From an uncultured candidatus Brocadiaceae bacterium (lineage in GTDB: Bacteria; Planctomycetota; Brocadiia; SM23-32): DNA of 64,000 bases. The position numbers were made by a program, and so were the translations under genes. The notes beneath the pieces were generated by a model. The model was given only the letters and a program-made list of their open reading frames with translations. It was not told where the DNA came from and did not search any database. Numbering within the stretch: position 1 is the first letter of the stretch; the number at the start of each line of letters is the position of its first letter. Below are positions 1 to 64,000 of the stretch, one piece after another. The stretch covers positions 8,413-72,412 of the forward strand of contig CAZNGS010000009.1 of assembly GCA_964572825.1 (NCBI GenBank), written 5' to 3'.

Positions 1-819
1 TGGGGGCAGTCCTACTACGAGACGGACGGATTCTACCGCCCCAAGGCCAGGATCATCGACGGCCGGTCGCTCTGGTTCGCCTGGAAGCCCTCCCAGGCGA
101 GCGCCGTGGAGCTGGTGCACGCCGCCGACGAAGGCATAGAGCGCTTCTCGCTCGAAGTGGGACGCGGCGCGAAGGGGGTGGACCTGTGGCCGAAGCTGAG
201 CCTGGTCCGATCCGGCGGGGCGGACCTGCTCGTCTATTACACGGGCTACGCGCGGCACCGGAAGCGGTACATGCCCGAAGACGCCGAGGCCGTCCTCAGC
301 CGGTATCCCTACAAGCACAGGCCCTGGGAGGAGCTGCCCCAGCGCACCCGGAACAGCTTCATCGGGCAGGCCCGGCGGTGCGGCGTCTGGACGGACGAGC
401 TGTTCCCCCCGCGCAGCCCCGCTGCCGTCAGTGTCTTCGACGCTCGACTCGGCAGGGTCCAATGGACCTACAATGTCTCTGAGCACCATCCCAGCCTGCC
501 GGCCAACGGTTTCTGGACCTACATCGACCGCTCCCACATGGTGGTGGCGGGGCGATGGGCCTACGTCGGCTGGGTGGATACCGCGGGACAGGAGGCTGTG
601 CTGCGCCTGGTGGCGCTGGACGTCACCGCCGATGCGCCGGAGCCCGTCGAGCGGACCGTTCCGCTGGGGTTCACGTCCAAGGGCCACGAGCGCAGCACGC
701 TGATGGACCTGGCTGCCGTGGACGGGCGCCTTTACGCCTACGTGCTGCAGGCGCAGAACTTCTGGATTCGCGACCCCCGCTGGAAGGCCCAGCACGTGGT
801 GGCCATCGGCACGCACTGA
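1..819 (+). CDS. hypothetical protein, 3' fragment; the reading frame is open from position 1, so the gene continues upstream of the window
   Basis: Frame 1 is open from nt 1 (WGQSYYETDGFYRPKARIIDG...) to the stop at 817-819. The ORF track shows only the part from an internal GTG at 106. GC-rich third codon positions. No family recognised. Confidence 0.45.
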   Translation, partial: WGQSYYETDGFYRPKARIIDGRSLWFAWKPSQASAVELVHAADEGIERFSLEVGRGAKGVDLWPKLSLVRSGGADLLVYYTGYARHRKRYMPEDAEAVLSRYPYKHRPWEELPQRTRNSFIGQARRCGVWTDELFPPRSPAAVSVFDARLGRVQWTYNVSEHHPSLPANGFWTYIDRSHMVVAGRWAYVGWVDTAGQEAVLRLVALDVTADAPEPVERTVPLGFTSKGHERSTLMDLAAVDGRLYAYVLQAQNFWIRDPRWKAQHVVAIGTH

Positions 820-826
820 GCCCCCG

Positions 827-1804
827 TCAGTCCGCCGCGAAGTAGTCGCGCAGCGCCTCGATGGCCATGCGGCCGCACCGCAGGAACATCCGGTGGGTGG
901 TGCCCGCCACGTGGGGCGTCATCACCACGTTGTCCAGCTCCCGCAGCACGTCGTCCTCGGGCGGCGGTTCGGGCTCATAAACGTCCAGGTAAGCGCGGAA
1001 CCGCGCCTTCTGCATCTCGGCGCGGAAGGCCTCGTTGTCCAGCAGGGCAGCCCGCGCGGAGTTGATCAGCAGCGCGCCGTCCTTTATCAGGGACAGCTCC
1101 CGCGCTCCGATCATGGCCGTGGTTTCCTCGGTCACGGGCGCGTGGAGCGAGACCACGTCCGCCGTGCGCAGCAGCGTGTGGAGGTCGGTAAGCTCTACCC
1201 CCAGCTCAGCCGCCTCGGACTCGTCCAGGTAGGGATCGCAGGCGAGAACGCGCACGTCGAACGCCCGCAGGTAGCGCACGACCCACCGGCCGACCCGGCC
1301 CAGGGCGACCAGCCCCACGGTGGACCCGTTGAGCTGGCCGGCCACGCCGCGCCATCCCGGCCATTTGACGCCCGACTTCATCTTACGATCGAACAGGTCG
1401 AACCTCCGCAGACCGGCGATGGCCGCCCCCAGCGTCCACTCCGCCACGGCTTGGTTGCAGGCGTCCGAGGCGTCTATGACCTCCACCCCTGCCGCGCGCC
1501 ATTCCGGGGCAACGTCATTGTGCTGGCCCCACCAGTGCGAGACTGCGGCCACCTTCACGGTGCCGGCCGCCTGCAGCGCCTCGCGCGAGACCTCCGCCGC
1601 GTGGGAGCCGTTCAAAGAGAGGATGGCGTCCGCGCCGCTGAGGTGTTCGACCATCTCGTCCTGGGACAGCTCCTCCCGCCCGTCTGCGTTGTCCCGTACC
1701 TCGGCGAAGGAGCGCAGCAACTGCTCGTTCTCCTCGTCCACGTAATACTCTCGGGGGCACCACTCAACGCGGTGGATGTAAACAAGAGGCCTCCGTGCGT
1801 TCAT
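827..1804 (-). CDS. D-isomer-specific 2-hydroxyacid dehydrogenase family, NAD-binding
   Basis: Translation MNARRPLVYIHRVEW...GLVALGRVGRWVVRYLRAFDVRVLACD...HAPVTEETTAMI...TPHVAGTT carries the D-2-hydroxyacid dehydrogenase signature. The internal ATG at 1804 gives about 325 aa. The 411 aa ORF-track version adds a non-homologous N-terminal extension. Confidence 0.75.
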   Translation of the reverse strand: MNARRPLVYIHRVEWCPREYYVDEENEQLLRSFAEVRDNADGREELSQDEMVEHLSGADAILSLNGSHAAEVSREALQAAGTVKVAAVSHWWGQHNDVAPEWRAAGVEVIDASDACNQAVAEWTLGAAIAGLRRFDLFDRKMKSGVKWPGWRGVAGQLNGSTVGLVALGRVGRWVVRYLRAFDVRVLACDPYLDESEAAELGVELTDLHTLLRTADVVSLHAPVTEETTAMIGARELSLIKDGALLINSARAALLDNEAFRAEMQKARFRAYLDVYEPEPPPEDDVLRELDNVVMTPHVAGTTHRMFLRCGRMAIEALRDYFAAD

Positions 1805-1913
1805 GTAGGCCCGGCCTCCATTGTCTGAAGGGAAACAGCGCCGCGGACCGGATGTCCAGCGTCGCCGTGGCATTGTGTAGTTTGCAGTGCGCGGGCGCAA
1901 GTCCGCGTGGTCT

Positions 1914-1942
1914 TTGAAAACTTCCGGCATCCGTCCTACAAT
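1914..1942 (+). promoter_or_regulatory. sigma-70-like promoter TTGAAA-N17-TACAAT upstream of the methyltransferase/sulfatase operon
   Basis: TTGAAA at 1914-1919, a 17 nt spacer and TACAAT at 1937-1942, about 35 nt upstream of the ATG at 1977. A GGAGAG RBS sits at 1963-1968. Confidence 0.4.
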
Positions 1943-1976
1943 CCGCCGTTCGGCCCCCCACTGGAGAGCAACTTCA

Positions 1977-3065
1977 ATGGCCTGCGCCTGGAAACAGAAC
2001 TGGCAGGAGACGCGAGAGCACTTCGTCGATTGGTGGAACCAGGAAGGGCTGGTGCTGGGCACCTGGGGGCACGTGCGCGGCGGTGAGCCCCGCGAGGACG
2101 TCGAGAATCCGGGCTGGCTGAAGGACGTGACGGAGCGTTACACCAACGCGGACTGGCGCGTGGCCTGGAACCACTATGACCTGGCCTGCGGCCGATTCCC
2201 CGCCGACACGCTGCCGATCGCCGACGTGGGGCTCGGCCCGGGAACCCTCGCCCCCTACCTGGGCAGCGAGCCGGAGTTCGTGGAGGGCACCGTCTGGTAC
2301 CATCCCCTCGCGGCGGATGACCCGGAGCCCGAGAAGTGGCCGCCGCTTCGCTTCGATCCGGACAACGAATGGTGGCGGCTGACCCGGGGGATGCTCCGAC
2401 GGCAGGTTGAGCTGGCCGATGGGCGGTATCTGGTCGGATGCCCCGACCTGATCGAGAACATCGACACGCTGGCCTCCCTGCGCGGCACGCAGCCGATGCT
2501 GATGGACATGGTGGTCCGCCCGGAATGGGTGGACCGGAAGATGGAAGAGATAACCTCCGTCTGGATCGAGGCTTACGACCGTATCTACGAGATCATAAAG
2601 CTGGAGGACGGCAGCGGCGCGTTCTGGGCTTTCATGATATGGGGCCCCGGGAAAACGGCCAAGCTCCAGTGCGACGCCAGCGCCATGATCTCCCCCGAGA
2701 TGTTCGAGCGCTTCATCGTGCCCGGGCTGACCGAGCAGTGCCGCCACGTGGACTACTCCATGTTCCACCTGGACGGCCACCAGTGCATGCCCCACCTGGA
2801 CCTGCTGCTGGGCATCGAGGAGCTGGACGCCATCGAGTGGACACCCGACCCACAGGTCCCGCCCGGCGGGGATCCGGAGTGGCACGACTTGTACGGCCGC
2901 ATACTCGATGCCGGCAAGTCCGTGCAGGCCATCGTGCCCCGGACGAACCGGATCGTGCCGTTGCTGGACGCCGTGGGGGGGAAGGGGATGTACCTGCTGA
3001 CGCAGTTCGAAAGCGAGTCCGCAGCCGAAAACCTGATGCGCGCCGTCGAACCTTACCGGAAGTAG
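1977..3065 (+). CDS. uroporphyrinogen decarboxylase (URO-D) / MtaA-CmuA-like methyltransferase family protein
   Basis: MACAWKQNWQETREHFVDWWN...FHLDGHQCMPHLD gives a URO-D-fold methyltransferase-like protein. The start is at the ATG 1977, preceded by GGAGAG. The ORF-track ORF begins earlier at 1887. Confidence 0.55.
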   Translation: MACAWKQNWQETREHFVDWWNQEGLVLGTWGHVRGGEPREDVENPGWLKDVTERYTNADWRVAWNHYDLACGRFPADTLPIADVGLGPGTLAPYLGSEPEFVEGTVWYHPLAADDPEPEKWPPLRFDPDNEWWRLTRGMLRRQVELADGRYLVGCPDLIENIDTLASLRGTQPMLMDMVVRPEWVDRKMEEITSVWIEAYDRIYEIIKLEDGSGAFWAFMIWGPGKTAKLQCDASAMISPEMFERFIVPGLTEQCRHVDYSMFHLDGHQCMPHLDLLLGIEELDAIEWTPDPQVPPGGDPEWHDLYGRILDAGKSVQAIVPRTNRIVPLLDAVGGKGMYLLTQFESESAAENLMRAVEPYRK

Positions 3066-3079
3066 AAGGAGAGACCGAC

Positions 3080-4306
3080 ATGCCCGCAGAACAGGCAAGA
3101 AAGCCGAACATCGTGCTGGTGTATATGGACGACATGGGTTACGGCGACATGGGCTGCTTTGGCTCGTCGCTGATCAGGACCCCCGTGATGGACTCGATCG
3201 CCGGGCGGGGGGTGAAGTTCACCCGCATGTACGCCGCCGCCGCCATCTGCTCGCCCTCCCGGGCGGGACTCCTGACCGGCCGATACGCCCAGAGGCTGGA
3301 CGTCGAACGGGTGCTGTTCCCCGGCGACACAAAGGGAATTACGGATCAGGAGAAAACCTTCGGCGCCTACCTGCAGGATGCCGGCTACGCCACCTGCATG
3401 CTGGGCAAGTGGCACCTGGGCTGCCAGCCCCAGCACAATCCCGTGCGGCACGGGTTCGATCACTACTTCGGCCTGCTGTACAGCAACGATATGGACCCGC
3501 TGCACCTCTACCGGAACGAGGAGGCCATCGAGACCGAGGTGGACCAGGCCACGCTCACGCGCCGATATACGGACGAGGCCATCGGCTTCATCGAACAGCA
3601 CGCGGACGAGCCGTTCTGCGTTTACCTGGCCCACACCATGCCACACATCCCGCTGCACGTGGAACCCGATTTCCGGGGTCGCTCGGAGGGCGGCACCTAC
3701 GGCGACACCATCGAGTGCATCGACTACCACCTGGGCCGCCTGCTGGAGAAACTGGAGGAGCTAGGTCTGACCGAGGACACGCTGGTGACCGTCACCAGCG
3801 ACAACGGTCCCTGGTTCGAGGGCAGCACGGGCGGGCTGCGGGGCAGGAAGTTCGACAACTACGAGGGCGGCATCCGCATGCCCTTCGTGGCGCAGTGGCC
3901 GGGCACCATCCCCGCTGAGGCCGTCTGCGACGATCCCGCCAGCCAGATGGACATGCTGCCGACGTTCCTGTATCTGGCCGGCCTCACGCCCGACGGGCCG
4001 CAGCTGGACGGCATCAACATCTGGCCGGCCTTCGTGGGCGAGAGGTATCCTGAACGCGAGGCGCTCTACCACTACTTCAAGTACACGCTGACCGCCGTCA
4101 CCTGCGGCCGGTGGAAGCTGCACTTCTGCGACCGGGGGGGCAGCACCAAAGAGATGCCCCAGCTCTACAACATCGAGCGGGACCCGCAGGAGAATTACAA
4201 CCTGGCGAACCTGCAACCCGAGGTGGTCGAGCGCCTGAGCCGGCTGGCCGCGAAGTTCGACGAGGAGATCCAGGCCGCCCGCCCCGAGCAAGAGGGTGAC
4301 GAGTAG
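3080..4306 (+). CDS. sulfatase (formylglycine-dependent), no signal peptide
   Basis: The N-terminus MPAEQARKPNIVLVYMDDMGYGDMGCFG and the CSPSR active-site motif (AAICSPSRAGLLTGRY) are present. The ATG at 3080 has a GGAGAG RBS. The 622 aa ORF-track version is an upstream extension. Confidence 0.85.
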   Translation: MPAEQARKPNIVLVYMDDMGYGDMGCFGSSLIRTPVMDSIAGRGVKFTRMYAAAAICSPSRAGLLTGRYAQRLDVERVLFPGDTKGITDQEKTFGAYLQDAGYATCMLGKWHLGCQPQHNPVRHGFDHYFGLLYSNDMDPLHLYRNEEAIETEVDQATLTRRYTDEAIGFIEQHADEPFCVYLAHTMPHIPLHVEPDFRGRSEGGTYGDTIECIDYHLGRLLEKLEELGLTEDTLVTVTSDNGPWFEGSTGGLRGRKFDNYEGGIRMPFVAQWPGTIPAEAVCDDPASQMDMLPTFLYLAGLTPDGPQLDGINIWPAFVGERYPEREALYHYFKYTLTAVTCGRWKLHFCDRGGSTKEMPQLYNIERDPQENYNLANLQPEVVERLSRLAAKFDEEIQAARPEQEGDE

Positions 4307-4338
4307 AACGGTCCCCGCATGGCAGAAAGGACACACCG

Positions 4339-5682
4339 ATGGACGGACGCGCCCCTAACATCCTGTACATCCACTCGCACGACACGGGGAGGTACGTGTC
4401 CCCGCACGGCTACCGCGTGGACACGCCGAACATACGCAGACTGGCGGAGGAGGGCATTCTGTTCCGCCGCAACTTCTGCATCAACCCCACCTGCAGCCCC
4501 AGCCGGGCGGCCTTGCTGACCGGGTGCTATCCGCACCAGAACGGCATGATCGGGCTGGCGCACCGGGGATTCTCCCTCCACGATTACGGCATGCATCTTG
4601 TGCGCCCGTTGCAGCAGGCCGGATACCACTGCGCGCTCTCCGGCACGCAGCACGTGTGCGGTTCCGCGCTGGCCGAAGCGCGGGACAGGCAGACATGGGA
4701 GATCATCGGCTACGACCGATGCCTGGCCGGCGAGCCCGAGGCGGAGAAGGGGGCCGTTCGCTTCCTGAACGACGGGCCGCCGCAGCCGTTTTTCCTCTCG
4801 GTGGGTTTCCACGAGACGCACCGCAAGTACCCGACCGGGGACGAACTGACGGTGGACCCGCGCTACTGCCGGCCGCCCGAGCCGGTGCCGGACACGCCGG
4901 CGACGCGGCGGGACATGGCCGGCTTCCTGACCATGGCCGCCACCCTGGACCGGAAGATGGGCGAGGTCTTCACCGCGTTGGAGCGAAACGAACTCGCCGA
5001 CAACGCCCTGGTGATCTGCACCACCGACCACGGCATCGCCTTCCCGCGCATGAAGTGCAACCTCCACGATTCCGGCACCGGCGTCATGCTCGTGGTCCGA
5101 GGCCCCGGAGGATTCGGCGGCGGGAAAGCCGCCGATGCCATGACCACGCACATGGACATCTATCCCACTCTGTGCGCCCTGCTCGGAGTTGAACGGCCGG
5201 AGTGGCTGGAGGGCAAATCGCTGCTGCCCCTGGTCCGGGGCGAGGTAGACGAGCTGCATGAGGCCGTTTTCACGCAGGTGAATTACCACGCCGCCTACGA
5301 GCCGATGCGCGCCGTGCGCACGGAGCGATGGAAGTATATCCGGCGGTTCGACGGCCGGACGCGGCCCGTGCTGCCCAACTGCGACCCCGGGCCGAGCAAA
5401 GACGTGTGGCTCCAGCACGGCTGGGCCGACCGGGAGGTCGAAGAGGAGATGCTCTACGACCTGGTCTTTGATCCCAACGAGACGAGCAATATCGCCGACC
5501 ATCCGGAGTGCCGTGACGTTCTGAGCGAAATGCGCGGACGGCTGGAGCGGTGGATGGAGCAGAAGGATGATCCGCTCCTGGAGGGCTGCGTGCCGGCACC
5601 GGCCGGCGTGCGGGTGACAGACGCCGACGCCGTCTCCAACAGCGGCCCCATCCTGCCCCAGGACCGGCTGCCGGGCCGTTAA
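4339..5682 (+). CDS. sulfatase (formylglycine-dependent), no signal peptide
   Basis: NILYIHSHDTGRY...PTCSPSRAALLTG gives a second CxPxR sulfatase. An AAAGGA RBS precedes the ATG. Confidence 0.85.
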   Translation: MDGRAPNILYIHSHDTGRYVSPHGYRVDTPNIRRLAEEGILFRRNFCINPTCSPSRAALLTGCYPHQNGMIGLAHRGFSLHDYGMHLVRPLQQAGYHCALSGTQHVCGSALAEARDRQTWEIIGYDRCLAGEPEAEKGAVRFLNDGPPQPFFLSVGFHETHRKYPTGDELTVDPRYCRPPEPVPDTPATRRDMAGFLTMAATLDRKMGEVFTALERNELADNALVICTTDHGIAFPRMKCNLHDSGTGVMLVVRGPGGFGGGKAADAMTTHMDIYPTLCALLGVERPEWLEGKSLLPLVRGEVDELHEAVFTQVNYHAAYEPMRAVRTERWKYIRRFDGRTRPVLPNCDPGPSKDVWLQHGWADREVEEEMLYDLVFDPNETSNIADHPECRDVLSEMRGRLERWMEQKDDPLLEGCVPAPAGVRVTDADAVSNSGPILPQDRLPGR

Positions 5683-6692
5683 CGCAGAAGCGCGGCCGTT
5701 TGGCGGCGCCAGGCCAGCGCCGTCTCCGCGCGGGCCAGCGCGATGGGGTTGTGGTCGTCTGTGATGGTGACCGCGCCCGGTCGGTCGGTTTCCAGCCGGC
5801 GCCGCGAGAGTTCGTAGCTGAGCCGATCCACGCCCACCGACGGCTGCCAGCTCTGCCAGAGAGGGAGGAGCTGCATGGGGCGCCGAAAGGCGAACACGAT
5901 GATGACCTGCACCGCCGATGCGTCGTTCGTCGTCCGGTAGGCCCGCACCATGTTCCGCCCGAACACATCCCCGAGGGTCCGGAAAAGCGAATCGGTCACG
6001 AAATCCCCCGTGGGCCGGCCGATATAGTTGATGGCCAGTATGCCGTCCTCGGTGAGCCGCTGTTTTGTCAGTTCGAAAAACTCGCGCGTGATCAGGTGGA
6101 AGGGGATTACGTCCGAGTTGTAGGCGTCCAGCACGACGAAGTCCACCGGCTCTTCATGCCGCCGCAGATACTGCCGGCCATCCTGGATGACCGCCCGGCC
6201 GCGGTAGGGGCCGGGGGGGCGGTGCGCACGCCTTTGCTCCTCGCCCGGCACGCCCACCTCCCGGTTTGGGAAGCGCTCGAGGTCCACCCGATGGAGCGTG
6301 CCGTCGGGGTAGAAGATATCGCCGCGATAGCCGAAATATGCCTTCGCCAGTTCGGCGACCTTGACGTCAATCTCCACGGCGGTCCAATCGATGTCGTAGA
6401 ACTCCATCACCCGGGGGAACATGCCACCCGCCAGCACCACGAGGCTGTAGAGCATCCACGCCCGCGGGAGCCGGTCCGCCAGTCGGCCTCCGACCGCGTA
6501 ACCCGCCGCCAGGCAGGTGAGCGTGACGCTCAGCAGCGCCGCCCACACGTAGAGGCTGCTGCCGTAGCAGGTGCCCACCACGCGCGTGCCCAGGATCTCC
6601 AGCGCCAGCACCGAAGCGCCCGTCACGGTCACCAGGCCGAGCAGGTAGATGCGCCCCGGCTCCCGGCGCTGCTCCCCGGGCCTTTCACTCAT
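5679..6692 (-). CDS. spermidine synthase-like (polyamine aminopropyltransferase family) protein with N-terminal transmembrane helices
   Basis: The N-terminus has hydrophobic helices (LLGLVTVTGASVLALEILG, LYVWAALLSVTLTCLAAGYAVG). A SpeE-like core follows (VEIDVKVAELAKAYFG...DFVVLDAYNSDVIPFHLITREFFE...DGILAINY). The start is taken at the internal ATG 6692 (MSERPGEQ...). Confidence 0.6.
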   Translation of the reverse strand: MSERPGEQRREPGRIYLLGLVTVTGASVLALEILGTRVVGTCYGSSLYVWAALLSVTLTCLAAGYAVGGRLADRLPRAWMLYSLVVLAGGMFPRVMEFYDIDWTAVEIDVKVAELAKAYFGYRGDIFYPDGTLHRVDLERFPNREVGVPGEEQRRAHRPPGPYRGRAVIQDGRQYLRRHEEPVDFVVLDAYNSDVIPFHLITREFFELTKQRLTEDGILAINYIGRPTGDFVTDSLFRTLGDVFGRNMVRAYRTTNDASAVQVIIVFAFRRPMQLLPLWQSWQPSVGVDRLSYELSRRRLETDRPGAVTITDDHNPIALARAETALAWRRQTAALLR

Positions 6693-6835
6693 CCCCGGAT
6701 ACCTCGGCAAGCGGCACGGCGGCCACGCCGGAGTAAGTCCGCAGCCACAGCACTCCGGCATAGGGGTCCTCGCACAGCACCCCTGGCTTGAACACACCTT
6801 TCAGAAACGCCACGCACTTTCCCCCCCGGTAGAGG

Positions 6836-8443
6836 TTACTGCTTTTTTTCCGGCAGGAGAAAGCCGTCTGCGGCGGCGGGGGCATCTGCTCCACCGGCGC
6901 CCAGCAGGTCCGGATGCCCCTCGGCGAGAACTATCCGCTGGCCGTGGGAGTGGGAGATGAGCATGAGGTCCGGCTGTTCGCCCTGCAGGTGCAGCTCGCG
7001 TGTGCGGGCATCGAACCGGGCCTTCCAGCCGCCGTCCTCGCGTCGTGCGAGGCAGCCGAACGAGAAGTAGTAGCCGGCATAGTACCGCCTCGGCATCATC
7101 CGGTAGACGCCCCAGATGCGATCGGGCGACAGACACAGGGCTTCAACGGTCCTGGGCACGATTTCATCCTGGTTCACGGTATCCTTCTGCCCCATCACCC
7201 ACCGTTTTTCGGAGGGGAGCTCATGCGCATCGATCAGGACCCAGCCGTCGGCCGTTCGATGCACGAGCGCCAGGCCAGTCGCGCGCGGCTTCCACCTCTT
7301 GACGTGCGCCATGCCGGGATGCGCCCCGAGCTCCACCGGGCGGTCGTAGGTAAGGCAGGCCGCCCAGACTTCGTCACCGTGCGCCGCAATGGTGCTCAGG
7401 AAGCGAATGTCCACGCCGTCCGCCCGTTCGGTTACCGTCCACCGGTCCTTCTCCAGGTCAAACCGGCTGATGCCGCCGCCAATGAACTCTCCGGACTTCT
7501 CGTCGTAGTCGGGCTCGCTGACCAGGTAGAAGGCGTCGTCCGCCAGCGCCATGTCGATGGGTCTGCCCGCTGCGGGACCTTCCCCCAGCGCGTAGGTGGT
7601 CAGGCTGCCGTCTGCCCCCTCGTAGCGCAGGACGCCCGTCGTCCCCAGCGCCCACACCGTCCCGTGCCGTGCGGCGGCGTGCCAGACATTGGTGCTCAGC
7701 GTCCGCCACTGCCCGGCCTGGAGATCGAAGTGGAGCAGCCGTTTCGAGCAGATGCAGTAGAGGCCGTCGTCCGTGCACAGGGCCGGGGGAATGAGGGTAT
7801 CCAGTTTCCGGCGCCAGAAGGCATGCCACCAGTCCTTCGCCGCGATTCGCTGGAGAGCGTGCTGCGCGGGGAATTCGGACAGCGCCTGCCACCGGTGGGA
7901 CTCCGGGGCAAAGTGCCATGCTCCCGCGTCGCTCACGATCCAGGCATGACCCTCCGCCGCGACGACGCGTCCCAGCGTGAAGCGCACCTCCTCGACCGGT
8001 TCGATACGCCCGACCTCCAGGTTCAGCACGGCCAGGCCCGCGCGTGTGGCCAGCCAGACCCGGTCTCGGTCCGGGGCGATGGACTGCACGGCCGCCTCGG
8101 GCAGGCCCCGGGCGCGGCCGTAGGTGGACACGACGCGGCCGTGCGCGGCGCTGACGGCGTAGAGCATTGCGTCGTCAGCCGCCCAGAGGGTATCTCCGTC
8201 CACCGCGTGGCAGAGGAGCCTGCCCTTGCCCGTGCGGACAGCCGGTTGCAGGACGAGCGCGCTGTCGATGTCCTCCGGCACAGCCGCCTGGCGCTCGGCC
8301 GGTCTATGCACCGAACTGAGAAGACAAAAGCCCCGCCGCCACAGCTCCTTCATGGCGGCCCTGGTCCGCTCCGAGGGCTCCTCCGCAGGCACCGCGGCGG
8401 CCGAGGCAACGGTCAACGTCAGCACCAGAAGCAGGCGCTTCAT
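6836..8443 (-). CDS. secreted hypothetical protein with a signal peptide, probably beta-propeller-like
   Basis: MKRLLLVLTLTVASAAAVPA is a signal peptide. The protein is Trp/Gly-rich and repetitive. No confident family assignment. Confidence 0.55.
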   Translation of the reverse strand: MKRLLLVLTLTVASAAAVPAEEPSERTRAAMKELWRRGFCLLSSVHRPAERQAAVPEDIDSALVLQPAVRTGKGRLLCHAVDGDTLWAADDAMLYAVSAAHGRVVSTYGRARGLPEAAVQSIAPDRDRVWLATRAGLAVLNLEVGRIEPVEEVRFTLGRVVAAEGHAWIVSDAGAWHFAPESHRWQALSEFPAQHALQRIAAKDWWHAFWRRKLDTLIPPALCTDDGLYCICSKRLLHFDLQAGQWRTLSTNVWHAAARHGTVWALGTTGVLRYEGADGSLTTYALGEGPAAGRPIDMALADDAFYLVSEPDYDEKSGEFIGGGISRFDLEKDRWTVTERADGVDIRFLSTIAAHGDEVWAACLTYDRPVELGAHPGMAHVKRWKPRATGLALVHRTADGWVLIDAHELPSEKRWVMGQKDTVNQDEIVPRTVEALCLSPDRIWGVYRMMPRRYYAGYYFSFGCLARREDGGWKARFDARTRELHLQGEQPDLMLISHSHGQRIVLAEGHPDLLGAGGADAPAAADGFLLPEKKQ

Positions 8444-8500
8444 CCGCGCTCTACTCTCCGTTCCGGCATAGTCTGCTCAGCCGGCAATAGGCAGAGCGCG

Positions 8501-9667
8501 TCAGTCCACGGGCAGCTCCCTGGGATCCACCGGCCGGTCGGTTTTGGCCGAGAGTTGTGCCGCCAGGCACATGCGCAGGGACTCGATGGCGCCGTCCATA
8601 TGGTTGTCCGGCGGGCAGTTACGCTCGACCCCGCGCATGAGCGAGCCCATCGTCCCCATCATCCCGGCCACGGGCCCGGAGATGTCGTACCAGGGCCCTT
8701 CAAGGGGGTCGAACGGGTTGATGTCGGACCACAGGGGCTCGTACACGTGATCGGGCAGCTCCAGGAGGACCGGCCGTCCGCCGCGCTCGGTGAAGACCTC
8801 GACGAACTCCCGCTCGCCCGGGGCCGGGAAGTGCCAGTTCCAGTTGTGCTGCGCCCGGATGGAGCCGCCCTCGGCCATCACGCGGATGTTGGTCCGGTGC
8901 GCTTCCATGCCGGAGTGGTTCTCGATGTGGTAGGCGACGCAGCCGCCCTCGAACTCGTAGATGGCCATGGTGGTCTTCATGCCCGCCCACGCCTTGACCG
9001 CGATGCAGGGCCTGTCCACCCACCATCGCACGAGGTCCGCGTGATGGATCACGTGGCCCAGGTAGGCGGGCGTGGGGTCCTCCAGGTCGATCGGCCCGCC
9101 CTGCCAGTAGTTCTGTAGCTCGATCACCCCGGGCCGGCCCATGCGCTCGGGCGTGAGCAACTGCTTGACCGAGTAGCAGGCGGGGTTGTAGCGGCAGTTC
9201 TGGTTGACGGCCAGCCAGATGCCGGCCTCCTGCGCCGCGCGCGCCATCTTCCGGGCCGATTCAACGGTGGTGGCCACCGGCTTATGGATCATCAGGTGCT
9301 TTCCTGCCTCGCCCGCCGCCTCGATGACCTCCATGCGGAGGGCCTCTTTCTTCTCGCCGGCGCCGAAGCAGCAGTCCACCACGTCCACCTGGTCGTTTTC
9401 GATTACCTCGTGCCAGTCGTCCGTGATGGTGCCCACGTCGAAGCCCTTGCGCCTGGTTTCCTCGATCCGGTCCTCGTTGATCTCCGCGGCGGTCACCACG
9501 TTGAACCGGGCCGCCTGGTAGGCGGGAAGGTGCATCGTCAGCACCACCCAGTGCAGCCCTATGCTGCCGATGCCGTAGTCCGTCTTCTGGTTCTCGAAGT
9601 CGATCCGGTAGGGCGGAACGCTGAACCCCAGTGCCTGCTCCATGCGGCTGACATCCTGTTCGGCCAT
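8501..9667 (-). CDS. Gfo/Idh/MocA-family NAD(P)-dependent oxidoreductase
   Basis: An IGSIGLHWVV...NVVTAAEINEDRIEETRR...DVVDCCFGAGEKKEALRMEVIEAAGEAGKHLMIHKP Rossmann-like N-terminus and the family's C-terminal domain are present. The start is at the internal ATG 9667, with AGGAG upstream. Confidence 0.7.
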   Translation of the reverse strand: MAEQDVSRMEQALGFSVPPYRIDFENQKTDYGIGSIGLHWVVLTMHLPAYQAARFNVVTAAEINEDRIEETRRKGFDVGTITDDWHEVIENDQVDVVDCCFGAGEKKEALRMEVIEAAGEAGKHLMIHKPVATTVESARKMARAAQEAGIWLAVNQNCRYNPACYSVKQLLTPERMGRPGVIELQNYWQGGPIDLEDPTPAYLGHVIHHADLVRWWVDRPCIAVKAWAGMKTTMAIYEFEGGCVAYHIENHSGMEAHRTNIRVMAEGGSIRAQHNWNWHFPAPGEREFVEVFTERGGRPVLLELPDHVYEPLWSDINPFDPLEGPWYDISGPVAGMMGTMGSLMRGVERNCPPDNHMDGAIESLRMCLAAQLSAKTDRPVDPRELPVD

Positions 9668-9797
9668 GGTCTGACTCCTGCAGTTCCAATGAAGGTCGGT
9701 ACTTCCCACATGCCCAACTCCGGGACAGTCTAAGCGAACCTTCCCCGGCCCACAATGGAAAACGGACGGGCACCGAGAGACGGCTACCCACTTGCCC

Positions 9798-11399
9798 TCA
9801 GTGGCCGTTGTCTGCCGGCTGTTCACGCAGAAACACCACCGACGGCGACTTGCCCGTATGGAGGACGGCGGGTTCCCGGCGGTGGACCTGAAACTGACGG
9901 CTCTGGCGCATGAATTCGGACGTTACCGGCCCCGCGCCATGTCTCACTGCTCTGAGGAAAACGGTCCTGACGGCTTCCTCATCGAGTGGGCCGAGCCTGG
10001 GGTGGACCAGCAGCCGGCAAACGGTTATGCCGGGTTCCGTCTCCGACAGGACCAACTGATAATCGCCCACGTCGCCTCCGAAGCTGCGCGGCAGAACTTC
10101 TTCCAGGACGCGGGCGGCATCCCGCCCGGAGAGCGTCAGTCCCTCCGTCGTCAGCCTGGCAAAACTCCACAGACCGCGAAGGTGGGTATGGAAACCCATA
10201 CGGTCCCAAGGGCATTCGCAACGCCTGCGCTCCACCACGCCCGCGTCACCCGTCTCCGCGTTGATCATAATCTTTGGGCTGGCCGGGGAAAGGGCTGTGA
10301 ACAGCAGGGGGCGCACGAACTTCTCTGTCCCGACTGCCCTGGAATGCGAGATCACGGCGAAACGGTGTTCGTAGACGTGCATGTCGTCGCTGCCCCTTGG
10401 CGCCAGACAGGCTTCGGCGGCTTCCCCCATCTCGGTGGCCCCAAACAGCGGCAGGCAGGCTCCTCCCGCGGCCTCGATGGTGCGTCGTTTCGCCTCGGTG
10501 ATCGGCTCGCCCGCCACCAGCAGAACGCAACCGTCCAGGTCAAGCCCTTGCCGAACGGCCCACGTGGCCAGCCGCGCGGCCGTCGAGGGATAAGTCACCA
10601 TCAGGGCCCCCGGACCCCGGCCGGCCACGCGGGCAAGCCATGCGGCCGGTCGCGAAGGACGTAGAGGCGAGGCGAATTCCGGTCGCGGCAGCGCCAGGCC
10701 GCCCCCCCGAGCCAGCAGCACCAGGCCCCACGCCCTGGCCATCGCCCCGCGCGCCGGTCCCGTTGGAGAGACGGGTACCTGACAGAACCACCTGCGGGGC
10801 ACTGCACCCACCCGGACAAGCCGCAGCAACCGGGACAGCGCCCACTCGGTGGGCGGGAGGTAGAGGGCAAATTCGGCGCCGACCAGGCCGTTTATCTCCA
10901 GGGACCGCCGGGCATGGTGACACTGCTCCCGGTAGTGGCTCGGACCGACTGCCACGCGCGTGGGAGCCCCCGTGCTGCCGCTGCTGACGTGCGGAAAACC
11001 CGGCCACTGGCACGGATTGTCAAACTGCTTCGGCTGGAACTGGAACAGGGCCGCACCGCGGCGGGCTGGTTCCCGGCCCTTCATCTCGTCGAGAGTTACG
11101 TAGAGCCCATCTCCGGCGAGTCGTTGCAGCGCGCCCTCGAGGCCCCGACTGCGCACGAGCACACGCAGGTCCTCATACGTGCAGCCCAGATGTCGGAACA
11201 GCGCCAGATAAGGACTGTCCGGATTGGCGAACACGGCTCGGGCGACCACCCGAAGGAAGCGTCTTCCACGCCGTTCGTTCAGGCGATGGATGGCTTCTCG
11301 GGCACGGCCCCCCTTGTATGGTTCCCGCGCGAACCGCAGAAGGCGCCGGCCGCCCCGGAGCAGAGACAGGCCGCGCCGCAGACAGGCTGAAGCGACCAT
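9798..11399 (-). CDS. PaaK / coenzyme F390 synthetase-like adenylate-forming enzyme (ANL superfamily)
   Basis: HVSSGSTGAPTRVAVGPSHY is a P-loop-like SSGTTG motif. LLVAGEPITEAKRR and ATEMGEA are also present. The length of about 530 aa fits the phenylacetate-CoA ligase family. Confidence 0.6.
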   Translation of the reverse strand: MVASACLRRGLSLLRGGRRLLRFAREPYKGGRAREAIHRLNERRGRRFLRVVARAVFANPDSPYLALFRHLGCTYEDLRVLVRSRGLEGALQRLAGDGLYVTLDEMKGREPARRGAALFQFQPKQFDNPCQWPGFPHVSSGSTGAPTRVAVGPSHYREQCHHARRSLEINGLVGAEFALYLPPTEWALSRLLRLVRVGAVPRRWFCQVPVSPTGPARGAMARAWGLVLLARGGGLALPRPEFASPLRPSRPAAWLARVAGRGPGALMVTYPSTAARLATWAVRQGLDLDGCVLLVAGEPITEAKRRTIEAAGGACLPLFGATEMGEAAEACLAPRGSDDMHVYEHRFAVISHSRAVGTEKFVRPLLFTALSPASPKIMINAETGDAGVVERRRCECPWDRMGFHTHLRGLWSFARLTTEGLTLSGRDAARVLEEVLPRSFGGDVGDYQLVLSETEPGITVCRLLVHPRLGPLDEEAVRTVFLRAVRHGAGPVTSEFMRQSRQFQVHRREPAVLHTGKSPSVVFLREQPADNGH

Positions 11400-11736
11400 C
11401 GACCCCCCGTCGCCGAATGGAAAAGCGCCGCCAGAACCGCCGGACTCCGAACAGGCGCGTTGCGAGCTTACCGTGCACTCACGGCACTGTCAATACGGTC
11501 GGCGCCGGCATCAGGGATGTCCCGGGGTGATGCTGACCGGCCCGGGCCGGATATCCCCGGGTTGCGGCGGATCGGGTGGATCAGCTGTCGGGTCTGGAAG
11601 GAGGGACGTGCTCAGGTCAGCATCATCATGTAGGAGTTTCGCTACCAGTTTGCTGCGGCGGGCACAGCCGATGCACGGGCGGACCTCCAGGCAAGCGATC
11701 CGCCCGGAGGGTTAAGTGAATTGAGGTAAATGCCTT

Positions 11737-11808
11737 CCGGCTGCCAAACAGCCGGCGCGGCGGGGACGCCGCGCCTACCCCTTGGGGTAGGTCCGGCGTC
11801 TCGCCGGA
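11737..11808. repeat. array of four contiguous perfect palindromic hairpins; structured RNA or a REP-like element
   Basis: CCGGCTG-ccaaa-CAGCCGG (11737-11755). CGCGGCG-ggga-CGCCGCG (11756-11773). CCTACCCC-tt-GGGGTAGG (11774-11791). TCCGGCG-tct-CGCCGGA (11792-11808). The four are directly abutting. Confidence 0.5.
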
Positions 11809-12092
11809 CCGGAGTTCGTACGATCTGGGGAGCCGGGCCTTGCCTTCTGTCCAGGTAGTTGAGCCAGCGTGCCCTCAGCGCGTCGGGTTTCGCAAACCGG
11901 AAAAGATTTATCTCGTATCGCTTAACAACTCCCCTTGAGGAATGTAACTCAACCGCTGCCGGGTGAGGATCGCCTTTTTTCGTTGCCACCCGGAGATCAT
12001 ATGTTCTTCAGAAGAGTGTCGGGCGCGCCACCTCGAGTGAACGGCCATCCGGGGGGCGCCGCGGAAAGCCGGTGCATGCATGGCCGGGGCGG

Positions 12093-13283
12093 TCAGGTGG
12101 TCGGCCGGGCAATCGGAGCGGCTATCTGGTCGAAGAAGGGCGTGGTGCGGCGTTCCACGCATTGGGCCGCGTAAAGGTACACGGCCGCCGACCAGGTCTG
12201 CCAGTCCTGCCCCTGCGGGGTGCCGTCCTGGGCCCGAAACCATTCGTTGAAACCGAACTCGACATCGGCGCTTCTGGAGGGACGAACCAGTTCGGTCAGG
12301 GCGGCGAGATTGCGCTCCGCCACGCGGTAACGCCGGGCACTCACGCAGGCCGCGACATAAAAACCGCATATGTAGGGCCATACCCCGCCGTTGTGGTACT
12401 CGCCCGGCCTGCCGTACTGCTCATAGCGCGGGCGCCAGTCCGGGTGCTCGGGCCGGATGTAGGGGAACAGGGCCGGTGGAAGCTCGAGGGCCAGGTCCCC
12501 GTTGCTTCGCAGCGCGGCGCATTCGTGTTCGACCCACGAGACGATGGATTGGGCCCGGGAGCGCGAGGCGATGCCCGAGAGAATGGCCAGGCTGTTGCCC
12601 AGCAGGTCGAATCGCTCGCTGCGGTAGAGCTTGTAGGACCACAGTGCGTAGTACGGCTTGTGCGCCAGCACGAGACCCTCATGGACGTGGGGATGCCTGC
12701 TCTCCGCTTCGACTGAGAAACGGTTCATGAGCTCCCGCAGCGTCCGGGCGCGCTCGTCGTGCCCATAGAGGCGCAGATACATGTGGACCAGGGCGTTCAC
12801 GTACAGGCCGTAGCCCAGCACCCATTGCTCGTCCCGCCAGTCACTGGTGGGCAGTTGAGCGACGATGACGCGGTCCTCGGGGCTCTGGTATTCCATCCAG
12901 GTCAGCGCGGCCCGGGCGGCCTCTTCCAGGAAGCTTTCCTCCCCGGTGGCGTTTCTGAACAGGGCCAGCCCCAGGAGGAAAAGCGGCGTAGTATCGCTGG
13001 CCCCTCTATTCTCCGGATCGTGGACGAGGGAAGGAATGTGTCCCCGCTGGCTCTGGTTGTTAGCCAGCGCCTGGAGGACCCGCCTCACCGTGTAGATGAG
13101 CCGCTCCTCCCCCGAGAGCAAGATGCCCGGCGTGGATATCATGATGTCGCGCGTATAGGGCTCGGGGTAGCCCCAGCCCGCGGTGCGAAAGAGGGAACGG
13201 TAAGGGCCCCGACGGTTGTGCTTCAGAACCTCCAGGGCCGCCTCCTTTGTCTCCGCCACGGCGCAGGCAAGTTTCCTGTCCAT
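12093..13283 (-). CDS. (alpha/alpha)6-barrel glycoside hydrolase (GH63 / GH100 / glycogen-debranching C-terminal-like)
   Basis: About 396 aa, with WGYPEPYTRD, SDTTPLFL, DWRDEQWVLGYGLYVNAL and GEYHNGGVWPY. These motifs are typical of six-hairpin glycosidases such as neutral invertase, mannosylglycerate hydrolase or GDE-C. Confidence 0.55.
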   Translation of the reverse strand: MDRKLACAVAETKEAALEVLKHNRRGPYRSLFRTAGWGYPEPYTRDIMISTPGILLSGEERLIYTVRRVLQALANNQSQRGHIPSLVHDPENRGASDTTPLFLLGLALFRNATGEESFLEEAARAALTWMEYQSPEDRVIVAQLPTSDWRDEQWVLGYGLYVNALVHMYLRLYGHDERARTLRELMNRFSVEAESRHPHVHEGLVLAHKPYYALWSYKLYRSERFDLLGNSLAILSGIASRSRAQSIVSWVEHECAALRSNGDLALELPPALFPYIRPEHPDWRPRYEQYGRPGEYHNGGVWPYICGFYVAACVSARRYRVAERNLAALTELVRPSRSADVEFGFNEWFRAQDGTPQGQDWQTWSAAVYLYAAQCVERRTTPFFDQIAAPIARPTT

Positions 13284-13284
13284 G

Positions 13285-14427
13285 TCAGCCTATCCCCAGT
13301 TTGTTGGAGAGGATTTCCACCAGGGCCCCGGCCACCACCCGGTAGTCGAACAGCTCCACGGCCCTCTTCCTGCCCGCTTCGCCCATCCTGCGCCGAAGGT
13401 CGGGATCGGTCATCAGGTCCATCAGGTAGTTGGCGATGTCGTGCACGCTGGCCCGATAGTCGGCGGTGCGAGGCTGGTCGAAGACGATGCGGTGCTCCGG
13501 CTCGTATCCCTCGTCTTCGCCGAGGAACGTCTCCCCGACGCGGATCTCTTGCCCGATGCCTGCCAGAAAACCGGTTTCCCCGTGCACGATAGTATCCAGC
13601 ATCCCCATGGCCTTCATGCCGAGCACCGGCTTGCCACACGCCTGGGCCTCCACCTGGATCATTCCAAAACCCTCCAGCCGAGACGGCGCCGCGTAGATGT
13701 CACAGGCGGCCATCAGGTACGGCATGAAATTCCTGGAAACCACGCTGGTGGTGTAACTGACGCTCTTCTCGATGCCAAGGCGCGTAGCCAGTTGCAGATC
13801 GTAGAGGTTTTGTTGCTCCGTCCTGGGCTGCGGCCATACCTTGCAGACGTATTTCCAGTCGGGGGCCTTCGTGTCGATAATGGCGAGTGCCTGCATCACC
13901 TCCTGGGCGCCCTTCGAGGCGGCGTCCCCACCGACAGTCAGGATCATGATCTGGTCGGGCGCGACTCCCAATGCCTCGCGCACGGCCTTTACTTTCGGCT
14001 CCTCCCTGTCCCGGGGAATGAACGCATCGGTATCGCACCCTACAGGTAAGACCTCCAATTTCTCTTCCTCAACGCCGTCTCTGATGTATATCTCTTTCAC
14101 CCAATTGGAGGTGACCAGAATCAGCGGCAGTGCGTTCAGCACCTCCATATAATTCGCAATGTAGCCGTCGGCCACGAACCACGGCACAGGCTGCAACCCA
14201 TACCGTTGTGGGTGCAGGATTAAGTGCGGGATATGCCCCCAGTACCCTATGCCGACCGCGACATCCGGTTCAAACCAGCGGTAGTACCATTCTTTCTCCT
14301 GCGCCGATTCGAAATGCACCGCGTGCGCATCCACGCCTATCTCCAGGAGGCCCCGGAACAAGAGGTCCCCCTGCGTGGCCAGCCCTCCCGGCGATGGCGG
14401 GTAGTCGTAAAGCACCAGGACTTTCAT
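13285..14427 (-). CDS. family 4 (GT-B) glycosyltransferase
   Basis: MKVLVLYDYPPSPGGLATQ at the N-terminus and a C-terminal EGFGMIQVEAQACGKPV (the E-x7-E region) are typical of GT4. The start ATG at 14427 overlaps the upstream stop as ATGA. Confidence 0.8.
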   Translation of the reverse strand: MKVLVLYDYPPSPGGLATQGDLLFRGLLEIGVDAHAVHFESAQEKEWYYRWFEPDVAVGIGYWGHIPHLILHPQRYGLQPVPWFVADGYIANYMEVLNALPLILVTSNWVKEIYIRDGVEEEKLEVLPVGCDTDAFIPRDREEPKVKAVREALGVAPDQIMILTVGGDAASKGAQEVMQALAIIDTKAPDWKYVCKVWPQPRTEQQNLYDLQLATRLGIEKSVSYTTSVVSRNFMPYLMAACDIYAAPSRLEGFGMIQVEAQACGKPVLGMKAMGMLDTIVHGETGFLAGIGQEIRVGETFLGEDEGYEPEHRIVFDQPRTADYRASVHDIANYLMDLMTDPDLRRRMGEAGRKRAVELFDYRVVAGALVEILSNKLGIG

Positions 14428-15062
14428 GCGTTCACCTCGTGATCCCTCAGCCACTTCGCGTAGCCATCGGGGTCCTCAAAACACCAGAAGCCCTCCGTCC
14501 GGGGGGCCGCCCTCACTTCGAAGCTCCCGGGCCCGAAACCGTAGATGTCGGTGAGTATGGACTTCTTTCGCCGCCACAAGCTTCCGGGCAGTTTTTCCCG
14601 GCGGTGCGCATCCGCCCTGGCGCGGGGCAGGTGCCGCCCGCCTTCGTCACTGTAGGCAAACAGCCACAGTTTGCCGACCGACAGGCGCCCGTCCACCCAG
14701 AGCCTGGTGACCGCGCGGCTGACTTCCTCATGGCGGCGGTGCCGGGTGTATTCCCCCCACGGGCCGTGGGTCAGCGCCACGTCGAAACTCGCCTCCGACA
14801 GCAGCGAGAGCAGGGCGTCTTCTACCACCTCCGGGGGCAGGGGTGTCTGCTCGGGGCCGTCGTCCAGGTCGGCCATGACGGCGCTGCCCCCCAGTTCATG
14901 GACGGCCTGGGCGTACCGGGGAGCCCGGTCCGGATCGCCCTTGCGGCACGCGGCTATGGCAAGGCACTGCCACGTGCGGTGACCCATGATCGTCCCGCCC
15001 GCCCAGAGGGTCTCATCGTCCGGGTGGGCCACCACAATGGCGACGTCCTTGCGGTCGGTCAT
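14424..15062 (-). CDS. PIG-L / LmbE-family N-acetylglucosaminyl deacetylase
   Basis: VAIVVAHPDDETLWAGGTI is the AHPDDE zinc-binding motif of the PIG-L/MshB/BshB family. The ATG at 15062 is preceded by GGAGG. Confidence 0.8.
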   Translation of the reverse strand: MTDRKDVAIVVAHPDDETLWAGGTIMGHRTWQCLAIAACRKGDPDRAPRYAQAVHELGGSAVMADLDDGPEQTPLPPEVVEDALLSLLSEASFDVALTHGPWGEYTRHRRHEEVSRAVTRLWVDGRLSVGKLWLFAYSDEGGRHLPRARADAHRREKLPGSLWRRKKSILTDIYGFGPGSFEVRAAPRTEGFWCFEDPDGYAKWLRDHEVNA

Positions 15063-15104
15063 CCTCCGCTCCCAGGTGGGACAGGGCAATCCAGCAGGCC
15101 GCTC

Positions 15105-16538
15105 TCAGGTTTTGTAATCTTCTTTGCAAAGGTCGTGCCGTTTCATCTTGTCGTAGAGGGCCCTGGGGCTCAGGCCGGCCCGCTTCGCCGTCTGTCCTAC
15201 GCGCCCCCCGGTGGCCGCCAGCAGCCCCTCGATGTAGCCCTTTTCCAGGTCGGCCAGGAACCGCTCTCGGACGCGGCGCCACGGCATGCGGAGCCATTCC
15301 TCGGGCAGGTCACCGACGATCGGACCGCCGGGTGCAGAGCCTGGCTCGTCCCCCACTGGGCCAGCTCCACCCCGCACGGTTTCCGGCAGATCGGCCGGGC
15401 CGATCATGCCGCCGTCGCAGAGCAAGAGCGCCCGTTCGATGACGTTAATCAGTTCGCGCACGTTTCCCGGCCAGGAGTATTGTATCAGGGCATCGAGGGC
15501 CTGGTCCGTGATCCCTTCCGCCGCACAGCCCACGCGTGGCTGCAGGTAGTCCATGTAGCTCTCGACGAGCACGGGTATGTCCTCCCGGCGCTCCCGGAGG
15601 GGCGGAATGGTGAGCGTGACGACGCTGAGGCGATAGTAGAGGTCCCGTCTGAAGCGCCCTTCGCTGACCTCACTCTCCAGGTCGCGATTGCTGGCGGCCA
15701 TCAGTCGCACGTCCACCGGTATGGTTCTTTCGCCGCCTACGGGCTGGACTTGACGGTCCTGAAGCACGCGCAGCAGTTTGACCTGGACGTGGTAGGGCAA
15801 CTCGCCGATTTCGTCCAGGAACACCGTGCCCCGGTGAGCCAACTCAAACCAGCCCCGGCGAGTCCTGGCCGCCCCCGTAAAGGCTCCTCTCTCGTGGCCG
15901 AAAAGCTCGCTCTCCAGCAGCGACTCGGGCAGGGCTGCGCAGTTGATGGCGACGAACGGGCCCTCGGATCGCGGCCCCTCGCCATGAATGGCCCTGGCGA
16001 GCCGTTCCTTGCCCACGCCGGTCTCGCCCAGGATGAGCAGCGAGACATCGCTGCGCACCACTCGCCGTGCGAGCCCCATGAACACCTGCATGCAGGGGCT
16101 CTCCGAGACGAAGTCGGACAGGCGCGGCGTGGACATATCCCCATCGGCCAGCAGTGTGCTGCGGGCGGCCGCCGCCCGCCGCGCCAGCAGGGCCTGCAGA
16201 ACCTCGCCGAAGACCTCGGCCGACAGCCCTTCGTGGAGGACCGCCAGGCAGCCGGACGCCGTCAGGCAGGCCCGGTTGACCGGGTCGTCACTGGCCGAGA
16301 TGACGATCACGCCCGGGGGGTCCGGCAACTCTCCAAGGGCAGCGATCTTCTGCGCCAGTGGTCCGCGCACGGCGCCCTCGCTGATCACAAGCATGTCCGC
16401 CGTCTTGCGAACGACCCGGTCCCACAGGCCGCTCCCGGTGGCCTCGATTTCCAGCAGGATGTCCGGCTTGTTCAGCAGCCCGCGCAACTGCCGCCGGAGG
16501 GGTGCGGAACTGACGGCCAGAACTACCCGCGTCAGCAT
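15105..16538 (-). CDS. sigma-54-dependent transcriptional activator (NtrC family) with a degenerate N-terminal receiver-like domain
   Basis: AAA+ sigma-54 interaction motifs [14 protein letters not shown] and ESELFGHE are present. A C-terminal Fis-type HTH follows. The N-terminal domain lacks the acidic Asp-Asp pair and reads VVLAVSS. Confidence 0.8.
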
Positions 16539-16707
16539 TCGAGCATGCTCCCCCCAAGAGTCCCGATAAGTACTTTTACTGCCGATTTGACCGGAAGTCA
16601 AGATTCTGATTCCCTATCGACCAACGTTCCGGCGTCTCCGGGTTTTGTTCTTCGCAAAGCTTTCGTACAAAATCACTTGCACAGAATCAGCCCCTGGAAT
16701 GCGGCAA

Positions 16708-16723
16708 TGGCACACCATCTGCT
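16708..16723 (+). promoter_or_regulatory. sigma-54 (-24/-12) promoter TGGCAC-N7-GC
   Basis: TGGCACaccatctGCt has GG at 16709-10 and GC at 16721-22, an exact 12 nt offset. This matches the TGGCAC-N5-TTGC consensus except for T to C at -14. It lies about 78 nt upstream of the small ORF ATG. Confidence 0.45.
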
Positions 16724-16800
16724 TTTCACCTGACGGGAGATAGAAGCGGGATGGTCTCGCTCCCCTGGCGGATTCCGTAGCAGAATGGGAGGCAGGAAAG

Positions 16801-16896
16801 ATGGCAAAGGCAAAGGGCAAAGCAGCCAAGCCGGCCAAGAAGGCCCAGGGCAAGGCAAGAGAGAAGAGCAAGGGCCGAAAGAGCCCCAAGCGTTAG
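16801..16896 (+). CDS. small ORF encoding a 31-aa Lys/Ala-rich basic peptide (MAKAKGKAAKPAKKAQGKAREKSKGRKSPKR)
   Basis: The ATG sits 6 nt after a GGGAGGCAGGAAAG Shine-Dalgarno. G/C dominates third codon positions. A clean TAG stop is followed immediately by a strong hairpin. It is too short (below about 60 aa) to appear in the ORF track. Confidence 0.35.
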   Translation: MAKAKGKAAKPAKKAQGKAREKSKGRKSPKR

Positions 16897-16909
16897 CGGG
16901 GCGCCCGTT

Positions 16910-16937
16910 GGGCGGACGTGTCTTGCCGCGTCCGCCC
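16910..16937. terminator. strong GC hairpin between convergent genes, possibly a bidirectional terminator
   Basis: GGGCGGACG-tgtcttgccg-CGTCCGCCC is a 9 bp perfect stem. It lies right after the sORF stop and just downstream of the stop of the minus-strand EBP gene (16941). No U-run follows. Confidence 0.4.
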
Positions 16938-16940
16938 CTC

Positions 16941-18347
16941 CTATTCCTCGGCCAGCTTGCGCACTATGTCGTCGCGCTCCACGTCGCACTTGCGCATCAG
17001 GCGGTGGAAGCTCTCCCGTTCGATGCCGGCGTGTTCGGCCGCGCGGGTGACGTTGCCCCCGTACTGCTTGAGCACGTCGATCAGATACTGCCTCTGGCAG
17101 CTCAGGCTGGCCTTGTCCATGGCCTTGCGGTAGGGAAGATTCACCAGGGCGGCCATGTCGGCGGGGGGGCGCTGCTCGTCCGATTCCAGAAACGGGAACA
17201 GGGAGGGGGTGATGAGGTAGTCGTCGCACAGCACCACGGCCCGCTCGATGGCGTTTTGGAGCTCGCGGACGTTGCCGGGCCAGTGGTAGTTCATCAGCTT
17301 CTCCATGGCGGCCGTGGACAGCTCGTAACGATCGGCCTCCTCGCCCGCGAACAGGCGCAGGAAGTGGTCCACCAACAGGGGGATGTCCCGGGGTCGCTCC
17401 CGCAGCGGGGGCAGGCGGATGGGGAATACGTTCAACCGATAGTAGAGGTCCTCGCGGAATCTGTCCTCCTCCATGGCCTTCTGCAGGTCCCGGTTGGTGG
17501 AGGCGATGATGCGCACGTCCACGGGGATGTCCTCGGTGTCGCCCACGCGTCGGATCTCGCGCTCCTGAATGGCGCGATTGATCTTGACCTGCAGGTCCGC
17601 CTCCAGCTCGGTAATCTCGTCGAGGAAAAGCGACCCCCCGTCGGCCTCCATGAACAGGCCCCGTTTGTCCTTGGAGGCGCCGCTGAAAGCGCCCCGCACG
17701 TGGCCGAACAGCTCGCTCTCGATCAGCTCTTTGGGCATGGCCCCGCAGTTGATGGCCACGAAGCGGCGCCGCGCCCGATCGCTGGCGGAGTGGATGGCCC
17801 GGGCGAACAGCTCCTTGCCGGTGCCGCTCTCCCCGGTCAGCAGGACAGTTGTGTCGGCCTCGGCCGCCTTGCGGGCCAGCTCGAAGGCATCCTTGATGGC
17901 CTCGCTCTCGCCGATGATATTGGGGAATCCGTATTTCTCCTGCACCTGTTCCTTGAGTATCTGGGTTTCCTCGCGGAGCTGCTTGCGTTCGAGCGCTTTT
18001 TCCAGGGCTATTTTCAGCTCGTCCGGCTCGAACGGCTTGGTCAGGTAGTTGTAGGCGCCGGCCTTGACCGCTTCCACGGCCTGGCTGACGGTGGCGAAAG
18101 CCGTCATGAGGATCACCTCGGTCTGGGGCGCCCTGGCCTTCACCTGCCGCAGCAACTCCATCCCGTCCATCCCCGGCATGCGGATGTCGCTGAGCATCAC
18201 GTCCACCGGCTGCCGGTCGAGCTGATCCAGGGCCCGGTCTGCCGAGCTGAACGTGCTTACCTCGTAGTCTCGTGAGAGCAACTGGGAGAGCATCTTCAGC
18301 ATGCTCTCCTTGTCGTCCACCACGAATATGCGCGCTTTCGCACCCAT
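16941..18347 (-). CDS. sigma-54-dependent two-component response regulator (NtrC/AtoC family)
   Basis: A canonical receiver (IFVVDDKESM...DVMLSDIRMPGMDG) is followed by the AAA+ sigma-54 domain (GESGTGKE, GAFSGA). A C-terminal HTH is present. Confidence 0.85.
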   Translation of the reverse strand: MGAKARIFVVDDKESMLKMLSQLLSRDYEVSTFSSADRALDQLDRQPVDVMLSDIRMPGMDGMELLRQVKARAPQTEVILMTAFATVSQAVEAVKAGAYNYLTKPFEPDELKIALEKALERKQLREETQILKEQVQEKYGFPNIIGESEAIKDAFELARKAAEADTTVLLTGESGTGKELFARAIHSASDRARRRFVAINCGAMPKELIESELFGHVRGAFSGASKDKRGLFMEADGGSLFLDEITELEADLQVKINRAIQEREIRRVGDTEDIPVDVRIIASTNRDLQKAMEEDRFREDLYYRLNVFPIRLPPLRERPRDIPLLVDHFLRLFAGEEADRYELSTAAMEKLMNYHWPGNVRELQNAIERAVVLCDDYLITPSLFPFLESDEQRPPADMAALVNLPYRKAMDKASLSCQRQYLIDVLKQYGGNVTRAAEHAGIERESFHRLMRKCDVERDDIVRKLAEE

Positions 18348-18393
18348 GATGCCAGTTCAACCCCTGCATGCGGGCCCGCTGGGGCCAGCCGTC

Positions 18394-18423
18394 TTGAATC
18401 GGCGTTCCCGCCGAACCTATAAT
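18394..18423 (+). promoter_or_regulatory. sigma-70-like promoter TTGAAT-N18-TATAAT
   Basis: TTGAAT at 18394-99 and TATAAT at 18418-23 lie about 18 nt upstream of the ATG at 18442. Confidence 0.4.
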
Positions 18424-18441
18424 CAGGGGACATTGTAAAAC

Positions 18442-19386
18442 ATGCGCCCCAGCGCGCAAGGAGAGAGCCGCTTGCTGGACCCGAGTAAAGTCAAGACCTA
18501 TCCCATCGCCGAGCGCCACAACCTGGTGACGCTGGACGATTTTCTCGACCCCGAGCGCACCCGTGCCGAGTGGGGCGACGAGGATTTCGAGCGCCTGTGC
18601 GGGCACGTGCACCGGGCCGCCGCGAGGGGCGGGACGGTGCTGATGCAGTTCGGCGCGCACGTGATTAAGTGCGGTCTGGGGCTGGTGGTGCGGGACCTGA
18701 TGCGGCGGGGCTTCATCCGCCACGTGGCCATGAACGGGGCGTGTGCGGTGCACGACTTCGAGATCGCCCTGATCGGAGAGACCAGCGAGGACGTGGCGCA
18801 GGGCATCGAGGACGGCTCCTTCGGGATGGCCGAGGAGACCGGACGCTTCATCAACGAAACGGTCAACGCCACCTCCGAAGGCTTCGGCGCCGCGCTGGGA
18901 CGCCGCATCAGCGAAGATAACCTGCCGCACCGCGACCACAGTGTCCTGTGCGGCGCCTTCCAGATGGGCGTCCGCGCCACGCTGCACGTGGCGATCGGCA
19001 CGGACATCGTCCACCAGCATCCAACCTTCGACGGGGCCAGCACGGGCGCCGCCGCGCACCGGGATTTCAGGCTCTACTGCGACACCGTCTCGGGCATGAG
19101 CGGGGGGGTGCTGCTGAACTTCGGCTCCGCCGTGATCATGCCGGAGGTATTCCTGAAGGCGCTGAGCATCAGCCGCAACCTGGGCCACCCGGTGGCGCCG
19201 CTCTACACCGCCTCTTTCGACATCCGCCGGGACATCGAGGACTACTATTTCCGGCCCTGCAAGAACGTGGTGCGGCGGCCCACTTCCAGGGGCGGGGAGG
19301 GATTCAACTTCCGCGCGGACCACCGCCAGAGCATACCGGCGCTGCACCGCCGGCTGATCCAGCTTTCGGAAGGGGAGAGCCGGTGA
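18442..19386 (+). CDS. deoxyhypusine synthase-like family protein (tentative)
   Basis: Segments [27 protein letters not shown] and [14 protein letters not shown] resemble the DHS-fold motifs TTAGGVEEDLIK, SPALTDGSLGDMIFF and GMIILGGGVVKHH. Confidence 0.4.
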
Positions 19387-19832
19387 GGGCGGTCGTACAG
19401 CGCGTCTCGGAGGCGTCAGTCCGCGTGGACGGCCGGCTGCTGGCACGCATCGGCGCCGGGCTGGTGGTGCTGCTGGGCATGGGCGAAGAAGACCACGAAG
19501 AGCACGCCGCCTACATGGCCGGCAAGATAGCCGGCCTGCGGGTCTTCGAAGACGACGAGGGCCGGATGAACCTGTCCGTCGGCGAGGTGGGCGGCGCGTT
19601 GCTGATCGTGCCGCAGTTCACCCTCTACGGCGACTGCCGCAAGGGACGGCGTCCGTCGTTCAGCCACGCCGCGCCGCCGGACCGCGCGGAGCGGCTTTAC
19701 GAGCTTGTGGTCGAGCGCCTGCGCGGGCGGGGCCTGGAGGTCCAGACGGGCAGTTTCGGGGCGGAGATGGCCGTCTCCCTGGTCAACGAAGGGCCGGTGA
19801 CGCTTTTGCTGGACAGCGCGCGGCAGTTCTGA
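19383..19832 (+). CDS. dtd: D-aminoacyl-tRNA deacylase
   Basis: [40 protein letters not shown]...NEGPVT is a Dtd signature. The GTG start overlaps the upstream stop as GTGA. The product is about 149 aa. Confidence 0.85.
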
Positions 19833-19858
19833 GCAATCCTCCGTCGGGAGCAGCGAAA

Positions 19859-20533
19859 ATGAGAGCGGTTGTGGCAGCGGTCTTGACCGGATTGATCCTC
19901 AGCCTGGCGGGGTGTGCCGTCGGCGGTGAGTTGCATCGCGATCCCGCCGCAGCCGCTGACCAGGAGCCGGCGGGGCACTGGCACCTCACCGATATCGGCG
20001 GAGCGCCTCCCGCCCTGAGCGCCTCCGCGCCAGCGGCGCCGCATCGGCCGCGCCTGCGCCCTCCGCGAGTTCAAGGGCGCCTGGACGTGCCGCTGAAGCG
20101 GCGGTGGGATTACATCATTCTGCATCACAGCGCGGACGAGGTGGGCAGCGCGGAGGCCTTCGATCAGTATCACCGCAGGCACAACGGCTGGCTGGGGGTG
20201 GGCTACGATTTCGTGATCGGCAACGGACACGGCGCCCCCGACGGCCTGGTGCAGGTGACCTTCCGGTGGGAGAAGCAGATCCAGGGCGCCCACGCCGGCC
20301 ACGATCTGTACAATCAGCACGGCGTCGGCATCTGCCTGGTGGGGGACTTCGAGCACGGCTACCCCACCCGGAAACAGATGGAGGCGCTGGTGGGGCTGGT
20401 CAACTACCTGCAGGAGCGATGCCACATCCCCACCGACCACATCCTGGGACACTGCCACGTGCGCCCGGGCGGAACGAAGTGCCCCGGCAGGAACTTCCGC
20501 TGGTACGAGCTGTTCGCCCGCCTGCAGCACTGA
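19859..20533 (+). CDS. N-acetylmuramoyl-L-alanine amidase (Amidase_2 / PGRP / AmpD-like) lipoprotein
   Basis: A signal peptide with a LAGC lipobox is present. The amidase_2 zinc-ligand region reads WDYIILHHSAD...HAGH...GHCHVRPGGTKCPG. Confidence 0.75.
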   Translation: MRAVVAAVLTGLILSLAGCAVGGELHRDPAAAADQEPAGHWHLTDIGGAPPALSASAPAAPHRPRLRPPRVQGRLDVPLKRRWDYIILHHSADEVGSAEAFDQYHRRHNGWLGVGYDFVIGNGHGAPDGLVQVTFRWEKQIQGAHAGHDLYNQHGVGICLVGDFEHGYPTRKQMEALVGLVNYLQERCHIPTDHILGHCHVRPGGTKCPGRNFRWYELFARLQH

Positions 20534-20574
20534 CGCATCCCTTTGGGCAGGTGATCTTCCCCGCCGGCACGCCC

Positions 20575-21780
20575 TCAGGGCGCGTACCGCTGCAGCGCGG
20601 CGGCGAACTCCCGCGCAGTGGCAAACCGGTCCCGCGGCGCTTTTTCGGTGGCCCTGCGGATCACGTCCGCCACGGGGTCCGGGATGAGGGGAGAGGGCTC
20701 GCGGGGGTCCAGCAGCGGCTCGTAGAGATGCTGATACATCAGCGCCAGGTGGGTTCGGTCCCCGTAGGGCAGCCTGCCCAGCAGGGCGTAGTAGAGCACC
20801 AGCCCCATGGCGTAGAGATCGGTGGCGGGGCTGAGCGCTTCGCCTCGCCACTGCTCCGGAGCCATAAAATGGGGCGAACCCATGAGCCTGCCGGTGGTGG
20901 TCAGGCTGGTGGTCTCCTCCAGGAGGCGCGAGACGCCGAAGTCGGTCAACCGCGCTGCCCCGTCCTCGTGGATCAGGATATTGCCCGGCTTCACGTCGCC
21001 GTGCACGATCTTCCGTCCGTGTACCTCCTGCAAGGCGTCGAGCGTCTCCGCGCACAATCGACAGGCCTCCCCGGCGCGCAGGGGACCCCGCCGGCGGACC
21101 GTCTCGTGAAGGGAGACCCCCGGCACCAGCTCCATCTCGATGTAGGGAATGCCCTCGGCCACCCCCATGTCGAAGACGCGCACGATGTTGGGATGGGTGA
21201 TCGAGGTGGCCACGGCCGCCTCGCGGCGCAGCCGTTGGAAGGACCTGGCGGCGGGCTCCAGGGGCTGGAAATCGAGGAGTTTGAGCGCAATCACGCGGGC
21301 GCTGCGCACGTTCCGCGCCCTGTAGACCTTCCCCGCTCCCCCTTTGCCCAGCAGCTCCAGCAATTCGAAATGGGCGAATCGCCGCCCCGGCGGCGCCAGC
21401 TCGAAGGCCGCCACCGATTCCGCGGCGCGCGGCCGGTCCGCCCACCGGTGACCCAGCAGGAAGGCGCTCCGGCCCTTTATTATGGCTTCGCCACACAGGG
21501 GACAGTAGGCGTCGGGATGGATGCGTTCCGAGCGCACGCGGAATCTCCCCCCGCAACCGGGACAGTGGACGGGCAGGTAGTCCGGCCCCAGGGCCAGCAG
21601 CGCCGCCTGCCCGGCCACCCGCGGATGGGCGGCCAGCACCTTTTCCTCCAGGGCCACCAGGTCATCCGGTGCCTCGCCGCAGGCGATGGCGCGCAGATGC
21701 CCGGCCAGCTCACCAGAGGTGAGAATCTCCTCATCCAGCAATCGCAGCCCGAACAGGAGGGCATCCGCCGAGACGCTCAT
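20575..21780 (-). CDS. Hanks-type Ser/Thr protein kinase with an N-terminal zinc-ribbon
   Basis: LGKGGAGKVYRA, HGDVKPGNIL, DFG and APE kinase motifs are present. The N-terminus has CPGCGG...CPLCGE. Confidence 0.8.
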   Translation of the reverse strand: MSVSADALLFGLRLLDEEILTSGELAGHLRAIACGEAPDDLVALEEKVLAAHPRVAGQAALLALGPDYLPVHCPGCGGRFRVRSERIHPDAYCPLCGEAIIKGRSAFLLGHRWADRPRAAESVAAFELAPPGRRFAHFELLELLGKGGAGKVYRARNVRSARVIALKLLDFQPLEPAARSFQRLRREAAVATSITHPNIVRVFDMGVAEGIPYIEMELVPGVSLHETVRRRGPLRAGEACRLCAETLDALQEVHGRKIVHGDVKPGNILIHEDGAARLTDFGVSRLLEETTSLTTTGRLMGSPHFMAPEQWRGEALSPATDLYAMGLVLYYALLGRLPYGDRTHLALMYQHLYEPLLDPREPSPLIPDPVADVIRRATEKAPRDRFATAREFAAALQRYAP

Positions 21781-21810
21781 CGCAGGCTCCGCAGTGGCAG
21801 CACGGGGGAT

Positions 21811-23877
<2,067 letters not shown>

Positions 23878-24591
23878 TCAGTCCGCTTCGCCGGCCACCT
23901 CGTCGAAAAACCGGCGCAGGTCCACCGTGCAGGGCTCGCAGAATGGACCGTGCCGGATGCGGTCTTCGGTGAGCCGGTCCCAGTCTTCCGGCGCCTCATG
24001 GGCGGGCCTCAGTATGCACGTGTTCGAGCAGTAGCGCTCGTCGCCTTCCAGCGTCACGTCGTCCCGGCGCATGTCCGGCAGGCCGAACATGAAACACAAC
24101 TGGCGCATCACCTCGGTCTTCAGGTAGCTGTAGGGCAGGCCCCAGATGTGATCGATCCGGTGGGTGCTGACCACGGCGGCCGTCAGTTGCTGGGCCCGCC
24201 CGACCAGGTACTGCTCTCCGCCCTCCTCGCCGTTGTTGCCGCCGGGCCGGAACATGTCCTCTTCCATGATGAACAGGTCGTAGTGGTCCCCCAGGAGGTC
24301 TTCGTTTCGCCAGGGCTCACTGGCAAAGGACTGAAGGATGCGATCGCAGTCAACCTGGAGCCTTTTCTCGTCCAGCGCGTCGTAGACGTACCAGTCGATG
24401 CTGCGGAAGGGGACCAGTTCGTCGTCCTCGTCGCGCCATTTGCGGTCCCGGTAGTGGCGGTAGTCGTGGATGGGCGGGGGCGTGCGGCACTTGCCGATGC
24501 TCAGCACCTCCTTGATGCCGTCGAAGATGGCCACCTTCTCGGGCCAGAAGCCCTTGTTATTGAACAGGTTGAGGGGTTTGTACTTCTTCAT
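23878..24591 (-). CDS. hypothetical protein with an HxxxH...CxxxC...CxxC metal-binding-like motif
   Basis: The real start is the ATG at 24591 (MKKYKPLNLFNNKGFWPEK...). The 414 aa ORF-track version is a Pro/Gly/Arg-rich extension overlapping the nitroreductase gene. THRIDHIWGL...CSNTC...CEPC is present. Confidence 0.5.
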   Translation of the reverse strand: MKKYKPLNLFNNKGFWPEKVAIFDGIKEVLSIGKCRTPPPIHDYRHYRDRKWRDEDDELVPFRSIDWYVYDALDEKRLQVDCDRILQSFASEPWRNEDLLGDHYDLFIMEEDMFRPGGNNGEEGGEQYLVGRAQQLTAAVVSTHRIDHIWGLPYSYLKTEVMRQLCFMFGLPDMRRDDVTLEGDERYCSNTCILRPAHEAPEDWDRLTEDRIRHGPFCEPCTVDLRRFFDEVAGEAD

Positions 24592-25091
24592 CGGTACTGC
24601 ACAATCTCCTCCAGAGGCTTGCGCGGCGTGGGCGCAGGCTCCTCGGCGGGATAGCCCAGCGGCGTCATGGCCACCGGCTCCAGCTCCGGGGGGATATCCA
24701 GGATCTCTCGCGTCTTTTCCGGCTTGAATGCGCCTATCCAGCAGGTCCCCAGCCCCTCGGCGGTGGCGGCCAGCACCAGGTGCTCCACGGCGATGGCCAG
24801 GTCCACGTCGGCGTAGCTCTTCCCGTCCCGGCGGTGCCACGCCTCCCTGGGCCGGTGGCAGGCGCACACGATGACGGGCGCCGCCGCGAACCAGTCCTGC
24901 GAATACGCCTCCAGCAGGCGCCGCCGGGTCGGTGCATCGCGGATGACGTAGAAGTAAACCGGCTGGCGGTTGGCGGCGCTGGGGGCCATTCGAGCGGCCT
25001 GCAGCACCCGCTGGAGTTTCTCCTTTTCCACCGGCTTCTCTCGGTAGGCCCGCACGCTGCGGCGTTGCGTCACGACATCGTAGAAATCCAT
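24588..25091 (-). CDS. nitroreductase family protein
   Basis: MDFYDVVTQRRSVRAYREKPV...APSAANRQP is a nitroreductase signature. The stop overlaps the downstream start as ATGA. Confidence 0.75.
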   Translation of the reverse strand: MDFYDVVTQRRSVRAYREKPVEKEKLQRVLQAARMAPSAANRQPVYFYVIRDAPTRRRLLEAYSQDWFAAAPVIVCACHRPREAWHRRDGKSYADVDLAIAVEHLVLAATAEGLGTCWIGAFKPEKTREILDIPPELEPVAMTPLGYPAEEPAPTPRKPLEEIVQYR

Positions 25092-25331
25092 GACCGTCCT
25101 CCCCGCTGATAGTCACGTACATTATTCACCACCTTCTGCCCGTTTGCAAGCAGGTGGCGGCTGTGCCGCATGCTTGCTCGGTAGCAGAATGCACCCATGC
25201 CCGGGGGACCGCCGGGGCTTGCGAATGCCTCCGGCCCCGCCCCGGTGTGCTGGCTTTGCGGGTTGCCGCTGCACTATAATGCGCACGGACGTCGCGGGCA
25301 GGGATCGTCTCCGGACGGGGGGCAACAGGCG

Positions 25332-26906
25332 ATGGAGGAGTCAGCCAGGCAGGCCGGTCGCGTCGGGCGGGGCCGGGGAGAGCAGTTCTCCCCCCGGGCC
25401 TACGGGGCGATACTGGAGCATCTCACGGAGGCGACGGGGGTCGAGCTGACCTTCCAGGAGCAACCGGAGGCAGATGAAAGGCCCGGCGTCTGCGCCCCGG
25501 TCTACAGCCGGGGGCGGGACACCGGCTGGGTGGTCACCGCGCCGAACGGTTCGAGCGAGGGGACCGGCGCGGTGGTGCGCGCCGCGGCCCAACTGGTCGG
25601 CCGCATCCTGCGCGCTGACCAGGACAGGGCCGACCTGGAGGCGGAACTGGCCGACCGGGCACGGGAGACGGATTTCCTCTACGAAATGGGCCACCAGGTC
25701 AGCGCGCTCAACGACGAGGACGAGATATGCCGATTCGTGGCCCGGGAGGCATCCCGTCGGCTGCAGTGTGACCGGGCCTCGGTCATGGTGGTGGGCCCCC
25801 GGTCCGGAGAGCTGACCATCCGGGCCGCGCTGGGTCTGCGGGAGGAGATATCCGAGAGCGTGTCGGTGCGGCCCGGCGAGGGCATAAGCGGCCGCGTGTT
25901 CGAGAGCGGCCGGCCGGTGATCGTGAACGAGGGGGACCCCATGCCGTCGGACTCCATAGGCACGCGGGAGCTGCGGGACTCCAACTGCTTCCTGTCCGTT
26001 CCCCTGAAGGCCGCCCTCGGACCGGGGGGCGAGGAGGAGGTGCTGGGCGTGATCAACCTCACCCGCAAGCGGGGCGGCGAAGCGTTCACCCCCGGCGACC
26101 TGAAGCTGGTCAGCACGGTGGCGGTGACGACCGCCGCCAAGATCCACAACTGCCGACTGCTGGTGGCCGAGCAGCAGCGCCAGCGTCTGGAACACGAGAT
26201 GGAGCTGGCGGCCCGCATCCAGACGCGGCTTCTTCCCGAGGCGCCCCTGGCCGTGGGGCGCGTGCGCGCGGCGGGCTGCTCCCGGCCCGCCAAGCACGTC
26301 GGCGGGGACCTGTTCGACTACTGGACCTGCGGCAGCCGGGCCTGCTTCGTGGTGGCAGACGTTTCGGGCCACGACCTGGGAGCTTCCCTGATGGCCGCCT
26401 CCATGCGGAGCGTCGTGCGCAGCGAAGCAGCCCGCGCGGCCTCGGTCCAGCAGTTGATGGCGCAGGTCAACCGGGTCCTTTACAACGACCTGGCGCGGGC
26501 GGAGCTGTTCGTCACCGCGTTTTACGGCGAGATCGATCTGGAGGGCGAACAGTTCACCTTCTGCCGGGCCGGCCATCCGCTGCCGCTCTACGTGGGCTCC
26601 GCCGGGAGGCAGTGGCTGGACACCGAGGGGATGCTGTTCGGGCTGACCACGCAGGGGGGCTACGAGGAGAAGTCCGTCCGCTTGAGCCCGGGCGACACCG
26701 TGGTGCTGTATACGGACGGTTTGATGGAAGCCACCGACCCGGGGGGGCGTCAGTTCGGAAGGGAAGGACTCAAGGATGCCGTGGTAACCGCCCTCGACGC
26801 GCCGCCGGCCGAACTGGCCGGGGAAGTGGTGGACGCCGCCACCCGACATCTGGGGGAGCGCCCGGTCACCGACGACATGACCACGCTGGTGGTGCGCTAC
26901 GGGTAG
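25332..26906 (+). CDS. GAF-domain PP2C-family (RsbU/SpoIIE-like) serine phosphatase
   Basis: A GAF-like region sits upstream of a PP2C domain (KHVGGDLFDY, ADVSGHD, VLYTDGL). The start is at the ATG 25332 (MEESARQAG). Confidence 0.75.
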   Translation: MEESARQAGRVGRGRGEQFSPRAYGAILEHLTEATGVELTFQEQPEADERPGVCAPVYSRGRDTGWVVTAPNGSSEGTGAVVRAAAQLVGRILRADQDRADLEAELADRARETDFLYEMGHQVSALNDEDEICRFVAREASRRLQCDRASVMVVGPRSGELTIRAALGLREEISESVSVRPGEGISGRVFESGRPVIVNEGDPMPSDSIGTRELRDSNCFLSVPLKAALGPGGEEEVLGVINLTRKRGGEAFTPGDLKLVSTVAVTTAAKIHNCRLLVAEQQRQRLEHEMELAARIQTRLLPEAPLAVGRVRAAGCSRPAKHVGGDLFDYWTCGSRACFVVADVSGHDLGASLMAASMRSVVRSEAARAASVQQLMAQVNRVLYNDLARAELFVTAFYGEIDLEGEQFTFCRAGHPLPLYVGSAGRQWLDTEGMLFGLTTQGGYEEKSVRLSPGDTVVLYTDGLMEATDPGGRQFGREGLKDAVVTALDAPPAELAGEVVDAATRHLGERPVTDDMTTLVVRYG

Positions 26907-27007
26907 GAGGCTGTCCTAAAACCCCGCACGCGTGTCCCAATGCCAGGTTGCGGACGCTTTGCGCCGACAGGACCGCCACCGGATTGCGAGACAGTCTCTA
27001 CTGGGCA

Positions 27008-30000
27008 TCAGCCCGCTTTCGGGCGGCGCTCCGGTTCCTCGGCCAGAGCCTCATCCACGTCCTCGAAGCGCACCGACATCTTCTGGGTCACTCCGTCGGC
27101 CATGGTCACCCCGTAGAGGACCTGCGCCACACCCATGGTCAGCTTGTTGTGGGTGACGATGATGAACTGCGTGTCCCGGCGGAACTCCTCCAGCAGCCTC
27201 AGGAAGCGCTCCACGTTGCTGTCGTCCAGAGGCGCGTCCACCTCGTCCAGCACGCAGAAGGGGCTGGGCTTGGTCTGGAAAATGGCGAACAGCAGGGCGA
27301 TGGTGGTGAGCGCCTTTTCGCCGCCGCTCAGCAGCGTGATGGAGTTCATCTCTTTGCCCGGGGGGCGCGCCACGATGTCGATGCCCGCCTCCAGGATGTC
27401 CTCCGCCTCCTCGTCCAGCCGCAGGTCGGCCGTGCCGCCGCCGAACAGCTTGCGGAACAGGGCCTGGAAGTTATCGCGAACCGCCTGGAACGTCTCCGCG
27501 AAACGCTCCCGGCTCTTCTTGTTCAATTCACGTATGATCTCTCGTTCGTGGCGGCGGGCCTTCTCCAGGTCTTCCTTCTGGTCAGTGAGGAACTGAAGAC
27601 GCACCTCCAGCTCCTCCTGCTGGCGGATGGCCGCCACGTTCACGTTGCCGATGCGGTCCACCTTGGCCTTCAGCGTGGCGATCCGCTTCTTGACTTCCTC
27701 CCAATCCGTGGACTCCTCGTCGGCCAGTTCCAGGACCGCGTTGCGCAGTTCGACCGCCTCATCGAGACCGATCAGCTCGACCTCGTCGTTTTGCCCGGGA
27801 CTCTCCTCGTCAGCCTCTCGGTACCAGTCGGCAACCTGTTCGGTCGGCGGCGGGTCGTCGGCCCACTCCCGGATCTGCCGGGTCAGGAACGGAGGGGATT
27901 CCCTCCACTGCTCCGGCTCCAGCGCCAGGCGCTGCAGGCGCACCCCGTAGTCCTCGGCGGCTCGTTCCAGCAGGTCTTCCATCTTGACCTTCAGCTCGTT
28001 CTGCTTCACGCGCAGCCGCTGGATGTTCTCCTCTGCCTCTTCGCGACGGGCCGCCAGGGACTCTGACCGGGCCGTCAGGTCGGATATCCGCTGCTGCAAT
28101 TCACGGATGGCACCGGCCATGTCCTCCAGGGCCTGGTTTAGCCGTGCCTTCTCCTCGCGGCGCTGTTCGATCTCCTGCCGGGCGGCGGCCTCGGCATCCT
28201 CAGCTTTGCTGCGGCGCCGGGCGACCACGGCGTCCTCCTCGTCCAGTCCCTCCAGGCGCCGGCGCGCGGCCCGAAGGTCCCTCTCCAGCCGGTCCAGCAG
28301 GTCCTTCAGGCCGTGGTGGTGCTCCCGGGTCCGGGCCACCTCGCTGTTGAGGGAGCTGACCTGCTGCCCGGTCTCCTGTTCGCGCTCCCTGAGGTCGGCC
28401 AGGGACTGCTGCTCCTCGCGGACGCTCTGTTCCGCGGCGGCGCGTTCGCGGCCGGCCGCCTCCGATTCCTTCTCCAGGACGGCCGTCTGCCGGTCCAGCT
28501 CTTCGATATCTTCCCGGCAGCCCGTCTCCTCGGCGTCGGCGATCTGAAGCTCTTCTTCAAGCTGTTCCACCCGGCGCTCGGCGACGGCCAGGTGGCTGCG
28601 GGCGTCGCCGGCGCTGTCGTGCACGACCTGGATGCGAGACGCCAGGTCCTCCTTCTGGCCGTTCAGCTCCCGTAATTGTCGCGCCTGCTCCTCCTTCTGG
28701 CGCCGCAGTTCGGCCAGGGACTGCTCCAGCTCCCGGATGGAGGATTCGAGCCGGGCCAGTTCGCTGCGCCGGCTCACCAGTCCGGTCTTTTCGGCGGCGC
28801 CGCCGGTCCAGAGGCCGTCGCCGCCGTAGCACTGGCCGCACTCTGTGACCAGGCGCACGCGGTCGGGCAGCCCCTCCCCCAGCATATCCCGGGCCGAGGC
28901 GGGCTCGTCCACCAGGAAGGTGTCACCCAGCAGCCGCTCCACGGCGGGGCGGGCGGCCGCGTCGCACTCGATCAGCTCGCTCAGTCTGCCAAGGCACGGC
29001 GCGGAGCGGGGAGGCTCGGACGGGGTTGCCGGGGGCAGGCAATCGAGAACGATCAGTTCGGCGCGGCCTTTCTGCTCCTCCCCCAGCCGTCGCAGCGCAG
29101 CGTGCGCGCTCTCGGAATCGCGGAACACCAGGGCCTGTGCGTGCTGGCCCAGCGCCGCCTCCACGGCCGGCGCCATCTCCAGGGGCACATCCACAAGGCG
29201 GGCCAGCAGTCCGACCAGGCCGGGCGGCCGGGCTTGCAGCAGGTACTTCACGCCGGATCGCAGCCCCTCGGCACGCTGCTCCAGGTCCAGCAGCACTTCT
29301 CGCCTGGCGTTCTTGCCGCTCAGTTCGCCGCGGACCTGGTTGACCTTATCGCACAGTTGCTCGTGCCGGTGCGCGGCGTCACTCACGCGCTGCCGGAGCT
29401 CGGACATCTGCCGCGCCAGTTCCTCCTGCTCCGACCGCAGGGCCTCCCGGCGGGCGGCGGCTTCCTCACGCTCCTCCCGGGCCGATTTCAGGCCCTTCCG
29501 GAGCTCGCCGCGGCGGTTCTCGATGCGTTCCAGCCGACTGAGCAGGGTCCTCTTCTCGGCGGCGGCGACTTCAAGCTGGTTGCCGAGCCGGGATTCGCGC
29601 TCGAACAGATCGAAGGTTTTGGCCTTCCGGGTTTCCACCTTCTCTTCCACGCGCCGGATTTCCTGCCGCGTGCTCTGCGCCTCGGCGCGTTTCGCCTCCA
29701 GGCGCTCGGAGATGTCGGCGAGCTCCGCCGCGCTCTGGTCCACCTGTCCGCGGACGTCCTCGATCTCCTGGTCCAGCCCTGCGGCGCGCTCCCGGAGCTG
29801 GCGCCGCCGCGCCTGCAGATCCTCGCTCTGCTCTTCCAGTTCGCGGTGTCTCTGCTGGCTGAGCTGTATCTCGCGTTCCAGGCTCTCCAGGCGGGCGTCA
29901 ACGCGGGTGAGGCGCTGTCGGCGCTCGCTCAGTTCGTCACGGGCCGTCTGCAGTTCGTCGCGGGCCGATTCCAGCGCCTCCGCGGCGCAGCGGGCCGCGT

Positions 30001-30778
30001 CGTCCCGACGGGATTTCTCCGCCAGCGCTCCTCGAAGGCTGTCGGCCACGTCCTCCTGCCGGGACAGCAGCTCCCGGTGAACGTGGAGGCTGAGGGCCAG
30101 GCGCAGTTTCTGGAGCTGCTCGGTCTGGCGCTTGAACGTGCGGGCGCGGCCGGCCTGGTACTTGACGCTGCGAAGCTGGCGTTCGACCTCCTCGATGATA
30201 TCGCTGACGCGGGCCAGGTTGTTGGTGACCCTCTCGAGCTTGCGCTCGGCCTCGCGTTTCTGGTCGAGGAAGCGGTTGATGCCGGCGGCCTCCTCGAAGA
30301 CGGCGCGCCGCTCGGCGGGGTTGGCGCGAAGGAGTTCGTCGATCTGGCCCTGCTCGATAAAGCTATAGGAGGATGTCCCGATCCCGGTGTCGAGCAGGAT
30401 GGTCCGGATGTCCTTGAGGCGGCATTGCTGGCCGTTCAGGTAATACGTGCTCTGGCCGGAGCGGTCCACCCGGCGGCGGATGGCGACCTCGTCGTAGTCC
30501 ACGTCCAGCCATCCGTCCGAGTTGTCGATGGTGAGCGTGACTTCGGCGTAGTTGAGAGGTTTGCGCGACTCGCTGCCCCCGAAGATGATGTTGGCCATCT
30601 CGGAGCCGCGCAGCTTGCGGGCGCTGCGCTCACCCAGCACCCACTTGAGGGCATCGGCCACGTTGCTCTTGCCGGAACCGTTGGGGCCGACCAGTGCGGA
30701 AAGGCTGTCCTCGAACTCGAAGACCGTACGCTCGGCGAAAGACTTGAAACCGTACAGTTCGAGTTTCTTCAGGTTCAA
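27008..30778 (-). CDS. smc: chromosome segregation protein SMC
   Basis: MNLKKLELYGFKSFAERTVFEF...GPNGSGKSN is a Walker A. Long coiled coils, a hinge and a C-terminal LSGGEKALT...DEVDAPLD signature are present. The product is 1256 aa. Confidence 0.9.
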   Translation of the reverse strand: MNLKKLELYGFKSFAERTVFEFEDSLSALVGPNGSGKSNVADALKWVLGERSARKLRGSEMANIIFGGSESRKPLNYAEVTLTIDNSDGWLDVDYDEVAIRRRVDRSGQSTYYLNGQQCRLKDIRTILLDTGIGTSSYSFIEQGQIDELLRANPAERRAVFEEAAGINRFLDQKREAERKLERVTNNLARVSDIIEEVERQLRSVKYQAGRARTFKRQTEQLQKLRLALSLHVHRELLSRQEDVADSLRGALAEKSRRDDAARCAAEALESARDELQTARDELSERRQRLTRVDARLESLEREIQLSQQRHRELEEQSEDLQARRRQLRERAAGLDQEIEDVRGQVDQSAAELADISERLEAKRAEAQSTRQEIRRVEEKVETRKAKTFDLFERESRLGNQLEVAAAEKRTLLSRLERIENRRGELRKGLKSAREEREEAAARREALRSEQEELARQMSELRQRVSDAAHRHEQLCDKVNQVRGELSGKNARREVLLDLEQRAEGLRSGVKYLLQARPPGLVGLLARLVDVPLEMAPAVEAALGQHAQALVFRDSESAHAALRRLGEEQKGRAELIVLDCLPPATPSEPPRSAPCLGRLSELIECDAAARPAVERLLGDTFLVDEPASARDMLGEGLPDRVRLVTECGQCYGGDGLWTGGAAEKTGLVSRRSELARLESSIRELEQSLAELRRQKEEQARQLRELNGQKEDLASRIQVVHDSAGDARSHLAVAERRVEQLEEELQIADAEETGCREDIEELDRQTAVLEKESEAAGRERAAAEQSVREEQQSLADLREREQETGQQVSSLNSEVARTREHHHGLKDLLDRLERDLRAARRRLEGLDEEDAVVARRRSKAEDAEAAARQEIEQRREEKARLNQALEDMAGAIRELQQRISDLTARSESLAARREEAEENIQRLRVKQNELKVKMEDLLERAAEDYGVRLQRLALEPEQWRESPPFLTRQIREWADDPPPTEQVADWYREADEESPGQNDEVELIGLDEAVELRNAVLELADEESTDWEEVKKRIATLKAKVDRIGNVNVAAIRQQEELEVRLQFLTDQKEDLEKARRHEREIIRELNKKSRERFAETFQAVRDNFQALFRKLFGGGTADLRLDEEAEDILEAGIDIVARPPGKEMNSITLLSGGEKALTTIALLFAIFQTKPSPFCVLDEVDAPLDDSNVERFLRLLEEFRRDTQFIIVTHNKLTMGVAQVLYGVTMADGVTQKMSVRFEDVDEALAEEPERRPKAG

Positions 30779-31184
30779 TGCGTCCCTCTCCGGCGTCCGG
30801 GGCGATGATCGGGAGCGCTCTGCGACCGGCGGGGGGCGCGCCGTTCCGCGGGCGCCCCCCGCTGGCCTCCGAGATTCCCCTTTTGGGGAAGCATGAGAAC
30901 AGAGATTCTAAGCAATGCGAGCAGGGAAAATCACGCCGGGCGCCCCATCCGGGCAGCCGTCGGACGGCAGCGACGTGCAGCGGGACAGGCGGCGGCGGAC
31001 CGCCTGGCCGTAGGGCACGTTCTGACAAAGACTTACGCCCAGGAATGCAGCGCTACAGGAGGATGGATGAATCGGCCGCGCCGCGATAAAGGGCCCCGGG
31101 ATGCGCCAGAAAAGCGCGGCAAAATGCCCCCGACGGCCCCCCGAATCGGCCGCAGGATGGGGGGGCGTGCGCGCGCGGCGGGGC

Positions 31185-31943
31185 TCAGGTGGTGAGAGCG
31201 TGCTCCCTGCCGCGCACGATGCAGCGCTCGCCCGTCCCCCGCGCCATCTGCCCGAAGGCATCCATTTGTTCCGGCCGGAACGGCATCACTTCGTGAAGCT
31301 CCGGGCTCAGGCAATCGTCGGGACGAAAGTTCTGCAACGCCACGGCCCGGGCCCCCTCCAGCTCCGGCAGGATGCCGCGCAGTTCGTCCTCCCCCACCAG
31401 GCCGGGGACGAGGGTGATGCGGAACTCGTGGGGCAGTCCGCTGTCGCGGATGAGGTTGATGGACCGCCGCACCGCGCCGATGTCCACTTCCGCGTCCGTC
31501 ACCCGCCGGTAGTCCGTCGGGTTCAGCGGCGCTTTGACGTCCATGGACATGACGTCCACGCAGTTTTCTTCGATCAGCTCTTCCACCACGTCCGGGCGGG
31601 TGCCGTTGGTTTCCACCATCACGTCCACGGAGAACTCGTGGAGCCTCTCCGTCAGGTCCACCAGTTCCCGGCCGTGCAGGGCCGGCTCGCCGCCCGTGAC
31701 GGCCACGGCGTCCACCCAGCCCCGCTGAGCGCGCAGATAGGCGGCGACCCGCTCGAACGGGACCGTCTCCATCTGCTCCGGGGCCAGCACCAGGTCCCCG
31801 GCGTGGCAGTAACGACAGCGCAGGTTGCAGTGCGGCAGGAAAAGGACCGAAGAGACCTTACCCTCCCATTCCAGCAGGCTGCTCTCGATGAATCCTTTGA
31901 TTTGCATTTTTCGTGCGCAGACCTGGCAGGCTCCCTCTTTCAT
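31185..31943 (-). CDS. nrdG: anaerobic ribonucleoside-triphosphate reductase activating protein (radical SAM); an alternative start is the ATG at 31907
   Basis: MQIKGFIESSLLEWEGKVSSVLFLPHCNLRCRYCH carries a CxxxCxxC radical-SAM motif. The ATG at 31943 overlaps the upstream stop as ATGA. The ATG at 31907 fits NrdG N-terminal alignments better. Confidence 0.7.
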   Translation of the reverse strand: MKEGACQVCARKMQIKGFIESSLLEWEGKVSSVLFLPHCNLRCRYCHAGDLVLAPEQMETVPFERVAAYLRAQRGWVDAVAVTGGEPALHGRELVDLTERLHEFSVDVMVETNGTRPDVVEELIEENCVDVMSMDVKAPLNPTDYRRVTDAEVDIGAVRRSINLIRDSGLPHEFRITLVPGLVGEDELRGILPELEGARAVALQNFRPDDCLSPELHEVMPFRPEQMDAFGQMARGTGERCIVRGREHALTT

Positions 31944-34900
31944 TCGACGCGGCCGGCAGGCGGGCCGTCACCGGCGGGACACAGCACGATGCTGGTCTGC
32001 ATCGGATAGCCGCAGATGCACCCTACGCTGCCCTCCGGCATCATCAGCAGGCCCCCGGCCGGCAGCATGGTGATCCAGCAGCCGGGCCGCGAGACCATGG
32101 TCAGGGCCACCTTGCGGTCGGCCACCGTATCGTATCCCTTGCAGACTTCTTCGCGGAAGAACAGGCAGCGCTCCGAGGCGCTGAAGGGCATGCAGCGCCG
32201 ACTGCCGCCGAAGTTGCGGTCGCTGACGTCCCTGCCGGTGGCGATCTCGCAAATGGGCACGTTCTCCGTGATCCAGGGGTTGTAATACAGCTTGCCGCCG
32301 ACGACCGCGGGATGCTGGATGCTGCCGTTGTGGTCCGTGGTGTTGGGGAGCACCTTCGCCTGGCTGTTCATGACCGTGTGCCACTTTTGCTGCCCGTTGG
32401 CCGGGTCCCAGGCGGATACGTCGTAAATGGCGATGTAGGGCTTCTCCGATTCATCCTCCAGGTACGTCGTGGTGCACAGGAGCGTCTCGTCGGCGTAGGT
32501 CAGGTAGAGGATGAACCGGGCCTTCTGCTCCAGCGGTTTCCGCCATTCCTCGCGGCCGCTCTCCAGAGCCACGGCCACCAGGTAGGCCTCCTTCTCGATA
32601 AAGTCCACCATGTCCACCCGGCCGTTTTCGGCATTCATGGCGGCGTCGCTGCGGCTCTCGACGAAGAAGACCTGCCGCCGGCCGACCGTGATGGATGGGT
32701 TCAGGATGGCGCCGCCCTCATATTCCCACAGACGCCGGAAGTCGGACTTGTCGATCGCGAAGAGGTTGTCACTGACGATGGGGCGGCTGCGCCCGCAGCG
32801 GGGTCCGTAGAGAAGGGGCTTTTTATTGGGAGCGTCGACGGTGTTGAAGGAGGCGCGGGGGTGCTGGTTGGTGCCGATCAGGTAGTCCCCCTGGGTGGCA
32901 ACGAGCCCCCAGTCGCGGTCAGAGCGCGGTCCCTTCAGCTTCCGTACGGTCCGTCCGTCGGCCAAGTCGAGAACCCGGCACTGGCTGCCCGAGGCCACAT
33001 AGAGGTGCCGGTCATCGACGCACATGGGGTTCGCATCGTGGCTGGCGATCAGCCGGGAGGAATCCGGCACTTCCTTCGTCCACAGGTAGGTGCCGTTGTA
33101 GGCATCCACGACGGTCAGGTAGTTCCGGCCCAGCACGAACAGCCGGCCGTCCCTGTAGAGGGGGGCGGCCGGGATGTGGTGGCGGTCCTGGTAGCGCTCC
33201 GGTCCCGGCGGGCCGAACCACTGGGTCATGAACTGGGTGCCGACCCGCGTGTCGCGGCTGTTGGATGTCTGCTGGGCGTCCGCGTACATGTGGGTCCACG
33301 ACCCCGCCCCGTCCAGCGGGCCGCGCGTCAGCGTGCCCCGGGCGCCGTCCCCCTCGGTGACGATCCGGAGCCCGGGCAGCCTCTCTCCCGCCCACTGCCG
33401 CAGGCGTCGCCCTCCGGACTCATCCGCCAGCACCAGCATGCCCCCGCAGGGCCTCAGCACCCGGAAAACCTGATGGGCCTCGTATGCATCCCAGCCTCCG
33501 GCGGACACGATCAGGTTCGCGGAGTAGCTGGGATACGGCAGCGGCCGGGATATCCGATGCACCACGACTCGTTTTCCGTAGAGTCCGGCGGCGTGGAGTC
33601 GCTCCCGGGCCCGCCGCGCCTCCGCGTCGTCCGGGACGGGGATAACCACCCGGAACTCCGAGTTCGCCGCCACCTCTGCCGCCAGTGAGGGGGCGTCCTG
33701 CCCCAGCACCATGCAGAATCCCTTGCGCATTCGGGTCTCCGCCAGGGCCCGGGCGGCCACCGAGTGCACGGGCGAGCGGAGCCGAACCGTTGCGGACCTC
33801 GAGGAGCCGGCCGACGGCGGCCCGTGGCCGAAGCAGTAGATCAGCCCCTTCGTGGTGCTCACGTAAAGCGAGCCCTCGGCGAAAGCCAGTTCGTGGGCCT
33901 CCCCCTCCACCTGCGTGCGCCACGTCTCCCGCCCCGTGTCGGCGTTGTATGCGGCCACGCAACCCTCCCCACCGGCGAAGAGGGTGGCGCCCGCGAGCAA
34001 AAGCGCCGAGGCGGGGGCCTTATCCACGCGCCACTTCTCGCCGTCCGCCAGGGCCCTGCCCACCGCCGGATGCTCCCGGATGCGGAGGCCGTCGGCCGTC
34101 TTTCCCAGGTAGTATTTCCGTTTGCTCTGGAGGGTCCTTTCCACGCGGGCAGACATGGTTTTTTCGAAGACCTGCCGCGGTACCGCGCAGAGATGGTATT
34201 GGAACCTTTCCCGCATGTATCGACCCCGCCCGTCCGTGATGCGCACCAGGTAGTAAGCATCCTTATCGGCCACCAGATGGCGACATGCTATCCCCACGGC
34301 GTCCGGCGCCGGCTCTCTGGTGAATCTGGGCTGTTTCTCGGGCTTCTCAACTTCGAGCCCGCGCACGCGCACGGTGGAGATTCCGTATTCACTGGGCCCG
34401 TAGACGACCATGTCGTGCATCGCTCTGGGATAGCCGCCGCCACCGGCGCGCTTGTAGGCCACATTCTTGCGCTCCAGGGCCTCTCCATCCGACCGGCGAA
34501 AGACCGCCGGAGCCGTGCGGCCGGTGGGCACCCAGAGGCATCTCTCGGTGGCCAGCACGTAGGATTCGGCCGGATAGGGGCTCTCCCTCTTCCAGTGGAG
34601 CCGACCCGTAGCGGCGTCAACGGCGAACAGATACACGCCCTGCACGGGGAACAGACCGGCGGCGAAATACACGGTGCCGTCATAGACGGTCACGCCGGTC
34701 CGCACGGGCCATTGCGACATCAGGCGCCCGTGGCCGATCACCAGTCGTCGGTCGGGAGCCGCGCTGAATTGCCAGAGCAGTTCACCGTCGCCGGCGTCCA
34801 GGCAATAGACCATGCCGTCGTCGGCACCGAAGTACACGTGCCCATCACCGACCGTGGGCGCCAGCCGGACCGCTCCATTGGCGTAGAAACGCCACCGCTC

Positions 34901-35248
34901 CGCTCCGGAGGCCGCGTCCAGGCAGATCAGGGCTTCCTCCGTGGAGGAGGCGTAATACAGGCGCCCGTCCGCCACGACGCAGGCATAGGCGAAGTCGTAG
35001 CTGACCGGCGGGAGGTAGCCCGGTCGCACGTGGGTGCCGTACCGGGCGGGTCGGGGTGCATGCGGCGCCCGATGCACCCAGAGCTGCCGCAGGGGGGGTT
35101 CCGGGCTTTCAGCGGTAGTGTGGTTCCGCGTCGGGCCGCCCCCGAAAGCGGGCCAGTCGCCAGCATCCGCAACGGAAGCAAGACACAACACTCCAGCGAA
35201 GAGAACTGTGATCGACAGTCTGGACGCTGAGTTTGCGCACTGCATCAT
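31940..35248 (-). CDS. large secreted PQQ-like beta-propeller repeat protein
   Basis: A signal peptide (MMQCANSASRLSITVLFAGVLCLASVADA) is followed by many G.VY.G..DG.LY.LD..TG...W repeats. GGAGAG sits 5 nt before the ATG at 35248. The product is about 1100 aa. Confidence 0.7.
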   Translation of the reverse strand: MMQCANSASRLSITVLFAGVLCLASVADAGDWPAFGGGPTRNHTTAESPEPPLRQLWVHRAPHAPRPARYGTHVRPGYLPPVSYDFAYACVVADGRLYYASSTEEALICLDAASGAERWRFYANGAVRLAPTVGDGHVYFGADDGMVYCLDAGDGELLWQFSAAPDRRLVIGHGRLMSQWPVRTGVTVYDGTVYFAAGLFPVQGVYLFAVDAATGRLHWKRESPYPAESYVLATERCLWVPTGRTAPAVFRRSDGEALERKNVAYKRAGGGGYPRAMHDMVVYGPSEYGISTVRVRGLEVEKPEKQPRFTREPAPDAVGIACRHLVADKDAYYLVRITDGRGRYMRERFQYHLCAVPRQVFEKTMSARVERTLQSKRKYYLGKTADGLRIREHPAVGRALADGEKWRVDKAPASALLLAGATLFAGGEGCVAAYNADTGRETWRTQVEGEAHELAFAEGSLYVSTTKGLIYCFGHGPPSAGSSRSATVRLRSPVHSVAARALAETRMRKGFCMVLGQDAPSLAAEVAANSEFRVVIPVPDDAEARRARERLHAAGLYGKRVVVHRISRPLPYPSYSANLIVSAGGWDAYEAHQVFRVLRPCGGMLVLADESGGRRLRQWAGERLPGLRIVTEGDGARGTLTRGPLDGAGSWTHMYADAQQTSNSRDTRVGTQFMTQWFGPPGPERYQDRHHIPAAPLYRDGRLFVLGRNYLTVVDAYNGTYLWTKEVPDSSRLIASHDANPMCVDDRHLYVASGSQCRVLDLADGRTVRKLKGPRSDRDWGLVATQGDYLIGTNQHPRASFNTVDAPNKKPLLYGPRCGRSRPIVSDNLFAIDKSDFRRLWEYEGGAILNPSITVGRRQVFFVESRSDAAMNAENGRVDMVDFIEKEAYLVAVALESGREEWRKPLEQKARFILYLTYADETLLCTTTYLEDESEKPYIAIYDVSAWDPANGQQKWHTVMNSQAKVLPNTTDHNGSIQHPAVVGGKLYYNPWITENVPICEIATGRDVSDRNFGGSRRCMPFSASERCLFFREEVCKGYDTVADRKVALTMVSRPGCWITMLPAGGLLMMPEGSVGCICGYPMQTSIVLCPAGDGPPAGRVE

Positions 35249-35465
35249 GCACTCTCCAATTCCTTTCAGGCACCCGCGCCGGCCGGACATTCAACTTCGA
35301 TCCGTCCAGTGTACCCGTTGCTGCGCGGCGGGCAACTGCCGGCCGCGGCGGCCCGAACGCGTCCCGAACACGCTGGCCGGCCAGTTCCTTGAGATTACTG
35401 CGTCGTCGACCCACGAGTCCGTCGCCGGCCACCAGAACATTACGTTCCGCAATTGTCCGTCCCTG

Positions 35466-35500
35466 TACTGTTTTGGGGACACTCAAAAAGGGCACCGGGA
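35466..35500 (-). terminator. candidate intrinsic terminator (hairpin plus T5) downstream of the nrdH-like gene
   Basis: The minus strand reads CCGGG-tcaccgt-CCCGG-tgccc-TTTTT, about 60 nt after the nrdH-like stop. Confidence 0.3.
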
Positions 35501-35562
35501 CGGTGACCCGGCAGATCACCGCCCCGGTTGACACGGTGGGGTTGATACCTGCCAACCCCGGC

Positions 35563-35835
35563 CTACGCCGTCAATCTCTGGCGAAGTTCGCTGCTGGGGG
35601 GGGCGTGGCCGTCCCAGCGGGCGACCACATGGTCGGTGTCCTTTTTGAGAAGAACGGAGGGGATATCGAACACGTCGAAGAAGTCCCCCTCGGCGGCCCC
35701 GTGCTCGGTCTCCATGTCCTGGAAGACCACGTCCACCCGGTCCTCCACCTCCCACTTGCTGAGGAAGTGGGAGAGCTTTCGCTTGGCGCTCTGGCAGAGT
35801 TTGCACTCCTGCTTGCCGTAGACTTCGATGATCAT
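35563..35835 (-). CDS. glutaredoxin-like / NrdH-like redoxin
   Basis: The 90 aa product has MIIEVYGKQECKLCQSAK, a CxxC redox motif. It lies immediately downstream of nrdD. Confidence 0.6.
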   Translation of the reverse strand: MIIEVYGKQECKLCQSAKRKLSHFLSKWEVEDRVDVVFQDMETEHGAAEGDFFDVFDIPSVLLKKDTDHVVARWDGHAPPSSELRQRLTA

Positions 35836-35872
35836 TTCTGCTACCTCGCGCTGACTGTGTTCCGTGTGTCGC

Positions 35873-38323
35873 TCACACCAGTGCGACGCTGTAGTTGCCC
35901 CGGTGGCGATCCTTCAGCTCGCCTATCTTGGACTTGTTCCAGTTGGGGATGCGGCTGAAGTAGCCCACCACGCGCGTCATGCCGTAGACGTCCGGGCTGT
36001 GGCAGTGCCCGCAGGCCGGCTTGAGTCCGGGCGTGGAGCGATGGCATTGCCGGCAGATGGTGAACTCGGGGCTGATGGTGAGTTGGGCCGCCTGGGTGTT
36101 GCGATAGGTCTTCTCCACCAGGTTGTGGATGCTGGCGGCGGGCGGCCTTTCCTCGCCCACGAAGGCGTGAATGATGGCGCCGCTCTCGATGGCCCTGTGG
36201 AATTTGCTCTGCAGGCGGATTCGGGTCAGCAGGTCCACCGGCGCATCGGCGCGCAGGTGGATGCTGTTGGTGTAGTAGGCGTCGTCGTCGTCGGTGTCGC
36301 CGCAGACCACCTTCTCCGCCTCGGGGAAACGCTGCAGGTCCACCTTGGCCAGGCGGCGCGCGGCGCTCTCTGCCGGGGATTCCTCCAGCGCCACCCGCAT
36401 TCCCTGCTCTTCCCCCAGGGCTTTTGCCCGGAACTGCATGTGCCGCACCAGGTGGAGCCCTTCGCGCACGAGCTGCTCGTCCTCGTGCAGCTCCCGGCCG
36501 GTCAGGTAGAGCAGGGCCTCGTTCAGACCGATCAGCCCCACGATGTAGGTGGCCTTGTCCAGGTCCACGTAGGGCCGCCCGTCCGCCCCATCTTTGCCGA
36601 TCTCCCACAGGGGTTGGCTGGGGCCGGTCATCAGGGAGCCGATGAACCGGCGCTTCTGCCGATGGGCCCGGATGACCAGGTCGATCATCCGGTCCACCTC
36701 CCGGCGAAATGCCTCCATGTTGCCGGGCCCGGCCCGGTAGGCGGCCTGGGGCAGGTTGATGGTGACGTTCTGGAACCCGCAGAACCGCATGCTCTCCGGG
36801 TGCTGGATCATGTAGTCGTCGCGGATGGTGGTGCGCAGCCGGCAGCAGGCGCTCAGGGTCACCTCATCGCGGTCGAAGATGAAGTAGGGCACGCCGTTCT
36901 CGCTGGCTATCTGGCAGGCGTATTCGAGTATCTCCCGCTGGGCGGGGTCGCTCAGGGTAGCATCGCTGATGTGCAGGTCGCACTTGGGGAACGCGAACAC
37001 GTTGCCGTACTGGTCGCCGGCCCTCCAGACATCCAGCATGGCCTTGCAGAAGCGCTGGGCGGTCTTCTCGTAGTCACCGTAGGTGCGCCCGTCGTACTCG
37101 CCGCCCGGCCCGATGGCGGGAACGTCCTTGAGGTACTCGGGCACGCCGGTGTGGACGTTGAAGTCCAGGAACAGGGTCTGCCCGCCGCGGCTGAAGGCGT
37201 TCTGGGAGGAGCTGAATATCAGGTGCTGCGCCTCCTGCTCCATCTCCCCGTAGGACATACCCTCCACGTAGGGGGCGTAGAAGATGTTGATGTAGCCCAC
37301 GCCCAGGGCTCCGGCGTAGTATGCCTGCATGGAGGCCAGAAAGGTGTTCAGGTGCCCCGTCAGCGTGCGCGCGTGGCGGGCCGGCGCGCTGGAGGTGTCC
37401 AGGTTCTGCAGGTTCAGGCCGTATTTCTTCAGGTATTCCAGGCTATGGCTGGAGCAGTAAACCCGCGTGGGATAGCCCAGGTCGTGCAGATGTATCTCGC
37501 CCAGCATGTGGGCCTCGGCCACCTCGTCGGAGAAGACCTCCTGCAGGGCGTACTGCTTGAGCGTGTGCTCGGCCACCGACAGGTTGATGGCCTCCGGGTT
37601 GTTCTGGGCGATGTTGGCGTTTTCCTTGCTCTTGCTGCGCAGGAGCTGGTCCAGGTCGAACTTGGGCATTCCGACGACGGCCTGCTTTTTCAGCCGGGCG
37701 GTCAGGCCGCGTTCGAACAGCTCGTTGTCCACCAGTTCCCGGATCAGGCCGGTGGAGATGCGGGTGAGGCCGCTTTTCATCACGCGGCGCTCAACGGCGG
37801 AGGCGATCTCGCGGGCCACCCGCGGGGCCAGGTCGGCCTCGGTCTCCAGGGCCTGCGCGATCTTCCCCTTGTCCCACTCGGTCAGCCTGTCCTGGGTCTC
37901 GGTGTTGACCAGCAGCGCTATGTCGGTCGAGTTGCCGTTGCTGCGCACCGGCTTGCGCACCTGCAGGGACTGGCGGACGCGTGCCCGGCGGTCTCGATAC
38001 AGAATATACGCCTTGGCCGTCCTGGCGTGGCCGGTCTCGATCAGCACTTTTTCCACGACGTCCTGGATCTCCTCGATGGTCGGCGGGACGCCGTCGTAGT
38101 CCTTTTCCAGCAGGACGGTTACCATCGAGGCCAGCTCCTCGGCCAGGGCCCGGTCCTTCCCGCCGACGGCCTGCGCGGCCTTGAAGATGGCGTTGGCTAT
38201 CTTGGATTCATCGAAGGGCACGAGTCGGCCGTCCCGCTTTCTCACCTCTTTAATCCCGCGGGACGCGTCCCCCGTGTTTGCCAGATGTCCTTCCTCCTGT
38301 GCGGCGTCCGTCTCAACGGCCAT
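35873..38323 (-). CDS. nrdD: anaerobic ribonucleoside-triphosphate reductase (class III) with an N-terminal ATP-cone
   Basis: The ATP-cone reads VRKRDGRLVPFDESKIANAI. The C-terminus has a four-Cys zinc site (CRQCH...CGHCH) and a glycyl-radical motif (TRVVGYFSR). The ATG at 38323 has a GGGAGGG RBS. Confidence 0.9.
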   Translation of the reverse strand: MAVETDAAQEEGHLANTGDASRGIKEVRKRDGRLVPFDESKIANAIFKAAQAVGGKDRALAEELASMVTVLLEKDYDGVPPTIEEIQDVVEKVLIETGHARTAKAYILYRDRRARVRQSLQVRKPVRSNGNSTDIALLVNTETQDRLTEWDKGKIAQALETEADLAPRVAREIASAVERRVMKSGLTRISTGLIRELVDNELFERGLTARLKKQAVVGMPKFDLDQLLRSKSKENANIAQNNPEAINLSVAEHTLKQYALQEVFSDEVAEAHMLGEIHLHDLGYPTRVYCSSHSLEYLKKYGLNLQNLDTSSAPARHARTLTGHLNTFLASMQAYYAGALGVGYINIFYAPYVEGMSYGEMEQEAQHLIFSSSQNAFSRGGQTLFLDFNVHTGVPEYLKDVPAIGPGGEYDGRTYGDYEKTAQRFCKAMLDVWRAGDQYGNVFAFPKCDLHISDATLSDPAQREILEYACQIASENGVPYFIFDRDEVTLSACCRLRTTIRDDYMIQHPESMRFCGFQNVTINLPQAAYRAGPGNMEAFRREVDRMIDLVIRAHRQKRRFIGSLMTGPSQPLWEIGKDGADGRPYVDLDKATYIVGLIGLNEALLYLTGRELHEDEQLVREGLHLVRHMQFRAKALGEEQGMRVALEESPAESAARRLAKVDLQRFPEAEKVVCGDTDDDDAYYTNSIHLRADAPVDLLTRIRLQSKFHRAIESGAIIHAFVGEERPPAASIHNLVEKTYRNTQAAQLTISPEFTICRQCHRSTPGLKPACGHCHSPDVYGMTRVVGYFSRIPNWNKSKIGELKDRHRGNYSVALV

Positions 38324-38351
38324 TTTGGCCCTCCCGGTGGTCTCAGACGCG

Positions 38352-38855
38352 TCAATCCCTGTGGCGTGAACTGGTTTCTTCCGGCGCGGTCCCGTCATCG
38401 GCGGCGTCCCGCAACACCGTGCCCGCCTCTTCCACGAAGTCGCTGACGTCCTTGAATTCCTGATAGACGGAGGCGAAGCGGATGTACGCCACCTGGTCGA
38501 GCTCGCGCAGCCTGGTCATCACGAGCTGCCCGATCTTCCGGCTTGGCACTTCGCCCTCGTAGTGGCGGTGCAACTCCCGCTCGACGTCCTCGGCCAGCGC
38601 CCTGATGCGCTCGGCGGGGATGGGACGCTTGTAACATGCCTTGTTCAGGCCGGAGATGATTTTCTTCAGGCTGAAGTCCTCGCGGCCCCCGTCTTTCTTG
38701 ATCACCCGCAGGACGCTCTCTTCGATGCGCTCGTAAGTGGTGTAGCGGCGGCCGCAGGCGTTGCATTCCCGGCGGCGCTTCACGTAGGTCCCGTCGGCAC
38801 TGGGGCGGGAGTTGACGACCCGATCATCGTCCTTCTTGCAGTACGGGCACTGCAC
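38352..38855 (-). CDS. nrdR: transcriptional repressor NrdR
   Basis: MQCPYCKKDDDRVVNSRPS...CNACGRRYTTYERIEES is the NrdR zinc ribbon. An ATP-cone follows. The start is GTG with a GAGG RBS. Confidence 0.85.
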   Translation of the reverse strand: MQCPYCKKDDDRVVNSRPSADGTYVKRRRECNACGRRYTTYERIEESVLRVIKKDGGREDFSLKKIISGLNKACYKRPIPAERIRALAEDVERELHRHYEGEVPSRKIGQLVMTRLRELDQVAYIRFASVYQEFKDVSDFVEEAGTVLRDAADDGTAPEETSSRHRD

Positions 38856-38953
38856 CTGTCAAACCCCTCTCAACGGCCCGAAATGCGGCCCTCAGGCCGC
38901 ACGGAGAGTATCGAGCGAAAGAACCAGGCATGCCATATCTTGAACACCGGGAT

Positions 38954-38982
38954 ATCTTACACTCCAAGATGTGGTAAGTCAA
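38954..38982 (-). promoter_or_regulatory. sigma-70-like promoter for nrdR (TTGACT-N17-TAAGAT) with overlapping direct repeats
   Basis: The minus strand reads TTGACT (38982-38977), a 17 nt spacer and TAAGAT (38959-38954). An AT-rich upstream tract is present. Two GTGTnAAGATAT direct repeats overlap and follow the -10. Confidence 0.4.
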
Positions 38983-39280
38983 GCCCTATTTTTGCTTTTC
39001 CGAAGATTTTTGTTTGGACGGCGTTAGAGCGGCTTCCCGTGCGGCCAACGGGCCTGGCCTAAACGGTTGCGAAGGACTCCGTTATGCCCCGGCCCGGGGG
39101 GCGCCGATCGTCCGGGCGCGCGAACGATTTTCAGTCCGCCCGGGGCCGGTTCTCGACCGAGAAAAAGGAATCAGCCCCCCGCCGAACGCACCGACGACGG
39201 TTGCAGCCGGGGCTCGCCCCGGCGACAATAGTGGCAGAGGCGCCCCCGGGGCGGTCAGGCACGGGAAAGGAGACCGATTC

Positions 39281-40252
39281 ATGGAACAGCATGGCAGCCG
39301 GGGCCCGAGGACCGGGCCGGGGGGAGACTTCGACCCGTTCTTCCCCTGCAAGGACAACCTGCCCGGCGTGGTGGACCGGTTGCTTCAGCAGCTCGACGAA
39401 CGGGAGACCGTGCAGCACGTCTGCCGCTATCCCCTGCCGAGTGAGAAGACCGTCATCCGCATCCTCAATCTTCTGGCCGAGGCGCTGTTCCCGGGCTACT
39501 TCAGCCAGAAGGGGCTGAGCCGGGCGAACCTCGCCTTCCACATCGGGGAGACCATCGGCAACGCTTACGACCTGCTGGCCAACGAGATCACCCGCTGCAC
39601 CCTGCACGCCCGGCACGACTCGGCTCGGTCCGAGCATGTCGAGTGCCAGCGGGAGGGGGAACGGCAGGCCTTCGCGCTCCTTGAGAAACTCCCCGACCTG
39701 CTCGACATCCTGGACGACGACGTGCGTGCCGCCTACGAGGGCGACCCCGCCGCCACGGGCTACGACGAGGCCATCTTCTGCTACCCTGGTTTCCGCGCGG
39801 TCATGATCTACCGCATCGCGCACGAGCTGCACGCACGGGGCGTGCAGTGGCTCCCCCGCATCATGACCGAATACGCCCACCGCCTCACGGGCATCGACAT
39901 CCATCCCGGCGCGGCGATCGGCCGCCGCTTCTTCATCGACCACGGCACCGGGGTGGTCATCGGGGAGACCAGCGAGATCGGCGACAACGTGCGCATGTAC
40001 CAGGGCGTGACGCTTGGGGGTTACCGCTTCAAGACCGACGAGGAGGGCAACCTGCTGCGCGGCTACAAGCGGCATCCCACCATCGAGGACGACGTGATCA
40101 TCTACGCCAACGCCAGCATCCTGGGCCCCATCACGGTGGGCGCCGGCTCGGTCATCGGGGCCAATGTCTTCCTCACGCACTCGGTGGACGCGGGCACCCG
40201 GGTGAGCATCGAGAAGCCCGCGCACCGCATCCGCCGGCGCGAGAGCGAGTAA
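39281..40252 (+). CDS. cysE: serine O-acetyltransferase
   Basis: An N-terminal SATase helical domain and a hexapeptide-repeat C-terminus (GIDIHPGAAIGRRFFIDHGTGVVIGETSEIGDNV) are present. AAAGGAG precedes the ATG at 39281. Confidence 0.85.
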   Translation: MEQHGSRGPRTGPGGDFDPFFPCKDNLPGVVDRLLQQLDERETVQHVCRYPLPSEKTVIRILNLLAEALFPGYFSQKGLSRANLAFHIGETIGNAYDLLANEITRCTLHARHDSARSEHVECQREGERQAFALLEKLPDLLDILDDDVRAAYEGDPAATGYDEAIFCYPGFRAVMIYRIAHELHARGVQWLPRIMTEYAHRLTGIDIHPGAAIGRRFFIDHGTGVVIGETSEIGDNVRMYQGVTLGGYRFKTDEEGNLLRGYKRHPTIEDDVIIYANASILGPITVGAGSVIGANVFLTHSVDAGTRVSIEKPAHRIRRRESE

Positions 40253-40377
40253 GCCGTCAGCCCGGGGGCCATTCGACTGTCGGGTTTTCGTTGTCGTTCT
40301 CGGGTTGCGGCTGCGCAGGCGCGGTTTCGGCCCGGATGGTTCGAGCGCGGGCGCGCGGAGCGAAGGGACGGGGGTGC

Positions 40378-41703
40378 TCAGGACCCCTCCTGGTCTCTGC
40401 GGATGCGTTCGCCCCAGAGCTGCTCCCGCCGGGAGAGGTCCGCCGGTTCGCCTCCCCGCCGGAAGGTGGCCGTGTGACCGGCGGCGATGTGCCTGGTGAC
40501 GTCGCCCGTTTTGGCCGAGACTTCTCCCTCGAAAACGGACACGGTCACCACGTCCGGCGTGGAGGCGATGAGCTCCGCCCGGGCCGAGCGAACGATGACG
40601 GTCACCGGCGTGGTGTTCACCTGGATGGACTTCTTGCCCCCGGGGTTCACCACCAGGGCCTCACCCTCATGCAGGCTGACCATCTCCGGGCCGTGCGCGG
40701 TCATGCGCCCGCCGCCCGCAAGGTACACCATCCGTCCGGCGCCGCCGGCCAGCTTCAGGCGGGCCACCGCGCCCTCCGGGACGCGGCAGACGACGTCCTG
40801 CCGCAGCTTCGTCGAATTCCCCCGCTCCACAAGCGCCGTCCCGGAGTTGACCTGGCCCTGCAGGGCCGTCACGGTGGCCACGGGGCGCAGGTTGGACCAG
40901 GTCACCATGGCCACGATGACCACCGCCACGGCACCGGAGAAACGCAGAAACGAAAACAGAGTCTCCCGCCCGGGGGCCGCCAGCAGGACGCCCAGGTCAT
41001 AGAGCACGATGAGGGTGACGGCCATCATGACCTGGGTCAGGGGGTCGGGGGGGGTCAGGAAGGCCCCCACCACGAAGGCCCCCAGGATGACGCCCTTGCG
41101 GATGGTGCGCAGGCTCTTGATGCTGACAATCTTCCACTTCAGCAAATGGTAAATGACCACGGGGGTCTGGAAGGCCAGGCCCATGGCGAAGACCATCAGG
41201 AAGAGCAGGGACAGGTAGGGACCGATCATCAGCACCGGCTCCAGCCCGGCGCCGGAGAGCCGGAGCAGGTAGCGGAAGGCGAAGGGGACGAAGAAGAAAT
41301 ACGCGAACGATACCCCCGCCAGGAAGCACGCGGCACAGGCCATGCCCAGCACGAGCATCTTCCGCCGCTCCCCCGGGAACAGGCCCGGCGAGACGAACGC
41401 CCACACCTGGTAGATGATGAACGGGGCGCAGACAATCAGCGCAACAACCGCGCAGGCGATCAACTGCGCCCAGAGGGGCTCGAAGTACTTGCTGAACTTC
41501 AGGGTGGTGTCCAGCTCCAGCGCCCTGGTCGCCTGGACGTGGGGGTACTTGAGGACCTCGATAACCTCCTGCCGCACGATCAGCAACGCCACGGCCACGA
41601 CCGCGAAGGCGACGATGCACAGGATGATGCGTCGGCGCAGCTCCTCAAGGTGCTCCCCCAGGCTCATGACGGCGCCGAACTGCTCCTGCTGGTCCGTGGC
41701 CAC
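40378..41703 (-). CDS. tatC: twin-arginine translocase subunit TatC fused to a C-terminal FecR-like domain
   Basis: The N-terminal 270 aa are TatC (MSLGEHLEELRRRIILCIVAF..., six TM helices). An extra hydrophobic helix follows. After it, about 140 aa match the FecR fold pattern (RLKLAGGAGRMVYLAGGGRMTAHG...VTVIVRSARAELIASTPDVVTVSVFEGEVSA). The start is GTG. Confidence 0.75.
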   Translation of the reverse strand: MATDQQEQFGAVMSLGEHLEELRRRIILCIVAFAVVAVALLIVRQEVIEVLKYPHVQATRALELDTTLKFSKYFEPLWAQLIACAVVALIVCAPFIIYQVWAFVSPGLFPGERRKMLVLGMACAACFLAGVSFAYFFFVPFAFRYLLRLSGAGLEPVLMIGPYLSLLFLMVFAMGLAFQTPVVIYHLLKWKIVSIKSLRTIRKGVILGAFVVGAFLTPPDPLTQVMMAVTLIVLYDLGVLLAAPGRETLFSFLRFSGAVAVVIVAMVTWSNLRPVATVTALQGQVNSGTALVERGNSTKLRQDVVCRVPEGAVARLKLAGGAGRMVYLAGGGRMTAHGPEMVSLHEGEALVVNPGGKKSIQVNTTPVTVIVRSARAELIASTPDVVTVSVFEGEVSAKTGDVTRHIAAGHTATFRRGGEPADLSRREQLWGERIRRDQEGS

Positions 41704-41755
41704 GCTTCAGGCTCCGAAGTGGTCGTCGAAAAGGAGAAAACCGGGTGAAGGATGC

Positions 41756-41785
41756 ATTATACAGGCCCCGCGCGAAGGGCCAAAG
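41756..41785 (-). promoter_or_regulatory. candidate extended -10 promoter (TGtATAAT) for tatC
   Basis: The minus strand reads TGTATAAT (41763-41756) with a weak -35 about 15-16 nt upstream. It lies about 55 nt upstream of the GTG start. Confidence 0.3.
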
Positions 41786-41816
41786 GAGATGACGCTACGG
41801 GGCCGGGGCCGGCGGA

Positions 41817-43274
41817 TCAATACTCTTTGCGCTGGCGCGAGGACGGTATCTCCAGGATCTTGCGATACTTGGAGACGGTCCGCCGTGCGATGTCGATGCC
41901 CTGCTTGCCGAGTTCGGCGGCGAGTTGCTCGTCGGACAGGGGGTCGCTCTTATCCTCGTTCTCGATAACGTGCAGGAGTTTCTGCCGGACGACCTCCCAG
42001 GACTCCATCTCCCCGTCGTCCTTCTCCAAACCGCCGGTGAAGAAATGCTTCAGCGCGAAGATGCCCTGAGGGGTCTGAACGTATTTGTCCGCGATGGCCC
42101 GGCTGACCGTGGAGATGTGGACGCCGACCTTGTCGGCGATCTCCTGCATCTTCAGCGGCTTCAGGTGCATGGGGCCCTTTTCGAAGAACTCCCGCTGTTC
42201 GTCGACGATGGCGCTGGCGATGTTGTAGATGGTGCTGCGTCGCTGCTGGATGGCGTCCAGAAGCCACTTGGCGCTCTGGAGTTTCTCCTTCAGGTATTCC
42301 CGGGTTTTCTCGTCCAGGTCTTCCTGCTGGAGGCGGCGGGCATAGTAGCCACAGATGCGCAGGGGAGGCAGGGCTTCCTCCTCCAGCACGACCCGGAACT
42401 CTCCCTCCACCAGCTCCACGCGCAGATCGGGCATGACGTGAGGGGCGGCTTCCTCGGCGAACAGGGCGCCAGGGATGGGGTTGAGCCTGGCGATCTTCTC
42501 GACCGCCTCCTTGAGCTGTTCGATGGAGCAGTTCATCGCCTTCGCCACGCGGGGATAGCGGTTCTTGGCAATGTCCTCGAAATGCCGCTCCACGAGTCGT
42601 GTCAGGAACTGGTAATCGGGGGCACGGTCATCGAGCTGGATGACCAGGCATTCCTGGATGTCGCGGGCGCCGACGCCGGGCGGCTCCAGCCTCTGCACGA
42701 CGCGCAGCGCCTCCTCGGCCTGCTCTACGCTGTAGTCCCCTTCGGCGGACTGGACGATCTCCTCCAGGGAGCCGTCCAGGTATCCCCGCCAGTCCAGATT
42801 GGCGACGATATGCTCGCACAGGGCGCGCAGCGCGTCGTCCAGCTCCACGTAGGCCAGTTGCCGGAGCAGGTGTTCCTCCAGCGATATTCCGGGGGCGGGG
42901 GAGTTTTCCAGGGCCGCCAGCTTGGGATCTTTCTCGCCGTCGGAGGAGGAAGACCTGCGCGGCCCGTAGGTGTCGTATTCCCCCGGCTGGATCAGGTCTT
43001 CCAGCGCGTCGTAATCCTCGTTCTCCAGCGGTTCTTCTTCGGGTTCCTCTTCGGCCGTTTCAGCGGCAGGCTCTTCTGCCGCCGCTTCCGGACCCTCCTG
43101 GGTCTGCTCCTGTTCGGTGCTGATTTCCAGCAGCGGATTCTCCAGCAGTTCCTGGTCGATGCGCCCCCTCAACTCCATCAGCGGGAGCTGGAGTATCTCG
43201 ATGGATTGGATAATCTGAGGCGCCAGCTTGAGGCGCATCTCCTGGCGCGCTTGCAGGCTGGCTTCCAGTCTCAT
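41817..43274 (-). CDS. rpoN: RNA polymerase sigma-54 factor
   Basis: Region I reads MRLEASLQARQEMRLKLAPQIIQSIEILQLPLMEL. The C-terminal RpoN box reads ARRTVSKYRKILEIPSSRQRK. The ATG at 43274 is preferred. An in-frame GTG at 43313 with AGGAG is an alternative start. Confidence 0.9.
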   Translation of the reverse strand: MRLEASLQARQEMRLKLAPQIIQSIEILQLPLMELRGRIDQELLENPLLEISTEQEQTQEGPEAAAEEPAAETAEEEPEEEPLENEDYDALEDLIQPGEYDTYGPRRSSSSDGEKDPKLAALENSPAPGISLEEHLLRQLAYVELDDALRALCEHIVANLDWRGYLDGSLEEIVQSAEGDYSVEQAEEALRVVQRLEPPGVGARDIQECLVIQLDDRAPDYQFLTRLVERHFEDIAKNRYPRVAKAMNCSIEQLKEAVEKIARLNPIPGALFAEEAAPHVMPDLRVELVEGEFRVVLEEEALPPLRICGYYARRLQQEDLDEKTREYLKEKLQSAKWLLDAIQQRRSTIYNIASAIVDEQREFFEKGPMHLKPLKMQEIADKVGVHISTVSRAIADKYVQTPQGIFALKHFFTGGLEKDDGEMESWEVVRQKLLHVIENEDKSDPLSDEQLAAELGKQGIDIARRTVSKYRKILEIPSSRQRKEY

Positions 43275-43287
43275 GTAACTCACCCGC

Positions 43288-43911
43288 TCACTTCTGAAGT
43301 TCGCTCGATTCACCCATCTCCTGCCGCCCCGCCAGGGCCTCGCCCAGCACGGCGGAGTTGGCGTAGTCGAGCTGGCTGCCCGCCGGGATGCCCCTGGCCA
43401 GGCGGGTCACCTTCACCGGCAGGTCGGCCAGCGCCTCGCGCACGTACAGCACGGTGGCTTCGCCCTCCATGTCGGCGTTGCATGCCAGGATTAGCTCTTC
43501 CACGCCTCCGGCGGCCACGCGCTCCACCAGGCTGTCCACGGTCAGGTCGTCGGGCTCCATGCCCTCCAGGGGGGCCAGGCGACCGCAGAGCACGTGGTAG
43601 AGGCCGCGGTAATCGGTCTGCTCCATCGCCACCACGTCCTTCGATTCCTCCACCACGCAGATCGTGGACCGGTCTCGCCGGGGGTCGCCGCAGATGGCGC
43701 AGGGATCGCTCTCGGAGAAGTGGTGGCAGGTCGAACACTGCGTGACCCTGTCCTTGACCTCGCGGATGGCGTCGGCCAGCGCCAGCGCCTCGTCGCGGGG
43801 CAGACGCAACACGTGATAGGCCAGCCGCTCGGCGGTCTTCTCCCCGACGCCGGGCATGTGCCCGAGCAACTCCATGAGTCGCTCCAGCGATTCGGTGTAA
43901 CCTCTGGCCAC
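43288..43911 (-). CDS. recR: recombination protein RecR
   Basis: The HhH reads ELLGHMPGVGEKTAERLAYHVL. The C4 zinc finger is CSTCHHFSESDPCAIC. A Toprim follows. The GTG start at 43911 has GGGAGG...AAAGGA upstream. Confidence 0.9.
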   Translation of the reverse strand: MARGYTESLERLMELLGHMPGVGEKTAERLAYHVLRLPRDEALALADAIREVKDRVTQCSTCHHFSESDPCAICGDPRRDRSTICVVEESKDVVAMEQTDYRGLYHVLCGRLAPLEGMEPDDLTVDSLVERVAAGGVEELILACNADMEGEATVLYVREALADLPVKVTRLARGIPAGSQLDYANSAVLGEALAGRQEMGESSELQK

Positions 43912-43978
43912 CGTCCTTTGCCTCCCACGACGAACCGGTGTCGATATACTATCCGATGTGCCACCCGTTCGCAATACG

Positions 43979-44329
43979 TCAGAGCAGATTGCCCAGCCCC
44001 GGGATGTTGAGCCCGCCGGTCACTTTGGCGCGCTCGGATTCTTCCAGCTCCCTGGACTTTTTCAGGCCCTGGCGGATGGCCGCCAGGATCATCTCCTGCA
44101 GGAACTCCGGACCCTCCTCCTCCAGGACGACCGGGTCGATGCGCACGTCCAGCGGCTCCTGCAGACCGTTGAACAGCACCTTCACCATGCCTCCGCCGGC
44201 GCTGCCCTCGACGGCGCGTTCCCGCAGGTCCTCCTCGACCTCGCTCATGCGTCTCTGGATGTCCTTGATCTGTTTCTGGGCCTGTTTCATGAGGCCGCCG
44301 AAGTCCTTCATGCCTCCAAAACCTCTCAT
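43979..44329 (-). CDS. ybaB: YbaB/EbfC nucleoid-associated protein
   Basis: MKDFGGLMKQAQKQIKDIQRRMSEVEEDL gives a YbaB family protein of about 110 aa, between dnaX and recR. Confidence 0.85.
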   Translation of the reverse strand: MRGFGGMKDFGGLMKQAQKQIKDIQRRMSEVEEDLRERAVEGSAGGGMVKVLFNGLQEPLDVRIDPVVLEEEGPEFLQEMILAAIRQGLKKSRELEESERAKVTGGLNIPGLGNLL

Positions 44330-44333
44330 AATC

Positions 44334-45842
44334 TCACTCCTGTTGGGGCCGAAGCCCGTCCTCTCCCAGTGATTCGTCGTCCTCTGACTCTTCCGTTTCG
44401 GGGCTGAGCTTCTCCAGCCGCTGCGGATTGAGCCCCAGCGTTTCCTCGGCCTTCAGGAACGCCTGCATCAGCGGCTTGTCCTCCAGGGCCTCCTTCACTT
44501 CTTCCGGGTCATCCGCTACGGCCAGGAGCTGCCGATACTTGACCTCGTCCATACCCTCCGGCAGGTCGTGCCGGGGAGCCGGGGCCGCTTCGGCGTTGCC
44601 CTTATTGTTCGACAGCTTCTCCCGCATCCTTCGCAGGGCGCCGGTTGTCGCCCCGCTGCCGGACGGGGAGGAAGCTTGCTGCTCCCGCGCGGGGCCCGAT
44701 GGGGACGGAGTGCCGGTGCCCTCCCGCACCGCGCCCAACGCCTCCGCCAGGGGAACCAGGTCGGCCATCCGGCACATGCGTATCACGGCCAGCTCCAGCG
44801 CGATGCGGCCCGTGCTCTCCCGCCGGGCCCGGAGGGCCGCTTCTCGCAGGAGCTGGATCATGTAGGTAAGCTGATCCTCCGAAAACGCGCCGCTCTGGCG
44901 GGTGAGCGTCTCGGCGCCCGCCGCCGAACCGGCCAGCAGCGGCGCGTCGGCCCCCGCGCAGGAGGCCACCAGCAGGTCGCGCACGTATTCGGCCGTCTGC
45001 CGGGTAAAATCTTCAATGGAGGTCCCCCCGCTCAACGCCTCGTCCAGCACCTCCAGCGCGGCGGCGGGGTCCTCCTCCGCCACGGCATCGATCAGCCGCG
45101 TCAGCACGCGCGTATCCACCGCCCCCAGCACGGCCAGCACGTCGGGCATGCGTACGTGGTCGCCGAACGCCGCCAGCTGGTCCAGCGCGCCCAGGGCGTC
45201 CCGCATGCTCCCCCGCGCGGCGCGGGCAATGGCGGGCAGACCGCCCTGCTCGACCTGCAGCCCTTCGTTCTCGCACACGCCCCGCAGGGCATTCACCAGC
45301 TCCGCGTCCGAGATGCGGCGGAAGTCGAACCGCTGACAGCGGCTCCTGACGGTTTCGGGAACGCGCTGCGGATCGGTGGTGGAGAAGATGAACTTCACGT
45401 GCGGGGGCGGTTCTTCCAGGGTCTTCAGCAGTGCGTTGAAGGCCTCCGTGGTCAGCATGTGGACCTCGTCGATGTAATAGACCTTGAAGCGGCTTCGGGC
45501 CGGGGACAGGCCCGCGTTCTGCCGCAGCTCCCGCACGTTGTCGATGCCCCGGTTGGAGGCCCCGTCGATCTCCAGCACGTCGATGTCGTTTCCGGCCGCG
45601 ATGCGCCGGCACGCGTCGCACTCGCAGCAGGGCTTGGGCGTGGGGCCCTGCTCGCAGTTGAGGGCCTTCGCCAGGATGCGGGCCACGGTCGTCTTGCCGA
45701 TGCCGCGGGAGCCGCAGAACAGGTAGGCGTGGGCGACGCGGTCCGTGCGCACGGCGTTCTGGAGCGTCCGCGTGACGTGCTGCTGCCCGATCACGTCCTC
45801 GAAGCGCTGAGGGCGGTATTTGCGGGCGAAGACGACGTACAT
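44334..45842 (-). CDS. dnaX: DNA polymerase III subunit gamma/tau
   Basis: MYVVFARKYRPQRFEDVIGQQHV...GSRGIGKTTVARILAKALNCE..CCECDACRRI..DEVHMLT is the DnaX signature. The start is the ATG at about 45842. The ORF-track TTG-extended version runs into the SRP RNA. My line-label counting placed these codons 1 nt higher, so coordinates carry about 1 nt of uncertainty. Confidence 0.9.
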   Translation of the reverse strand: MYVVFARKYRPQRFEDVIGQQHVTRTLQNAVRTDRVAHAYLFCGSRGIGKTTVARILAKALNCEQGPTPKPCCECDACRRIAAGNDIDVLEIDGASNRGIDNVRELRQNAGLSPARSRFKVYYIDEVHMLTTEAFNALLKTLEEPPPHVKFIFSTTDPQRVPETVRSRCQRFDFRRISDAELVNALRGVCENEGLQVEQGGLPAIARAARGSMRDALGALDQLAAFGDHVRMPDVLAVLGAVDTRVLTRLIDAVAEEDPAAALEVLDEALSGGTSIEDFTRQTAEYVRDLLVASCAGADAPLLAGSAAGAETLTRQSGAFSEDQLTYMIQLLREAALRARRESTGRIALELAVIRMCRMADLVPLAEALGAVREGTGTPSPSGPAREQQASSPSGSGATTGALRRMREKLSNNKGNAEAAPAPRHDLPEGMDEVKYRQLLAVADDPEEVKEALEDKPLMQAFLKAEETLGLNPQRLEKLSPETEESEDDESLGEDGLRPQQE

Positions 45843-45924
45843 CGGCGCTCTCTCGGTCAGGGAAGTTGGGCCGTGCGCTCCGATCGGCCCTGCCTTCCCG
45901 GGCAGCAACCCCCGAGCGACTCGG

Positions 45925-46025
45925 GGCAAGCAACCCCACGGCAGTCCGGGGTACTGCTTATGGCTGCTGGCTTCCGCCCCTGACCAGGTTCACAGCCGCC
46001 CGGCTCCATGGGACCCACCCGTCAA
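45925..46025 (-). ncRNA. ffs: signal recognition particle RNA (small bacterial 4.5S type), ends approximate
   Basis: The minus strand reads ...CCCAUGGAGCCGGGCGGCUGUGAACCUGGUCAGGGGCGGAAGCCAGCAGCCAUAAGCAGUACCCCGGACUGCCGUGGG... It contains the domain IV signature GUCAGG-GGC-GGAA-GCC-AGCAGC with a GGAA tetraloop. Flanking complementary arms pair CCCAUGG/CCGUGGG and CCGGG/CCCGG. It sits immediately upstream of dnaX, the conserved genomic position. Confidence 0.6.
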
Positions 46026-46311
46026 TGACGCCCGGGCAGTCCTGTACCACGGGGAGGCAAACAAGCCTCACGAAGTGGTCAGCCCTGCTGGAGCGGTTTG
46101 CAGGTTACAGGGCACCGCTAGCGCCCCGCTTAGCACGGCCCGCGTCTCGTCGGAATCTTACATCCGTCCGGTGCACGGTGGGCCATCCGGTAAGCTATCA
46201 CAGCCGCCCTCCACGCGCAACCGAAACCGCCCCCGGCCACCTTCCATTTGACCCGGCCGCCCGAGATGCGTATGCTGTTCGACCATCCGATTTTGTGGCG
46301 GGGAATATAGC

Positions 46312-47106
46312 ATGCTCATCATCGGCGAAAGAATCAACGCCACCCGCGGGCCCATCGCCCGCGCACTCAAAGAACGCAACGCGGAGAAGATCGCACACGA
46401 GGCCCGCGTCCAGGCCGAAGCCGGGGCCGACTTTATCGACGTGAACGGCGCCAGCGACCCCTCGCACGAGGCCGAGAACCTGCGGTGGGCCCTGGAGGTG
46501 GTGCAGGAGGCCGTGAACCTGCCGGTCTGCGTGGACTCCGCCAATCCGGACATCCTGCGGGAGGCCGTCGAGCTGGTCGAGTCCGAGCGAATGATGCTCA
46601 ACTCCGCTACGGCCGAGGACGGCAAGCTGCAGACGGTCATGGACATCGCCGCCGGCACGGGCGCTCTCGTGGTGGCCCTCGCCATGGACGACAGCGGAGC
46701 GCCGGACACTGCTGAGCGGCGCGTGTCCGTCGCCGCCCGCCTGATTGAGGCCGCCGAGGAAGCCGGCGTCCCCCGGGAACGGGTTTACGTGGACCCCTGC
46801 GTGCAGCCCATCGGCACGGACGCCACCCAGGGCATGGAGGTCATCTCGGCGGTGTTCCGCATCATGCAGAACTTCCCCGGGGTGCACACCACGTGCGGAT
46901 TGTCCAACATCAGTTTCGGCCTCCCCAACCGCAGCCTCATCAACCGCACCTACCTGTCCTGCCTGATCGTGGCCGGCCTGGACTCCGCCATCCTCGATCC
47001 CACGGAAGAAGGCATGAAGGAGGCGATATGCGTCGGGAAGGTTCTCGCCGGGCGCGACGAATTCTGCATGGACTACATCCGCGCCATGCGGGACAGGGAA
47101 CCGTAG
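46312..47106 (+). CDS. pterin-binding methyltransferase (methyltetrahydrofolate:corrinoid methyltransferase, AcsE/MtrH/MetH-domain family)
   Basis: MLIIGERINATRG...FIDVNGAS...GLSNISFGLP is the pterin-binding (DHPS-like) methyl-H4folate methyltransferase signature. Confidence 0.75.
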   Translation: MLIIGERINATRGPIARALKERNAEKIAHEARVQAEAGADFIDVNGASDPSHEAENLRWALEVVQEAVNLPVCVDSANPDILREAVELVESERMMLNSATAEDGKLQTVMDIAAGTGALVVALAMDDSGAPDTAERRVSVAARLIEAAEEAGVPRERVYVDPCVQPIGTDATQGMEVISAVFRIMQNFPGVHTTCGLSNISFGLPNRSLINRTYLSCLIVAGLDSAILDPTEEGMKEAICVGKVLAGRDEFCMDYIRAMRDREP

Positions 47107-47128
47107 CCCGCCGAAACGGCGGGGGGGA

Positions 47129-49435
47129 TCAGGACTCGGAGGAAGCCGCCTTTTCCCTGCCCGAGAGGTACCGGTCAATCGACGCGGCCGCGCGTTTGCC
47201 GGCGCCCATTGCCTGGATGACGGTGGCCGCGCCGGTGACGATGTCGCCCCCGGCGTAGACCCCCGGCAGGCTGGTCTGCCCCGTCACAACGTCCGCGTCG
47301 ACGGTGCCCCAATCGGTCACTTTCAGACCCGGCGTGGTCTGCGGGACGAGCGGGTGGGGCCGGTTGCCGTAAGCGACGATCACCATGTCCACCGAGAACT
47401 CCATCTCCGAGCCCTGGATGGGGATGGGTCGCCGGCGCCCGTCCTCGCCCGGCTCACCCAGCTCCATGCGGACACAGCGCAGCCCGCGAACCCATCCCTT
47501 CTCGTCCCCGAGCACCTCGACGGCGTTGTGCAGCCACATGAAGCGGATGCCTTCCTCTCTGCCGTGCTCCAGTTCCGCGTCCCGTGCCGGCGATTCTTCC
47601 ACGCTGCGGCGGTAGACGATGTGCACCTCTTTTGCTCCCAGCCGCAGCGCCGTCCTCGCGGAATCCATGGCCACGTTGCCGCCGCCCAGCACGGCTACCC
47701 GGTCCCTGACCATCACCGGCGTGGCATAGTCGGGCCGGTAGCCGCGCATCAGGTTGACCCGCGTGAGGTACTCGTTGGCGCTCAGGACGCCGTTGAGGTT
47801 TTCCCCCGGTATGTCGCCGAAGATGGGCGTGCCCGCGCCGGAACCGATGAAGACGGCCTCGAAGCCCTCCTCGAACAGGTCCTCGACCGCGGCCGTCTTG
47901 CCCACCACGAAGTTGCAGACGATCTCAACGCCCATCGAGCCCACATACTCCACTTCCTGGGCCACCACTTCCTTGGGAAGCCTGAAGGCCGGTATGCCGT
48001 AGAGCAGCACCCCGCCGGGCTCGTGGAGGGCCTCGAAAACGGTGGGCGCGTATCCCTTCCTGCCCAGTTCGCCGGCGGCCGTCAGTCCCGCCGGGCCGGA
48101 GCCGACCACGGCGACCCGACCCTTCGCGTCCGCCGCGACCGAGGGCGGCTGGACCAATCCCTCCTCCCGCTCGTAATCGGCGGCAAATCGCTCCAGGTTG
48201 CCGATCGCAACCGATTCTCCCCGGCGGCCCAGCACGCACAGCCCCTCGCACTGGTCCTCCTGGGGACAGACGCGGCCGCATATGGCGGGCAGGGAGTTGT
48301 CCTCCTTCAGCACCCGGGCCGCGCCCGGGAAGTCCTCCTCCGCGATGCGTTGGATGAAGCCCGGGATGTCGATGCCCACCGGGCAGCCCTCGACGCACTG
48401 GGGGTCCCTGCATTGCAGGCAGCGCCGGGCCTCCACGACGGCCTGCTCGGGACGCAGGCCCAGGGGAACCTCCCCGAAATTGCGCACCCGCACCGCGACG
48501 GGCTGCTCGGGCATGGGCTGGCGCGGTATCTGGACGGGCTTCTCTGCGGAACGGCCGGCCTCCAGCAGGGCCTCCTGGAGCCGCGTGTGCTCCAGGTCGC
48601 AGCCGTGCGCGGGCTGGTATTGGGGCAGGTTCCGCTTGCGGAAATCGTCATCGTACTGGCTCAGACGGCGTGCCAGCTCCTGGAAGTCCACCCGGTGTCC
48701 GTCGAACTCCGGCCCGTCCACGCAGGCAAATTTGGTCTCCCCGCCCACTGTCACCCGGCAGCCGCCGCACATACCCGTGCCATCCACCATGATGGGGTTG
48801 AGGCTCACGATCGTCCTCACGCCGAACGGGCGCGTTACCCCGCTGATGGCGGCCATCATGGGGACGGGCCCCACGGCATAAACGGCGTCGATCTGCTCCT
48901 CGGATTCCAGCATCCCCTGCAGGAGGTCCGTGGGGAACCCGTGGTAACCGGCCGAGCCGTCGTCGGTGGCGATTTCCAGTTCGTCGCAGGTTCGGTCCAT
49001 CTCATCGCGCAGGATGAGCAGCTCCTCGGTGCGGGCGCTGATGATCCCGCTCAGACGATCGGCCCGGCGGGCCAGGGCGCTCGCGATCGGCCAGATGAGG
49101 GCGATTCCCACTCCGCCGCCCACCGCCACGGCGTGCGTGGCGGGCAGTATCTCCGTGGGCTGCCCCAGCGGGCCCGCCACGTCCGGGACCAGGTCTCCGG
49201 GCTCCATGGCGGCAAGCTGGCGGGTGCTGGCGCCGACGGCCTGGAAGATGATGGTGATGGAGAGCGCACGCGGGTCGGCCTGGGCCACGGTCAGAGGCAC
49301 CCGCTCGCCCCGTTCGGTGGGCCGCACGACCACGAACTGCCCCACCTGCCGGGCAACCGCGATGCGGGGGGCGTGGATCGTCATCCGGTAAATATCGGGA
49401 GCCAGCTCTTCTTTGCTGAGTATCTCGAATCTCAT
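47129..49435 (-). CDS. fused ferredoxin-NADP+ reductase-like domain (NfnA/SudB/PyrK type, FAD + 2Fe-2S) and glutamate-synthase-small-chain-like domain (NfnB/SudA/GltD type)
   Basis: An N-terminal PyrK-like domain (MRFEILSKEEL...GTGMCGGCRV...FACVDGPEF) is fused in frame to a GltD-like domain. That domain has two 4Fe-4S motifs (CLQCRDPQCVEGCP, CGRVCPQEDQCEGLC) and two dinucleotide folds (VAVVGSGPAGLTAAGEL, VAVLGGGNVAMD). The start ATG at 49435 overlaps the galU stop as ATGA. Confidence 0.75.
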   Translation of the reverse strand: MRFEILSKEELAPDIYRMTIHAPRIAVARQVGQFVVVRPTERGERVPLTVAQADPRALSITIIFQAVGASTRQLAAMEPGDLVPDVAGPLGQPTEILPATHAVAVGGGVGIALIWPIASALARRADRLSGIISARTEELLILRDEMDRTCDELEIATDDGSAGYHGFPTDLLQGMLESEEQIDAVYAVGPVPMMAAISGVTRPFGVRTIVSLNPIMVDGTGMCGGCRVTVGGETKFACVDGPEFDGHRVDFQELARRLSQYDDDFRKRNLPQYQPAHGCDLEHTRLQEALLEAGRSAEKPVQIPRQPMPEQPVAVRVRNFGEVPLGLRPEQAVVEARRCLQCRDPQCVEGCPVGIDIPGFIQRIAEEDFPGAARVLKEDNSLPAICGRVCPQEDQCEGLCVLGRRGESVAIGNLERFAADYEREEGLVQPPSVAADAKGRVAVVGSGPAGLTAAGELGRKGYAPTVFEALHEPGGVLLYGIPAFRLPKEVVAQEVEYVGSMGVEIVCNFVVGKTAAVEDLFEEGFEAVFIGSGAGTPIFGDIPGENLNGVLSANEYLTRVNLMRGYRPDYATPVMVRDRVAVLGGGNVAMDSARTALRLGAKEVHIVYRRSVEESPARDAELEHGREEGIRFMWLHNAVEVLGDEKGWVRGLRCVRMELGEPGEDGRRRPIPIQGSEMEFSVDMVIVAYGNRPHPLVPQTTPGLKVTDWGTVDADVVTGQTSLPGVYAGGDIVTGAATVIQAMGAGKRAAASIDRYLSGREKAASSES

Positions 49436-50376
49436 GGGCTGCCGAACATGTTGGAGAGCTCGGACCACCATTGCTGTGCCTGCGACCGCAGAGCGCCGGC
49501 CAGGGTCAGCGCCAACTGCGCCTCCAGCATCCCCGCCGGAGTCCCCACGTCGAACCTGGCCCCATCCACCACCAGGCCCCGGTAGGGTTCGGCCTCCGCC
49601 AACAGGTCCTGGGCCATGGTGAGCTGGAACTCGCCCCGCTGCCGTCGTCCCTCCCGGATCATGCGTTCCAGGATGTCGAAAATGCCCGGCGTGAACACGT
49701 GCATGCCGAAGTGGGTCAGGTAGCGCCCGTCCCCCAGCCCGGGGACCCGGCACCGTTCCCTGGCCACCTGGACGCTGGGTTTCTCGATGAACCCCTCCAC
49801 CTCTATCAAACTCGGAATGGCGTCCGCCGGACGGCCCCGTGCGACCCCGAAACGGCCCACCGCTCCCTCGGGCGAGGGCGTCAATGCGGTGAGACTGGCC
49901 CCTTCGAAAACGGTCACAAGCTGTCCAGCGCAGGGCCGCTCCGTACGGCTGATGTAGACGTGGTCGCCCAGCAACGCCAGGAAGGGCTCGTCCCCCACCC
50001 AGTCGCGTGCGCACCAGATGGCGTGTCCCAGCCCTTGCTGTTCCTCCTGGGGGACGAAACTCAGACGCTCGCCCATCTCCTGCAGCCTGTCCGACCACTG
50101 GAAGGCCCATTTCTTGCCTTCGTAGTGGGGGCGCGCGTGCTCGGGCATCGCTCTAAAGTAGCGGCGGAACTCCTCGCGCGCGCCGGGCTGGCACACAATG
50201 CAGACCTCCTCCACCCCGGCCGCCAGCGCCTCCTCCACGCCCATTTGCACCACGGGCTTGGTATACCCGTCGCGGTCCACCAGCGGAAAAAGCTCTTTGC
50301 GCACGCAGGAACTGGCCGGGTACTGGCGCGTGCCCATGCCGGCGGCCGGGATTACGGCCTTCTGCACCATTGTCAT
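49432..50376 (-). CDS. galU: UTP--glucose-1-phosphate uridylyltransferase
   Basis: MTMVQKAVIPAAGMGTRQYPAS...KELFPLVD is the GalU nucleotidyltransferase signature. The start is at the ATG 50376. Confidence 0.85.
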   Translation of the reverse strand: MTMVQKAVIPAAGMGTRQYPASSCVRKELFPLVDRDGYTKPVVQMGVEEALAAGVEEVCIVCQPGAREEFRRYFRAMPEHARPHYEGKKWAFQWSDRLQEMGERLSFVPQEEQQGLGHAIWCARDWVGDEPFLALLGDHVYISRTERPCAGQLVTVFEGASLTALTPSPEGAVGRFGVARGRPADAIPSLIEVEGFIEKPSVQVARERCRVPGLGDGRYLTHFGMHVFTPGIFDILERMIREGRRQRGEFQLTMAQDLLAEAEPYRGLVVDGARFDVGTPAGMLEAQLALTLAGALRSQAQQWWSELSNMFGSP

Positions 50377-50616
50377 ATCGGAGCCCCTTGATGGCAGAGC
50401 TTGTTCTACAGTCCGGCCTGCGCCGGAAAGGGATGCGGCGCCGCGAGGCGGCAAGGCGCAAGCCCTTCATTCTAACGCGACACCGTGGGACTGCAAAATG
50501 CCGGCGCGGACGGTTGTCTTTCGACCGGTGCTCTGATATGAAAGAGGATCGCCAGATGAAGGCATGCAGGGCAGAGACCGCTGGCTCAACGGCACTGCCC
50601 GACAGGAGCGAACGTC

Positions 50617-51942
50617 ATGATGACCTTTCCGGAGGGTTTCGTCTGGGGTGCTGCCACGTCCGCCTTCCAGGTCGAAGGGGCAGCGCGCGAAGACGGCAAA
50701 GCCCCCTCCATATGGGACACCCACGTGCACAAGCCGGGCACGGTCCGAGACGGCTCAAACGCCGACATCGCCGCCGACAGCTACCACCGCTGGCGGGAGG
50801 ACATCGAGTGCCTGAACGAGCTGGGCGCCGATGCCTACCGGTTCTCCATCTCCTGGCCCCGGGTCATTCCGGACGGACGCGGCCCCGGGAACCAGAAGGG
50901 CTTCGACTATTACAACCGCCTGATCGACGCCCTGCTGGAGAACGGCATCACTCCCTACGTCACCCTCTACCACTGGGACCTGCCGCAGGCCCTGGAGGAC
51001 CAGGTGGGCTGGGAAAGCCGGGAGATGGCGGGCATTTTCGCGGACTACGCCGGCCGCATGGTCGCCGCCTTCGGCGACCGCGTCACCCACTGGCTGACGT
51101 TCAACGAAATGCACGCCCTCGTCGATCAGGGCTACGGTACGGGAACCAAGGCGCCCGGGAAGAAACTGCCCGAAAAAGAGGTCACGCAGGTCTATCACCA
51201 CGTTCTGCTCGCCCACGGGAAGGCCGTCCGCCGCATGCGCGCCGAGCGGGATGGCCTGCAGATCGGCACGGCAGAGAATCCTCGCGCCTGCGTGCCCGTC
51301 GTCGCCACGGAGGAGAACATCCGGGCTGCACGCATCGCGTGGGACCGCCAGATCGGGTTCCTCTTCGAGCCCATGTACAACGGGCGCTACCCGGACGGGC
51401 TCGGCGTGTGTCCAGATGTGCGTGAGGGGGATATGGAGACCATCCGGGCAGACCTCGACCTGGTGGGGCTCAACTTCTACTTTGGCACCTACGTGGAGGC
51501 CAGCGACGAGCCGCCGTACTACCGCCGGTTCCCCTGGCCGGAATACCACCCTGCCGCGCCATCCGAGGGATGGATCCGGATGATTCCGGAGGTCGTCTAC
51601 TGGGGGGTGCGCTTCGCCGCCGAGAGATACGACGTCCCGGCCATCTACGTCTTCGAGAACGGTTTCCCCCTGCCCGGGGACGAGGACCCGGAACAGAACC
51701 TGAACGACGTGTCGCGCATCATGTTCGTGCGCAGCTACCTGACCGCCCTCCACCGGGCCGTTCGGGAGGGCTACCCGGTCAAAGGATACTTCTACTGGAC
51801 GCTGATGGATTCCTTCGAATGGGCCAGCGGCTTCGGGAGCCGTTTTGGCCTCTACCGGACCGATTTCGAAACCCTGGAGAGGACGCCCCGGCTGAGCGCC
51901 CGCTGGTACGGCGAGGTGGCGGCGCGTAACGCCATTGTCTGA
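50617..51942 (+). CDS. GH1 beta-glucosidase
   Basis: FPEGFVWGAATSAFQVEGA, the TLYHWDLPQ region with the TFNE acid/base glutamate, and the nucleophile region YVFENG are present. AGGAG sits upstream. Confidence 0.9.
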   Translation: MMTFPEGFVWGAATSAFQVEGAAREDGKAPSIWDTHVHKPGTVRDGSNADIAADSYHRWREDIECLNELGADAYRFSISWPRVIPDGRGPGNQKGFDYYNRLIDALLENGITPYVTLYHWDLPQALEDQVGWESREMAGIFADYAGRMVAAFGDRVTHWLTFNEMHALVDQGYGTGTKAPGKKLPEKEVTQVYHHVLLAHGKAVRRMRAERDGLQIGTAENPRACVPVVATEENIRAARIAWDRQIGFLFEPMYNGRYPDGLGVCPDVREGDMETIRADLDLVGLNFYFGTYVEASDEPPYYRRFPWPEYHPAAPSEGWIRMIPEVVYWGVRFAAERYDVPAIYVFENGFPLPGDEDPEQNLNDVSRIMFVRSYLTALHRAVREGYPVKGYFYWTLMDSFEWASGFGSRFGLYRTDFETLERTPRLSARWYGEVAARNAIV

Positions 51943-52104
51943 CGCCGCGGGCCCGGACCATTGCAGCGAGCGTCTCCTGCGGCCCTATCAGTAAACCAGC
52001 ACAAAACCCGGGTCTACCGCGGGCGGCCGCGACCGGTCGCAATACAGTATGCGCAAAGACCGCGTTTCCACCCGAGGTTCGCCTTCCGCCTGGAGGGACG
52101 TGAA

Positions 52105-55100
52105 ATGAAGCGAGTGGCCCTGTTGACGGTGACGATCCTGGCAGTCTGTTCATCTGGCCCGTGGGGAGTGGACGCAGGGGCGGCCGAGTATTCCTGGCAG
52201 CGGCCGCACGCCCGGGTCCTTCCGAGGGGTGACCTGGAATGGGCGCCGCAGCCTTTCGAGTTCCAGGCCGGCGACGTGGTCCGCTGCATCGACTACGAGG
52301 GCGGCGACGACGCCAATCCCGGCACGAAGGCCCGGCCCTGGAAGCATCACCCCTGGGACCCCGCCGCCACCGGCCGGGCGGCCCGGGCCTCCGGCCCGAT
52401 CACCTACCTCTTCAAACGCGGTGTCATCTACCGGGGCAGGCTCCTCGCCGACGAATCCGGCGAGCCGGGCAACCCCGTCCGCCTGACCAGCGATCCCGAC
52501 TGGGGCGAGGGCGAGGCCGCGTTCTATGGCTCCAGGCGCATCGAGGACGGCTGGAGGCGCTGCACGTCCTCGGACGTCCCCGAGCACATGCCGGAGCCGG
52601 CGAAGGTGTGGTACAAAGACATCGGCACCGAGTGGCGCCCGTGGGCCCTGTGGGAGCTGCGGGACGGGCAGGTCACGCGCATCCCGATCGCCAGGGAGCC
52701 GAACTGGCAGATCAGCAATCCGGACGATCCCCAGAGCGAGTGGCACGAATGGACCGGCCGCATCAAGGGCGAGGGCTCCATCGACACGGTGCACCTGACC
52801 CAGAAGGACCCCCACTTTTTCGACGGCGGCTTCGTCTGGACCGAATGGAGCGGCAACATGGGCACCATCCACCTCGCCGCCATCCGGGGATACGATCCGG
52901 ACCGCCACCTGCTGAAGGCCGGCAACGGCAGCAAGGGCAACCGCTACTACATCGAGAACGTGCCGGGTTTTCTGGACTCCCCCGGCGAGTATTACCACGC
53001 CATGGACGGCCCCCACGCGGGCCGGCTCTACCTGCGCCTGCCGGACGACCGCAACCCCAATGGCGCCATTCTGGAGGGCAGCGCCGTCAAGGTGCCCATC
53101 ACCATCATCGACCGGGCAAACATCGAGATCAGCGGGCTGCGGTTCAGCTTCAACGACGTGGGAGACCCGGGCACGGGCTGGCCGCCCGCCACGCAGGCGC
53201 CGGCCGCCATTCGGGTGGCCGGCAACTGCCGCAACATCCGCGTCTCCCACTGCCGGTTCCTCCATGTGATGAGCGTGCTGACCGCCTACCCCCGCATGAA
53301 CGAGAAGTACACTCAAATCTACCTGCGCGACCTGCTGCCCTGGCGAGAGGACCTGGTGGAGAACATATCCATCACGGACTGCGACATCGCTTACGTTGAC
53401 CGCCCGGCGATACAGTTCCGCACCGGGCGCATGCTGGGGCGCATCGAATGGCCGCCCGTGGGCAAGCTGGGAAACGTCGCCGTGCTGCGCAACCGGCTCC
53501 ACCACGTAAGCAACCGACCGGGCGACAACATGTACAGCGCCATCCCCGCCATTTCGGTGCTCTTCCCCCGGGAGGCGGAGATCGCCGGCAACATCGTGGA
53601 CCGCTGCTGGGGCAGCGGCATCTTCGTTTTCGGCGGCAAGGCCAGCGGGGCCATCGGAGAGGCGCCCCTGACCCGCATCCTGATCCACCACAACAAGGCC
53701 ACCGATACCATGCTCGCCTGCAACGACTACGGGGGCATCGAATACTGGCAGGGCGGCCCCATCTACGCCTTCTGCAACATCTCCGGCAACTCCATCGGCT
53801 ACAAGAATTACATCGATATCAAGAACCACTGGAAGACCGTGGCCTACAACATGTACCTGGACGGGACCTTCAAGAGTTACACCTTTAACAACATCATCTG
53901 GGGCAAGAGCAACGATCTGGACTACCCTTACCGCAACCGCGGGGCCTACTTCGTGGTCCTGGGCTTCATGGACCACTTCTTCAACAATACCGCCTGCAGG
54001 TTTATGCACGGCATCGTGGGCTCGTCCGGCAACCGATCCAGCTTCCTGGGCAACGTGCTGGACGACATCAGCGTCTCCTTCATCCAGCAGAACCGGCCCG
54101 GCGACACCAGCCTGCGGGGAGGTGGAGACACCGGCGCGATGGGCCAGCGCGGCATGCCCACCAATGCCTACGGCTACAACATCTTCGTGGGCGACAGTGA
54201 ACGCGGCGTGGGCTCCGCGCGGGACGTGGGCGGCCCCACCGTCCAGGACTGGCGGGCCGACCTGGAAGAGCTTGGCGCCTTCTGCGCTCAGACCGGCTGG
54301 CGGACCGACCGAAGTCCGCTGCGCGACGGAGAGAACCACGATTTCGGCCTCGTGCCCGATTCCGCCGCGCAGGACCGCGGCGTGAAGTTCTTCGTGCCCT
54401 GGGCCCTTTACGGCATGGCCGGAGAGTGGAATTTCTACCTCCACCCCGCCGACCCCGCAGTGGTGCTCGGGGAAGGTTTCTACATGACCGAGGAATACGT
54501 CGAGAGGCACATGTACAGCAACATCCCCCGTATGAACCTGGAAGTGCCCGGCGCCACCGAGCAGGATTACGTCCGGGGCCCCCTGGAGGACTGGGTCAAG
54601 GGGGCCCTGCGCTTCAACGGCACCGACCGCTACGCCGTCCTCACCCACGAGGCCATCACGCAGGACCGCACCTACGGCCACGGTGTCCCCGAGGGCGAAG
54701 ACCGCATGAGCAGAGGCGAATTCCCCTTCGAGGGCGAGGAGCGCAAAAGCCTGGACATGGAGACCAATGACTTCCTGGTGGAGACCTGCTTCAGGACCGA
54801 ACCGGGCCACACCGGGGGGACGCTGGTCTCGAAAATGGGAGACGCCGGCTACCGGGTCTGCGTCAACGAGCGGGGCGGCACCACGCTGCTGATCCGGCAC
54901 GGGGAGGCCGTTGACCGGGCCGAGTGCGGCACGGCGGTCAACGACGGCCGGTGGCACCACGTGCTCGCCGAAGCCGACCGCGAAAACGCAGAGCTGAACA
55001 TCTACGTGGACGGCCGGCGCACGCGGCGGGCCCGGACCCACAACGTACCCCGCGGCGCATCGCTCGCCAACACGGCCGACTTCCTGGTGGGCAAAAGCCC

Positions 55101-55284
55101 GGAGGGCGACTACTTCGCCGGCGCGATGGACTTCCTGCGGGTCAGCCGCGGCACGCTGGCCGATGCCAACACCACGATCGAGGAGATCTACGCCTGGCAG
55201 TTCGACGGCCCGTTCCTGCGCGACTTCCGCGGCAACGAACCGCTCGGGAAACGCGATGCCGGGGCCATTGAGGGTGTGCAGTAG
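52105..55284 (+). CDS. secreted right-handed parallel beta-helix (pectate-lyase-fold) protein with a C-terminal LamG/concanavalin-A-like domain
   Basis: A signal peptide (MKRVALLTVTILAVCSSG) is followed by PbH1-type beta-helix repeats (NxxxxHH, NIxxNxI patterns). The C-terminal about 180 aa are jelly-roll like (GTAVNDGRWHHVLAE...LNIYVDG...ADFLVGK). GGAGGG precedes the ATG at 52105. Confidence 0.7.
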   Translation: MKRVALLTVTILAVCSSGPWGVDAGAAEYSWQRPHARVLPRGDLEWAPQPFEFQAGDVVRCIDYEGGDDANPGTKARPWKHHPWDPAATGRAARASGPITYLFKRGVIYRGRLLADESGEPGNPVRLTSDPDWGEGEAAFYGSRRIEDGWRRCTSSDVPEHMPEPAKVWYKDIGTEWRPWALWELRDGQVTRIPIAREPNWQISNPDDPQSEWHEWTGRIKGEGSIDTVHLTQKDPHFFDGGFVWTEWSGNMGTIHLAAIRGYDPDRHLLKAGNGSKGNRYYIENVPGFLDSPGEYYHAMDGPHAGRLYLRLPDDRNPNGAILEGSAVKVPITIIDRANIEISGLRFSFNDVGDPGTGWPPATQAPAAIRVAGNCRNIRVSHCRFLHVMSVLTAYPRMNEKYTQIYLRDLLPWREDLVENISITDCDIAYVDRPAIQFRTGRMLGRIEWPPVGKLGNVAVLRNRLHHVSNRPGDNMYSAIPAISVLFPREAEIAGNIVDRCWGSGIFVFGGKASGAIGEAPLTRILIHHNKATDTMLACNDYGGIEYWQGGPIYAFCNISGNSIGYKNYIDIKNHWKTVAYNMYLDGTFKSYTFNNIIWGKSNDLDYPYRNRGAYFVVLGFMDHFFNNTACRFMHGIVGSSGNRSSFLGNVLDDISVSFIQQNRPGDTSLRGGGDTGAMGQRGMPTNAYGYNIFVGDSERGVGSARDVGGPTVQDWRADLEELGAFCAQTGWRTDRSPLRDGENHDFGLVPDSAAQDRGVKFFVPWALYGMAGEWNFYLHPADPAVVLGEGFYMTEEYVERHMYSNIPRMNLEVPGATEQDYVRGPLEDWVKGALRFNGTDRYAVLTHEAITQDRTYGHGVPEGEDRMSRGEFPFEGEERKSLDMETNDFLVETCFRTEPGHTGGTLVSKMGDAGYRVCVNERGGTTLLIRHGEAVDRAECGTAVNDGRWHHVLAEADRENAELNIYVDGRRTRRARTHNVPRGASLANTADFLVGKSPEGDYFAGAMDFLRVSRGTLADANTTIEEIYAWQFDGPFLRDFRGNEPLGKRDAGAIEGVQ

Positions 55285-55334
55285 TCACCCCGTGGCACGA
55301 CGGTCGGTCACGGCGGCAACTGGCTGATCGGGTG

Positions 55335-55363
55335 GGGGCGGGACGTTCTGCACGGTCCGCCCC
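55335..55363. terminator. GC-rich hairpin between convergent genes
   Basis: GGGGCGGGAC-gttctgcacg-GTCCGCCCC forms about 9 bp with one bulge. It lies between the stop of the beta-helix gene (55284) and the stop of the AraC gene (55381). No U-tract follows. Confidence 0.35.
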
Positions 55364-55380
55364 TCCGCGAGGCGCCATTG

Positions 55381-56178
55381 TCACGTCCCGTGGCTGCCGC
55401 GGTATGCCGTGGGGCTCTGGCCGGCGTATTGCTTGAAGGCGGTGGCAAAATACCGCTGGTTGGGAAACCCTACGCGGCGGGCTACGTTTTGTACTGGCAT
55501 GTAGGGTAAGTCCAGCAGCAGCCGCTGGGCTTCCCGCATCCGCAGATTCAGAACGTACTGCCAGGGCGGGGTGTCGAACGCACGAGCCCACCATCGCCGG
55601 AAGGTGGAGGGGCTGAACGCGAAGCGCTCGGCCACGTCCGCCACGGTGAACTGCTCTGCCAGGTGTGCCTGTAACCACTGCTCGGCGGCGTAGATGCGTC
55701 GTAGCGGCTCCCGTTCAACCCGTCGGCCGGAGCCAAATCTGCTGGTCAGCAGCATCAGCCGCACCAGCGCATCCAACTGGTCGGCTACGCCCGGGGCGGC
55801 CGCGTTTTCCATCAGTTGCACCGCGCGGGTGCGGAAGGCGTTCATCGTGGGCGGGTCCTTCATCGGCCAGGGGTGCTCCGGCCAGACGTCCAGCCGCAGG
55901 GTCGTGCCGCTGTCCGCCAAAACGGCGTGGAACTCGTCCCACGTCACGTCCGGACCGTATCGGTAACGTTGCCCGGGCCGGGCGAGGAATACGGCGGGGG
56001 CGGTGATCTCATGGCGGGCGCCACGGTGGATCAGGCGCCCGGTGCCCCGGAAGATAAACATCGCCGCAGGCCGTACGAATATATGGTCCACCGCGTGGTC
56101 CAACCCGGTGCGCCAGCCGACAACGTGCAGCCACGGCTCACCGGTTTTGCGCGAGTAGTCGTGGAGCCCGGTGATCAT
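55381..56178 (-). CDS. AraC-family transcriptional regulator
   Basis: A C-terminal double HTH carries the AraC signature (FSPSTFRRWWARAFDTPPWQYVLNLRMREAQRLL...VGFPNQRYFATAFKQYAGQSP). The N-terminus is cupin-like. Confidence 0.85.
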   Translation of the reverse strand: MITGLHDYSRKTGEPWLHVVGWRTGLDHAVDHIFVRPAAMFIFRGTGRLIHRGARHEITAPAVFLARPGQRYRYGPDVTWDEFHAVLADSGTTLRLDVWPEHPWPMKDPPTMNAFRTRAVQLMENAAAPGVADQLDALVRLMLLTSRFGSGRRVEREPLRRIYAAEQWLQAHLAEQFTVADVAERFAFSPSTFRRWWARAFDTPPWQYVLNLRMREAQRLLLDLPYMPVQNVARRVGFPNQRYFATAFKQYAGQSPTAYRGSHGT

Positions 56179-56402
56179 ATATCAAACATATCCGACGGCA
56201 AAACGGACACGAAAACGCTTTCTAGTGCCGCTTGAGCAACCTATAATATACACTCGCATTGCAGGAATCTCAAACATGCGCGCGGGACCCCGCGTAGACC
56301 TGCGGCGGAGCAAGGTCCCGGCGCAGCGTCCGGACCGACTCCCCGGAGGAAGGGTTTACGCTGGGCGCTCAGATCAGATTACCCCCGGACGGAGGCAGGC
56401 AG

Positions 56403-57638
56403 ATGGCGCAAGCAGTGTACAAAGACGTGCGGGTTCTGGATTTCACGCAGTACCAGCAGGGCCCGGTCGCCACTCAGATGCTGGGCGACTTTGGGGCCGA
56501 AGTCATCAAGATCGAACGTCCCGGGAGCGGTGACGGTTTCCGCGGCAGCAGCGCAACCGGCAGCCTCAACGCCGACCTGGAGGGCGGCTACAGCAAGGCG
56601 TTCATCGCCTGCAATCGGAACAAGAAGAGCATCACGGTCAACCTGAAGAGCGAAAAGGGCACGCAGATTGTCCACGAGTTGGTGAAACTCTCCGACGTGG
56701 TGGTTTCGAATTTCCGCCCCGGTGTGATGGAGCGCCTGGGGCTGGGATACGACGAACTGAGCCAGATCAACCCCGGGATCATCTGCGCCTACGGCACGGG
56801 CTACGGCCTGACCGGCCCCGACCGCGACACGCTGGGGCAGGACATGATGGCCCAGTGCCGCGGAGGTCTGGTCAGGGGCGATCCTCCCCGCAAGGTCGGG
56901 TTCAACGTCTGCGACCAGATGGGGGGCTTCCTGCTGGCGATGGGCGTCATGCTGGCGCTGGCTGCGCGTGAGAAGACGGGAAAGGGGCAGATAGTGGATT
57001 CAAATCTGCTCAACACCGCGGTTGTGGCCGACAGTCTGGCGGCCACCGTTTACCTCAACTCGGAGAATTATCCGCCCGAACCTGAAGAGAAGCAAGGGTC
57101 CGAACAGGACCATGAGCCGAACATGCCCAATCCGACCTACGCCCTCTACCAGGCGGCTGACGGCAGATGGGTGCACATCATTGACGCCTTCCGCGACGAG
57201 CCGCTCCGGCGCCAGTGCCGGGCGCTGGACATCCCCGAGGAGGTGGCCGACGATCCCCGTTTCCAGGATGTCCATAACCTCAGCCCGGAAGCCTACGAGG
57301 AACTGAAGGGCATCCTGGCCGAAGCAGTGGCGAAGTTCACGGCCGAACAGGTGGTCAAGCGGTTCGAAAAACAGGATATGATGGCGGTGCCGGTCAACAG
57401 CTACCGCGAAACCTTCCAGGACCCCCAGGTGCTGCACAACAACATGGTCATCGAGGCACAGCATCCGCGGGCCGGCAAGATGAACCTGGTCGGTTTCCCC
57501 ATCAAGCTTTCCGATACACCGGCCGAACTGCGTGACCCGCCACCCCTGCTGGGCGAGCACAACGAAGAGGTGCTCGGCGACCTGCTGGGAATGAGCGACG
57601 AGGAGATCGAGACACTCAGGGACGAAGGCGTCATCTGA
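56403..57638 (+). CDS. family III CoA-transferase (CaiB/BaiF/Frc family)
   Basis: VRVLDFTQYQQGPVATQMLGDFGAEVIKIERP and a GYGLTGP region are present. The product is about 411 aa. GGAGG precedes the ATG. Confidence 0.85.
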   Translation: MAQAVYKDVRVLDFTQYQQGPVATQMLGDFGAEVIKIERPGSGDGFRGSSATGSLNADLEGGYSKAFIACNRNKKSITVNLKSEKGTQIVHELVKLSDVVVSNFRPGVMERLGLGYDELSQINPGIICAYGTGYGLTGPDRDTLGQDMMAQCRGGLVRGDPPRKVGFNVCDQMGGFLLAMGVMLALAAREKTGKGQIVDSNLLNTAVVADSLAATVYLNSENYPPEPEEKQGSEQDHEPNMPNPTYALYQAADGRWVHIIDAFRDEPLRRQCRALDIPEEVADDPRFQDVHNLSPEAYEELKGILAEAVAKFTAEQVVKRFEKQDMMAVPVNSYRETFQDPQVLHNNMVIEAQHPRAGKMNLVGFPIKLSDTPAELRDPPPLLGEHNEEVLGDLLGMSDEEIETLRDEGVI

Positions 57639-57668
57639 AAAGGACCTTCATAGAGGGGAGAGATAGCG

Positions 57669-58193
57669 GTGAGCGACGAGGAAAGGCAGATCATTACCGA
57701 CGAGGCGCTGGAGAAGCTCCGCGTGGGCGAACTGATCGACACCTATCAGTTTACGGTGACGGACAAGTGGGTGAAGAAATACGCCATGACCATTGAGGAT
57801 CCCAATCCCCTGTGGTTCGAGGACGAGTACGCCGAGCGAGAGGGCCGGTTTGGCCGCCGGGTCGCTCCCGCCGCGTTCTGCGTGGCCATGAACCCCATGG
57901 AAGCCAAAGGCTGCTGTCCGGCCAGCGCTTTCTGGGCCGAGCTGTACGGGGTCCCCGACCACGGGCATCACTGGGGCGGGCTGGCCGCCTACAACGAGTT
58001 CGAGTACGAGAAGCCGATCTACGTCGGCGACACGATAACCTGCGAGGTGCGCAACCGGCGTGCCTACGAGAAGCAGGGCTCGGAGGCCGTGCTGGTCATC
58101 GCCGAGACCGAGTATAAGATGATAAACCAGGACGACGAGACCGTCGGGATCGGCGTCTACGGCAACCTGGTCCAGTTCGGCAACGAGGACTGA
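57669..58193 (+). CDS. MaoC-like (hotdog-fold) dehydratase, N-terminal-half type subunit
   Basis: At 174 aa it resembles the N-terminal non-catalytic hotdog half of split MaoC / mesaconyl-CoA-type hydratases. GTG start with GGGGAG. Confidence 0.55.
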   Translation: MSDEERQIITDEALEKLRVGELIDTYQFTVTDKWVKKYAMTIEDPNPLWFEDEYAEREGRFGRRVAPAAFCVAMNPMEAKGCCPASAFWAELYGVPDHGHHWGGLAAYNEFEYEKPIYVGDTITCEVRNRRAYEKQGSEAVLVIAETEYKMINQDDETVGIGVYGNLVQFGNED

Positions 58194-58247
58194 GCACCGG
58201 CCGAGCCAGGGGATGCTCCTCCAGATCACCGCGAGGGAGAATACACG

Positions 58248-58733
58248 ATGTCTACTGCGCAGCTTTACTACGAAGACGTGAGCGTCGGCGACAACGTCCG
58301 TCCGCTCTACTTCTACATGGACCAGATGCAGCTCATCAAATGGGGCGAGGTCACCGGCAACAGCGACGCGGGCCACTGGCACATCTGGCACAACCGGCAC
58401 AAGGAGGTCTCCACCACCGAAACCGAGCGCAGCGGCCACGACCCCTCCGTGACCGGCCAGTTCAAAACGGCCCTGATGGAAAAGATGCTGATGGACTGGG
58501 CCGGCTCGCGCGCCTGGGTCAAGAAGATGTCCGTCCAGTACCGCGTCTGGGACCACTTCTTCGAACTGAAGACCTTTACCGGCACCGTCACCGGCAAGCG
58601 GCAGCAGGACGGCGAGAACCTGGTCGACCTGGAGGTCCAGATGGCCCGCGAGGACGGCCGCAGGACCACCAGGGGCACCGCGACGATCGCCCTGCCGTCC
58701 GCCTCGAAAAAGGAACCGGAGAGCAGCGAATGA
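58248..58733 (+). CDS. MaoC-like (hotdog-fold) enoyl-CoA hydratase/dehydratase subunit
   Basis: At 161 aa it is a hotdog fold. It pairs with the preceding gene. Its stop overlaps the next ATG as ATGA. Confidence 0.55.
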   Translation: MSTAQLYYEDVSVGDNVRPLYFYMDQMQLIKWGEVTGNSDAGHWHIWHNRHKEVSTTETERSGHDPSVTGQFKTALMEKMLMDWAGSRAWVKKMSVQYRVWDHFFELKTFTGTVTGKRQQDGENLVDLEVQMAREDGRRTTRGTATIALPSASKKEPESSE

Positions 58734-60868
58734 AAAGGCTCCTGGCGGCCGCCGCGCTGGTCATCCTGGTGAGTTCCTGCGCAAGCGTCGGTCCGGCTCC
58801 GCCGGGCTGCCACATGGCCGCTTCACACACCGTTGTCGCCGGCCAACCCGCCGAACTCGGAATCCGCGGAAAGGCCGCGCATCTGGAGATCGAGCAGACG
58901 CTCGAGCCCGGCGGACCGGTCGAGCAATGGAAGGCGGACAACCAGAAGGCGCGGGAAAACGGCGAGCGTTTCCCGGACAAGCTGACCGTGGCCAGGCTGG
59001 CCGTGAGCTATGCCGACGGCCGGGGTGTGGAAGCCGATATCCGCTACAACGAAAGCGTCGGCGCGCTCCGGCGGGAGTGGTGGAACCCCGTCGACGGTTT
59101 CATCCATCACCTCGCCTTCGCGCAGGTGGCCTGGACGCGCCCGATCGGGGAGAGCGGCCTCCGGCACAACGTGGTCTACCGGATGAGATGGGCCAATCCG
59201 CGCCCCGAGGTGGCCATCAGGTCGATTGAGGTGAAGCCGGCAGAGGGTCTGGGCGAGGGGAGACTCCTGATCTTCGATGCAGCCACCGGGTCCACGCCGT
59301 CCGCGGGCGCAACTTACTTCGTGGCGCCCGACGGCGACGATTCCGCCCCCGGCACTTTCGATCGACCGTGGACAACCCTCCACAAGGCCGCCGAAACCAT
59401 CCAGTCGGGCGATACGGTGTACGTCCGCGGGGGTACCTACCGGCCGACCGAGCGGATACTCTTCAAGTACATCGACGCGCCTGAGGGGCAGCGCACCCGC
59501 ATCATCGGCTACCCCGGCGAGACCGCGACCTTCGACTTCATGGACGCTCACTGGGACACCAGCCCGGAACGCCGGCAGTACGGCTTCGAGCCGTATCCCC
59601 ACGATCAATCCATGATCATGGCCTATGACTGCGACCGTTTTACGTTCAAGAACCTGCATCTGACCCGCTCGCGGGCGCGCGGGTTCGGCATGGAGACCGG
59701 CTGGTGGAAGTGGGCTCACCGGGACAACCTGATCGACGGCGGCAGGCCGGAGGTGGTCAATAACACCCCGTTCCAGGATTCCGAAATCTGCTACTGTTCG
59801 ACGTACATGACCTACAACGCGGGGATCCGGTTCCGCGGCGCCCGTAAGGGCAGACTGATAGGCAACGTCCTCATGCGCCCCGAGACGATCGCCATGGGCC
59901 CCGCGGATCCGAAGAATCCCGGCTCCGGCCCCGTGGCGGGGCTGGACGCCACCACGTTCTACTCGCGGAGCGGCAACAAGAAGCGCAACCCCCCCATGGA
60001 GGGAATCGACGGGGGAGGCTTCCACGACGTGGAGGTCGCCTACAACGAGATATGCTGGGGCGACAAGGAGTGCTTTCTTATCGACGGGGACGTGGACGGC
60101 CTGCGCGTGCACCACAATTACGTGCACGATGCCTGGAACCTGCCCTGGGTCGGCGGCATCTCCCCCAACGGCTACGGCCGGCAGGAGGACATCAAGATCG
60201 ACCACAACATCGCCCACCACGTGGGCACAGGCTTCGGCATAGGCACGGAAGGCGGCGGCTGGGGCAAACGGGTCCGCATTCACCACAACCTCGCCTATGA
60301 CTGCCACTGGTCCGGCGTGGGGGTCAGCGGCGCGTGGAAGAGTAACGCAAGCCTTTATGACATCTCGGTCTACAACAACACGCTGTTTCACAACGGCCAC
60401 TACACCCGCAATCCCCGTATCCGGTGGCGCGAGAACAGGGGGCCGGCTGGGGGCATCTCGGTCAGCTTCCCTGCCGAAGACCTGGAGGGGGTTGTGGAGG
60501 ACGTCGTGGTCGCCAACAACCTGATTCTGCGACCCCGGGACTACGCCCTGACCCTCAACGGGGAGGGCGATCCGGAGGAAAGCAACATCGTCTTCACCCA
60601 CAACGTGACCGACCTGGAGGCCGAAAGCGACATCTTCGACCTCGAGCGCAACAGTGGCTGGCACCCGGTTCGAGACGACGGCCTCCTGGTGGTCGAAAGG
60701 CCGCTCCTCCGGGACCCGCGGGACCGGGACTTCCGCCTCGTGCCCTCCACCCCGGCCACAGACGCCGGCATCGCCATCAATCCCCGGGGCAAACCCGACC
60801 CGGAGGGCGGGAAGACCTGCGTCGGCGCCTTCGGGCCGGACTCGAAATGGGTGGAGCTGGACCCGTGA
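58730..60868 (+). CDS. beta-helix (pectate-lyase-fold) lipoprotein with an N-terminal uncharacterised domain
   Basis: A signal peptide with a lipobox (LVILVSSC) is present. An N-terminal domain ends in RWANPRPEVAIRSIEV. Then come FVAPDGDDSAPGTFDRPWTTLHKAAETIQSGDTVYVRGGTY and multiple HHN/NN beta-helix rungs. GGAGAG RBS. Confidence 0.7.
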   Translation: MKRLLAAAALVILVSSCASVGPAPPGCHMAASHTVVAGQPAELGIRGKAAHLEIEQTLEPGGPVEQWKADNQKARENGERFPDKLTVARLAVSYADGRGVEADIRYNESVGALRREWWNPVDGFIHHLAFAQVAWTRPIGESGLRHNVVYRMRWANPRPEVAIRSIEVKPAEGLGEGRLLIFDAATGSTPSAGATYFVAPDGDDSAPGTFDRPWTTLHKAAETIQSGDTVYVRGGTYRPTERILFKYIDAPEGQRTRIIGYPGETATFDFMDAHWDTSPERRQYGFEPYPHDQSMIMAYDCDRFTFKNLHLTRSRARGFGMETGWWKWAHRDNLIDGGRPEVVNNTPFQDSEICYCSTYMTYNAGIRFRGARKGRLIGNVLMRPETIAMGPADPKNPGSGPVAGLDATTFYSRSGNKKRNPPMEGIDGGGFHDVEVAYNEICWGDKECFLIDGDVDGLRVHHNYVHDAWNLPWVGGISPNGYGRQEDIKIDHNIAHHVGTGFGIGTEGGGWGKRVRIHHNLAYDCHWSGVGVSGAWKSNASLYDISVYNNTLFHNGHYTRNPRIRWRENRGPAGGISVSFPAEDLEGVVEDVVVANNLILRPRDYALTLNGEGDPEESNIVFTHNVTDLEAESDIFDLERNSGWHPVRDDGLLVVERPLLRDPRDRDFRLVPSTPATDAGIAINPRGKPDPEGGKTCVGAFGPDSKWVELDP

Positions 60869-61086
60869 CAGCCTTGGCGCAGGGGGTGAAGACCGCCGGA
60901 AGAACGCATCCGGTGAAACTACTGGCCGTCTGGGGGCACTGAGGGCCTCCCGGCCCCTTTGCCGTTCCTCGCCACAAGCGTTACGCGCTGACGGTTGGAC
61001 ACGCCTGTCCGCAGTTGACATAAGGCGAGTCTGGGATTACACCCGCGTATGAACCTTGCTACGCTTTCCGGGATGTGCGAGCAATC

Positions 61087-63909
61087 ATGCCACAAGTCTC
61101 GACGGTAACGCTGTGCGCGCTGGTCGGAATCCTCTGGCTCTTGCTGATGCCGTGCAGTGCCCGCGCCGCGACAGGCGGGAGCCCGATCTCCGTTCCGGGA
61201 GTACACTTGAACGCCACACGGCGGGCGGAGGACGGTCCCGTATGGTTCCGGCGCGAGGGAGTAGATTATAACCTGTCCGATTTCCCCCCAGGGGACGTTG
61301 AACTCGACGGCTTAGAATGGCATGTTTCCGAACGCGGCGTGCTGATGCTCGCGGGGGCAGGCTCCCCGGTCCACCAATCCGATGTCAAAGGCATACCGGT
61401 GGGGCGGAAGGCCGACTCGCTGCATTTCCTGCACACCTTCAACCCCGGCCCCGCGCTGGAGTGGTGGAAAATCAGACTGGCGGTCGAGAAGGAGAAGTTG
61501 AGCAAACCGCCCGCTCCGCCCGTCCTGTTCCGCTACGTGGTGCACTACGAGGACGGGCAGAGCGTCCCGGCGAAGGTCCGCTGGAACGAGGGCATCGGCG
61601 ACTGGTTGCGGGTCGGCCCCATCCCGGAGATGGGCTGGGCGCGTCCGGCCTGGACGAAGAAAGTCGAGGAGCCCCGCGGCGGGCGGCTGGCGGTCTACGC
61701 CATGCACTGGCCCAACCCCCGGCCGGAGGAGACGATCGCCTCGATCGACGTGGTGACCAGCAATGACGTTTACCGGGACTACGGTGCCCCCGCCGTGCTG
61801 GGGATAACCGCCGAGACCGGTTCCCTGCGGGGCCGGCGCCGCTACGTCTCCAGGGACGGGCGGGATTCCAACCCCGGAACGTTCCAGAAGCCCTGGCGGA
61901 CGCTCCATAAGGCGACCGAGGCCCTGGAGCCGGGCGACAGCGCCTACGTCCGCGGCGGCTACTACGGACCCACCGAGCAGATTCTGGTGACCCGGTCCGG
62001 CGAGGAAGACGCCTGGATCACCTACTCCGGCTATCCGGGCGAGACCGCCGTGCTGGACGCCTGCCACCACCTGCCGCCGGCCGACTACGAGGGGCCGCCC
62101 AACTGGAGCGACTGGGGCTTCTTTCAACTCAAGAAGGTGCACCACGTGCGGGTGCAGAACCTCACCATCCAGCGCTCCCGCCGGCAGGGGCTGAACATCT
62201 TCGAATCCAACCACGTCGAGGTGCTCTACAACACTTTCTACAAAACCGCCGAGTGCGGCATGCGCACCTACGCCCACTGGTGGCGGGCTCGCGGCCTGGA
62301 ATGGTCGCATCACGTGCGCATCTACGGCAACAACCTGGCCCGCGTGCACGATAAGACCATGCATCGGAACGAACACGATGCGGTCGTTCCCCGGCCGACC
62401 ACCGGCCACGAGGGCATCACCATCGCATGGACCGACGGATTCGAGATCGGCTTCAACGAGATCTACGGCTGCGGCAAGGAGGCGATCGACTGCAAGAACG
62501 CCAACCGCAACGGCCGCATTCACCACAACTACCTGCACGACGGCACCGCCACGGGCATCTACCTGGATGGATGGGGCCAGGACATCGAGAACATGGAGAT
62601 ATTCGAGAACACCCTCCACAATCTCGGCGGCATCTCCATCAGCAGCGAGCAGTCGGGCGGCACGCTGAGCACTATCCACGTGCACCACAACCTCCTGTGG
62701 GACATCCTCGTGAGCGGCATCTCCGTCAACAGCCACTACGCCAGGGAGAAGAGCCCCAAGCGCGAAGTGCTGGTCGAGCACAACACCGTGCACCGGGCCG
62801 GCTATCCCTCCGCCCGGTGGGGGTGGTGGGGCGCCGGCATCAGCCTGACGGGCGGCGCGCTGGAGGACGTCACCGTCCGGGACAACACCGTCACGGACAA
62901 CGTGGGCGCCCAGATAGCTCTGGACCCCGACGCCCGCGAGTCCGGAGGGGTGCAGGTGGTCAACAATCTGTCCCACCCCATGGTCGGTGAGCGCCCCGGC
63001 CAGCGCGACAGGCGTCGCGGTGTGGCCGGTGAAGACCCCGTGCTGAAACCGCCCCGCTACGTCGACCCGGAAGACGGTGACTTCCGACTGCGGCCGGGCT
63101 CCCCCGCGCGGGGCGCCGCCACGGACGGCACTGACCTGGGCGCACTGCACGAGGATTCCGGCGTCCTCCACTGGCAGAGCCTGGCGCGGGTGGACCAGGA
63201 CTTCGGCGATCCCGCCCTGGCAACAGCGACCGGTCAGCAGCCGGTCGACATACCCGGCCGGCTGCTGAACACCCGGGTTCATCGGCTCGGGTGGCAGAAC
63301 GCCCTCTACAACTTCAGCCTGCACTACAACTACGACTTGCTGCCCCTGCCGGTGGGCGAAACTGCGCTGAGCGGGGTCCGGTGGTTCCTGCCCGACCACG
63401 CCGACACCGGCGCCCCCACCCTGATCACCCTGAAGGGCTTCGGCTCGCAGGCGGAGGAGACCGCGGTTCGGGGCATCCCCGTGGGGCAGCGGGCGGACGC
63501 ATTGTTTTTCCTGCATGCCTTCAACCGCGGACCGGCCGCGCGAGAGTGGGAGCGAAAGGACGAGGGAGCCGCCTCGGCGCCCACGGTGTTCCACTACATC
63601 GTTCATTACGGGGACGGAGCGTCTGCGAAGATTCCGGTGAAATACAGGGTCAACATCGACCAGTGGCTGCGCAAACGCCCGGAGGACGGCCTGCTGCCGG
63701 GTCTGCCGGGGGCGCAGGTGGCGTGGGACCGGCAGGTCTGGCATCGCTGGGGCCACCGCGGGCATGAGTCCATCCGCATTTACCGGATGAGCTGGGAGAA
63801 CCCTCACCCGGAGAAAACGATCGAATCCCTGGACGTTGTGAGCGCCAACGACGAGGAACACGACTGGGGCTCGCCAGCCGTGCTGGGTATCACCACCGGC
63901 AGACAGTGA
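61087..63909 (+). CDS. secreted beta-helix protein, paralog of 58730..60868, with the uncharacterised domain duplicated at its N- and C-termini
   Basis: A signal peptide (MPQVSTVTLCALVGILWLLLMPCSARAA) is present. GIPVGRKADSLHFLHTFNPGPA...HWPNPRPEETIASIDVV lies at the N-terminus. The same module (GIPVGQRADALFFLHAFNRGPA...WENPHPEKTIESLDVV) repeats at the C-terminus. The central region (YVSRDGRDSNPGTFQKPWRTLHKATEALEPGDSAYVRGGYY plus beta-helix rungs) is homologous to 58730..60868. Confidence 0.7.
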   Translation: MPQVSTVTLCALVGILWLLLMPCSARAATGGSPISVPGVHLNATRRAEDGPVWFRREGVDYNLSDFPPGDVELDGLEWHVSERGVLMLAGAGSPVHQSDVKGIPVGRKADSLHFLHTFNPGPALEWWKIRLAVEKEKLSKPPAPPVLFRYVVHYEDGQSVPAKVRWNEGIGDWLRVGPIPEMGWARPAWTKKVEEPRGGRLAVYAMHWPNPRPEETIASIDVVTSNDVYRDYGAPAVLGITAETGSLRGRRRYVSRDGRDSNPGTFQKPWRTLHKATEALEPGDSAYVRGGYYGPTEQILVTRSGEEDAWITYSGYPGETAVLDACHHLPPADYEGPPNWSDWGFFQLKKVHHVRVQNLTIQRSRRQGLNIFESNHVEVLYNTFYKTAECGMRTYAHWWRARGLEWSHHVRIYGNNLARVHDKTMHRNEHDAVVPRPTTGHEGITIAWTDGFEIGFNEIYGCGKEAIDCKNANRNGRIHHNYLHDGTATGIYLDGWGQDIENMEIFENTLHNLGGISISSEQSGGTLSTIHVHHNLLWDILVSGISVNSHYAREKSPKREVLVEHNTVHRAGYPSARWGWWGAGISLTGGALEDVTVRDNTVTDNVGAQIALDPDARESGGVQVVNNLSHPMVGERPGQRDRRRGVAGEDPVLKPPRYVDPEDGDFRLRPGSPARGAATDGTDLGALHEDSGVLHWQSLARVDQDFGDPALATATGQQPVDIPGRLLNTRVHRLGWQNALYNFSLHYNYDLLPLPVGETALSGVRWFLPDHADTGAPTLITLKGFGSQAEETAVRGIPVGQRADALFFLHAFNRGPAAREWERKDEGAASAPTVFHYIVHYGDGASAKIPVKYRVNIDQWLRKRPEDGLLPGLPGAQVAWDRQVWHRWGHRGHESIRIYRMSWENPHPEKTIESLDVVSANDEEHDWGSPAVLGITTGRQ

Positions 63910-64000
63910 GGCGAGGACTCGATCACAACATGAGCACACAAAGGGACGCCCGTGTCAGGTAGAATCAGTTCACCCATCGTCTTTTTGGCCGTCTCCGTTT

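Follow-up and report, generated by a model that had tools for sequence, protein, structure and literature searches.

A propeller gene inserted between redoxin and nrdG in a putative thioredoxin-dependent class III ribonucleotide reductase operon

The class III ribonucleotide reductase (RNR) cluster studied here, on the minus strand of the window (the whole 64,000-nucleotide stretch of DNA that was analysed), is probably a standard NrdR-controlled, thioredoxin-dependent operon into which a passenger gene for a propeller protein has been inserted, with nrdG read from ATG 31907 by re-initiation. The gene order is nrdR, nrdD, a 90-aa CxxC redoxin, a hairpin followed by T5, a gene for a 1102-aa propeller protein and nrdG. 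All five genes were found in the open reading frame (ORF) list at the coordinates below, and ORFs and profile matches agree with every element of the order given in the first-pass annotation, including the GTG start of nrdR and the CKLC motif of the redoxin. The odd neighbour of nrdG looks like an accident of insertion, with no functional partnership behind it.

Features of the locus:
38933-38982, minus strand: promoter-like site of the nrd operon (TTGACT-17-TAAGAT at 38982-38954) and flanking 12-mers
38963-38974 (minus) and 38933-38944 (plus): inverted 12-mers CCAYATCTTGRA, candidate NrdR operator boxes flanking the promoter-like site
38352-38855, minus strand: nrdR, 167 aa, GTG start; Zn-ribbon and ATP-cone repressor of RNR genes
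35873-38323, minus strand: nrdD, 816 aa; class III RNR catalytic subunit with two N-terminal ATP-cones
35563-35835, minus strand: redoxin, 90 aa, thioredoxin fold; C11-K-L-C14, cis-Pro P59
35485-35559, minus strand: two hairpins after the redoxin stop (35559-35538; 35528-35494) and T5 (35489-35485)
35304-35340, minus strand: motif GGCAGTTGCC-N-TACACTGGAC upstream of the propeller gene, conserved between window and L001
31940-35248, minus strand: propeller gene, inserted; secreted 1102-aa protein
31944-32400, minus strand: 3′ end of the propeller gene, with high nucleotide and synonymous conservation (third-position identity, DNA alignment)
31940-31943, minus strand: ATGA, formed by the overlap of the propeller TGA with an in-frame ATG that precedes the conserved nrdG start by 12 codons
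31185-31907, minus strand: nrdG, 240 aa from ATG 31907; NrdG2-type radical-SAM activase, CNLRCRYC

NrdR, the NrdD subtype and the redoxin

The nrdR product scores 183 bits against TIGR00244 (cut-off 125), with model positions 1-143 on residues 1-143, and matches both PF22811 and PF03477 (Zn-ribbon and ATP-cone); L001, one of two loci that share the insertion with the window, has ATG at the position of its GTG start. Upstream, TTGACT-17-TAAGAT is the sole sigma-70-like site in a scan of 30700-39200, made with a consensus that may not fit the host phylum. The 12-mer occurs at the two promoter sites and, with one mismatch, at 2631-2642 (chance expectation 0.45), and the TTGAC −35 element together with both boxes also precedes nrdR in L001-L004, L007, L009 and L010. 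Because the textbook NrdR-box consensus has no match with up to three mismatches allowed, the NrdR-box label is one that we infer.

NrdD (PF13597, 408 bits; TIGR02487, 380 bits against a cut-off of 326; two ATP-cone stretches) carries both the glycyl-radical motif TRVVGYFSR and a C-terminal CxxC...CxxC. Read from 38398, its ORF is at its longest (841 aa) and overlaps nrdR; relatives share the start at ATG 38323, with GGGAGG 7 nt upstream and 816-aa calls in L001 and L002. In an alignment to Thermotoga maritima NrdD (4COI), followed by one across 63 NrdDs, Y289-C290, C493-C494 (SACCRL) and E647 (LEESPAE) of the window protein, in the 816-aa numbering, align with T. maritima Y124-C125, SCCR and a Glu that we number 495 from the alignment offset; G787 (RVVGYF) is the glycyl-radical residue. 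Formate-type 9D3X has a single Cys (GCR) opposite the window CC, and at the position of the window Glu the HMMER alignment of 8P23 and 9D3X shows a mismatch. NrdD subtypes have been defined previously (PMC4493059, PMC9176816, PMC4390871), with a third Cys plus Glu as the criterion for NrdD2 (as summarised in PMC4493059). By its adjacent Cys pair in CCRL and the Glu in LEESPAE, the window NrdD is classed on sequence as the thioredoxin-type NrdD2. The first-pass annotation had proposed that the redoxin might mark a thioredoxin-using subclass and that the NrdD alignment be checked for a diagnostic Cys pair; the pair is there, the Glu with it, and the proposal is borne out.

An NrdD with a bottom-face Cys, an adjacent Cys pair and an active-site Glu would be a thioredoxin-dependent class III enzyme. 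The NrdG2-type radical-SAM activase would put the glycyl radical onto it, and the small CxxC redoxin encoded right behind nrdD would presumably re-reduce the active-site disulfide in place of formate. C11, C14 and P59 of the redoxin are invariant among 19 homologues sited between nrdD and nrdG. It had been described as glutaredoxin/NrdH-like; a thioredoxin-fold CKLC protein it is, but it falls below every Pfam and NCBIfam glutaredoxin/NrdH cut-off (Pfam Glrx-like, 21 bits versus 26). Its profile matches glutaredoxin-like/PDO proteins of Pyrococcus horikoshii and P. furiosus at E 1e-14 and Methanocaldococcus jannaschii thioredoxin (1FO5) at E 1e-9, against E 0.02 for Escherichia coli NrdH (1H75), so that it stands nearer to the small thioredoxins and PDO-type proteins of archaea than to NrdH. 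Nor is a redoxin beside nrdD unusual, as had been thought: 22 of the 63 loci with full-length nrdD have this same small redoxin between nrdD and nrdG (the window counted in both numbers), the other 21 spanning several phyla, and subtypes that use thioredoxin (NrdD2) or glutaredoxin-like NrdH (NrdD3) are on record (PMC9176816). From residue patterns and gene order, we presume that the redoxin is the electron donor to NrdD.

The nrdDG genes of E. coli and phage T4 (NrdD1) resemble the window in enzyme class, NrdD-then-NrdG order and NrdR control; NrdD1 has neither the third Cys nor the Glu and depends on formate, and phage T4 NrdD matches the window NrdD at just E 5e-6. The NrdD2 subtype is said to go back to Wei et al. 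2014. With the NrdD2 enzymes of Neisseria bacilliformis and T. maritima (4COI/4U3E) the window NrdD has in common the glycyl-radical domain, the bottom-face Y-C, the Cys pair S-x-CCR-L and the Glu in L-E-x-x-P-A-E, at about 20-30% identity (PDB E-value 2e-15), and the activases are of the NrdG2 type in both; unlike those enzymes, it has two N-terminal ATP-cones and a dedicated, operon-encoded redoxin. Methanosarcina barkeri NrdD3 reportedly comes with an operon-encoded NrdH-like redoxin and a ferredoxin:disulfide reductase (Wei et al. 2015). It shares with the window a small thioredoxin-like CxxC protein inside the nrdD-nrdG operon as presumed reductant; the window NrdD differs in having the active-site Glu, which is missing from NrdD3 (PMC4493059), and, unlike in M. 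barkeri, we saw no gene for a ferredoxin:disulfide reductase in the window nrd cluster. NrdD3 is paired with NrdH (PMC9176816 Table 1), and the N. bacilliformis NrdD assay used general thioredoxin (PMC4493059).

The propeller gene and its distribution

A tblastn survey of 82 loci found the propeller gene between redoxin and nrdG only in the window, L001 and L002; more assemblies of the L001 population likewise carry it there. The order in L003-L011 (NrdD 72-84% identical) and in L085, L087 and L088 (NrdG 64-67% identical) is nrdR-nrdD-redoxin-nrdG-smc, without propeller. L085 and L087, the nearest propeller-less relatives, have a redoxin-nrdG spacer of 37-40 nt and the same outer synteny as the window (a Hexapep gene upstream; smc and a GAF-SpoIIE gene downstream). 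No propeller homologue lies in any of 80 other genome loci around NrdG homologues or in L085-L088, and nrdG starts less than 600 nt after nrdD in 52 of 63 loci with both genes. We take as the best explanation that nrdR-nrdD-redoxin-nrdG, here followed by smc, is the ancestral and widespread order, and that about 3.7 kb would have entered the short redoxin-nrdG spacer in an ancestor of the window organism and one sister lineage, bringing with it a candidate terminator (hairpin and T-run), the conserved motif that resembles a promoter, and the double-propeller gene. The first-pass annotation thus described the interruption of the cluster correctly. It had also offered the propeller as a meaningful partner of NrdG and named beforehand, as refuting evidence, relatives with nrdG near nrdD and no propeller gene; this is the arrangement found, and the pairing fails.

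L002 is almost identical to L001 outside the insertion site, and conservation statements on the propeller clade are thin because the clade comprises two independent lineages only. In L002 an in-frame deletion has removed about 470 aa from the propeller protein and left the native stop in place, and the redoxin is followed by an additional gene of low GC content, whose product resembles dCTP deaminase; at this position L007 has another ORF, of 114 aa. By these differences, the insertion site is unstable. Chloroflexi loci L023, L029 and L030 have other unrelated genes, including some for secreted proteins, between nrdD and nrdG.

The hairpins after the redoxin occur in the window, L001 and L002 only; in L085 and L087 the redoxin-nrdG spacer is too short to hold the terminator candidate. 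The second hairpin (16 pairs, then GCCCTTTTTG) is the strongest terminator-like site within the 8.5 kb scanned, the 96 nt around it fold at −46.3 kcal/mol (z = −2.8), and it is retained in L001 and L002 with one compensatory pair. It is a candidate intrinsic terminator, in line with the earlier view that a hairpin-T5 separates nrdR-nrdD-redoxin from the propeller gene. Further downstream, the motif reads by eye as TTGCCC (35335-35330), 16 nt and TACACT (35313-35308). It is kept in the window and L001 although the rest of the spacer is unalignable, and in L002 its halves are 9 nt nearer each other. It stays under the threshold of a sigma-70 consensus scan, whose consensus may not fit the host phylum; we regard it as a candidate promoter or operator of a propeller-nrdG unit.

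The propeller ORF spans 31940-35290, and the database version begins at 35248 (MMQCANS...) behind GGAGAG. The protein has an N-terminal hydrophobic helix (residues 7-29) and PQQ_2 repeats (131 bits), which upholds its description as a signal-peptide-bearing PQQ-repeat propeller as long as 'PQQ' means the repeat type only. In the AF2 model (pLDDT 86.9, pTM 0.90) the signal helix is followed by an eight-bladed PQQ-type propeller (about 54-475), a Rossmann-like domain (about 495-640) with a degenerate methyltransferase motif I (LGQDAPS), and a second propeller (about 673-1091). Foldseek pairs it with propellers of a generic kind, namely tetrathionate hydrolase, BamB and quinoprotein ADH, to which it is 12-16% identical. 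Both halves share blade repeat and fold with eight-bladed BamB/PQQ-type propellers (PF13360; 3Q7M, 6L8A, 1KV9), from which the 1102-aa protein differs in its size, its two propellers around a Rossmann-like domain and its low identity. Assignment as a quinoprotein dehydrogenase was rejected (TIGR03075, 57 versus 480 bits), as was BamB (TIGR03300, 75 bits versus 285). Among 8000 candidates scored, 765 are homologues, mostly planctomycete proteins of about 1080 aa and many also matching Methyltransf_11/25. By sequence, the gene is thus a member of a very large family that encodes secreted double-propeller proteins in planctomycetes.

Could the propeller nonetheless be a genuine functional partner in anaerobic ribonucleotide reduction, with the linkage under selection? 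It might, for instance, be a periplasmic component that responds to redox state or oxygen and shares the regulation of the activase. The arrangement persists in two lineages with a propeller dN/dS of 0.20 against L001 (nrdG 0.22, smc 0.26), and the junction region is strongly conserved. However, the linkage is missing at all the other NrdG loci described above, the Chloroflexi loci hold different genes in its place, and L002 has dispensed with a large part of the protein. The family is numerous, and its one member whose context was examined, the nearest non-syntenic homologue (40% identity), adjoins ABC-transporter genes and not nrd. The propeller has a signal peptide, NrdG and NrdD are cytoplasmic, and the 12-mer search gave no candidate NrdR box upstream of the propeller gene. 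We consider such a partnership highly improbable; the best explanation is a functional passenger, under purifying selection, that has no mechanistic link to ribonucleotide reduction.

The nrdG start and the propeller-nrdG junction

The propeller stop TGA (31942-31940) overlaps an in-frame ATG (31943-31941), the ATGA reported in the first-pass annotation, and a second ATG lies at 31907, 32 nt past the stop. NrdG most probably starts at the latter: 24 of 26 NrdG homologues begin M-x-I-[KR]-[GE], aligned to ORF residue M13 (ATG 31907), position 2 of TIGR02495 (149 bits, cut-off 131) falls on ORF residue 15, and L001 and L002 nrdG are called at 241 aa. The downstream start, previously given as the alternative, is therefore supported, and ATG 31943 does not mark the conserved N-terminus.

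Window nrdD, redoxin and propeller gene have GGAG-type Shine-Dalgarno sequences 3-8 nt before their starts, and most propeller-less relatives have one 5-9 nt ahead of nrdG; none lies within 12 nt of ATG 31907 in the window. Lacking its own Shine-Dalgarno, nrdG would therefore most likely be read from the propeller transcript, as its distal cistron, with a contribution from any terminator read-through that begins at the NrdR-controlled promoter, and we infer that ribosomes re-initiating past the propeller stop codon translate it.

In a stricter form of coupling, which we think unlikely, NrdG would be a 252-aa protein from ATG 31943, and ribosomes terminating at the TGA would restart on the overlapping codon and make activase in fixed proportion to the propeller. 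The source-record NCBI annotation has the 252-aa form, ATG 31907 has no Shine-Dalgarno, the propeller stop is ATGA in L001 and GTGA in L002, each in frame 8 codons before the nrdG start, and the L002 deletion preserves frame and stop. Yet ATG 31943 likewise lacks a Shine-Dalgarno, and the homologues and the NrdG2 model begin at 31907. The extension, 12 codons against 8, has no common sequence (MKEGACQVCARK in the window, MTSTRHRT in L001, VTSIRDRT in L002) beside coding sequence that is 77% identical. A terminal Glu or Lys codon explains the purine before TGA, and we roughly estimate that, at 67% GC, a spacer of 8-12 codons has about a 1-in-4 chance per lineage of being open and in frame. A weak sign that the extension may be translated is the NTGA overlap in both lineages, with spacer lengths that lie 12 nt (a multiple of three) apart.

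NrdG translation may follow re-initiation after the propeller stop or, alternatively, depend on nrdG's own promoter inside the propeller 3′ end, in which case translation would be independent and the propeller gene merely an upstream neighbour. This second reading is a tentative one, although it would suit a need for activase irrespective of propeller expression. Third-position identity to L001 is 0.80 (91/113) over the last roughly 150 propeller codons versus 0.57 (391/681) elsewhere (Fisher p = 2e-6); mean column identity in the DNA alignment there is 91%, with one block of some 80 nt free of differences, and this 3′ end may contain a leader or promoter of nrdG. Third-position identity is also raised, at about 0.76, in the first 80 nrdG codons against 0.48-0.67 in later bins. 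However, with L001 and L002 almost the same in sequence, the signal comes from one pair of lineages, and recombination, or biased codon use in the best-conserved blade (amino-acid identity 0.88-0.93), could equally lie behind it. The propeller 3′ end has no sigma-70-like site, by a consensus that may not fit the host phylum, and the spacer adjoining nrdG is itself unconserved. We continue to favour re-initiation at ATG 31907.

A propeller gene that is purely a passenger would not be expected to show, in its final 450 nt, silent-site conservation so far above that of the rest. The junction may be under selection, either because this end of the gene holds a promoter or leader of nrdG or because coupling is favoured.

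Gene order and type of the reductase

The class III (anaerobic) ribonucleotide reductase (RNR) locus is, as read from its sequence, an NrdR-regulated operon for an NrdD2-like class III RNR and a dedicated thioredoxin-fold protein, its presumed reductant, that is divided by a passenger gene in one narrow lineage. The ORF list and family scans bore out the layout described in the first-pass annotation, with five co-directional minus-strand genes, a terminator-like hairpin and an ATGA overlap. Besides nrdD, the genes are:

38352–38855, minus strand: nrdR, GTG start (TIGR00244, 183 bits against a cut-off of 125)
35563–35835, minus strand: redoxin gene, 90 aa, with a CKLC motif (ORF list)
ending at 31940, minus strand: PQQ_2-repeat propeller gene, 1102- to 1116-aa product (ORF list and family scans)
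from ATG 31907 (the supported start; ATG 31943 lies upstream and in frame), minus strand: nrdG (TIGR02495, NrdG2)
27008–30778, minus strand: smc, 1256 aa, TTG start, downstream of nrdG

In most close relatives whose contigs reach that far, smc is likewise the co-directional gene after nrdG, so the nrd–smc neighbourhood is a stable synteny block in the clade. The NrdR product has both the Zn ribbon (PF22811) and the ATP-cone (PF03477) and exceeds the cut-off of the TIGR00244 equivalog. NrdG scores 148.7 bits with TIGR02495 (cut-off 131.15), and its radical-SAM motif CX3CX2C (C39-N-L-R-C43-R-Y-C46) is invariant across 27 aligned sequences.

NrdD matches PF13597 (408 bits; cut-off 26) and TIGR02487 (380 bits; cut-off 326), contains two ATP-cone stretches and carries at its C terminus the glycyl-radical motif TRVVGYFSR, just preceded by a four-Cys Zn ribbon (CRQC...CGHC, that is, CxxC...CxxC); RV/I-x-GY is conserved across the aligned NrdDs. 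The longest nrdD ORF begins at 38398, within nrdR. The start common to relatives is ATG 38323 (816 aa), which GGGAGG precedes by 7 nt both here and in L001, one of two other loci that carry the propeller gene, and the annotated start should be moved to this codon.

In the subtype scheme of Wei et al., as outlined in PMC4493059, NrdD2 enzymes have a third Cys and an active-site Glu, NrdD3 enzymes the third Cys without the Glu, and NrdD1 enzymes neither. PMC9176816 gives formate, thioredoxin and glutaredoxin-like NrdH as the reductants of NrdD1, NrdD2 and NrdD3, respectively, and Glu438 of the Neisseria bacilliformis enzyme, as cited in PMC4390871, is the proposed base. When the window NrdD was aligned by HMMER with Thermotoga maritima NrdD (4COI), its Y-C paired with Y124-C125, and SACCRL aligned with the SCCR motif, which places a third Cys beside the finger-loop Cys. 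The first Glu of LEESPAE (E647) aligned with the Glu of I-E-Q-V-P-A-E, residue 495 by alignment offset, which we take to be equivalent to E438 of N. bacilliformis. The adjacent Cys pair that the first-pass annotation had proposed to look for is present, as CCRL.

Among the 63 NrdDs adjoining NrdG2-type activases, the LE-x-x-P motif is found in all, with the Glu at E647 invariant, and CCRL is intact in 62. The exception, from a Dojkabacteria MAG (L082), has a roughly 300-residue intein-like insert (ending ...THN before C) that divides the CC of SMCCRL. By contrast, the HMMER alignments of the formate-type enzymes 8P23 and 9D3X are mismatched at the Glu position, and 9D3X reads GCR in place of CCR. 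The NrdH-dependent NrdD3 subtype of methanogens was rejected because, by the criterion given in PMC4493059, the active-site Glu, which is present here, should be missing. Given its Cys pair and Glu, the window enzyme is NrdD2-like (thioredoxin-type) by residue pattern, which supports the earlier suggestion that the neighbouring redoxin marks a thioredoxin-type subclass. The annotation should accordingly name a thioredoxin-type (NrdD2-like) NrdD and, in the 90-aa ORF, its dedicated redoxin.

The redoxin has the invariant C11, C14 and cis-Pro P59 of a thioredoxin fold. Its profile matched small archaeal glutaredoxin-like and thioredoxin structures with E values of 1e-14 to 1e-9, whereas Escherichia coli NrdH (1H75) reached only 0.019. 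There was no NCBIfam match, the cut-offs of curated families were not reached, and the Pfam Glrx-like model scored 21 bits, under its cut-off of 26. Members of the NrdH family proper carry a C-V/M-Q-C motif and a WSGFRP motif; with CKLC instead, no WSGFRP in its sequence and scores below the curated cut-offs, the redoxin was not assigned to that family. An iterated search turned up homologues in this position, flanked by nrdD and nrdG, in 21 further loci, from Planctomycetota, delta-proteobacterial (Desulfobacterota-like) and Syntrophorhabdales MAGs, Bathyarchaeia, an actinomycete and an Eisenbacteria MAG. A redoxin encoded next to nrdD, which had at first seemed unusual, is therefore a recurrent theme, and one already described. 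This multi-phylum nrdD–redoxin–nrdG arrangement is a useful pointer for choosing class III RNR–reductant pairs for biochemistry.

The propeller gene as an insertion

Exact look-ups of the window's propeller protein, with either start, matched no recorded contig, and its context was read from homologues. The homology search scored 8000 candidates and returned 765 homologues of the propeller protein, mostly of about 1080 aa, from Planctomycetota and Verrucomicrobia MAGs and usually with a central methyltransferase-like match. Only two are close: L001 (ENA; 76% identity) and L002 (GCA_964448935.1; 82%, the match being partial). Identity falls to 40% for the next in rank. Both close homologues lie in the same order as in the window, nrdR–nrdD(816)–redoxin(90)–propeller–nrdG(241)–smc, and further assemblies of the L001 population share this propeller-containing order. 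A tblastn search with all six window proteins of 80 genome loci around NrdG homologues found no propeller match beyond L001 and L002. The nine closest loci, from MAGs labelled Brocadiaceae, Brocadiia or SM23_32 and with NrdD 72–84% identical, have the order nrdR–nrdD–redoxin–nrdG, six of them running on into smc. The same propeller-less order is seen in metagenomic or MAG loci with NrdG 67% (L085) and 64% (L087/L088) identical, in which the redoxin–nrdG spacer is just 37–40 nt and the outer neighbours are those of the window. Where both genes were found, nrdG starts less than 600 nt past nrdD in 52 of 63 loci. The nearest non-syntenic propeller homologue adjoins ABC-transporter genes.

The parsimonious reading of these comparisons is that about 3.7 kb was inserted once into the redoxin–nrdG spacer, in a common ancestor of the window organism and the L001/L002 lineage. 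The first-pass annotation had taken propeller and NrdG as a meaningful pairing; that relatives keep redoxin–nrdG without the propeller is the outcome it had itself named as refuting the idea. As for a mobile-element signature, a 15-nt GC-rich inverted pair (31945–31959 and 35336–35350) brackets the propeller gene, but with 57 such pairs within 3.7 kb it was taken as chance; one of its arms falls within a segment missing from L001 and L002. No conserved target-site duplication or terminal inverted repeat was found around the insertion. The insertion is a small example of a passenger gene that divides an operon whose distal gene is presumed still to be expressed, and the locus matters little beyond annotation.

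Between the window and L001, dN/dS is 0.20 for the propeller gene, 0.22 for nrdG and 0.26 for smc. Judged by this ratio, the inserted gene is functional, and a pseudogene was ruled out for the window and L001. In a further locus (L091), the propeller has a nonsense codon where four G/C-to-T differences lie close together, at 4.8x coverage; it may be an error. An AlphaFold (AF2) model of the protein (pLDDT 86.9, pTM 0.90) contains two propellers:

residues 7–29: signal-peptide-like helix at the N terminus
residues ~54–475: first beta-propeller
residues ~495–640: Rossmann-like alpha/beta domain
residues ~673–1091: second propeller

PQQ_2 (PF13360) matched over four stretches (131 bits), and PF01011 only over profile positions 49–136 of 595. 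Foldseek returned generic eight-bladed PQQ-type propellers only (tetrathionate hydrolase, BamB and quinoprotein alcohol dehydrogenases), at 12–16% identity; the BamB and tetrathionate hydrolase matches had E values of 1e-17. Neither a PQQ-dependent dehydrogenase (quinoprotein; TIGR03075, 56.8 against 480 bits; TIGR03074, 17 against 833) nor BamB proper (BamB equivalog, 75 against 285 bits) was accepted. Methyltransferase motif I, GAGxG in the family consensus, reads LGQDAPS in the window protein, and a Pfam scan of its central domain alone gave no methyltransferase match, whereas family members do match. A literature search for the propeller family returned nothing relevant, and nothing ties the propeller to ribonucleotide reduction.

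Start and expression of nrdG

The propeller stop codon (TGA, 31942–31940) overlaps an in-frame ATG (31943–31941), and the next ATG is at 31907. The first-pass annotation had coupled nrdG to the propeller through this ATGA, with a start at 31907 as its alternative. The homologues side with the alternative: 24 of 26 (49–78% identity) begin M-x-I-[KR]-[GE] exactly at ORF residue M13, which is ATG 31907, and the NrdG2 model likewise begins at this residue. Of the two that deviate, one (P0130) is called six residues short and the other (P0157) has one extra residue. The 12-codon extension from ATG 31943, MKEGACQVCARK, has no sequence counterpart among the homologues. The propeller gene stops within ATGA in L001 and GTGA in L002, both in frame with nrdG and 8 codons upstream, and the would-be extension peptides (MTSTRHRT and VTSIRDRT) are unlike that of the window. 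The propeller–nrdG spacer, 20–32 nt long, is unalignable between flanking coding DNA that is about 80–90% identical. Stop/start coupling with ATG 31943 as the true start draws on this recurrence of an in-frame NTGA in spacers whose lengths differ by 12 nt; set against the homologue starts and the unconserved extension, we consider it unlikely. On these alignments we conclude that the functional start of nrdG is 31907, to which the annotation should be corrected, and that the ATGA overlap is most likely incidental.

Shine–Dalgarno sequences of the GGAG type precede nrdD, the redoxin gene and the propeller gene, and most propeller-less relatives have one 5–9 nt before nrdG. In the window there is none within 12 nt of ATG 31907; GAGGGAG, directly after the propeller stop codon, is 23 nt from it. 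A looser translational coupling of nrdG to the propeller gene is plausible from this arrangement, and the simplest way would be re-initiation by terminating ribosomes across the 32-nt gap.

Silent-site identity between the window and L001 is 0.80 in the last ~150 propeller codons (31944–32400, minus strand) and 0.57 in the remainder (91/113 against 391/681; Fisher p = 2e-6), a signal that rests on this one pair since L002, which shares about 95% of silent sites with L001, is too close to serve as an independent comparison. The conserved stretch includes a perfect block of ~80 nt, and silent-site identity is also raised in the first 80 codons (~240 nt) of nrdG. Possible sources are an embedded nrdG promoter or leader, a coupling structure, recombination over this tract, or biased codon use in the blade that is best conserved; a sigma-70 scan found no internal promoter in the propeller 3′ end. 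Very improbable, in our estimate, is an obligate propeller–nrdG bicistron, in which nrdG would have lost its own ribosome-binding site and would need ribosomes finishing the 1102-codon ORF, with the conserved last 450 nt acting, as RNA or DNA, as an element under selection that determines how much activase is made. If true, it would tie anaerobic dNTP supply to the expression of an envelope protein.

Three candidate signals for transcription stand out in the region:

38933–38982, either side of the -10 element: two inverted 12-mers, CCAYATCTTGRA, conserved in relatives
35528–35494, minus strand: second of two hairpins after the redoxin stop, 16 pairs, then GCCCTTTTTG; intrinsic-terminator candidate
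35340–35304, upstream of the propeller gene: motif GGCAGTTGCC-N-TACACTGGAC, conserved in the window and L001, and in L002 with altered spacing

The sole sigma-70-like site in the 8.5-kb region, TTGACT-17-TAAGAT (38982–38954), lies upstream of nrdR. The NrdR-box consensus acaCwAtATaTwGtgt did not match even with 3 mismatches allowed, and it is plausible that the 12-mers are divergent NrdR boxes missed by the textbook consensus; the propeller gene and nrdG have no such 12-mer nearby. The second hairpin with its GCCCTTTTTG tract is the strongest terminator-like site in the 8.5 kb. All three loci with the propeller gene retain it, one pair having changed in a compensatory way. In the closest propeller-less relatives the spacer is too short for it, so this candidate came with the insertion or evolved later. 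The motif before the propeller gene may be its promoter or operator. Together, promoter-like site, terminator candidate and motif suggest as the likeliest picture two transcription units, nrdR–nrdD–redoxin and propeller–nrdG, with some read-through between them. An Rfam scan of 30500–39500 gave no match at E <= 0.1.

Variation at the insertion site

The insertion site between redoxin and nrdG is unstable. In L002, the propeller gene (L002:9971–11881) has lost about 470 internal residues in frame, among them the Rossmann-like domain and the greater part of the first propeller. What precedes the deletion, the signal peptide with the first 175 residues, is fused straight to the C-terminal propeller, and the native stop codon beside nrdG is kept. 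In the interval from the redoxin gene to the terminator hairpin, the same locus encodes a 236-aa dCTP-deaminase-like protein (L002:9130–9840; PF22769, 76 bits) that has a coiled-coil-like region and ends in a hydrophobic tail. This extra segment of ~870 nt has 53–56% GC, against ~65% in its flanks, is missing from the near-identical L001 and may be mobile or defence-type cargo; PADLOC defence models matched neither this protein nor the propeller protein.

At the window's insertion site, the redoxin–nrdG spacer of an SM23_32 MAG holds a 114-aa ORF with no Pfam match (L007:9540–9890). Three Chloroflexi loci (L023, L029 and L030, from Anaerolineales and Thermoflexia MAGs) have 2.5–5.9 kb of other genes between nrdD and nrdG and look like independent interruptions of the pair. 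These include ORFs of ~520–540 aa with hydrophobic, signal-peptide-like N termini and one ORF with a P-loop NTP-binding N terminus (MAKYFVLVAGNIGVGKTSL), which by eye resembles a deoxynucleoside kinase.

Follow-up and report, generated by a model that had tools for sequence, protein, structure and literature searches.

A divergent TatC from Candidatus Brocadiia carrying a FecR-like C-terminal domain predicted to lie in the periplasm

TatC is the signal-peptide receptor and the core of the twin-arginine translocase (Tat), a system whose mechanism of moving folded proteins remains under debate. The N- and C-termini of canonical TatC are both cytoplasmic (N-in/C-in), and the chain finishes shortly after the sixth transmembrane (TM) helix. 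A TatC encoded in the stretch of DNA analyzed here (64 kb in total, hereafter the window; GC content 66.5%) runs on for about 200 residues further than canonical TatC, which raises the questions of what the additional part is, on which side of the membrane it resides, whether the fusion is genuine, and whether it has anything to do with signaling.

The gene occupies 40378..41703 on the minus strand. This interval, which had been treated as one gene in a sequence-only reading of the window, corresponds to exactly one complete open reading frame (ORF) according to the ORF list and its translation: 441 uninterrupted codons plus a stop, with a GTG start at 41703. An alternative in-frame ATG is found at residue 13 (position 41667), the first residue of MSLGEHLEELR, which had been quoted as the start of the protein. 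A Shine-Dalgarno-like GGAG motif (41712..41715, minus strand), read directly from the sequence, lies 8 nt upstream of the GTG. In public collections, an identical protein (P0001) is present on a 90.6-kb NCBI contig and in a Logan assembly. The protein consists of three parts: a TatC core (residues ~13–243), a TM helix (residues 246–272), and a 142-residue all-beta domain with a short C-terminal helix.

Further upstream, a sigma-70-like promoter candidate (-35-like TTGGCC, 16-nt spacer, TATAAT; 41756..41783, minus strand), defined purely by its match to the consensus, agrees at 10 of the 12 consensus positions, with 0.1 such sites expected in shuffled sequences. An extended -10 element had been proposed here, TGTATAAT (41763-41756, minus strand). 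It does include a perfect TATAAT (41761-41756), and the promoter-like site stands, but it is not a canonical extended -10 because the TG directly abuts the hexamer and is thus out of the TGnTATAAT register.

The TatC core (40975..41667, minus strand) was recognized by several approaches. PF00902 matched residues 17–229 (E-value = 2e-54; 184.9 bits, cutoff 25.1) and TIGR00945 matched residues 16–235 (180.6 bits, cutoff 132.7). The AF2 model of the full-length protein, for which 64 homologs were used as input, has a mean pLDDT of 87 and a pTM of 0.77 and contains the expected six-helix core. Foldseek retrieved TatC of Escherichia coli (9e01 and 9dzz, both TatBC cryo-EM structures) and of Aquifex (4b4a and 4hts) with E-values of 5e-13 to 2e-10 and target TM-scores of 0.80–0.87. 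All of these agree with the earlier description of a canonical TatC with six TM helices; its extent, given as the first 270 or so residues, needs to be shortened to an end at about residue 243.

We then compared the functional residues. When the protein was aligned with E. coli TatC by HMMER, E21 and E112 matched E15 and E103, which bind the twin-arginine signal peptide in E. coli, and T217 and Q224 matched T208 and Q215 of the TatA/B-binding polar cluster. P54, F103, and D220 align with P48, F94, and D211, which are also conserved functional residues. Across the 64 homologs, no variation is seen at E21, E112, and T217 and hardly any at Q224, and P54, F103, and D220 are likewise invariant or nearly invariant. 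Because these mapped residues are so well kept, the TatC core is under normal functional constraint.

An additional hydrophobic helix following TatC, as suggested by the sequence-only reading, was supported by both a hydrophobicity scan and the AF2 model (40888..40968, minus strand). The segment FSGAVAVVIVAMVTW (residues 255–269) is the hydrophobic core of a predicted 27-residue helix (TM7, residues 246–272), which is connected to TM6 by a turn of only 3–4 residues with a conserved A-P-S/G-R pattern. Conserved positions of TM7 include F252, F255, G257, and W269, and they are followed by a conserved P274. The net charge of the family drops from +1.9 over the 12 residues preceding TM7 to -0.06 over the 12 following it, in keeping with the positive-inside rule. 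Considering that canonical TatC is N-in/C-in and that one span has been added, TM7, which begins on the cytoplasmic side where TM6 ends, would lead the chain out into the periplasm, and the tail is therefore predicted to be periplasmic, as had been expected if a seventh helix were present. The three predictors applied to the Kuenenia ortholog (Phobius, TMHMM, and HMMTOP) concur, all placing the equivalent domain on the non-cytoplasmic side (PMC2881027).

The major part of the tail (residues 274–415; 40459..40884, minus strand) is an all-beta, twisted beta-solenoid-like domain of the FecR/CJM type, in which the Pfam FecR family matched residues 339–395. It is followed by a conserved GGEPxD motif (G417, G418, and P420) and by a C-terminal helix (residues 424–439; 40387..40434, minus strand), indicated by AF2 models and conservation, within which W430 is near-invariant. 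The GGEPxD...W arrangement is also retained in anammox relatives. The AF2 model of the tail has a pLDDT of 94 and is all-beta, and Foldseek found it to be similar to 4m0n (E-value = 1e-4). When the tail profile (A2) was searched against PDB sequences, the best match was again 4m0n, the FecR-family protein BDI_1681 (E-value = 0.0017). In PupR, this fold is the CJM subdomain, in which two seven-stranded sheets form a twisted, beta-solenoid-like structure (PMC7186176).

The Pfam evidence for the window protein itself is close to the threshold: PF04773 scored 22.4 bits on the whole protein and 24.7 bits on the isolated tail (gathering score, 24), and the copies from Kuenenia sp. and Brocadia were similarly borderline (22.3 and 23.8 bits, respectively). 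On the other hand, 32 of the 64 homologs matched PF04773 at E-value ≤ 0.01, the best at 9.6e-9. In a word-indexed search with profile A2, the nearest non-TatC relatives of the tail were four weakly matching PF04773 proteins (38–48 bits); this search missed the fusion family itself, probably because the candidate list was filled up by high-GC words of low complexity. Thus, the FecR assignment is borderline for the window protein alone and solid at the family level because of the PF04773 matches of its homologs together with the fold and profile matches, and the fold can now be regarded as firmly assigned. The family-level Pfam matches and the structure prediction uphold the beta domain of roughly 140 residues with a FecR fold that had been proposed from the strand pattern. 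Identity to the window protein is 37% for the tail and 56% for the TatC core, suggesting that the tail evolves faster than the core. The best-conserved non-glycine motif of the family tail is RRG, in place of which the window protein has R-Q-D.

The sequence-only reading regarded this combination as an architecture that had not been described, which proved incorrect. TatC of Kuenenia stuttgartiensis (kustc0286, CAJ71031) was reported to contain a C-terminal FecR domain (PF04773) that was predicted to be non-cytoplasmic (Medema et al. 2010, BMC Genomics 11:299, PMC2881027), and PF00902 plus PF04773 annotations already exist in database entries. The Tat components of that organism are single-copy, the fused protein being its sole TatC, and only one TatA/B-family gene is present (PMC2881027). 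In 2010 the TatC-FecR combination was unique, and the authors, who termed the FecR domain signal-transducing, speculated that it takes part in sorting proteins to the anammoxosome (PMC2881027). In the literature collection that we searched, no paper beyond PMC2881027 mentions TatC together with the anammoxosome, and, judged by title and abstract, none of the other papers listed for TatC and FecR together appears to deal with the fusion.

We analyzed the distribution of the fusion by several homology searches. The first homolog search yielded 63 further cluster representatives (64 clusters including the window protein, defined at 90% identity), which are 421–475 aa long and share 40–74% identity with the window protein at 94–100% coverage. 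TM7, the beta domain, and GGEPxD...W are kept throughout the 64-member alignment. An exhaustive search of 1.84 billion representatives with the corresponding profile (A1) gave 20,981 TatC hits, among which about 25 clusters (50% identity) match over the whole fused length. A profile built from six lower-GC members (A3) detected 693 relatives at E-value ≤ 1e-20; the best 120 of these 693 are ~420–480 aa long, their coverage of the fused query is 94% or more in every case, and PF00902 and PF04773 annotations already exist for most of them. Named sources among the matches listed include Candidatus Brocadia (including the 4.08-Mb genome of B. pituitae), Scalindua rubra, Kuenenia sp., Anammoxibacter, Brocadiales, and Brocadiia. 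The anammox clade was brought in only by the lower-GC profile A3, and Kuenenia was not visible in the first homolog search.

It might be argued that two neighboring genes were joined artificially, by a frameshift error in sequencing or by loss of the stop codon between them. The chance of such an artifact is practically negligible, considering that the reading frame is uninterrupted in the window and that the same single-ORF architecture is observed in hundreds of independent assemblies (NCBI, JGI, ENA, and Logan), complete genomes included. All full-length relatives have the fusion intact, with no frameshift or stop splitting the gene. Moreover, TatC of Kuenenia sp. aligns with the window protein over residues 11–439 (BLASTP; 29% identity over 437 aa, E-value = 5e-57), and hhalign comparison of the window-type and anammox tails gave a probability of 99.6% (E-value = 4e-24). 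Because the proteins align end to end and their tails match each other at the profile level, these comparisons point to a single ancient fusion, neither an artifact nor a recurrent event. Since the whole fusion is conserved from the high-GC lineage to the anammox genera, the trait is an old one in the class Candidatus Brocadiia.

Other TatC proteins of ~450 aa, which also have a TM7 and a tail of ~170 aa, were considered as divergent FecR fusions but proved to be unrelated (hhalign probability, 0.15%; no Pfam match). When genomes were scanned with A1, the full alignment, ordinary proteobacterial TatCs dominated the hits; the fusion loci recovered were L002 and L003 only.

The genomic context of the fused gene was also examined. 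In the window, tatC is accompanied by nrdD, nrdR, a hexapeptide transferase gene, rpoN (which encodes sigma-54 and not an ECF sigma factor), recR, ybaB, and dnaX. A dnaX-ybaB-recR-rpoN-(ridA)-tatC block recurs in two related loci (L082 and L083), and a third (L084) has recR-rpoN-(ridA)-tatC. In anammox genomes, ribH-nusB-ftsY adjoin tatC-FecR, and unrelated genes are located beside it in a third lineage. No partner gene is conserved beside tatC-FecR across the class, based on the window and six related loci. In agreement with the earlier observation that the window lacks tatA and tatB, no TatA/B-like ORF was detected in the 64-kb window by either a regular expression or a small TatA/B HMM (best E-value = 0.89), and neither gene is adjacent to tatC-FecR at any of the loci examined (the window and the six related loci).

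Does the FecR-like domain make this protein a sensor or an anti-sigma factor, as the sequence-only reading suggested? One possibility is that a signal from the periplasm or the outer membrane is sensed by the domain, which then either gates Tat or relays the signal inward through TatC. The fold is otherwise best known from cell-surface-signaling sigma regulators (PMC7186176), the domain comes after a single TM helix as in FecR, and the label given by Medema et al. also implies signaling (PMC2881027). In PupR, however, the CJM subdomain is followed by an STN subdomain, and binding of the signaling domain of the transducer requires the two together (PMC7186176). An STN/FecR_C subdomain is absent from the window protein, in which only about 26 residues, including helix 424–439, follow the beta domain, with no Pfam match there. 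No N-terminal anti-sigma domain was detected either, the region before TM7, up to residue ~243, being TatC according to both Pfam and TIGR00945. In addition, no self-cleavage G-[T/S/C] dipeptide is conserved in 30% or more of the 64 homologs after residue 270. A Gly-Thr self-cleavage site is present in some sigma regulators, such as FoxR, and is not universal in the family. Finally, no ECF sigma factor or TonB-dependent transducer gene was found beside tatC-FecR in the window or the six related loci. The neighbors are housekeeping genes (dnaX-ybaB-recR-rpoN here and ribH-nusB-ftsY in anammox bacteria), with no sigma-signaling partners among them. The features of an anti-sigma factor that we looked for were thus absent in every case, and the window protein is not an anti-sigma factor; a signaling role of the broader kind outlined above is unlikely.

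A different hypothesis seems more reasonable. With its functional residues intact and its sequence constrained, the TatC part is predicted to be a working Tat core subunit, whose C-terminus would cross the membrane a seventh time and display the FecR/CJM domain and the short helix on the trans side. There, the tail would most likely provide the Tat receptor complex with a protein–protein contact module, which could act by self-association above the TatC oligomer or by docking of a periplasmic partner. We consider it probable, on balance, that the protein is a working TatC with a lineage-specific periplasmic interaction or assembly tail, and not an anti-sigma device. Our confidence is very high for the identity and topology within this reading; for the specific role of the tail as a contact module, the analogy with the periplasmic inserts of the Myxococcus and Nitratifractor TatCs offers weak support. 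In Kuenenia, the fused protein must carry general Tat transport because it is the only TatC there (PMC2881027). Several observations speak against a contact role, namely the faster evolution of the tail, the replacement of RRG by R-Q-D in the window protein, and the occurrence of a lone CJM-like domain without STN. The last is a problem for binding because the CJM of sigma regulators needs STN to bind its partner (PMC7186176).

More speculatively, the FecR-like tails of adjacent TatCs could form a periplasmic cap that acts from the trans side to gate or check transport; it might, for instance, hold on to the substrate or signal peptide as it emerges, or bring in a maturation factor. Both the cap and these examples are tentative and, in our view, somewhat unlikely. 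If true, such a cap would represent a trans-side Tat control element without counterpart in model organisms, as well as a new, non-signaling use of the FecR/CJM fold.

Two other explanations deserve consideration. In a minimal TatA-TatC system, TM7 and the tail might stand in for TatB, or assist it, and stabilize the receptor complex. The single TatA/B-family gene of Kuenenia (PMC2881027) and the lack of tatA or tatB near the gene at all loci examined are in line with this idea, and the turn of 3–4 residues after TM6 implies that TM7 must adjoin the TM5/TM6 face, which is the TatA/B site (PMC13323110). However, T217 and Q224 (T208 and Q215 in E. coli) have been retained, suggesting that a separate TatA/B helix still docks, and TM7 has neither a TatB-like polar residue nor a hinge motif. 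Besides, TatB works mainly through its cytoplasmic amphipathic helix, and the tail is predicted to be on the opposite side of the membrane. A TatB-like function is therefore rather improbable. The proposal of Medema et al. (2010) that the FecR domain helps to direct Tat substrates to the anammoxosome is consistent with the discovery of the fusion in Kuenenia and with its recovery from Brocadia, Scalindua, Kuenenia, and Anammoxibacter. On the other hand, the fusion is also present in the 66.5% GC window and its 64–70% GC relatives, which are labeled only as Planctomycetota, Candidatus Brocadiia, or Planctomycetes bacterium SM23_32, whereas anammox loci have a GC content of 38–46%. The occurrence in lineages that are set apart from anammox bacteria by GC content weakens the idea of anammoxosome sorting, which we consider very improbable, and points to an origin of the fusion that is both older and broader than the anammox lifestyle. 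A working TatC with a periplasmic contact tail thus remains our preferred reading.

TatBC structures have previously been obtained with natural variants of TatC that bear additional periplasmic modules (PMC13323110). The whole class, anammox bacteria included, is predicted to use a TatC whose FecR-fold domain faces away from the cytoplasm, which would be a natural experiment on the trans face of the translocon, and the fusion family is therefore a worthwhile target for studies of the Tat mechanism. Anammoxosome sorting has been the only published functional idea, and the high-GC occurrence argues against it. What the present analysis adds is modest but concrete: a firm fold assignment, the absence of the anti-sigma features, and the extension of the family to high-GC lineages.

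The window protein is a divergent member of the known TatC-FecR fusion family and does not constitute a new discovery; what is new, to a modest extent, is the presence of the fusion in 64–70% GC lineages unlike known anammox genomes. Similar to kustc0286 of Kuenenia and the orthologs from Brocadia, Scalindua, and Anammoxibacter, it consists of TatC, TM7, and a non-cytoplasmic FecR domain in ~440–450 aa and shares the GGEPxD...W motif. It differs from these anammox proteins in sequence (29% identity), in the GC content of its locus (66.5% vs. 38–46%), in its degenerate RRG motif, and in gene neighborhood (rpoN/recR/dnaX vs. ribH/nusB/ftsY). Compared with canonical six-helix TatC (9DZZ and 4B4A/4HTS), the core shows 33–34% identity over ~230 aligned residues in Foldseek and keeps the key functional residues. 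The tail has the same fold as the CJM domains of FecR-type sigma regulators (PupR, 6OVM/6OVK; BDI_1681, 4M0H/4M0N; PF04773) at ~20% identity.

Parallels in overall design outside this family are the atypical TatCs of Myxococcus xanthus (9E03) and Nitratifractor salsuginis (9E02), which also carry an extra folded periplasmic module on the TatC core. These proteins, with their large periplasmic-loop inserts, are functional and were used for TatBC cryo-EM, and in Myxococcus the module assembles as a homotrimer above the TatBC complex (PMC13323110). Their modules gave no match to the tail profile A2 in the PDB sequence search. Myxococcus TatC was also considered as a precedent for a C-terminal extension because of a Foldseek alignment of 366 columns, but its sequence matches are split and the addition is a periplasmic-loop insert (PMC13323110). 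The Myxococcus and Nitratifractor modules are inserted into periplasmic loops and need no extra TM helix, whereas that of the window protein is C-terminal and needs TM7.

On the minus strand of the window, the fusion gene closes a block that runs ffs-dnaX-ybaB-recR-rpoN-tatC. The dnaX-ybaB-recR-rpoN-tatC order is kept in two related loci that carry the tatC-FecR fusion, L082 (5198-11287) and L083 (5210-11338), and recR-rpoN-tatC in a third, L084 (5794-11308). In all three, a RidA/YjgF gene on the opposite strand lies between rpoN and tatC, accompanied in L084 by an Apiosidase gene, also on the opposite strand, whereas the window lacks the RidA/YjgF insertion. A different neighborhood was observed in the anammox relatives (L085 and L086), where tatC is adjoined by ribH-nusB-ftsY instead.

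A full-length match to the bacterial large SRP RNA (ffs; RF01854, 140 bits) lies immediately upstream of dnaX in the window, at 45871-46138 on the minus strand. At its 5' end, the dnaX ORF as mechanically called (44334..45929) runs into this RNA, and the true dnaX start must therefore be located further downstream. A second minus-strand region (35873-38855) contains nrdD, which encodes an anaerobic ribonucleotide reductase (ATP-cone and NRDD match, E-value 7e-122) and is preceded by nrdR, with a 47-nt overlap between the two mechanically called ORFs. The occurrence of this enzyme points to an anaerobic or facultative source organism.

Multiple alignment of the 64-member TatC-FecR family revealed that, glycines aside, the tail is best conserved in an RRG motif, whose R-G is present in 90% of members. 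At the corresponding position (residues 302-304, window 40792-40800, minus strand), the window protein has R-Q-D and its closest relative K-R-D. Considering that the altered motif is otherwise so well conserved, the function of this surface may have been relaxed or changed in the sub-lineage of the window protein. Within the TatC core, the window protein (residues ~209-234) and 30 of the 64 homologs show weak sub-threshold matches to PF24378 (DUF7534); these fall on the TM5-TM6 region and are probably spurious transmembrane-segment matches rather than a real domain.

The FecR-like tail is not the only addition to TatC among the database proteins retrieved. Proteins of a second, apparently larger class (~435-472 aa; P0070, P0101 and P0155-P0237) contain an R/K-rich linker, a seventh transmembrane helix and a tail of ~170 aa whose terminal helix is conserved and rich in W. 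This tail had no Pfam match among the members scanned and bears no relation to the FecR-type one (hhalign probability 0.15%); it is another uncharacterized trans-side TatC appendage. In a cluster of five independent sequences (P0132/P0274-P0277, 633-638 aa), the TatC-FecR fusion is preceded by ~160 additional residues without a Pfam match, which reflect either a start mis-called throughout the cluster or else a further extension of the N-terminus. Finally, five TatC proteins (P0105, P0108, P0115, P0071 and P0092) carry in their first periplasmic loop, which links TM1 to TM2, a largely helical-looking insert of 70-250 aa, and in this respect resemble the TatC of Nitratifractor salsuginis that was studied by cryo-EM (9e02).

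Follow-up and report, generated by a model that had tools for sequence, protein, structure and literature searches.

A probable electron-bifurcating Nfn transhydrogenase encoded as a single chain in a Brocadiia-lineage bacterium

The NfnA and NfnB subunits of the transhydrogenase Nfn are normally separate, and one locus in the window, that is, the whole 64-kb stretch of DNA analyzed, raises the question of whether both are genuinely encoded there as one protein, which activity this protein has, and whether the GalU-family gene directly before it indicates a metabolic link. The following genes are concerned.

47129..49435, minus strand: fused nfn gene, 768 codons plus TGA, continuous in translation, encoding a single-polypeptide NfnA-NfnB
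49432..50376, minus strand: gene for a GalU-family sugar-1-phosphate nucleotidyltransferase, 314 aa (Pfam NTP_transferase, 4e-21)
49432..49435, minus strand: ATGA stop/start overlap of the galU-like gene and nfn, read directly

The earlier note had described a 768-aa ORF in one frame and a start codon overlapping the galU stop, and both were confirmed, the ORF by direct translation of 47129-49435 on the minus strand and the overlap by direct reading. The nfn ATG (49435-49433) overlaps the TGA (49434-49432) of the 314-aa NTP_transferase gene, the sequence being ...agcccATGAgattc. A longer ORF version of 993 aa carries a 225-aa leader, which the note had rightly dismissed. Both the nfn and the galU-like genes have a GC content by codon position of about 0.70/0.47/0.86; the segment 49436-50110 agrees with this pattern in the galU frame (0.70/0.48/0.85) and gives 0.85/0.70/0.48 in the nfn frame. 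The leader is thus spurious, its GC3 being 0.48 if read in frame with nfn but 0.85 in that of galU. Homologue lengths lead to the same result: proteins of 746-809 aa almost always span 96-100% of the query, itself 768 aa long. An exact-sequence look-up of the window protein found no record. Pfam assigned residues 213-250 to DHODB_Fe-S_bind, 316-426 to Fer4_20, and 440-746 to Pyr_redox_2, and alignments divided the chain into the following parts.

48620..49435, minus strand: NfnA/SudB-like module, residues 1-272, with FAD beta-barrel, NAD(H) Rossmann fold, and [2Fe-2S] domain (PDB alignments)
48722..48784, minus strand: Asp(Cys)3 [2Fe-2S] motif DGTGMCGGCRVTVGGETKFAC(V), D218 to C238, fitting DGTGMCGxCRx10CV
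48524..48619, minus strand: inter-module linker YQPAHGCDLEHTRLQEALLEAGRSAEKPVQIP, residues 273-304 (aligned against fused and split relatives; model DSSP and pLDDT)
47132..48523, minus strand: NfnB/SudA-like module, residues 305-768, with two-[4Fe-4S] helical domain, b-FAD Rossmann fold, and NADP(H) Rossmann fold
48377..48424, minus strand: first [4Fe-4S] motif RCLQCRDPQCVEGCPV, R338-V353, fitting RCx2Cx4Cx3CPV
48188..48277, minus strand: second [4Fe-4S] motif GRVCPQEDQCEGLC...GNLER, G387-R416, including E393, fitting GRVCPQExQCx3C...Gx2ER

The Nfn motifs used here, ERxPxT and the three given in the list, were taken from Liang et al. 2019 (PMC6405883). In the N-terminal module, GERVPLT (residues 43-49) fits ERxPxT of the FAD barrel, and DGTGMCGGCRVTVGGETKFACV at residues 218-239 fits the Asp(Cys)3 motif. 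Among 53 fused homologues, D218, C223, C226, and C238 of this motif are invariant, as are C339, C342, C347, and C351 of the first [4Fe-4S] motif, C390, E393, C396, and C400 of the second, and Y608-R609-R610, which aligns with the YRR of 4ylf_B and 5jca_L. The spacer of the second [4Fe-4S] motif has 11 residues here and in Pyrococcus furiosus NfnI versus 13 in Thermotoga maritima. The FAD and NADP(H) Rossmann folds were found by Pfam as Pyr_redox_2 and Pyr_redox, and R609-R610 correspond to the Arg pair that Nfn conserves for the 2'-phosphate.

Both modules align over their full length with T. maritima NfnAB (4YLF/4YRY) and P. furiosus NfnI (SudAB; 5JCA/5JFC), with which the window protein has the cluster ligands, ERxPxT, and the NADP-binding YRR in common. 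Residues 1-272 matched residues 6-276 of the P. furiosus NfnI small subunit (5jca_S) at 2e-84, and residues 4-264 matched residues 8-266 of T. maritima NfnA (4ylf_A) at 8e-73; the paralogues were weaker, at 6e-47 for the NfnII/Xfn small subunit (5vj7_B) and 6e-19 for PyrK (1ep1_B). The N-terminal domain is thus of the Nfn type rather than a PyrK paralogue, as had been proposed. The assignment of the C-terminal domain to NfnB/NfnI-L also stood, residues 305-760 matching residues 5-462 of NfnB (4ylf_B) at 1e-156 and NfnI-L (5jca_L) at 2e-146, followed by Xfn (5vj7_A, 1e-138), GltD (6s6s_G, 6e-84), and DPD (6e-60). For the large subunit, Foldseek gave identities of 55% and 51% to these two enzymes. 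The module folds themselves, namely the GltD-type unit of two [4Fe-4S] clusters and two Rossmann folds and the PyrK-type FNR and [2Fe-2S] unit, are shared with P. furiosus NfnII/Xfn (5VJ7), GltD (6S6S), the N-terminal half of DPD (1H7X), and DHOD-B PyrK (1EP1). By alignment, both modules are nearer to characterized Nfn than to Xfn, GltD, DPD, or PyrK, the distance from Xfn being small for the large module.

These data suggest that the window protein is probably a fused electron-bifurcating Nfn transhydrogenase, its cofactor content, activity, and direction being predicted from the sequence. The NfnB-like C-terminal module would bind NADP(H) and the bifurcating b-FAD. Of the two electrons leaving b-FAD, one would reach NAD+/NADH by way of the Asp(Cys)3 [2Fe-2S] cluster and then the a-FAD in the NfnA-like N-terminal module, and the other would reach ferredoxin via the two [4Fe-4S] clusters. 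In vivo, confurcation would predominate, Fd(red) + NADH + 2 NADP+ → Fd(ox) + NAD+ + 2 NADPH, and could serve as an NADPH source for anaerobic metabolism. Genes for NrdD and a radical-SAM protein in the window indicate anaerobic capability. A Pfam survey of 30 other window ORFs turned up no GltB and, as a point against the assignment, none of ferredoxin, PFOR, hydrogenase, or Rnf. Liang et al. note that NAD(H)-specific NfnA has its FNR 2'-phosphate-binding residues replaced (PMC6405883).

A non-bifurcating, NAD-independent ferredoxin:NADP+ oxidoreductase of the NfnII/Xfn kind, or an enzyme with a different third substrate, is an unlikely alternative that draws on the near equality of the Xfn and NfnI-L matches of the large module and on P. 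furiosus NfnII, which has the same architecture, yet its Fd:NADP+ activity is NAD+-independent (PMC6405883). However, the N-terminal module lies much nearer to NfnI-S and NfnA than to the Xfn small subunit, and the canonical motifs are all intact, which favors the bifurcating Nfn.

Family models offer another name for the protein. TIGR01316 'gltA' was matched above its cut-off (568.8 versus 471.75 bits), and NCBI calls close relatives 'NADPH-dependent glutamate synthase'. It is nevertheless highly improbable that the protein is such a synthase (GltA, Pyrococcus type) or a GltD/PyrK-like donor module for another catalytic subunit: GltB and PyrD, the partner subunits of GltD and PyrK, are absent, the protein and its neighbors lack the glutamine amidotransferase, FMN, and GXGXG (GltB) domains, GltD structures match far below NfnB, and the N-terminal partner module is that of Nfn. 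The TIGR01316 name stems from a SudA/NfnB homologue. NCBIfam NF009414 (= PRK12778), entitled 'bifunctional dihydroorotate dehydrogenase B NAD binding subunit/NADPH-dependent glutamate synthase', aligned residues 3-758 with model positions 2-750 of 752 (1044 bits, E = 0), which is 59 bits short of its curated equivalog cut-off of 1103 bits. This small shortfall probably explains why NCBI names close relatives after TIGR01316; relatives at ~57% identity do bear the NF009414 name. Public annotation routinely gives fused Nfn proteins of the Brocadiia lineage the wrong name 'NADPH-dependent glutamate synthase'.

The fusion is real and extends across the lineage. All of the best 120 database homologues (56-86% identity) are single proteins with both domain sets, and those among them that are named belong to Planctomycetota/Brocadiia. 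At the level of loci, relatives were classified as fused or split by translation, as full-length tblastn HSPs can run through stop codons. Every locus at 65% identity or above was fused (13/13), while the 163 classifiable loci as a whole comprised 122 with split nfnA and nfnB and 41 with a fused gene, the split form prevailing among the more distant ones. With close relatives all fused and distant loci mostly split, the single ORF characterizes the lineage rather than reflecting a frameshift. The chance that it is an assembly or sequencing artefact, in which nfnA and nfnB were joined by an indel or because a stop codon was lost, is negligible. Split loci are often one in-frame stop and a short spacer away from a fused gene, but all relatives at 65% identity or above carry the same uninterrupted ORF in independent assemblies, dozens of which (NCBI, ENA, JGI, Logan) show this architecture; moreover, GC3 is 0.875 over the whole nfn CDS, and the linker is modeled with a helix at a pLDDT of about 80-90.

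The linker itself consists of the retained NfnA C-tail, ~19 extra residues, and then the start of the NfnB N-terminus (IPRQPMPEQ), so that both ends are kept. Its helix was predicted at residues 281-296 (AF2 model, DSSP). A fusion of this form is what one would expect if nfnA had lost its stop codon and translation continued across a short spacer in the same frame. The AF2 model of the whole chain forms one confident body (pLDDT 89.9, pTM 0.90), and its C-terminal part superposed on NfnI-L and NfnB with TM scores of 0.91-0.93 normalized to the target and an rmsd of ~2 Å (Foldseek).

Two features of the loci were pursued and discarded. Programmed read-through or selenocysteine insertion at the in-frame stop of split loci is contradicted by the stops used (TAA 56, TAG 36, TGA 31) and by the often several stops per spacer; the in-frame bias of these loci arises because the sample (80 + 80) was ranked on the longest HSP. 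An insertion of ~260 aa in three loci (L015, L028, and L103) proved in L015, the one checked, to be an adjoining PyrK-like gene merged into the match.

The single-chain Nfn is an architecture already described and not a new one. Liang et al. termed it Pattern B, of the Clostridium autoethanogenum type, and gave Firmicutes, Bacteroidetes, and Fusobacteria as its phyla; the detailed properties of fused homologues were uncharacterized, the C. autoethanogenum activity having come from cell extracts (PMC6405883). The C. autoethanogenum type (CAETHG_RS07665/AGY75803) likewise places NfnA ahead of NfnB within a single chain of ~750-770 aa and has the same cofactor motifs as found here. The T. maritima and P. 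furiosus enzymes consist of two polypeptides, whereas the modules of the window protein are, from its sequence, covalently joined through the ~30-residue linker. The note was therefore correct that normally separate subunits are truly fused here, but it overstated how unusual this is, given Pattern B, NF009414, and the fusion in all close relatives.

What differs is the host and the linker. The phylum, Planctomycetota (Brocadiia), lies outside the Pattern B list of PMC6405883 and appears in neither the main text nor the supplementary table of that paper, so that Planctomycetota were not covered by this 2019 survey of Nfn architectures. In our data, the single-chain form was present in every close relative examined of the Planctomycetota/Brocadiia lineage, including anammox genera. 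The literature searched on the Nfn of anammox bacteria and Planctomycetes, and on the fused form, yielded nothing but the 2019 review. Linker length and sequence vary among the aligned fused clades, and the fusion may be independent because the linker here differs in both from the fused forms of Eubacteriales, Oscillospiraceae, and Bryobacteraceae. The importance of the finding is modest: it adds no new mechanism and bears on no open question; a naturally fused, confidently modeled Nfn could suit expression or engineering.

The note had further tied the redox enzyme to UDP-glucose synthesis in one transcript, and a functional link of this kind was not supported. All 16 best PDB matches of the galU-like protein are UTP-glucose-1-phosphate uridylyltransferases (2ux8, 8e-38). 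Its score against the TIGR01099 galU equivalog was 150.3 bits, below the cut-off of 326.8, and the canonical GxGTRxLPxTK motif was not found, the N-terminal motif reading AAGMGTRQYPASSCVRKELFP, unlike 2ux8. 'galU' is best taken as a family-level label, and the gene is best described from its sequence as encoding a GalU-family nucleotidyltransferase of unconfirmed specificity. Because this gene directly precedes nfn with an ATGA overlap, we infer that in this shallow lineage they very probably share a transcript and are coupled in translation. A scan for sigma-70-like consensus sites found none between galU and nfn and a single match in the region, where 0.3 were expected in shuffles.

50469..50497, minus strand: sigma-70-like match TTTGCA-17-TAGAAT, 9 of 12 positions, ~93 nt upstream of the galU-like start; candidate promoter of the operon (weak evidence)

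The pairing occurs only in the window and in three of the nine distinct arrangements of close relatives (at least 65% identity, enough upstream sequence), and these four group together in an NJ tree as one shallow group. Orthologues of 312-315 aa occupy the same position in L081, L082, and L083. Real functional coupling, such as a physical complex or an NADPH supply coordinated with the synthesis of nucleotide sugars or envelope polysaccharide, would be consistent with the 4-nt overlap repeated in L081 (3099-3102) and in L082 (5001-5004), where the flanks differ (FabA-like upstream, an 891-aa protein downstream). We consider it very unlikely, however, since L083 has a 12-nt gap in place of the overlap, and neither the sister clade at 74-76% identity (L001, L084, L089, L090) nor L085, L087, or any of the roughly 150 other nfn loci checked shows the pairing. 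To our knowledge, no biochemical link connects UDP-glucose pyrophosphorylase with Nfn. The pairing is read as a recent gene-order accident, a shallow feature and not a metabolic link.

A broader scenario would combine a Brocadiia-lineage fusion independent of the clostridial Pattern B with recruitment of the Nfn of the window sub-clade into a two-gene operon with a divergent GalU-family enzyme, coupling the NADPH/ferredoxin redox state to nucleotide-sugar (envelope glycan) synthesis. We regard this combination as a long shot. An independent fusion, if true, would make the protein a minimal flavin-based bifurcase that is single-chain by nature and comes from a new phylum; were the recruitment true as well, the operon would hint at an unrecognized redox link to cell-envelope biosynthesis.

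At the other end of the gene, 22 nt separate the convergent stops of nfn and a pterin-binding gene, and a hairpin occupies the greater part of this spacer.

47107..47123, no strand assigned: 7-bp G+C hairpin CCCGCCG-TTT-CGGCGGG, read from the sequence

An intrinsic-terminator scan of 46900-50700 returned nothing, the hairpin having been missed because it has no T-run; from its sequence, it is a possible bidirectional transcript end.

The gene nfn, which encodes the 768-aa fused protein (47129–49435, minus strand), meets the GalU-family gene upstream of it (galU-like; 314 aa, 49432–50376, minus strand) in a region covered by two overlapping mechanical ORFs of the ORF track:

47129–50110, minus strand: mechanical ORF of 993 aa
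49432–50454, minus strand: second mechanical ORF, overlapping the 993-aa ORF

Read from its ATG at 49435, nfn runs for 768 codons without a stop, so the earlier note was accurate in describing a fusion within a single ORF. Read directly, the junction is ...AGC CCA TGA in the galU-like frame and, in the nfn frame, ATG AGA TTC; the nfn start overlaps the galU-like stop as ATGA at 49435–49432, as had been reported. Over 49436–50110, GC by codon position is 0.85/0.70/0.48 when read as the 993-aa ORF and 0.70/0.48/0.85 when read as the galU-like gene. The latter pattern agrees with that of both complete CDSs (nfn 0.72/0.47/0.875; galU-like 0.69/0.475/0.85), and the galU-like frame is therefore the coding one. 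The 225-aa leader of the 993-aa ORF, already called spurious in the earlier note, is confirmed as such by codon-position GC and by homologue lengths: a start at 49435 agrees with nearly all of the best 120 homologues (746–809 aa, 96–100% query coverage).

The domain order was examined using Pfam and solved structures. Pfam assigns three domains to the protein:

nfn residues 213–250: DHODB_Fe-S_bind
nfn residues 316–426: Fer4_20
nfn residues 440–746: Pyr_redox_2

In the structure comparison, residues 1–272 find the P. furiosus NfnI small subunit (5jca_S, 2e-84) and, at 8e-73, NfnA of T. maritima (4ylf_A); PyrK of DHOD-B is a much weaker match (6e-19), so the N-terminal domain, which might have been a PyrK paralogue, is of the Nfn type. 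An Xfn-like, NAD-independent enzyme is less likely: the large module discriminates poorly on this point, but the Xfn small subunit is a much weaker match to residues 1–272 (6e-47) than that of NfnI. Residues 305–760 match T. maritima NfnB (1e-156) and NfnI-L (2e-146), with far lower scores for GltD (6e-84) and DPD (6e-60). These structure matches show that the proposed order, an NfnA/SudB-like module followed by an NfnB/SudA-like module, was right. The database label 'glutamate synthase' is unlikely to apply because a GltB-type domain or neighbour is absent.

The conserved motifs of Nfn were catalogued by Liang et al. 2019 (PMC6405883), and every one of them was found in the translation:

N-terminal module: GERVPLT, the ERxPxT motif of a-FAD, the flavin of this module
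N-terminal module: DGTGMCGGCR-x10-CV, the Asp(Cys)3 [2Fe-2S] cluster motif
C-terminal module: RCLQCRDPQCVEGCPV, the first [4Fe-4S] motif
C-terminal module: GRVCPQEDQCEGLC...GNLER, the second [4Fe-4S] motif, with an 11-residue spacer, the length seen in P. furiosus NfnI
YRR pair, which lines up with the arginines that bind NADP

Across 53 aligned fused homologues none of the cluster ligands varies, and the same alignment was the input for an AlphaFold2 model. The protein was modelled confidently as a single body (pLDDT 89.9, pTM 0.90), with a helix at 281–296 in the linker, and an overlay of the modelled C-terminal module on 5jca_L and 4ylf_B gives TM 0.91–0.93 normalised to the target and an rmsd of about 2 Å.

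Based on architecture, motifs and fold, a single-chain Nfn is the best-supported identity of the product, and its cofactors, activity and direction would be those of Nfn by analogy. According to the mechanism that PMC6405883 summarises for the structurally solved enzymes of T. maritima and P. furiosus, NADP(H) would react at b-FAD, the C-terminal flavin. The high-potential electron would reach NAD(H) in the N-terminal module by way of the [2Fe-2S] cluster with its Asp(Cys)3 ligands and a-FAD, and the low-potential electron would reach ferredoxin by way of the two [4Fe-4S] clusters. The direction in vivo would be NADH + reduced ferredoxin → 2 NADPH.

The fused architecture is not unusual, and the protein is an ordinary addition to a family already described and curated. 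The NCBIfam equivalog NF009414/PRK12778 (752 positions) represents exactly this architecture; the nfn protein covers positions 2–750 with a score of 1044 bits, slightly below the 1103-bit cut-off. Four Nfn architectures were defined in the 2019 review, among them Pattern B, the NfnA-NfnB fusion, with C. autoethanogenum CAETHG_RS07665 as its type; it was reported from Firmicutes, Bacteroidetes and Fusobacteria, and its detailed properties were described as uncharacterised (PMC6405883). All of the best 120 matches in a database of 5.8 billion proteins (56–86% identity) are single proteins with both domain sets, and their named sources are Planctomycetota, 'Candidatus Brocadiia', Brocadiaceae and Anammoxibacter.

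Since tblastn matches read through stops, neighbouring in-frame nfnA and nfnB genes look like one full-length match, and fused or split status was set by translating each locus. Among 163 classifiable loci, 41 are fused and 122 are split nfnA+nfnB pairs. Every locus with at least 65% identity is fused (13/13), as are those of the anammox genera Brocadia, Jettenia and Scalindua (54–58% identity); further fused loci are scattered in Eubacteriales, Oscillospiraceae, Phycisphaerales, Bryobacteraceae and one Desulfobacterales MAG. The statement that the two subunits are normally separate genes thus holds for Nfn at large but not for this lineage, in which every close relative examined is fused. For practical purposes an assembly artefact, such as an indel, is excluded because independent assemblies carry the fused form. 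Neither the text nor the supplementary table of PMC6405883 contains Planctomycetes or anammox genera, so the phylum Planctomycetota is new to the published distribution of Pattern B but not to public annotation.

In the alignment the linker comprises, in order, the retained NfnA C-terminal tail as far as a conserved Cys (…AHGC-DLEH), an extra stretch of about 19 residues and the usual NfnB N-terminus IPRQPMPEQ. Such a linker would be expected if a stop codon was lost and a short in-frame spacer came to be translated. In the split loci (within L015–L168 of the nfn loci), the stops are TAA (56), TAG (36) and TGA (31), and a single spacer often holds several; these loci are biased towards in-frame pairs because ranking used the longest HSP. 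Linkers vary from one fused clade to another, which reflects either repeated fusion events or fast linker evolution.

Pfam assigns the 314-aa product of the upstream gene to NTP_transferase, and all 16 of its best structure matches are UDP-glucose pyrophosphorylases (top 2ux8, 8e-38). It scores 150 bits against the galU equivalog, well under the 326.8 cut-off, and its N-terminal signature is divergent; 'GalU-family' is the safe label. In a search of 168 nfn loci, the galU-like gene adjoined nfn only in three, listed with the nfn identity to the window protein:

L081: 86% identical, 4-nt overlap
L082: 78% identical, 4-nt overlap
L083: 75% identical, 12-nt gap

It is missing upstream of nfn in L084, L089, L090 and L001 (74–76%), in L085 and L087/L088 (66–69%) and at every more distant locus of the 168; the upstream sequence of L091, L092 and L086 was too short to judge. 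An NJ tree groups the window with L081 and L082 in one clade, with L083 branching beside it, and the galU-less L001, L084, L089 and L090 form the sister clade. Given this distribution and tree, the arrangement is real and probably inherited within a shallow lineage, where the ATGA overlap is kept despite differing flanking genes (L082).

The 15 nt that precede the nfn ATG contain no obvious Shine-Dalgarno sequence, which would fit termination-reinitiation coupling. The sole sigma-70-like site lies upstream of the galU-like gene, at 50497–50469 (minus strand), and none was found between the two genes, which, together with the overlap, makes co-transcription plausible. The earlier note took the overlap to tie nfn to UDP-glucose synthesis. 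The overlap is present, but among the loci searched the pairing is limited to the window and the three listed, and this distribution makes a true functional coupling unlikely. The pairing is not conserved across fused Nfn loci; it is a recent, lineage-restricted feature of gene order. We know of no biochemistry linking a UDP-glucose pyrophosphorylase-type enzyme with Nfn.

A more widely conserved neighbour of nfn is a pterin-binding gene (264 aa, 46312–47106, plus strand), which lies downstream of and convergent with nfn and also beside it in L081, L082, L085/L086 and L090, in galU-containing and galU-less clades. Its product carries Pterin_bind and CdhD (Pfam) and scores 301 bits, above the cut-off, against NF005719 (methyltetrahydrofolate:corrinoid/iron-sulfur protein methyltransferase). 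Its position by an NADPH-generating enzyme could hint at C1/folate metabolism (Wood-Ljungdahl-type or split MetH). The convergent stops are 22 nt apart, and a 7-bp G+C hairpin (CCCGCCG-TTT-CGGCGGG, 47107–47123) occupies most of this gap; it was not called by the terminator scan because it is without a T-run. Beyond the pterin-binding gene are a large SRP RNA, dnaX, ybaB, recR and rpoN. The order nfn/pterin-binding/dnaX/ybaB/recR/rpoN recurs in relatives with and without the galU-like gene and is more deeply conserved than the pairing with galU. Other features of the window are as follows:

31185–31967, minus strand: radical-SAM protein near NrdD, which may be its activase
31940–35290: 1116-aa PQQ/BamB-like beta-propeller protein, between the NrdD and radical-SAM genes
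35873–38515, minus strand: NrdD, anaerobic ribonucleotide reductase with ATP-cone
45871–46138, minus strand: full-length match to the bacterial large SRP RNA (Rfam RF01854, 140 bits), immediately upstream of dnaX
50377–50616: intergenic region of 240 nt between the galU-like gene and GH1
50617–51942, plus strand: GH1 beta-glucosidase, divergent from the galU-like gene
51961–55284, plus strand: 1107-aa secreted-looking protein after GH1, with a C-terminal Laminin_G_3 as its sole recognised domain

The mechanical dnaX ORF (TTG at 45929) overlaps the SRP RNA, so the true start is probably the ATG near 45842 (MYVVFARKYRPQRF...). No ORF of at least 100 codons passing the coding filter (GC3 > 0.78 and GC2 < 0.58) was found in 3066–4299, 9923–12092, 13290–14423, 19387–20574 or 58823–61023, and these five stretches may hold shorter genes, RNAs or genes of atypical composition. 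No ferredoxin, PFOR, hydrogenase or Rnf genes were found among the ORFs scanned in the window. NrdD and the radical-SAM protein indicate anaerobic or facultative growth, which is consistent with a ferredoxin-linked enzyme. A G+C content of 65–70%, together with the named close relatives, suggests that the host is a planctomycete affiliated with Brocadiia and not an anammox bacterium. The GH1/galU-like/nfn order is shared with L081. In L087 (66% identity), two proteins, one with Pyr_redox_2/Rubredoxin_C and the other with a GXGXG domain (GltB C-terminal-like), are encoded at 1–1195, upstream of the fused nfn by about 3 kb.

Follow-up and report, generated by a model that had tools for sequence, protein, structure and literature searches.

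The itaconate and mesaconate routes combine a family III CoA-transferase (Ict or Mct) with a MaoC-type hydratase (Ich or Mch) and a lyase. In the AcuN-AcuK acrylate pathway, a CoA-transferase is paired with an acryloyl-CoA hydratase (PMC5651017). Planctomycete fucoidan loci encode GH29, GH95, and GH141 enzymes, sulfatases, and a regulator (PMC11685898), and the paper that describes them mentions no hydratase and no relevant CoA enzyme. Many of the enzymes with which planctomycetes and verrucomicrobia break down recalcitrant glycans of algae and microbes are of unknown family.

We analyzed a 64,000-nt stretch of DNA (the window) from an uncultured candidatus Brocadiaceae bacterium, in which a sequence-only reading had described three secreted beta-helix proteins around an AraC regulator, a CoA-transferase, and a split MaoC hydratase. 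That reading proposed a polymer-to-acyl-CoA pathway, which our results support in part. Our literature search for the CoA-transferase/hydratase module found nothing relevant.

Gene content and layout of the locus

The open reading frames and translations agreed throughout with the gene coordinates given earlier. The gene of a GH1 beta-glucosidase (50617..51942, plus strand; Pfam Glyco_hydro_1, 1.9e-137) lies directly 5' of that of P1 (52105..55284, plus strand), a secreted right-handed beta-helix protein of 1,059 aa. An AraC/XylS-family regulator gene (55381..56178, minus strand) is divergent from the gene of a cytoplasmic family III CoA-transferase, here called CoAT (56403..57638, plus strand), and the 224-bp intergenic region between the two (56179..56402, no strand assigned) is the presumed control region. 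CoAT is followed in the same orientation by two hot-dog subunits, HydA (57669..58193, plus strand), which is similar to HadA or to an N-terminal MaoC half, and HydB (58248..58733, plus strand), which resembles HadB/ChsH. Next come P2 (58730..60868, plus strand), a lipoprotein of 712 aa, and P3 (61087..63909, plus strand), a secreted protein of 940 aa. The gaps are 30 nt between CoAT and HydA and 54 nt between HydA and HydB, and P3 starts 218 nt after P2. Reading the letters directly at the HydB/P2 junction (...GAATGAAAAGG...) bore out the ATGA stop/start overlap of 4 nt reported earlier (58730-58733, plus strand).

Hydrophobic N-termini, defined by a 12-aa Kyte-Doolittle window above 2.7, were limited to P1, P2, and P3 and were absent from GH1, CoAT, HydA, and HydB. 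From these N-termini, P1, P2, and P3 are predicted to be exported; GH1 has no signal peptide. None of the genes at 49432-63909 matched the SusC, SusD, or TonB-receptor families, and the cluster is therefore not a Bacteroidota-type polysaccharide utilization locus. The AraC-CoAT-HydA-HydB-P2 unit encodes no transporter, lyase, dehydrogenase, or thioesterase, which leaves the proposed pathway incomplete as encoded. The earlier reading had also cited GH1 and nearby sulfatases as signs of glycan degradation. GH1 is indeed adjacent and passes the NCBIfam BGL cutoff (491 versus 478.5 bits), but the sulfatase genes (2411-5682) are ~46 kb from the cluster, with housekeeping genes between, and are irrelevant to it.

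P1, P2, and P3 as beta-helix proteins

All three proteins have the right-handed parallel beta-helix (pectate-lyase-like) fold that had been proposed for them, and the lipoprotein character of P2 and the C-terminal LamG domain of P1 (aa 887-1019; nt 54763-55161) were likewise recovered. In a structure-library search, the best match of P1 was the GH141 protein BT_1002. The relationship is weak in sequence, with a profile-to-PDB E value of only 0.055, no match to Pfam GH141_M, and 12 to 18% identity to BT_1002 and to the beta-helix families GH120 and GH136. P1 also differs from GH141 in being ~450 aa longer and in carrying the LamG domain. GH141 is the closest description of P1, as a likeness in fold. 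The family of P1 comprises at least 830 proteins of ~1,050 to 1,100 aa. Among solved structures, the nearest in sequence to the P1 and P2 profiles was PDB 9rx2 ("Parallel beta-helix repeat protein"), which was absent among the matches listed in either structure-library search and of which we found no mention in the literature.

In P2, an accessory domain (aa ~31-190; nt 58820-59299) precedes the beta-helix (aa ~192-700). P3 (Pfam Beta_helix, 5e-20) has its beta-helix between two accessory domains (nt 61207-61821 and 63319-63906). The accessory domain common to P2 and P3 also occurs on GH2-like enzymes, and at the N terminus of P2 it is probably glycan binding. Six polar residues of the P2/P3 superfamily (E424, E435, N439, K446-E447, and E507) are invariant down to 26% identity, and D427, H461/H462, and H518/H519 are nearly so. 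Three P2/P3 paralogues are encoded on the contig of the window alone. A fourth, P0042, came up solely beside ThuA on a contig of 3.8 kb. One P2 orthologue (65% identity; locus L004) sits among two sulfatases and a GH29 fucosidase.

For P2 and P3, we rejected an assignment to the PL9 pectate/rhamnogalacturonan lyases (Pel9A-like). The match was limited to positions 7 to 63 of 370 in PF22842, the N-terminal cap, with matches to the PL9 structure 5olq spanning ~50 residues, and the PelN scores of 42 and 35 bits were far from the cutoff of 740. For P1 to P3 as a group, no CAZy family could be assigned, as sequence matches to PL9, GH120, and GH141 spanned only the ~50-aa N-terminal cap or short stretches. 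Pfam domains of the autotransporter-barrel or cell-wall-anchor kind were also absent from the three proteins, whose C-termini are formed by LamG in P1, a short tail in P2, and, in P3, an accessory domain. Judged by their sequences, they are neither autotransporter passengers nor plain adhesins, the class that would have undone the earlier reading. We infer that P1, P2, and P3 are catalytic and that P2 is a carbohydrate-active-type beta-helix enzyme.

CoA-transferase, hydratase pair, and regulator

The family assignments made earlier held for the regulator (HTH_18), the transferase (CoA_transf_3), and the split MaoC-type hydratase (FAS1_DH_region for HydA and a family profile for HydB). CoAT matched CoA_transf_3 (PF02515) with 355.7 bits over profile positions 2 to 366 of 366, which places it in family III (CaiB/BaiF). 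Its best solved relative was SUGCT 9br6 (3.7e-63), and the CoA-transferases nearest to it act on dicarboxylates in central or organic-acid metabolism. CoAT scored below every NCBIfam equivalog cutoff tried: formyl-CoA (229 bits versus 442 to 504), succinate-glutarate (207 versus 750), succinyl-CoA:mesaconate (210 versus 700), and carnitine (76 versus 413).

HydA (FAS1_DH_region, 3.2e-19) carries the motif E-D-P-N-P-L-W, invariant in 10 homologues, in which the Asp is kept and His is replaced by Trp. HydB had no match in the Pfam search. The profile of its family of 27 proteins matched ChsH1, ChsH2, and the MaoC protein 4rv2, with an E value of 1e-5 that was reached only with this profile. Its motif is T-G-N-S-D-A-G-H-W, in which Asn38 takes the place of the canonical Asp and an Asp follows two residues on. 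The canonical MaoC/hydratase-2 motif G-D-x-N-P-[LIV]-H, with its Asp/His dyad, is found in neither subunit, and hydratase activity itself is therefore only putative. The noncanonical motifs lower the claim of HydA and HydB to MaoC membership; family-level homology is present, and a related activity is possible. The HadA-like gene and its HadB/ChsH-like neighbor were kept together in every context examined. We predict that HydA and HydB form a heteromeric MaoC-type (R)-hydratase/dehydratase.

The regulator has the C-terminal double HTH and N-terminal ligand domain of the AraC/XylS family (HTH_18, 2.4e-20; HTH_AraC, 3.3e-14; AraC_binding, 2.4e-4, just above the cutoff). The AraC-CoAT intergenic region contains two promoter-like sites on the minus strand, in a region-wide count no higher than in shuffled sequences, and the promoter and terminator scan as a whole also gave counts no higher than shuffles. 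An Rfam scan of 50000-64000 at an E value of ≤1 gave no match and hence no riboswitch clue to the ligand.

Conservation of the neighborhood

All relatives compared were MAG or metagenome contigs; a metagenome scan with the HydB profile yielded only four loci, one of them useful. The conserved unit is the AraC gene and CoAT-HydA-HydB, followed by a gene for a secreted protein, and of P1 to P3 only P2 belongs to it. The "cluster of three" of the sequence-only reading is thus composite, although all three beta-helix genes are present.

Of seven informative lineages, three have a beta-helix gene of the P2/P3 family directly after HydB, one of the three being a Verrucomicrobiales MAG. In the first lineage (L029/L030), AraC-CoAT-HydA-HydB-P2 is kept, and the gene calls also show the 4-nt overlap; the remainder of P2 (70% identity) is on L003, from the MAG of L029/L030. 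The Verrucomicrobiales MAG (L013) has the AraC gene, CoAT (64%), HydA (53%), HydB (61%), and, 42 nt on, a secreted 636-aa beta-helix protein. ORFs between AraC and CoAT in L013 were not homologous to those adjoining AraC in another locus (L023) and were dropped. In the third lineage (L031/L032), CoAT-HydA-HydB precedes a 911-aa P3-like beta-helix gene and then GHL6. Co-conservation with the module, on which the earlier reading depended, is thus retained in three independent lineages.

No beta-helix gene directly follows HydB in the other four of the seven module lineages. Other neighbors of the module were a PQQ-like propeller and an HZS_alpha-like protein (L027), an HZS_alpha-like protein (contig P0099), a PF13204 GH140-like protein (L038), and a sulfatase (L041). 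Counting all such neighbors, a secreted or CAZyme-type gene lies beside the module in seven of seven informative lineages. AraC orthologues adjoin the module in L029 (72%), L013 (43%), L023 (44%), and L038 (39%). L038 also encodes a 706-aa double CoA-transferase; we rejected a DddD-like reading of it, as it matched only generic family III models and no DddD model.

Seen from the beta-helix side, the linkage is looser. The CoAT-HydA-HydB module was missing at 9 of ~10 P2/P3-family loci with an upstream flank, so the module is not required by these beta-helix enzymes in general, and the earlier claim of linkage holds for the three lineages but not for most P2 orthologues. The order of P1 and P3 is kept in a close relative, with another cassette between them, and L035 has a P3 orthologue (75%) downstream of one of P1. 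The genes of these two secreted beta-helix proteins make up a conserved pair of their own, into which the CoAT-HydA-HydB-P2 cassette is inserted. GH1 is not a conserved neighbor: it is not beside the P1 orthologues in L033 and had no match in L006.

Discussion

Our main reading, to which we give a probability of roughly 40%, is that the AraC-controlled CoAT-HydA-HydB and secreted-enzyme operon couples attack on an extracellular glycan to processing of an acid as its CoA thioester. P2, probably helped by P1 and P3, would depolymerize or trim a complex glycan outside the cell, probably a fucose-rich or sulfated one, and a carboxylic-acid product or substituent of it would be taken up. CoAT would make the CoA thioester of this acid, with succinyl-CoA or acetyl-CoA, for example, as the donor. 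HydAB would hydrate or dehydrate the thioester, and the resulting 3-hydroxyacyl- or enoyl-CoA would pass into central metabolism. The gene identities and folds, the export signals, the common orientation, the HydB/P2 overlap, and the recurrence in two phyla are shown here; catalysis by P1 to P3, the kind of substrate, its uptake, and the hand-over to CoAT and HydAB are inferred. Lactyl-CoA (from fucose), 3-hydroxybutyrate or a polyester, and itaconate or mesaconate are candidate substrates, none of which the data favor.

A broader version of this reading, which we consider doubtful, is that in Planctomycetota and Verrucomicrobiota the cassette represents a branch of glycan catabolism that has gone unrecognized. 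Here, a new beta-helix CAZyme family (P2/P3) would free an acidic, nonstandard constituent of fucose-rich or sulfated polymers, to be metabolized as a CoA thioester by a family III transferase and a heteromeric hot-dog hydratase, the catalytic residues of the latter being divided or rearranged between its subunits. A functional coupling would mean that these secreted beta-helix enzymes are a new family and their accessory domain a new and widespread one, that the catalytic residues of a hot-dog hydratase have been rearranged, and that there is a CoA-dependent step in the use of glycan-derived carbon that is missing from current models of polysaccharide utilization. The compact five-gene unit is suited to direct expression and assay.

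The strongest competitor, somewhat unlikely in our estimate, is that only adjacency or coregulation connects the genes. CoAT-HydA-HydB would then be a self-contained module for catabolism or detoxification of a small acid, for example an enoate or a C4-C5 dicarboxylate, that shares no metabolite with the secreted enzymes and is sometimes cotranscribed with its neighbors. The affinity of CoAT to transferases of organic-acid metabolism is in keeping with this, as are the many P2 orthologues that lack the module. These genomes are packed with genes for secreted enzymes, beta-helix proteins included (the three P2/P3 paralogues on one contig are an example), what follows HydB is not constant (a beta-helix, propeller, or HZS_alpha-like gene, or a convergent one), and P1 and P3 flank another cassette in a close relative. 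However, the beta-helix neighbor recurs in three lineages and two phyla, at 53 to 65% identity for the module and ~30% for the beta-helix. Synteny is not normally kept at such distances without selection, which counts against mere adjacency, as do the retained 4-nt overlap and the secreted or CAZyme-type neighbor that accompanies the module in every informative lineage.

It is improbable that P2 and P3 instead remodel the cell's own surface or matrix, as epimerase- or lyase-type enzymes acting on its exopolysaccharide in the manner of AlgE/AlgG or RbmB, with CoAT and HydAB supplying or recycling an acyl substituent. That P1 to P3 are noncatalytic adhesins or structural beta-helices, which would make the link to CoAT and HydAB meaningless, is very improbable given the missing autotransporter barrel and cell-wall anchor, the acidic, Lys, and His residues of the helix core that are invariant across 26 to 65% identity, the accessory domain also borne by GH2-like enzymes, and the orthologues in CAZyme and sulfatase contexts.

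With the planctomycete and verrucomicrobial CAZyme clusters for sulfated fucans (PMC11685898), the locus shares secreted beta-helix enzymes, a transcription regulator, and the absence of SusC/SusD. Unlike these, it has a CoA-transferase/hydratase module and no sulfatase or fucosidase of its own, and P1 to P3 fit no recognized GH or PL family. As in AcuN-AcuK (PMC5651017), the genes for CoA transfer to a small acid and subsequent enoyl-CoA hydration would stand side by side; there is no DMSP lyase here, the module is joined to a secreted-enzyme gene, and the crotonase fold of AcuK/AcuH is replaced by a split MaoC hot-dog pair with noncanonical motifs. The pairing of a family III CoA-transferase with a MaoC-type hydratase recalls the itaconate and mesaconate routes, but the score of CoAT is far under the mesaconate cutoff, the hydratase is split into two genes, and none of eight contexts examined has a citramalyl- or malyl-CoA lyase gene. 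Relative to mycobacterial HadAB/HadBC and ChsH1-ChsH2, identity is very low, Asn stands in for the catalytic Asp in HydB, and the partner genes are neither fatty-acid-synthase nor steroid genes; the organization is nevertheless the same, with two small neighboring hot-dog genes of which HydA is HadA-like and noncatalytic in type.

Gene order and sequence features of the cluster

We established gene order in the window (G+C, ~66%) from ORF listing, translation, and third-position G+C. On the plus strand, the GH1 beta-glucosidase gene (50617-51942) precedes P1 (52105-55284), the first of three beta-helix protein genes. The AraC-family regulator gene (55381-56178, minus strand) diverges from the plus-strand genes for a family III CoA-transferase (CoAT; 56403-57638), the hot-dog subunits HydA (57669-58193) and HydB (58248-58733), P2 (58730-60868), and P3 (61087-63909). 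Together, the ORF, Pfam/NCBIfam, model, and N-terminus evidence confirmed the sequence-only reading of the cluster, apart from its claim that sulfatases lie nearby: these are located at 2411-5682, and the ~45 kb between them and the cluster is taken up by housekeeping genes (SMC, LigA, NrdD, RpoN, TatC, RecR, and DnaX among them). The ATGA overlap between the HydB stop and the P2 start was read in the sequence, and both Pfam and NCBIfam supported the AraC regulator and a full-length CoA-transferase. The LamG domain of P1 was recovered as well. Hydrophobic export-type N termini were present in P1, P2, and P3, for which signal peptides had been proposed, and in no other protein of the cluster, and the lipobox V-S-S-C agrees with P2 being a lipoprotein. 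At the CoAT-HydA-HydB module, we found no riboswitch and no convincing promoter or terminator signal.

Elsewhere in the window, a 993-amino-acid (aa) ORF with Fe-S, Fer4_20, and Pyr_redox_2 domains (47129-50110, minus strand) overlaps a same-strand nucleotidyl-transferase ORF (49432-50454, minus strand) by ~680 nt. Its true start is probably much further downstream, as its Pfam domains begin only at aa 438. A 264-aa pterin-binding/CdhD-like protein of the methyltransferase type (46312-47106, plus strand) is encoded by itself, flanked by dnaX and the oxidoreductase gene. A 1,116-aa protein with PQQ_2/BamB-like beta-propeller repeats (31940-35290, minus strand) is of the same kind as the large propellers found between the beta-helix genes of related locus L035 and after HydB in L027.

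Beta-helix proteins and their accessory domain

Pfam/NCBIfam matched beta-helix repeats in P3 and, weakly, in P2, while P1 had no beta-helix match in Pfam. The AlphaFold model of P1 (pLDDT, 89.8) is a right-handed beta-helix, bearing out the fold assigned earlier, and its best matches are GH141 BT_1002, GH136, and GH120. P1 belongs to a large, uncharacterized family of at least 830 proteins (~1050-1100 aa), whose named members are labeled by their sources only as LamG/concanavalin A-like or hypothetical. P2 and P3 are paralogues (29% identity); a fourth paralogue, P0042, is encoded on the same 90.6-kb contig beyond the window. Across 14 members of the P2/P3 superfamily (26-65% identity), E424, E435, N439, K446, E447, N463, E507, and N520 (P2 numbering) are invariant and D427, H461/H462, and H518/H519 nearly so, which argues for a conserved active site. 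Likeness of P2 and P3 to PL9 (5olq), GH120 (3vst), and PelN stops at the ~50-residue N-terminal cap, and no CAZy family could be assigned to them.

P2 and P3 share an accessory domain of ~170-200 aa, present once in P2 (N-terminal; 58820-59299) and twice in P3 (N-terminal, 61207-61821; C-terminal, 63319-63906). It carries the motifs FLHT..PGP, Y.V.Y.DG, and W.NP.PE..I.S.D, has no Pfam model, and matched 2072 cluster representatives at an E value of ≤1e-3. In the sampled matches, it is C-terminal on ~1700-aa GH2-like, other beta-helix, and CBM_AftD-containing proteins, a placement suggesting that it is probably an undescribed accessory module of glycan enzymes.

CoA-transferase and putative hydratase subunits

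The nearest relatives of CoAT are transferases of the dicarboxylate type (SUGCT 9br6 at 3.7e-63), with formyl-CoA, succinate-glutarate, and mesaconate models also among the closest, and CoAT scores far under every equivalog cutoff. HydA is HadA/FAS1_DH-like by Pfam and NCBIfam. HydB had no match in Pfam; when a profile was built from its family of 27 members, it hit ChsH1 and ChsH2 as well as a MaoC protein in the PDB. The pair look like two halves of a putative double hot-dog hydratase of the HadA/HadB or ChsH1/ChsH2 kind. Neither contains the canonical G-D-x-N-P-x-H dyad. HydA has E-D-P-N-P-L-W, with Asp kept and Trp for His, invariant in 10 homologues; HydB has G-N38-S-D40-A-G-H43-W, against VSGDLNPIHW of 4rv2, with Asn at the Asp position and His kept, and N38 and H43 are nearly invariant across its family. 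These noncanonical hydratase-2 motifs are complementary, and each is conserved across its own family.

Module contexts across lineages

We examined the contexts of the HydB and P2 families, grouped by lineage; the relatives come from MAGs labeled "Ca. Brocadiaceae" or Brocadiia, Verrucomicrobiales, and Phaeodactylibacter. The window and L029/L030 (lineage i) share AraC followed by CoAT-HydA-HydB-P2 and have the 4-nt overlap in common. The remainder of P2 (70%) lies on L003, which belongs to the MAG of L029/L030, and L001/L002 are the window's own sequence, ending within HydA. Verrucomicrobiales locus L013 (ii) has AraC, CoAT (64%), HydA (53%), HydB (61%), and, 42 nt past HydB, a secreted 636-aa P2/P3-family beta-helix. 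In L031/L032 (iii), the module is followed by a P3-like 911-aa protein and GHL6. In L027/L028 (iv), a secreted PQQ-like propeller and a secreted HZS_alpha-like protein, with a domain resembling hydrazine synthase alpha (L027 10522-14737), occupy the beta-helix slot right after HydB. The P0099 contig (v) has HydA-HydB adjoined by a convergent, secreted-type HZS_alpha-like gene. In stromatolite metagenome loci L038-L040 (vi), AraC and then HydA-HydB are accompanied by a convergent gene of the PF13204 (GH140-like) type and by a double CoA-transferase (L038 6827-8947, minus strand; 706 aa, two family III domains). L041-L044 (vii) read sulfatase-CoAT-HydA-HydB. L023 (viii) reads AraC-CoAT-CoAT-HydA-HydB and is uninformative, as its contig ends there; its stretch 6076-10020 holds the tandem CoAT copies (68% and 63% identical to that of the window) and, where the contig stops, another HydB-like ORF that is partial, so that the module is locally duplicated.

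In all seven informative lineages, the module is flanked by a secreted or CAZyme-type gene, and in three of them the gene right after HydB encodes a P2/P3-family beta-helix; AraC accompanies the module in 5 of the 8 lineages, L023 included. Conversely, of ~10 P2/P3-family loci with sequence upstream, only 1 carries the module. The link between the CoA module and the beta-helix genes is therefore asymmetric: a secreted partner, in many cases from the P2/P3 family, usually goes with the module, and the family is mostly module free. Module-free L004, for example, combines a 65% P2 orthologue with another beta-helix, two sulfatases, an FAD oxidoreductase, a GH29 fucosidase, and a URO-D-like gene. 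URO-D-family (uroporphyrinogen decarboxylase/methyltransferase-like) genes occur near the module or P2 orthologues on three unrelated contigs (L027 4006-5136, L041 4765-5868, and L004 13174-14574). No lyase, dehydrogenase, thioesterase, or transporter gene was found beside the module in any context examined.

All three beta-helix genes of the described cluster are present, and their grouping is composite. L035 (345-13527), a close relative, retains P1 (81%) and P3 (75%) orthologues in order and strand. A regulator of the LacI type, a P3-like beta-helix, and a methyltransferase/PQQ-propeller protein take the place of AraC-CoAT-HydA-HydB-P2 there, which looks like a cassette swap. L033 has a 72% P1 orthologue alone amid housekeeping genes, L006 has P2 and P1 orthologues 6 kb apart without the module, and GH1 was not found beside P1 at the other P1 loci examined. 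From these arrangements, the conserved functional unit is predicted to be AraC/CoAT-HydA-HydB-P2, with P2 its only beta-helix gene; P1 and P3 are a separate, recurrently co-located pair. The P1 orthologue of L006 (17980-21275) is broken into three overlapping ORFs, reflecting a frameshift (assembly error) or a pseudogene.

Interpretation and comparison with known systems

The best-supported reading, all of it in silico and on genomes of uncultured organisms, is an AraC-controlled catabolic operon pairing a secreted glycan enzyme with CoA-thioester processing; we tentatively give it a probability of about 0.4. P2 would act on an extracellular glycan as a lipid-anchored beta-helix enzyme, and CoAT and HydAB would then handle the acidic product released in the form of its CoA thioester. 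Orthologue contexts and the GH141-like P1 suggest that the glycan is probably fucose rich or sulfated. Acrylate, 3-hydroxybutyrate, C5 dicarboxylates, and lactyl-CoA were weighed as substrates, and none was singled out.

The main rival, mere adjacency or coregulation of the module and a secreted gene with no metabolite transfer, is favored by the varying partner gene and the many orthologues without the module; we give it a somewhat lower probability than the best-supported reading. Remodeling of the cell's own matrix seems distinctly improbable. That the beta-helix proteins are noncatalytic adhesins is very improbable, as Pfam detected neither an autotransporter barrel nor an anchor in P1-P3.

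In the literature searched, we found no description of an operon, conserved across phyla, that couples a split MaoC pair and a family III CoA-transferase to a secreted enzyme gene, of the accessory domain, or of the rearranged HydA/HydB motifs. Regulator-bearing CAZyme clusters are ordinary in Planctomycetota and Verrucomicrobiota, and enzymes built on a right-handed beta-helix are of a known kind. The logic of the proposed CoAT/HydAB operon is analogous to that of the itaconate and mesaconate routes. It likewise resembles the AcuN-AcuK route of acrylate (PMC5651017).
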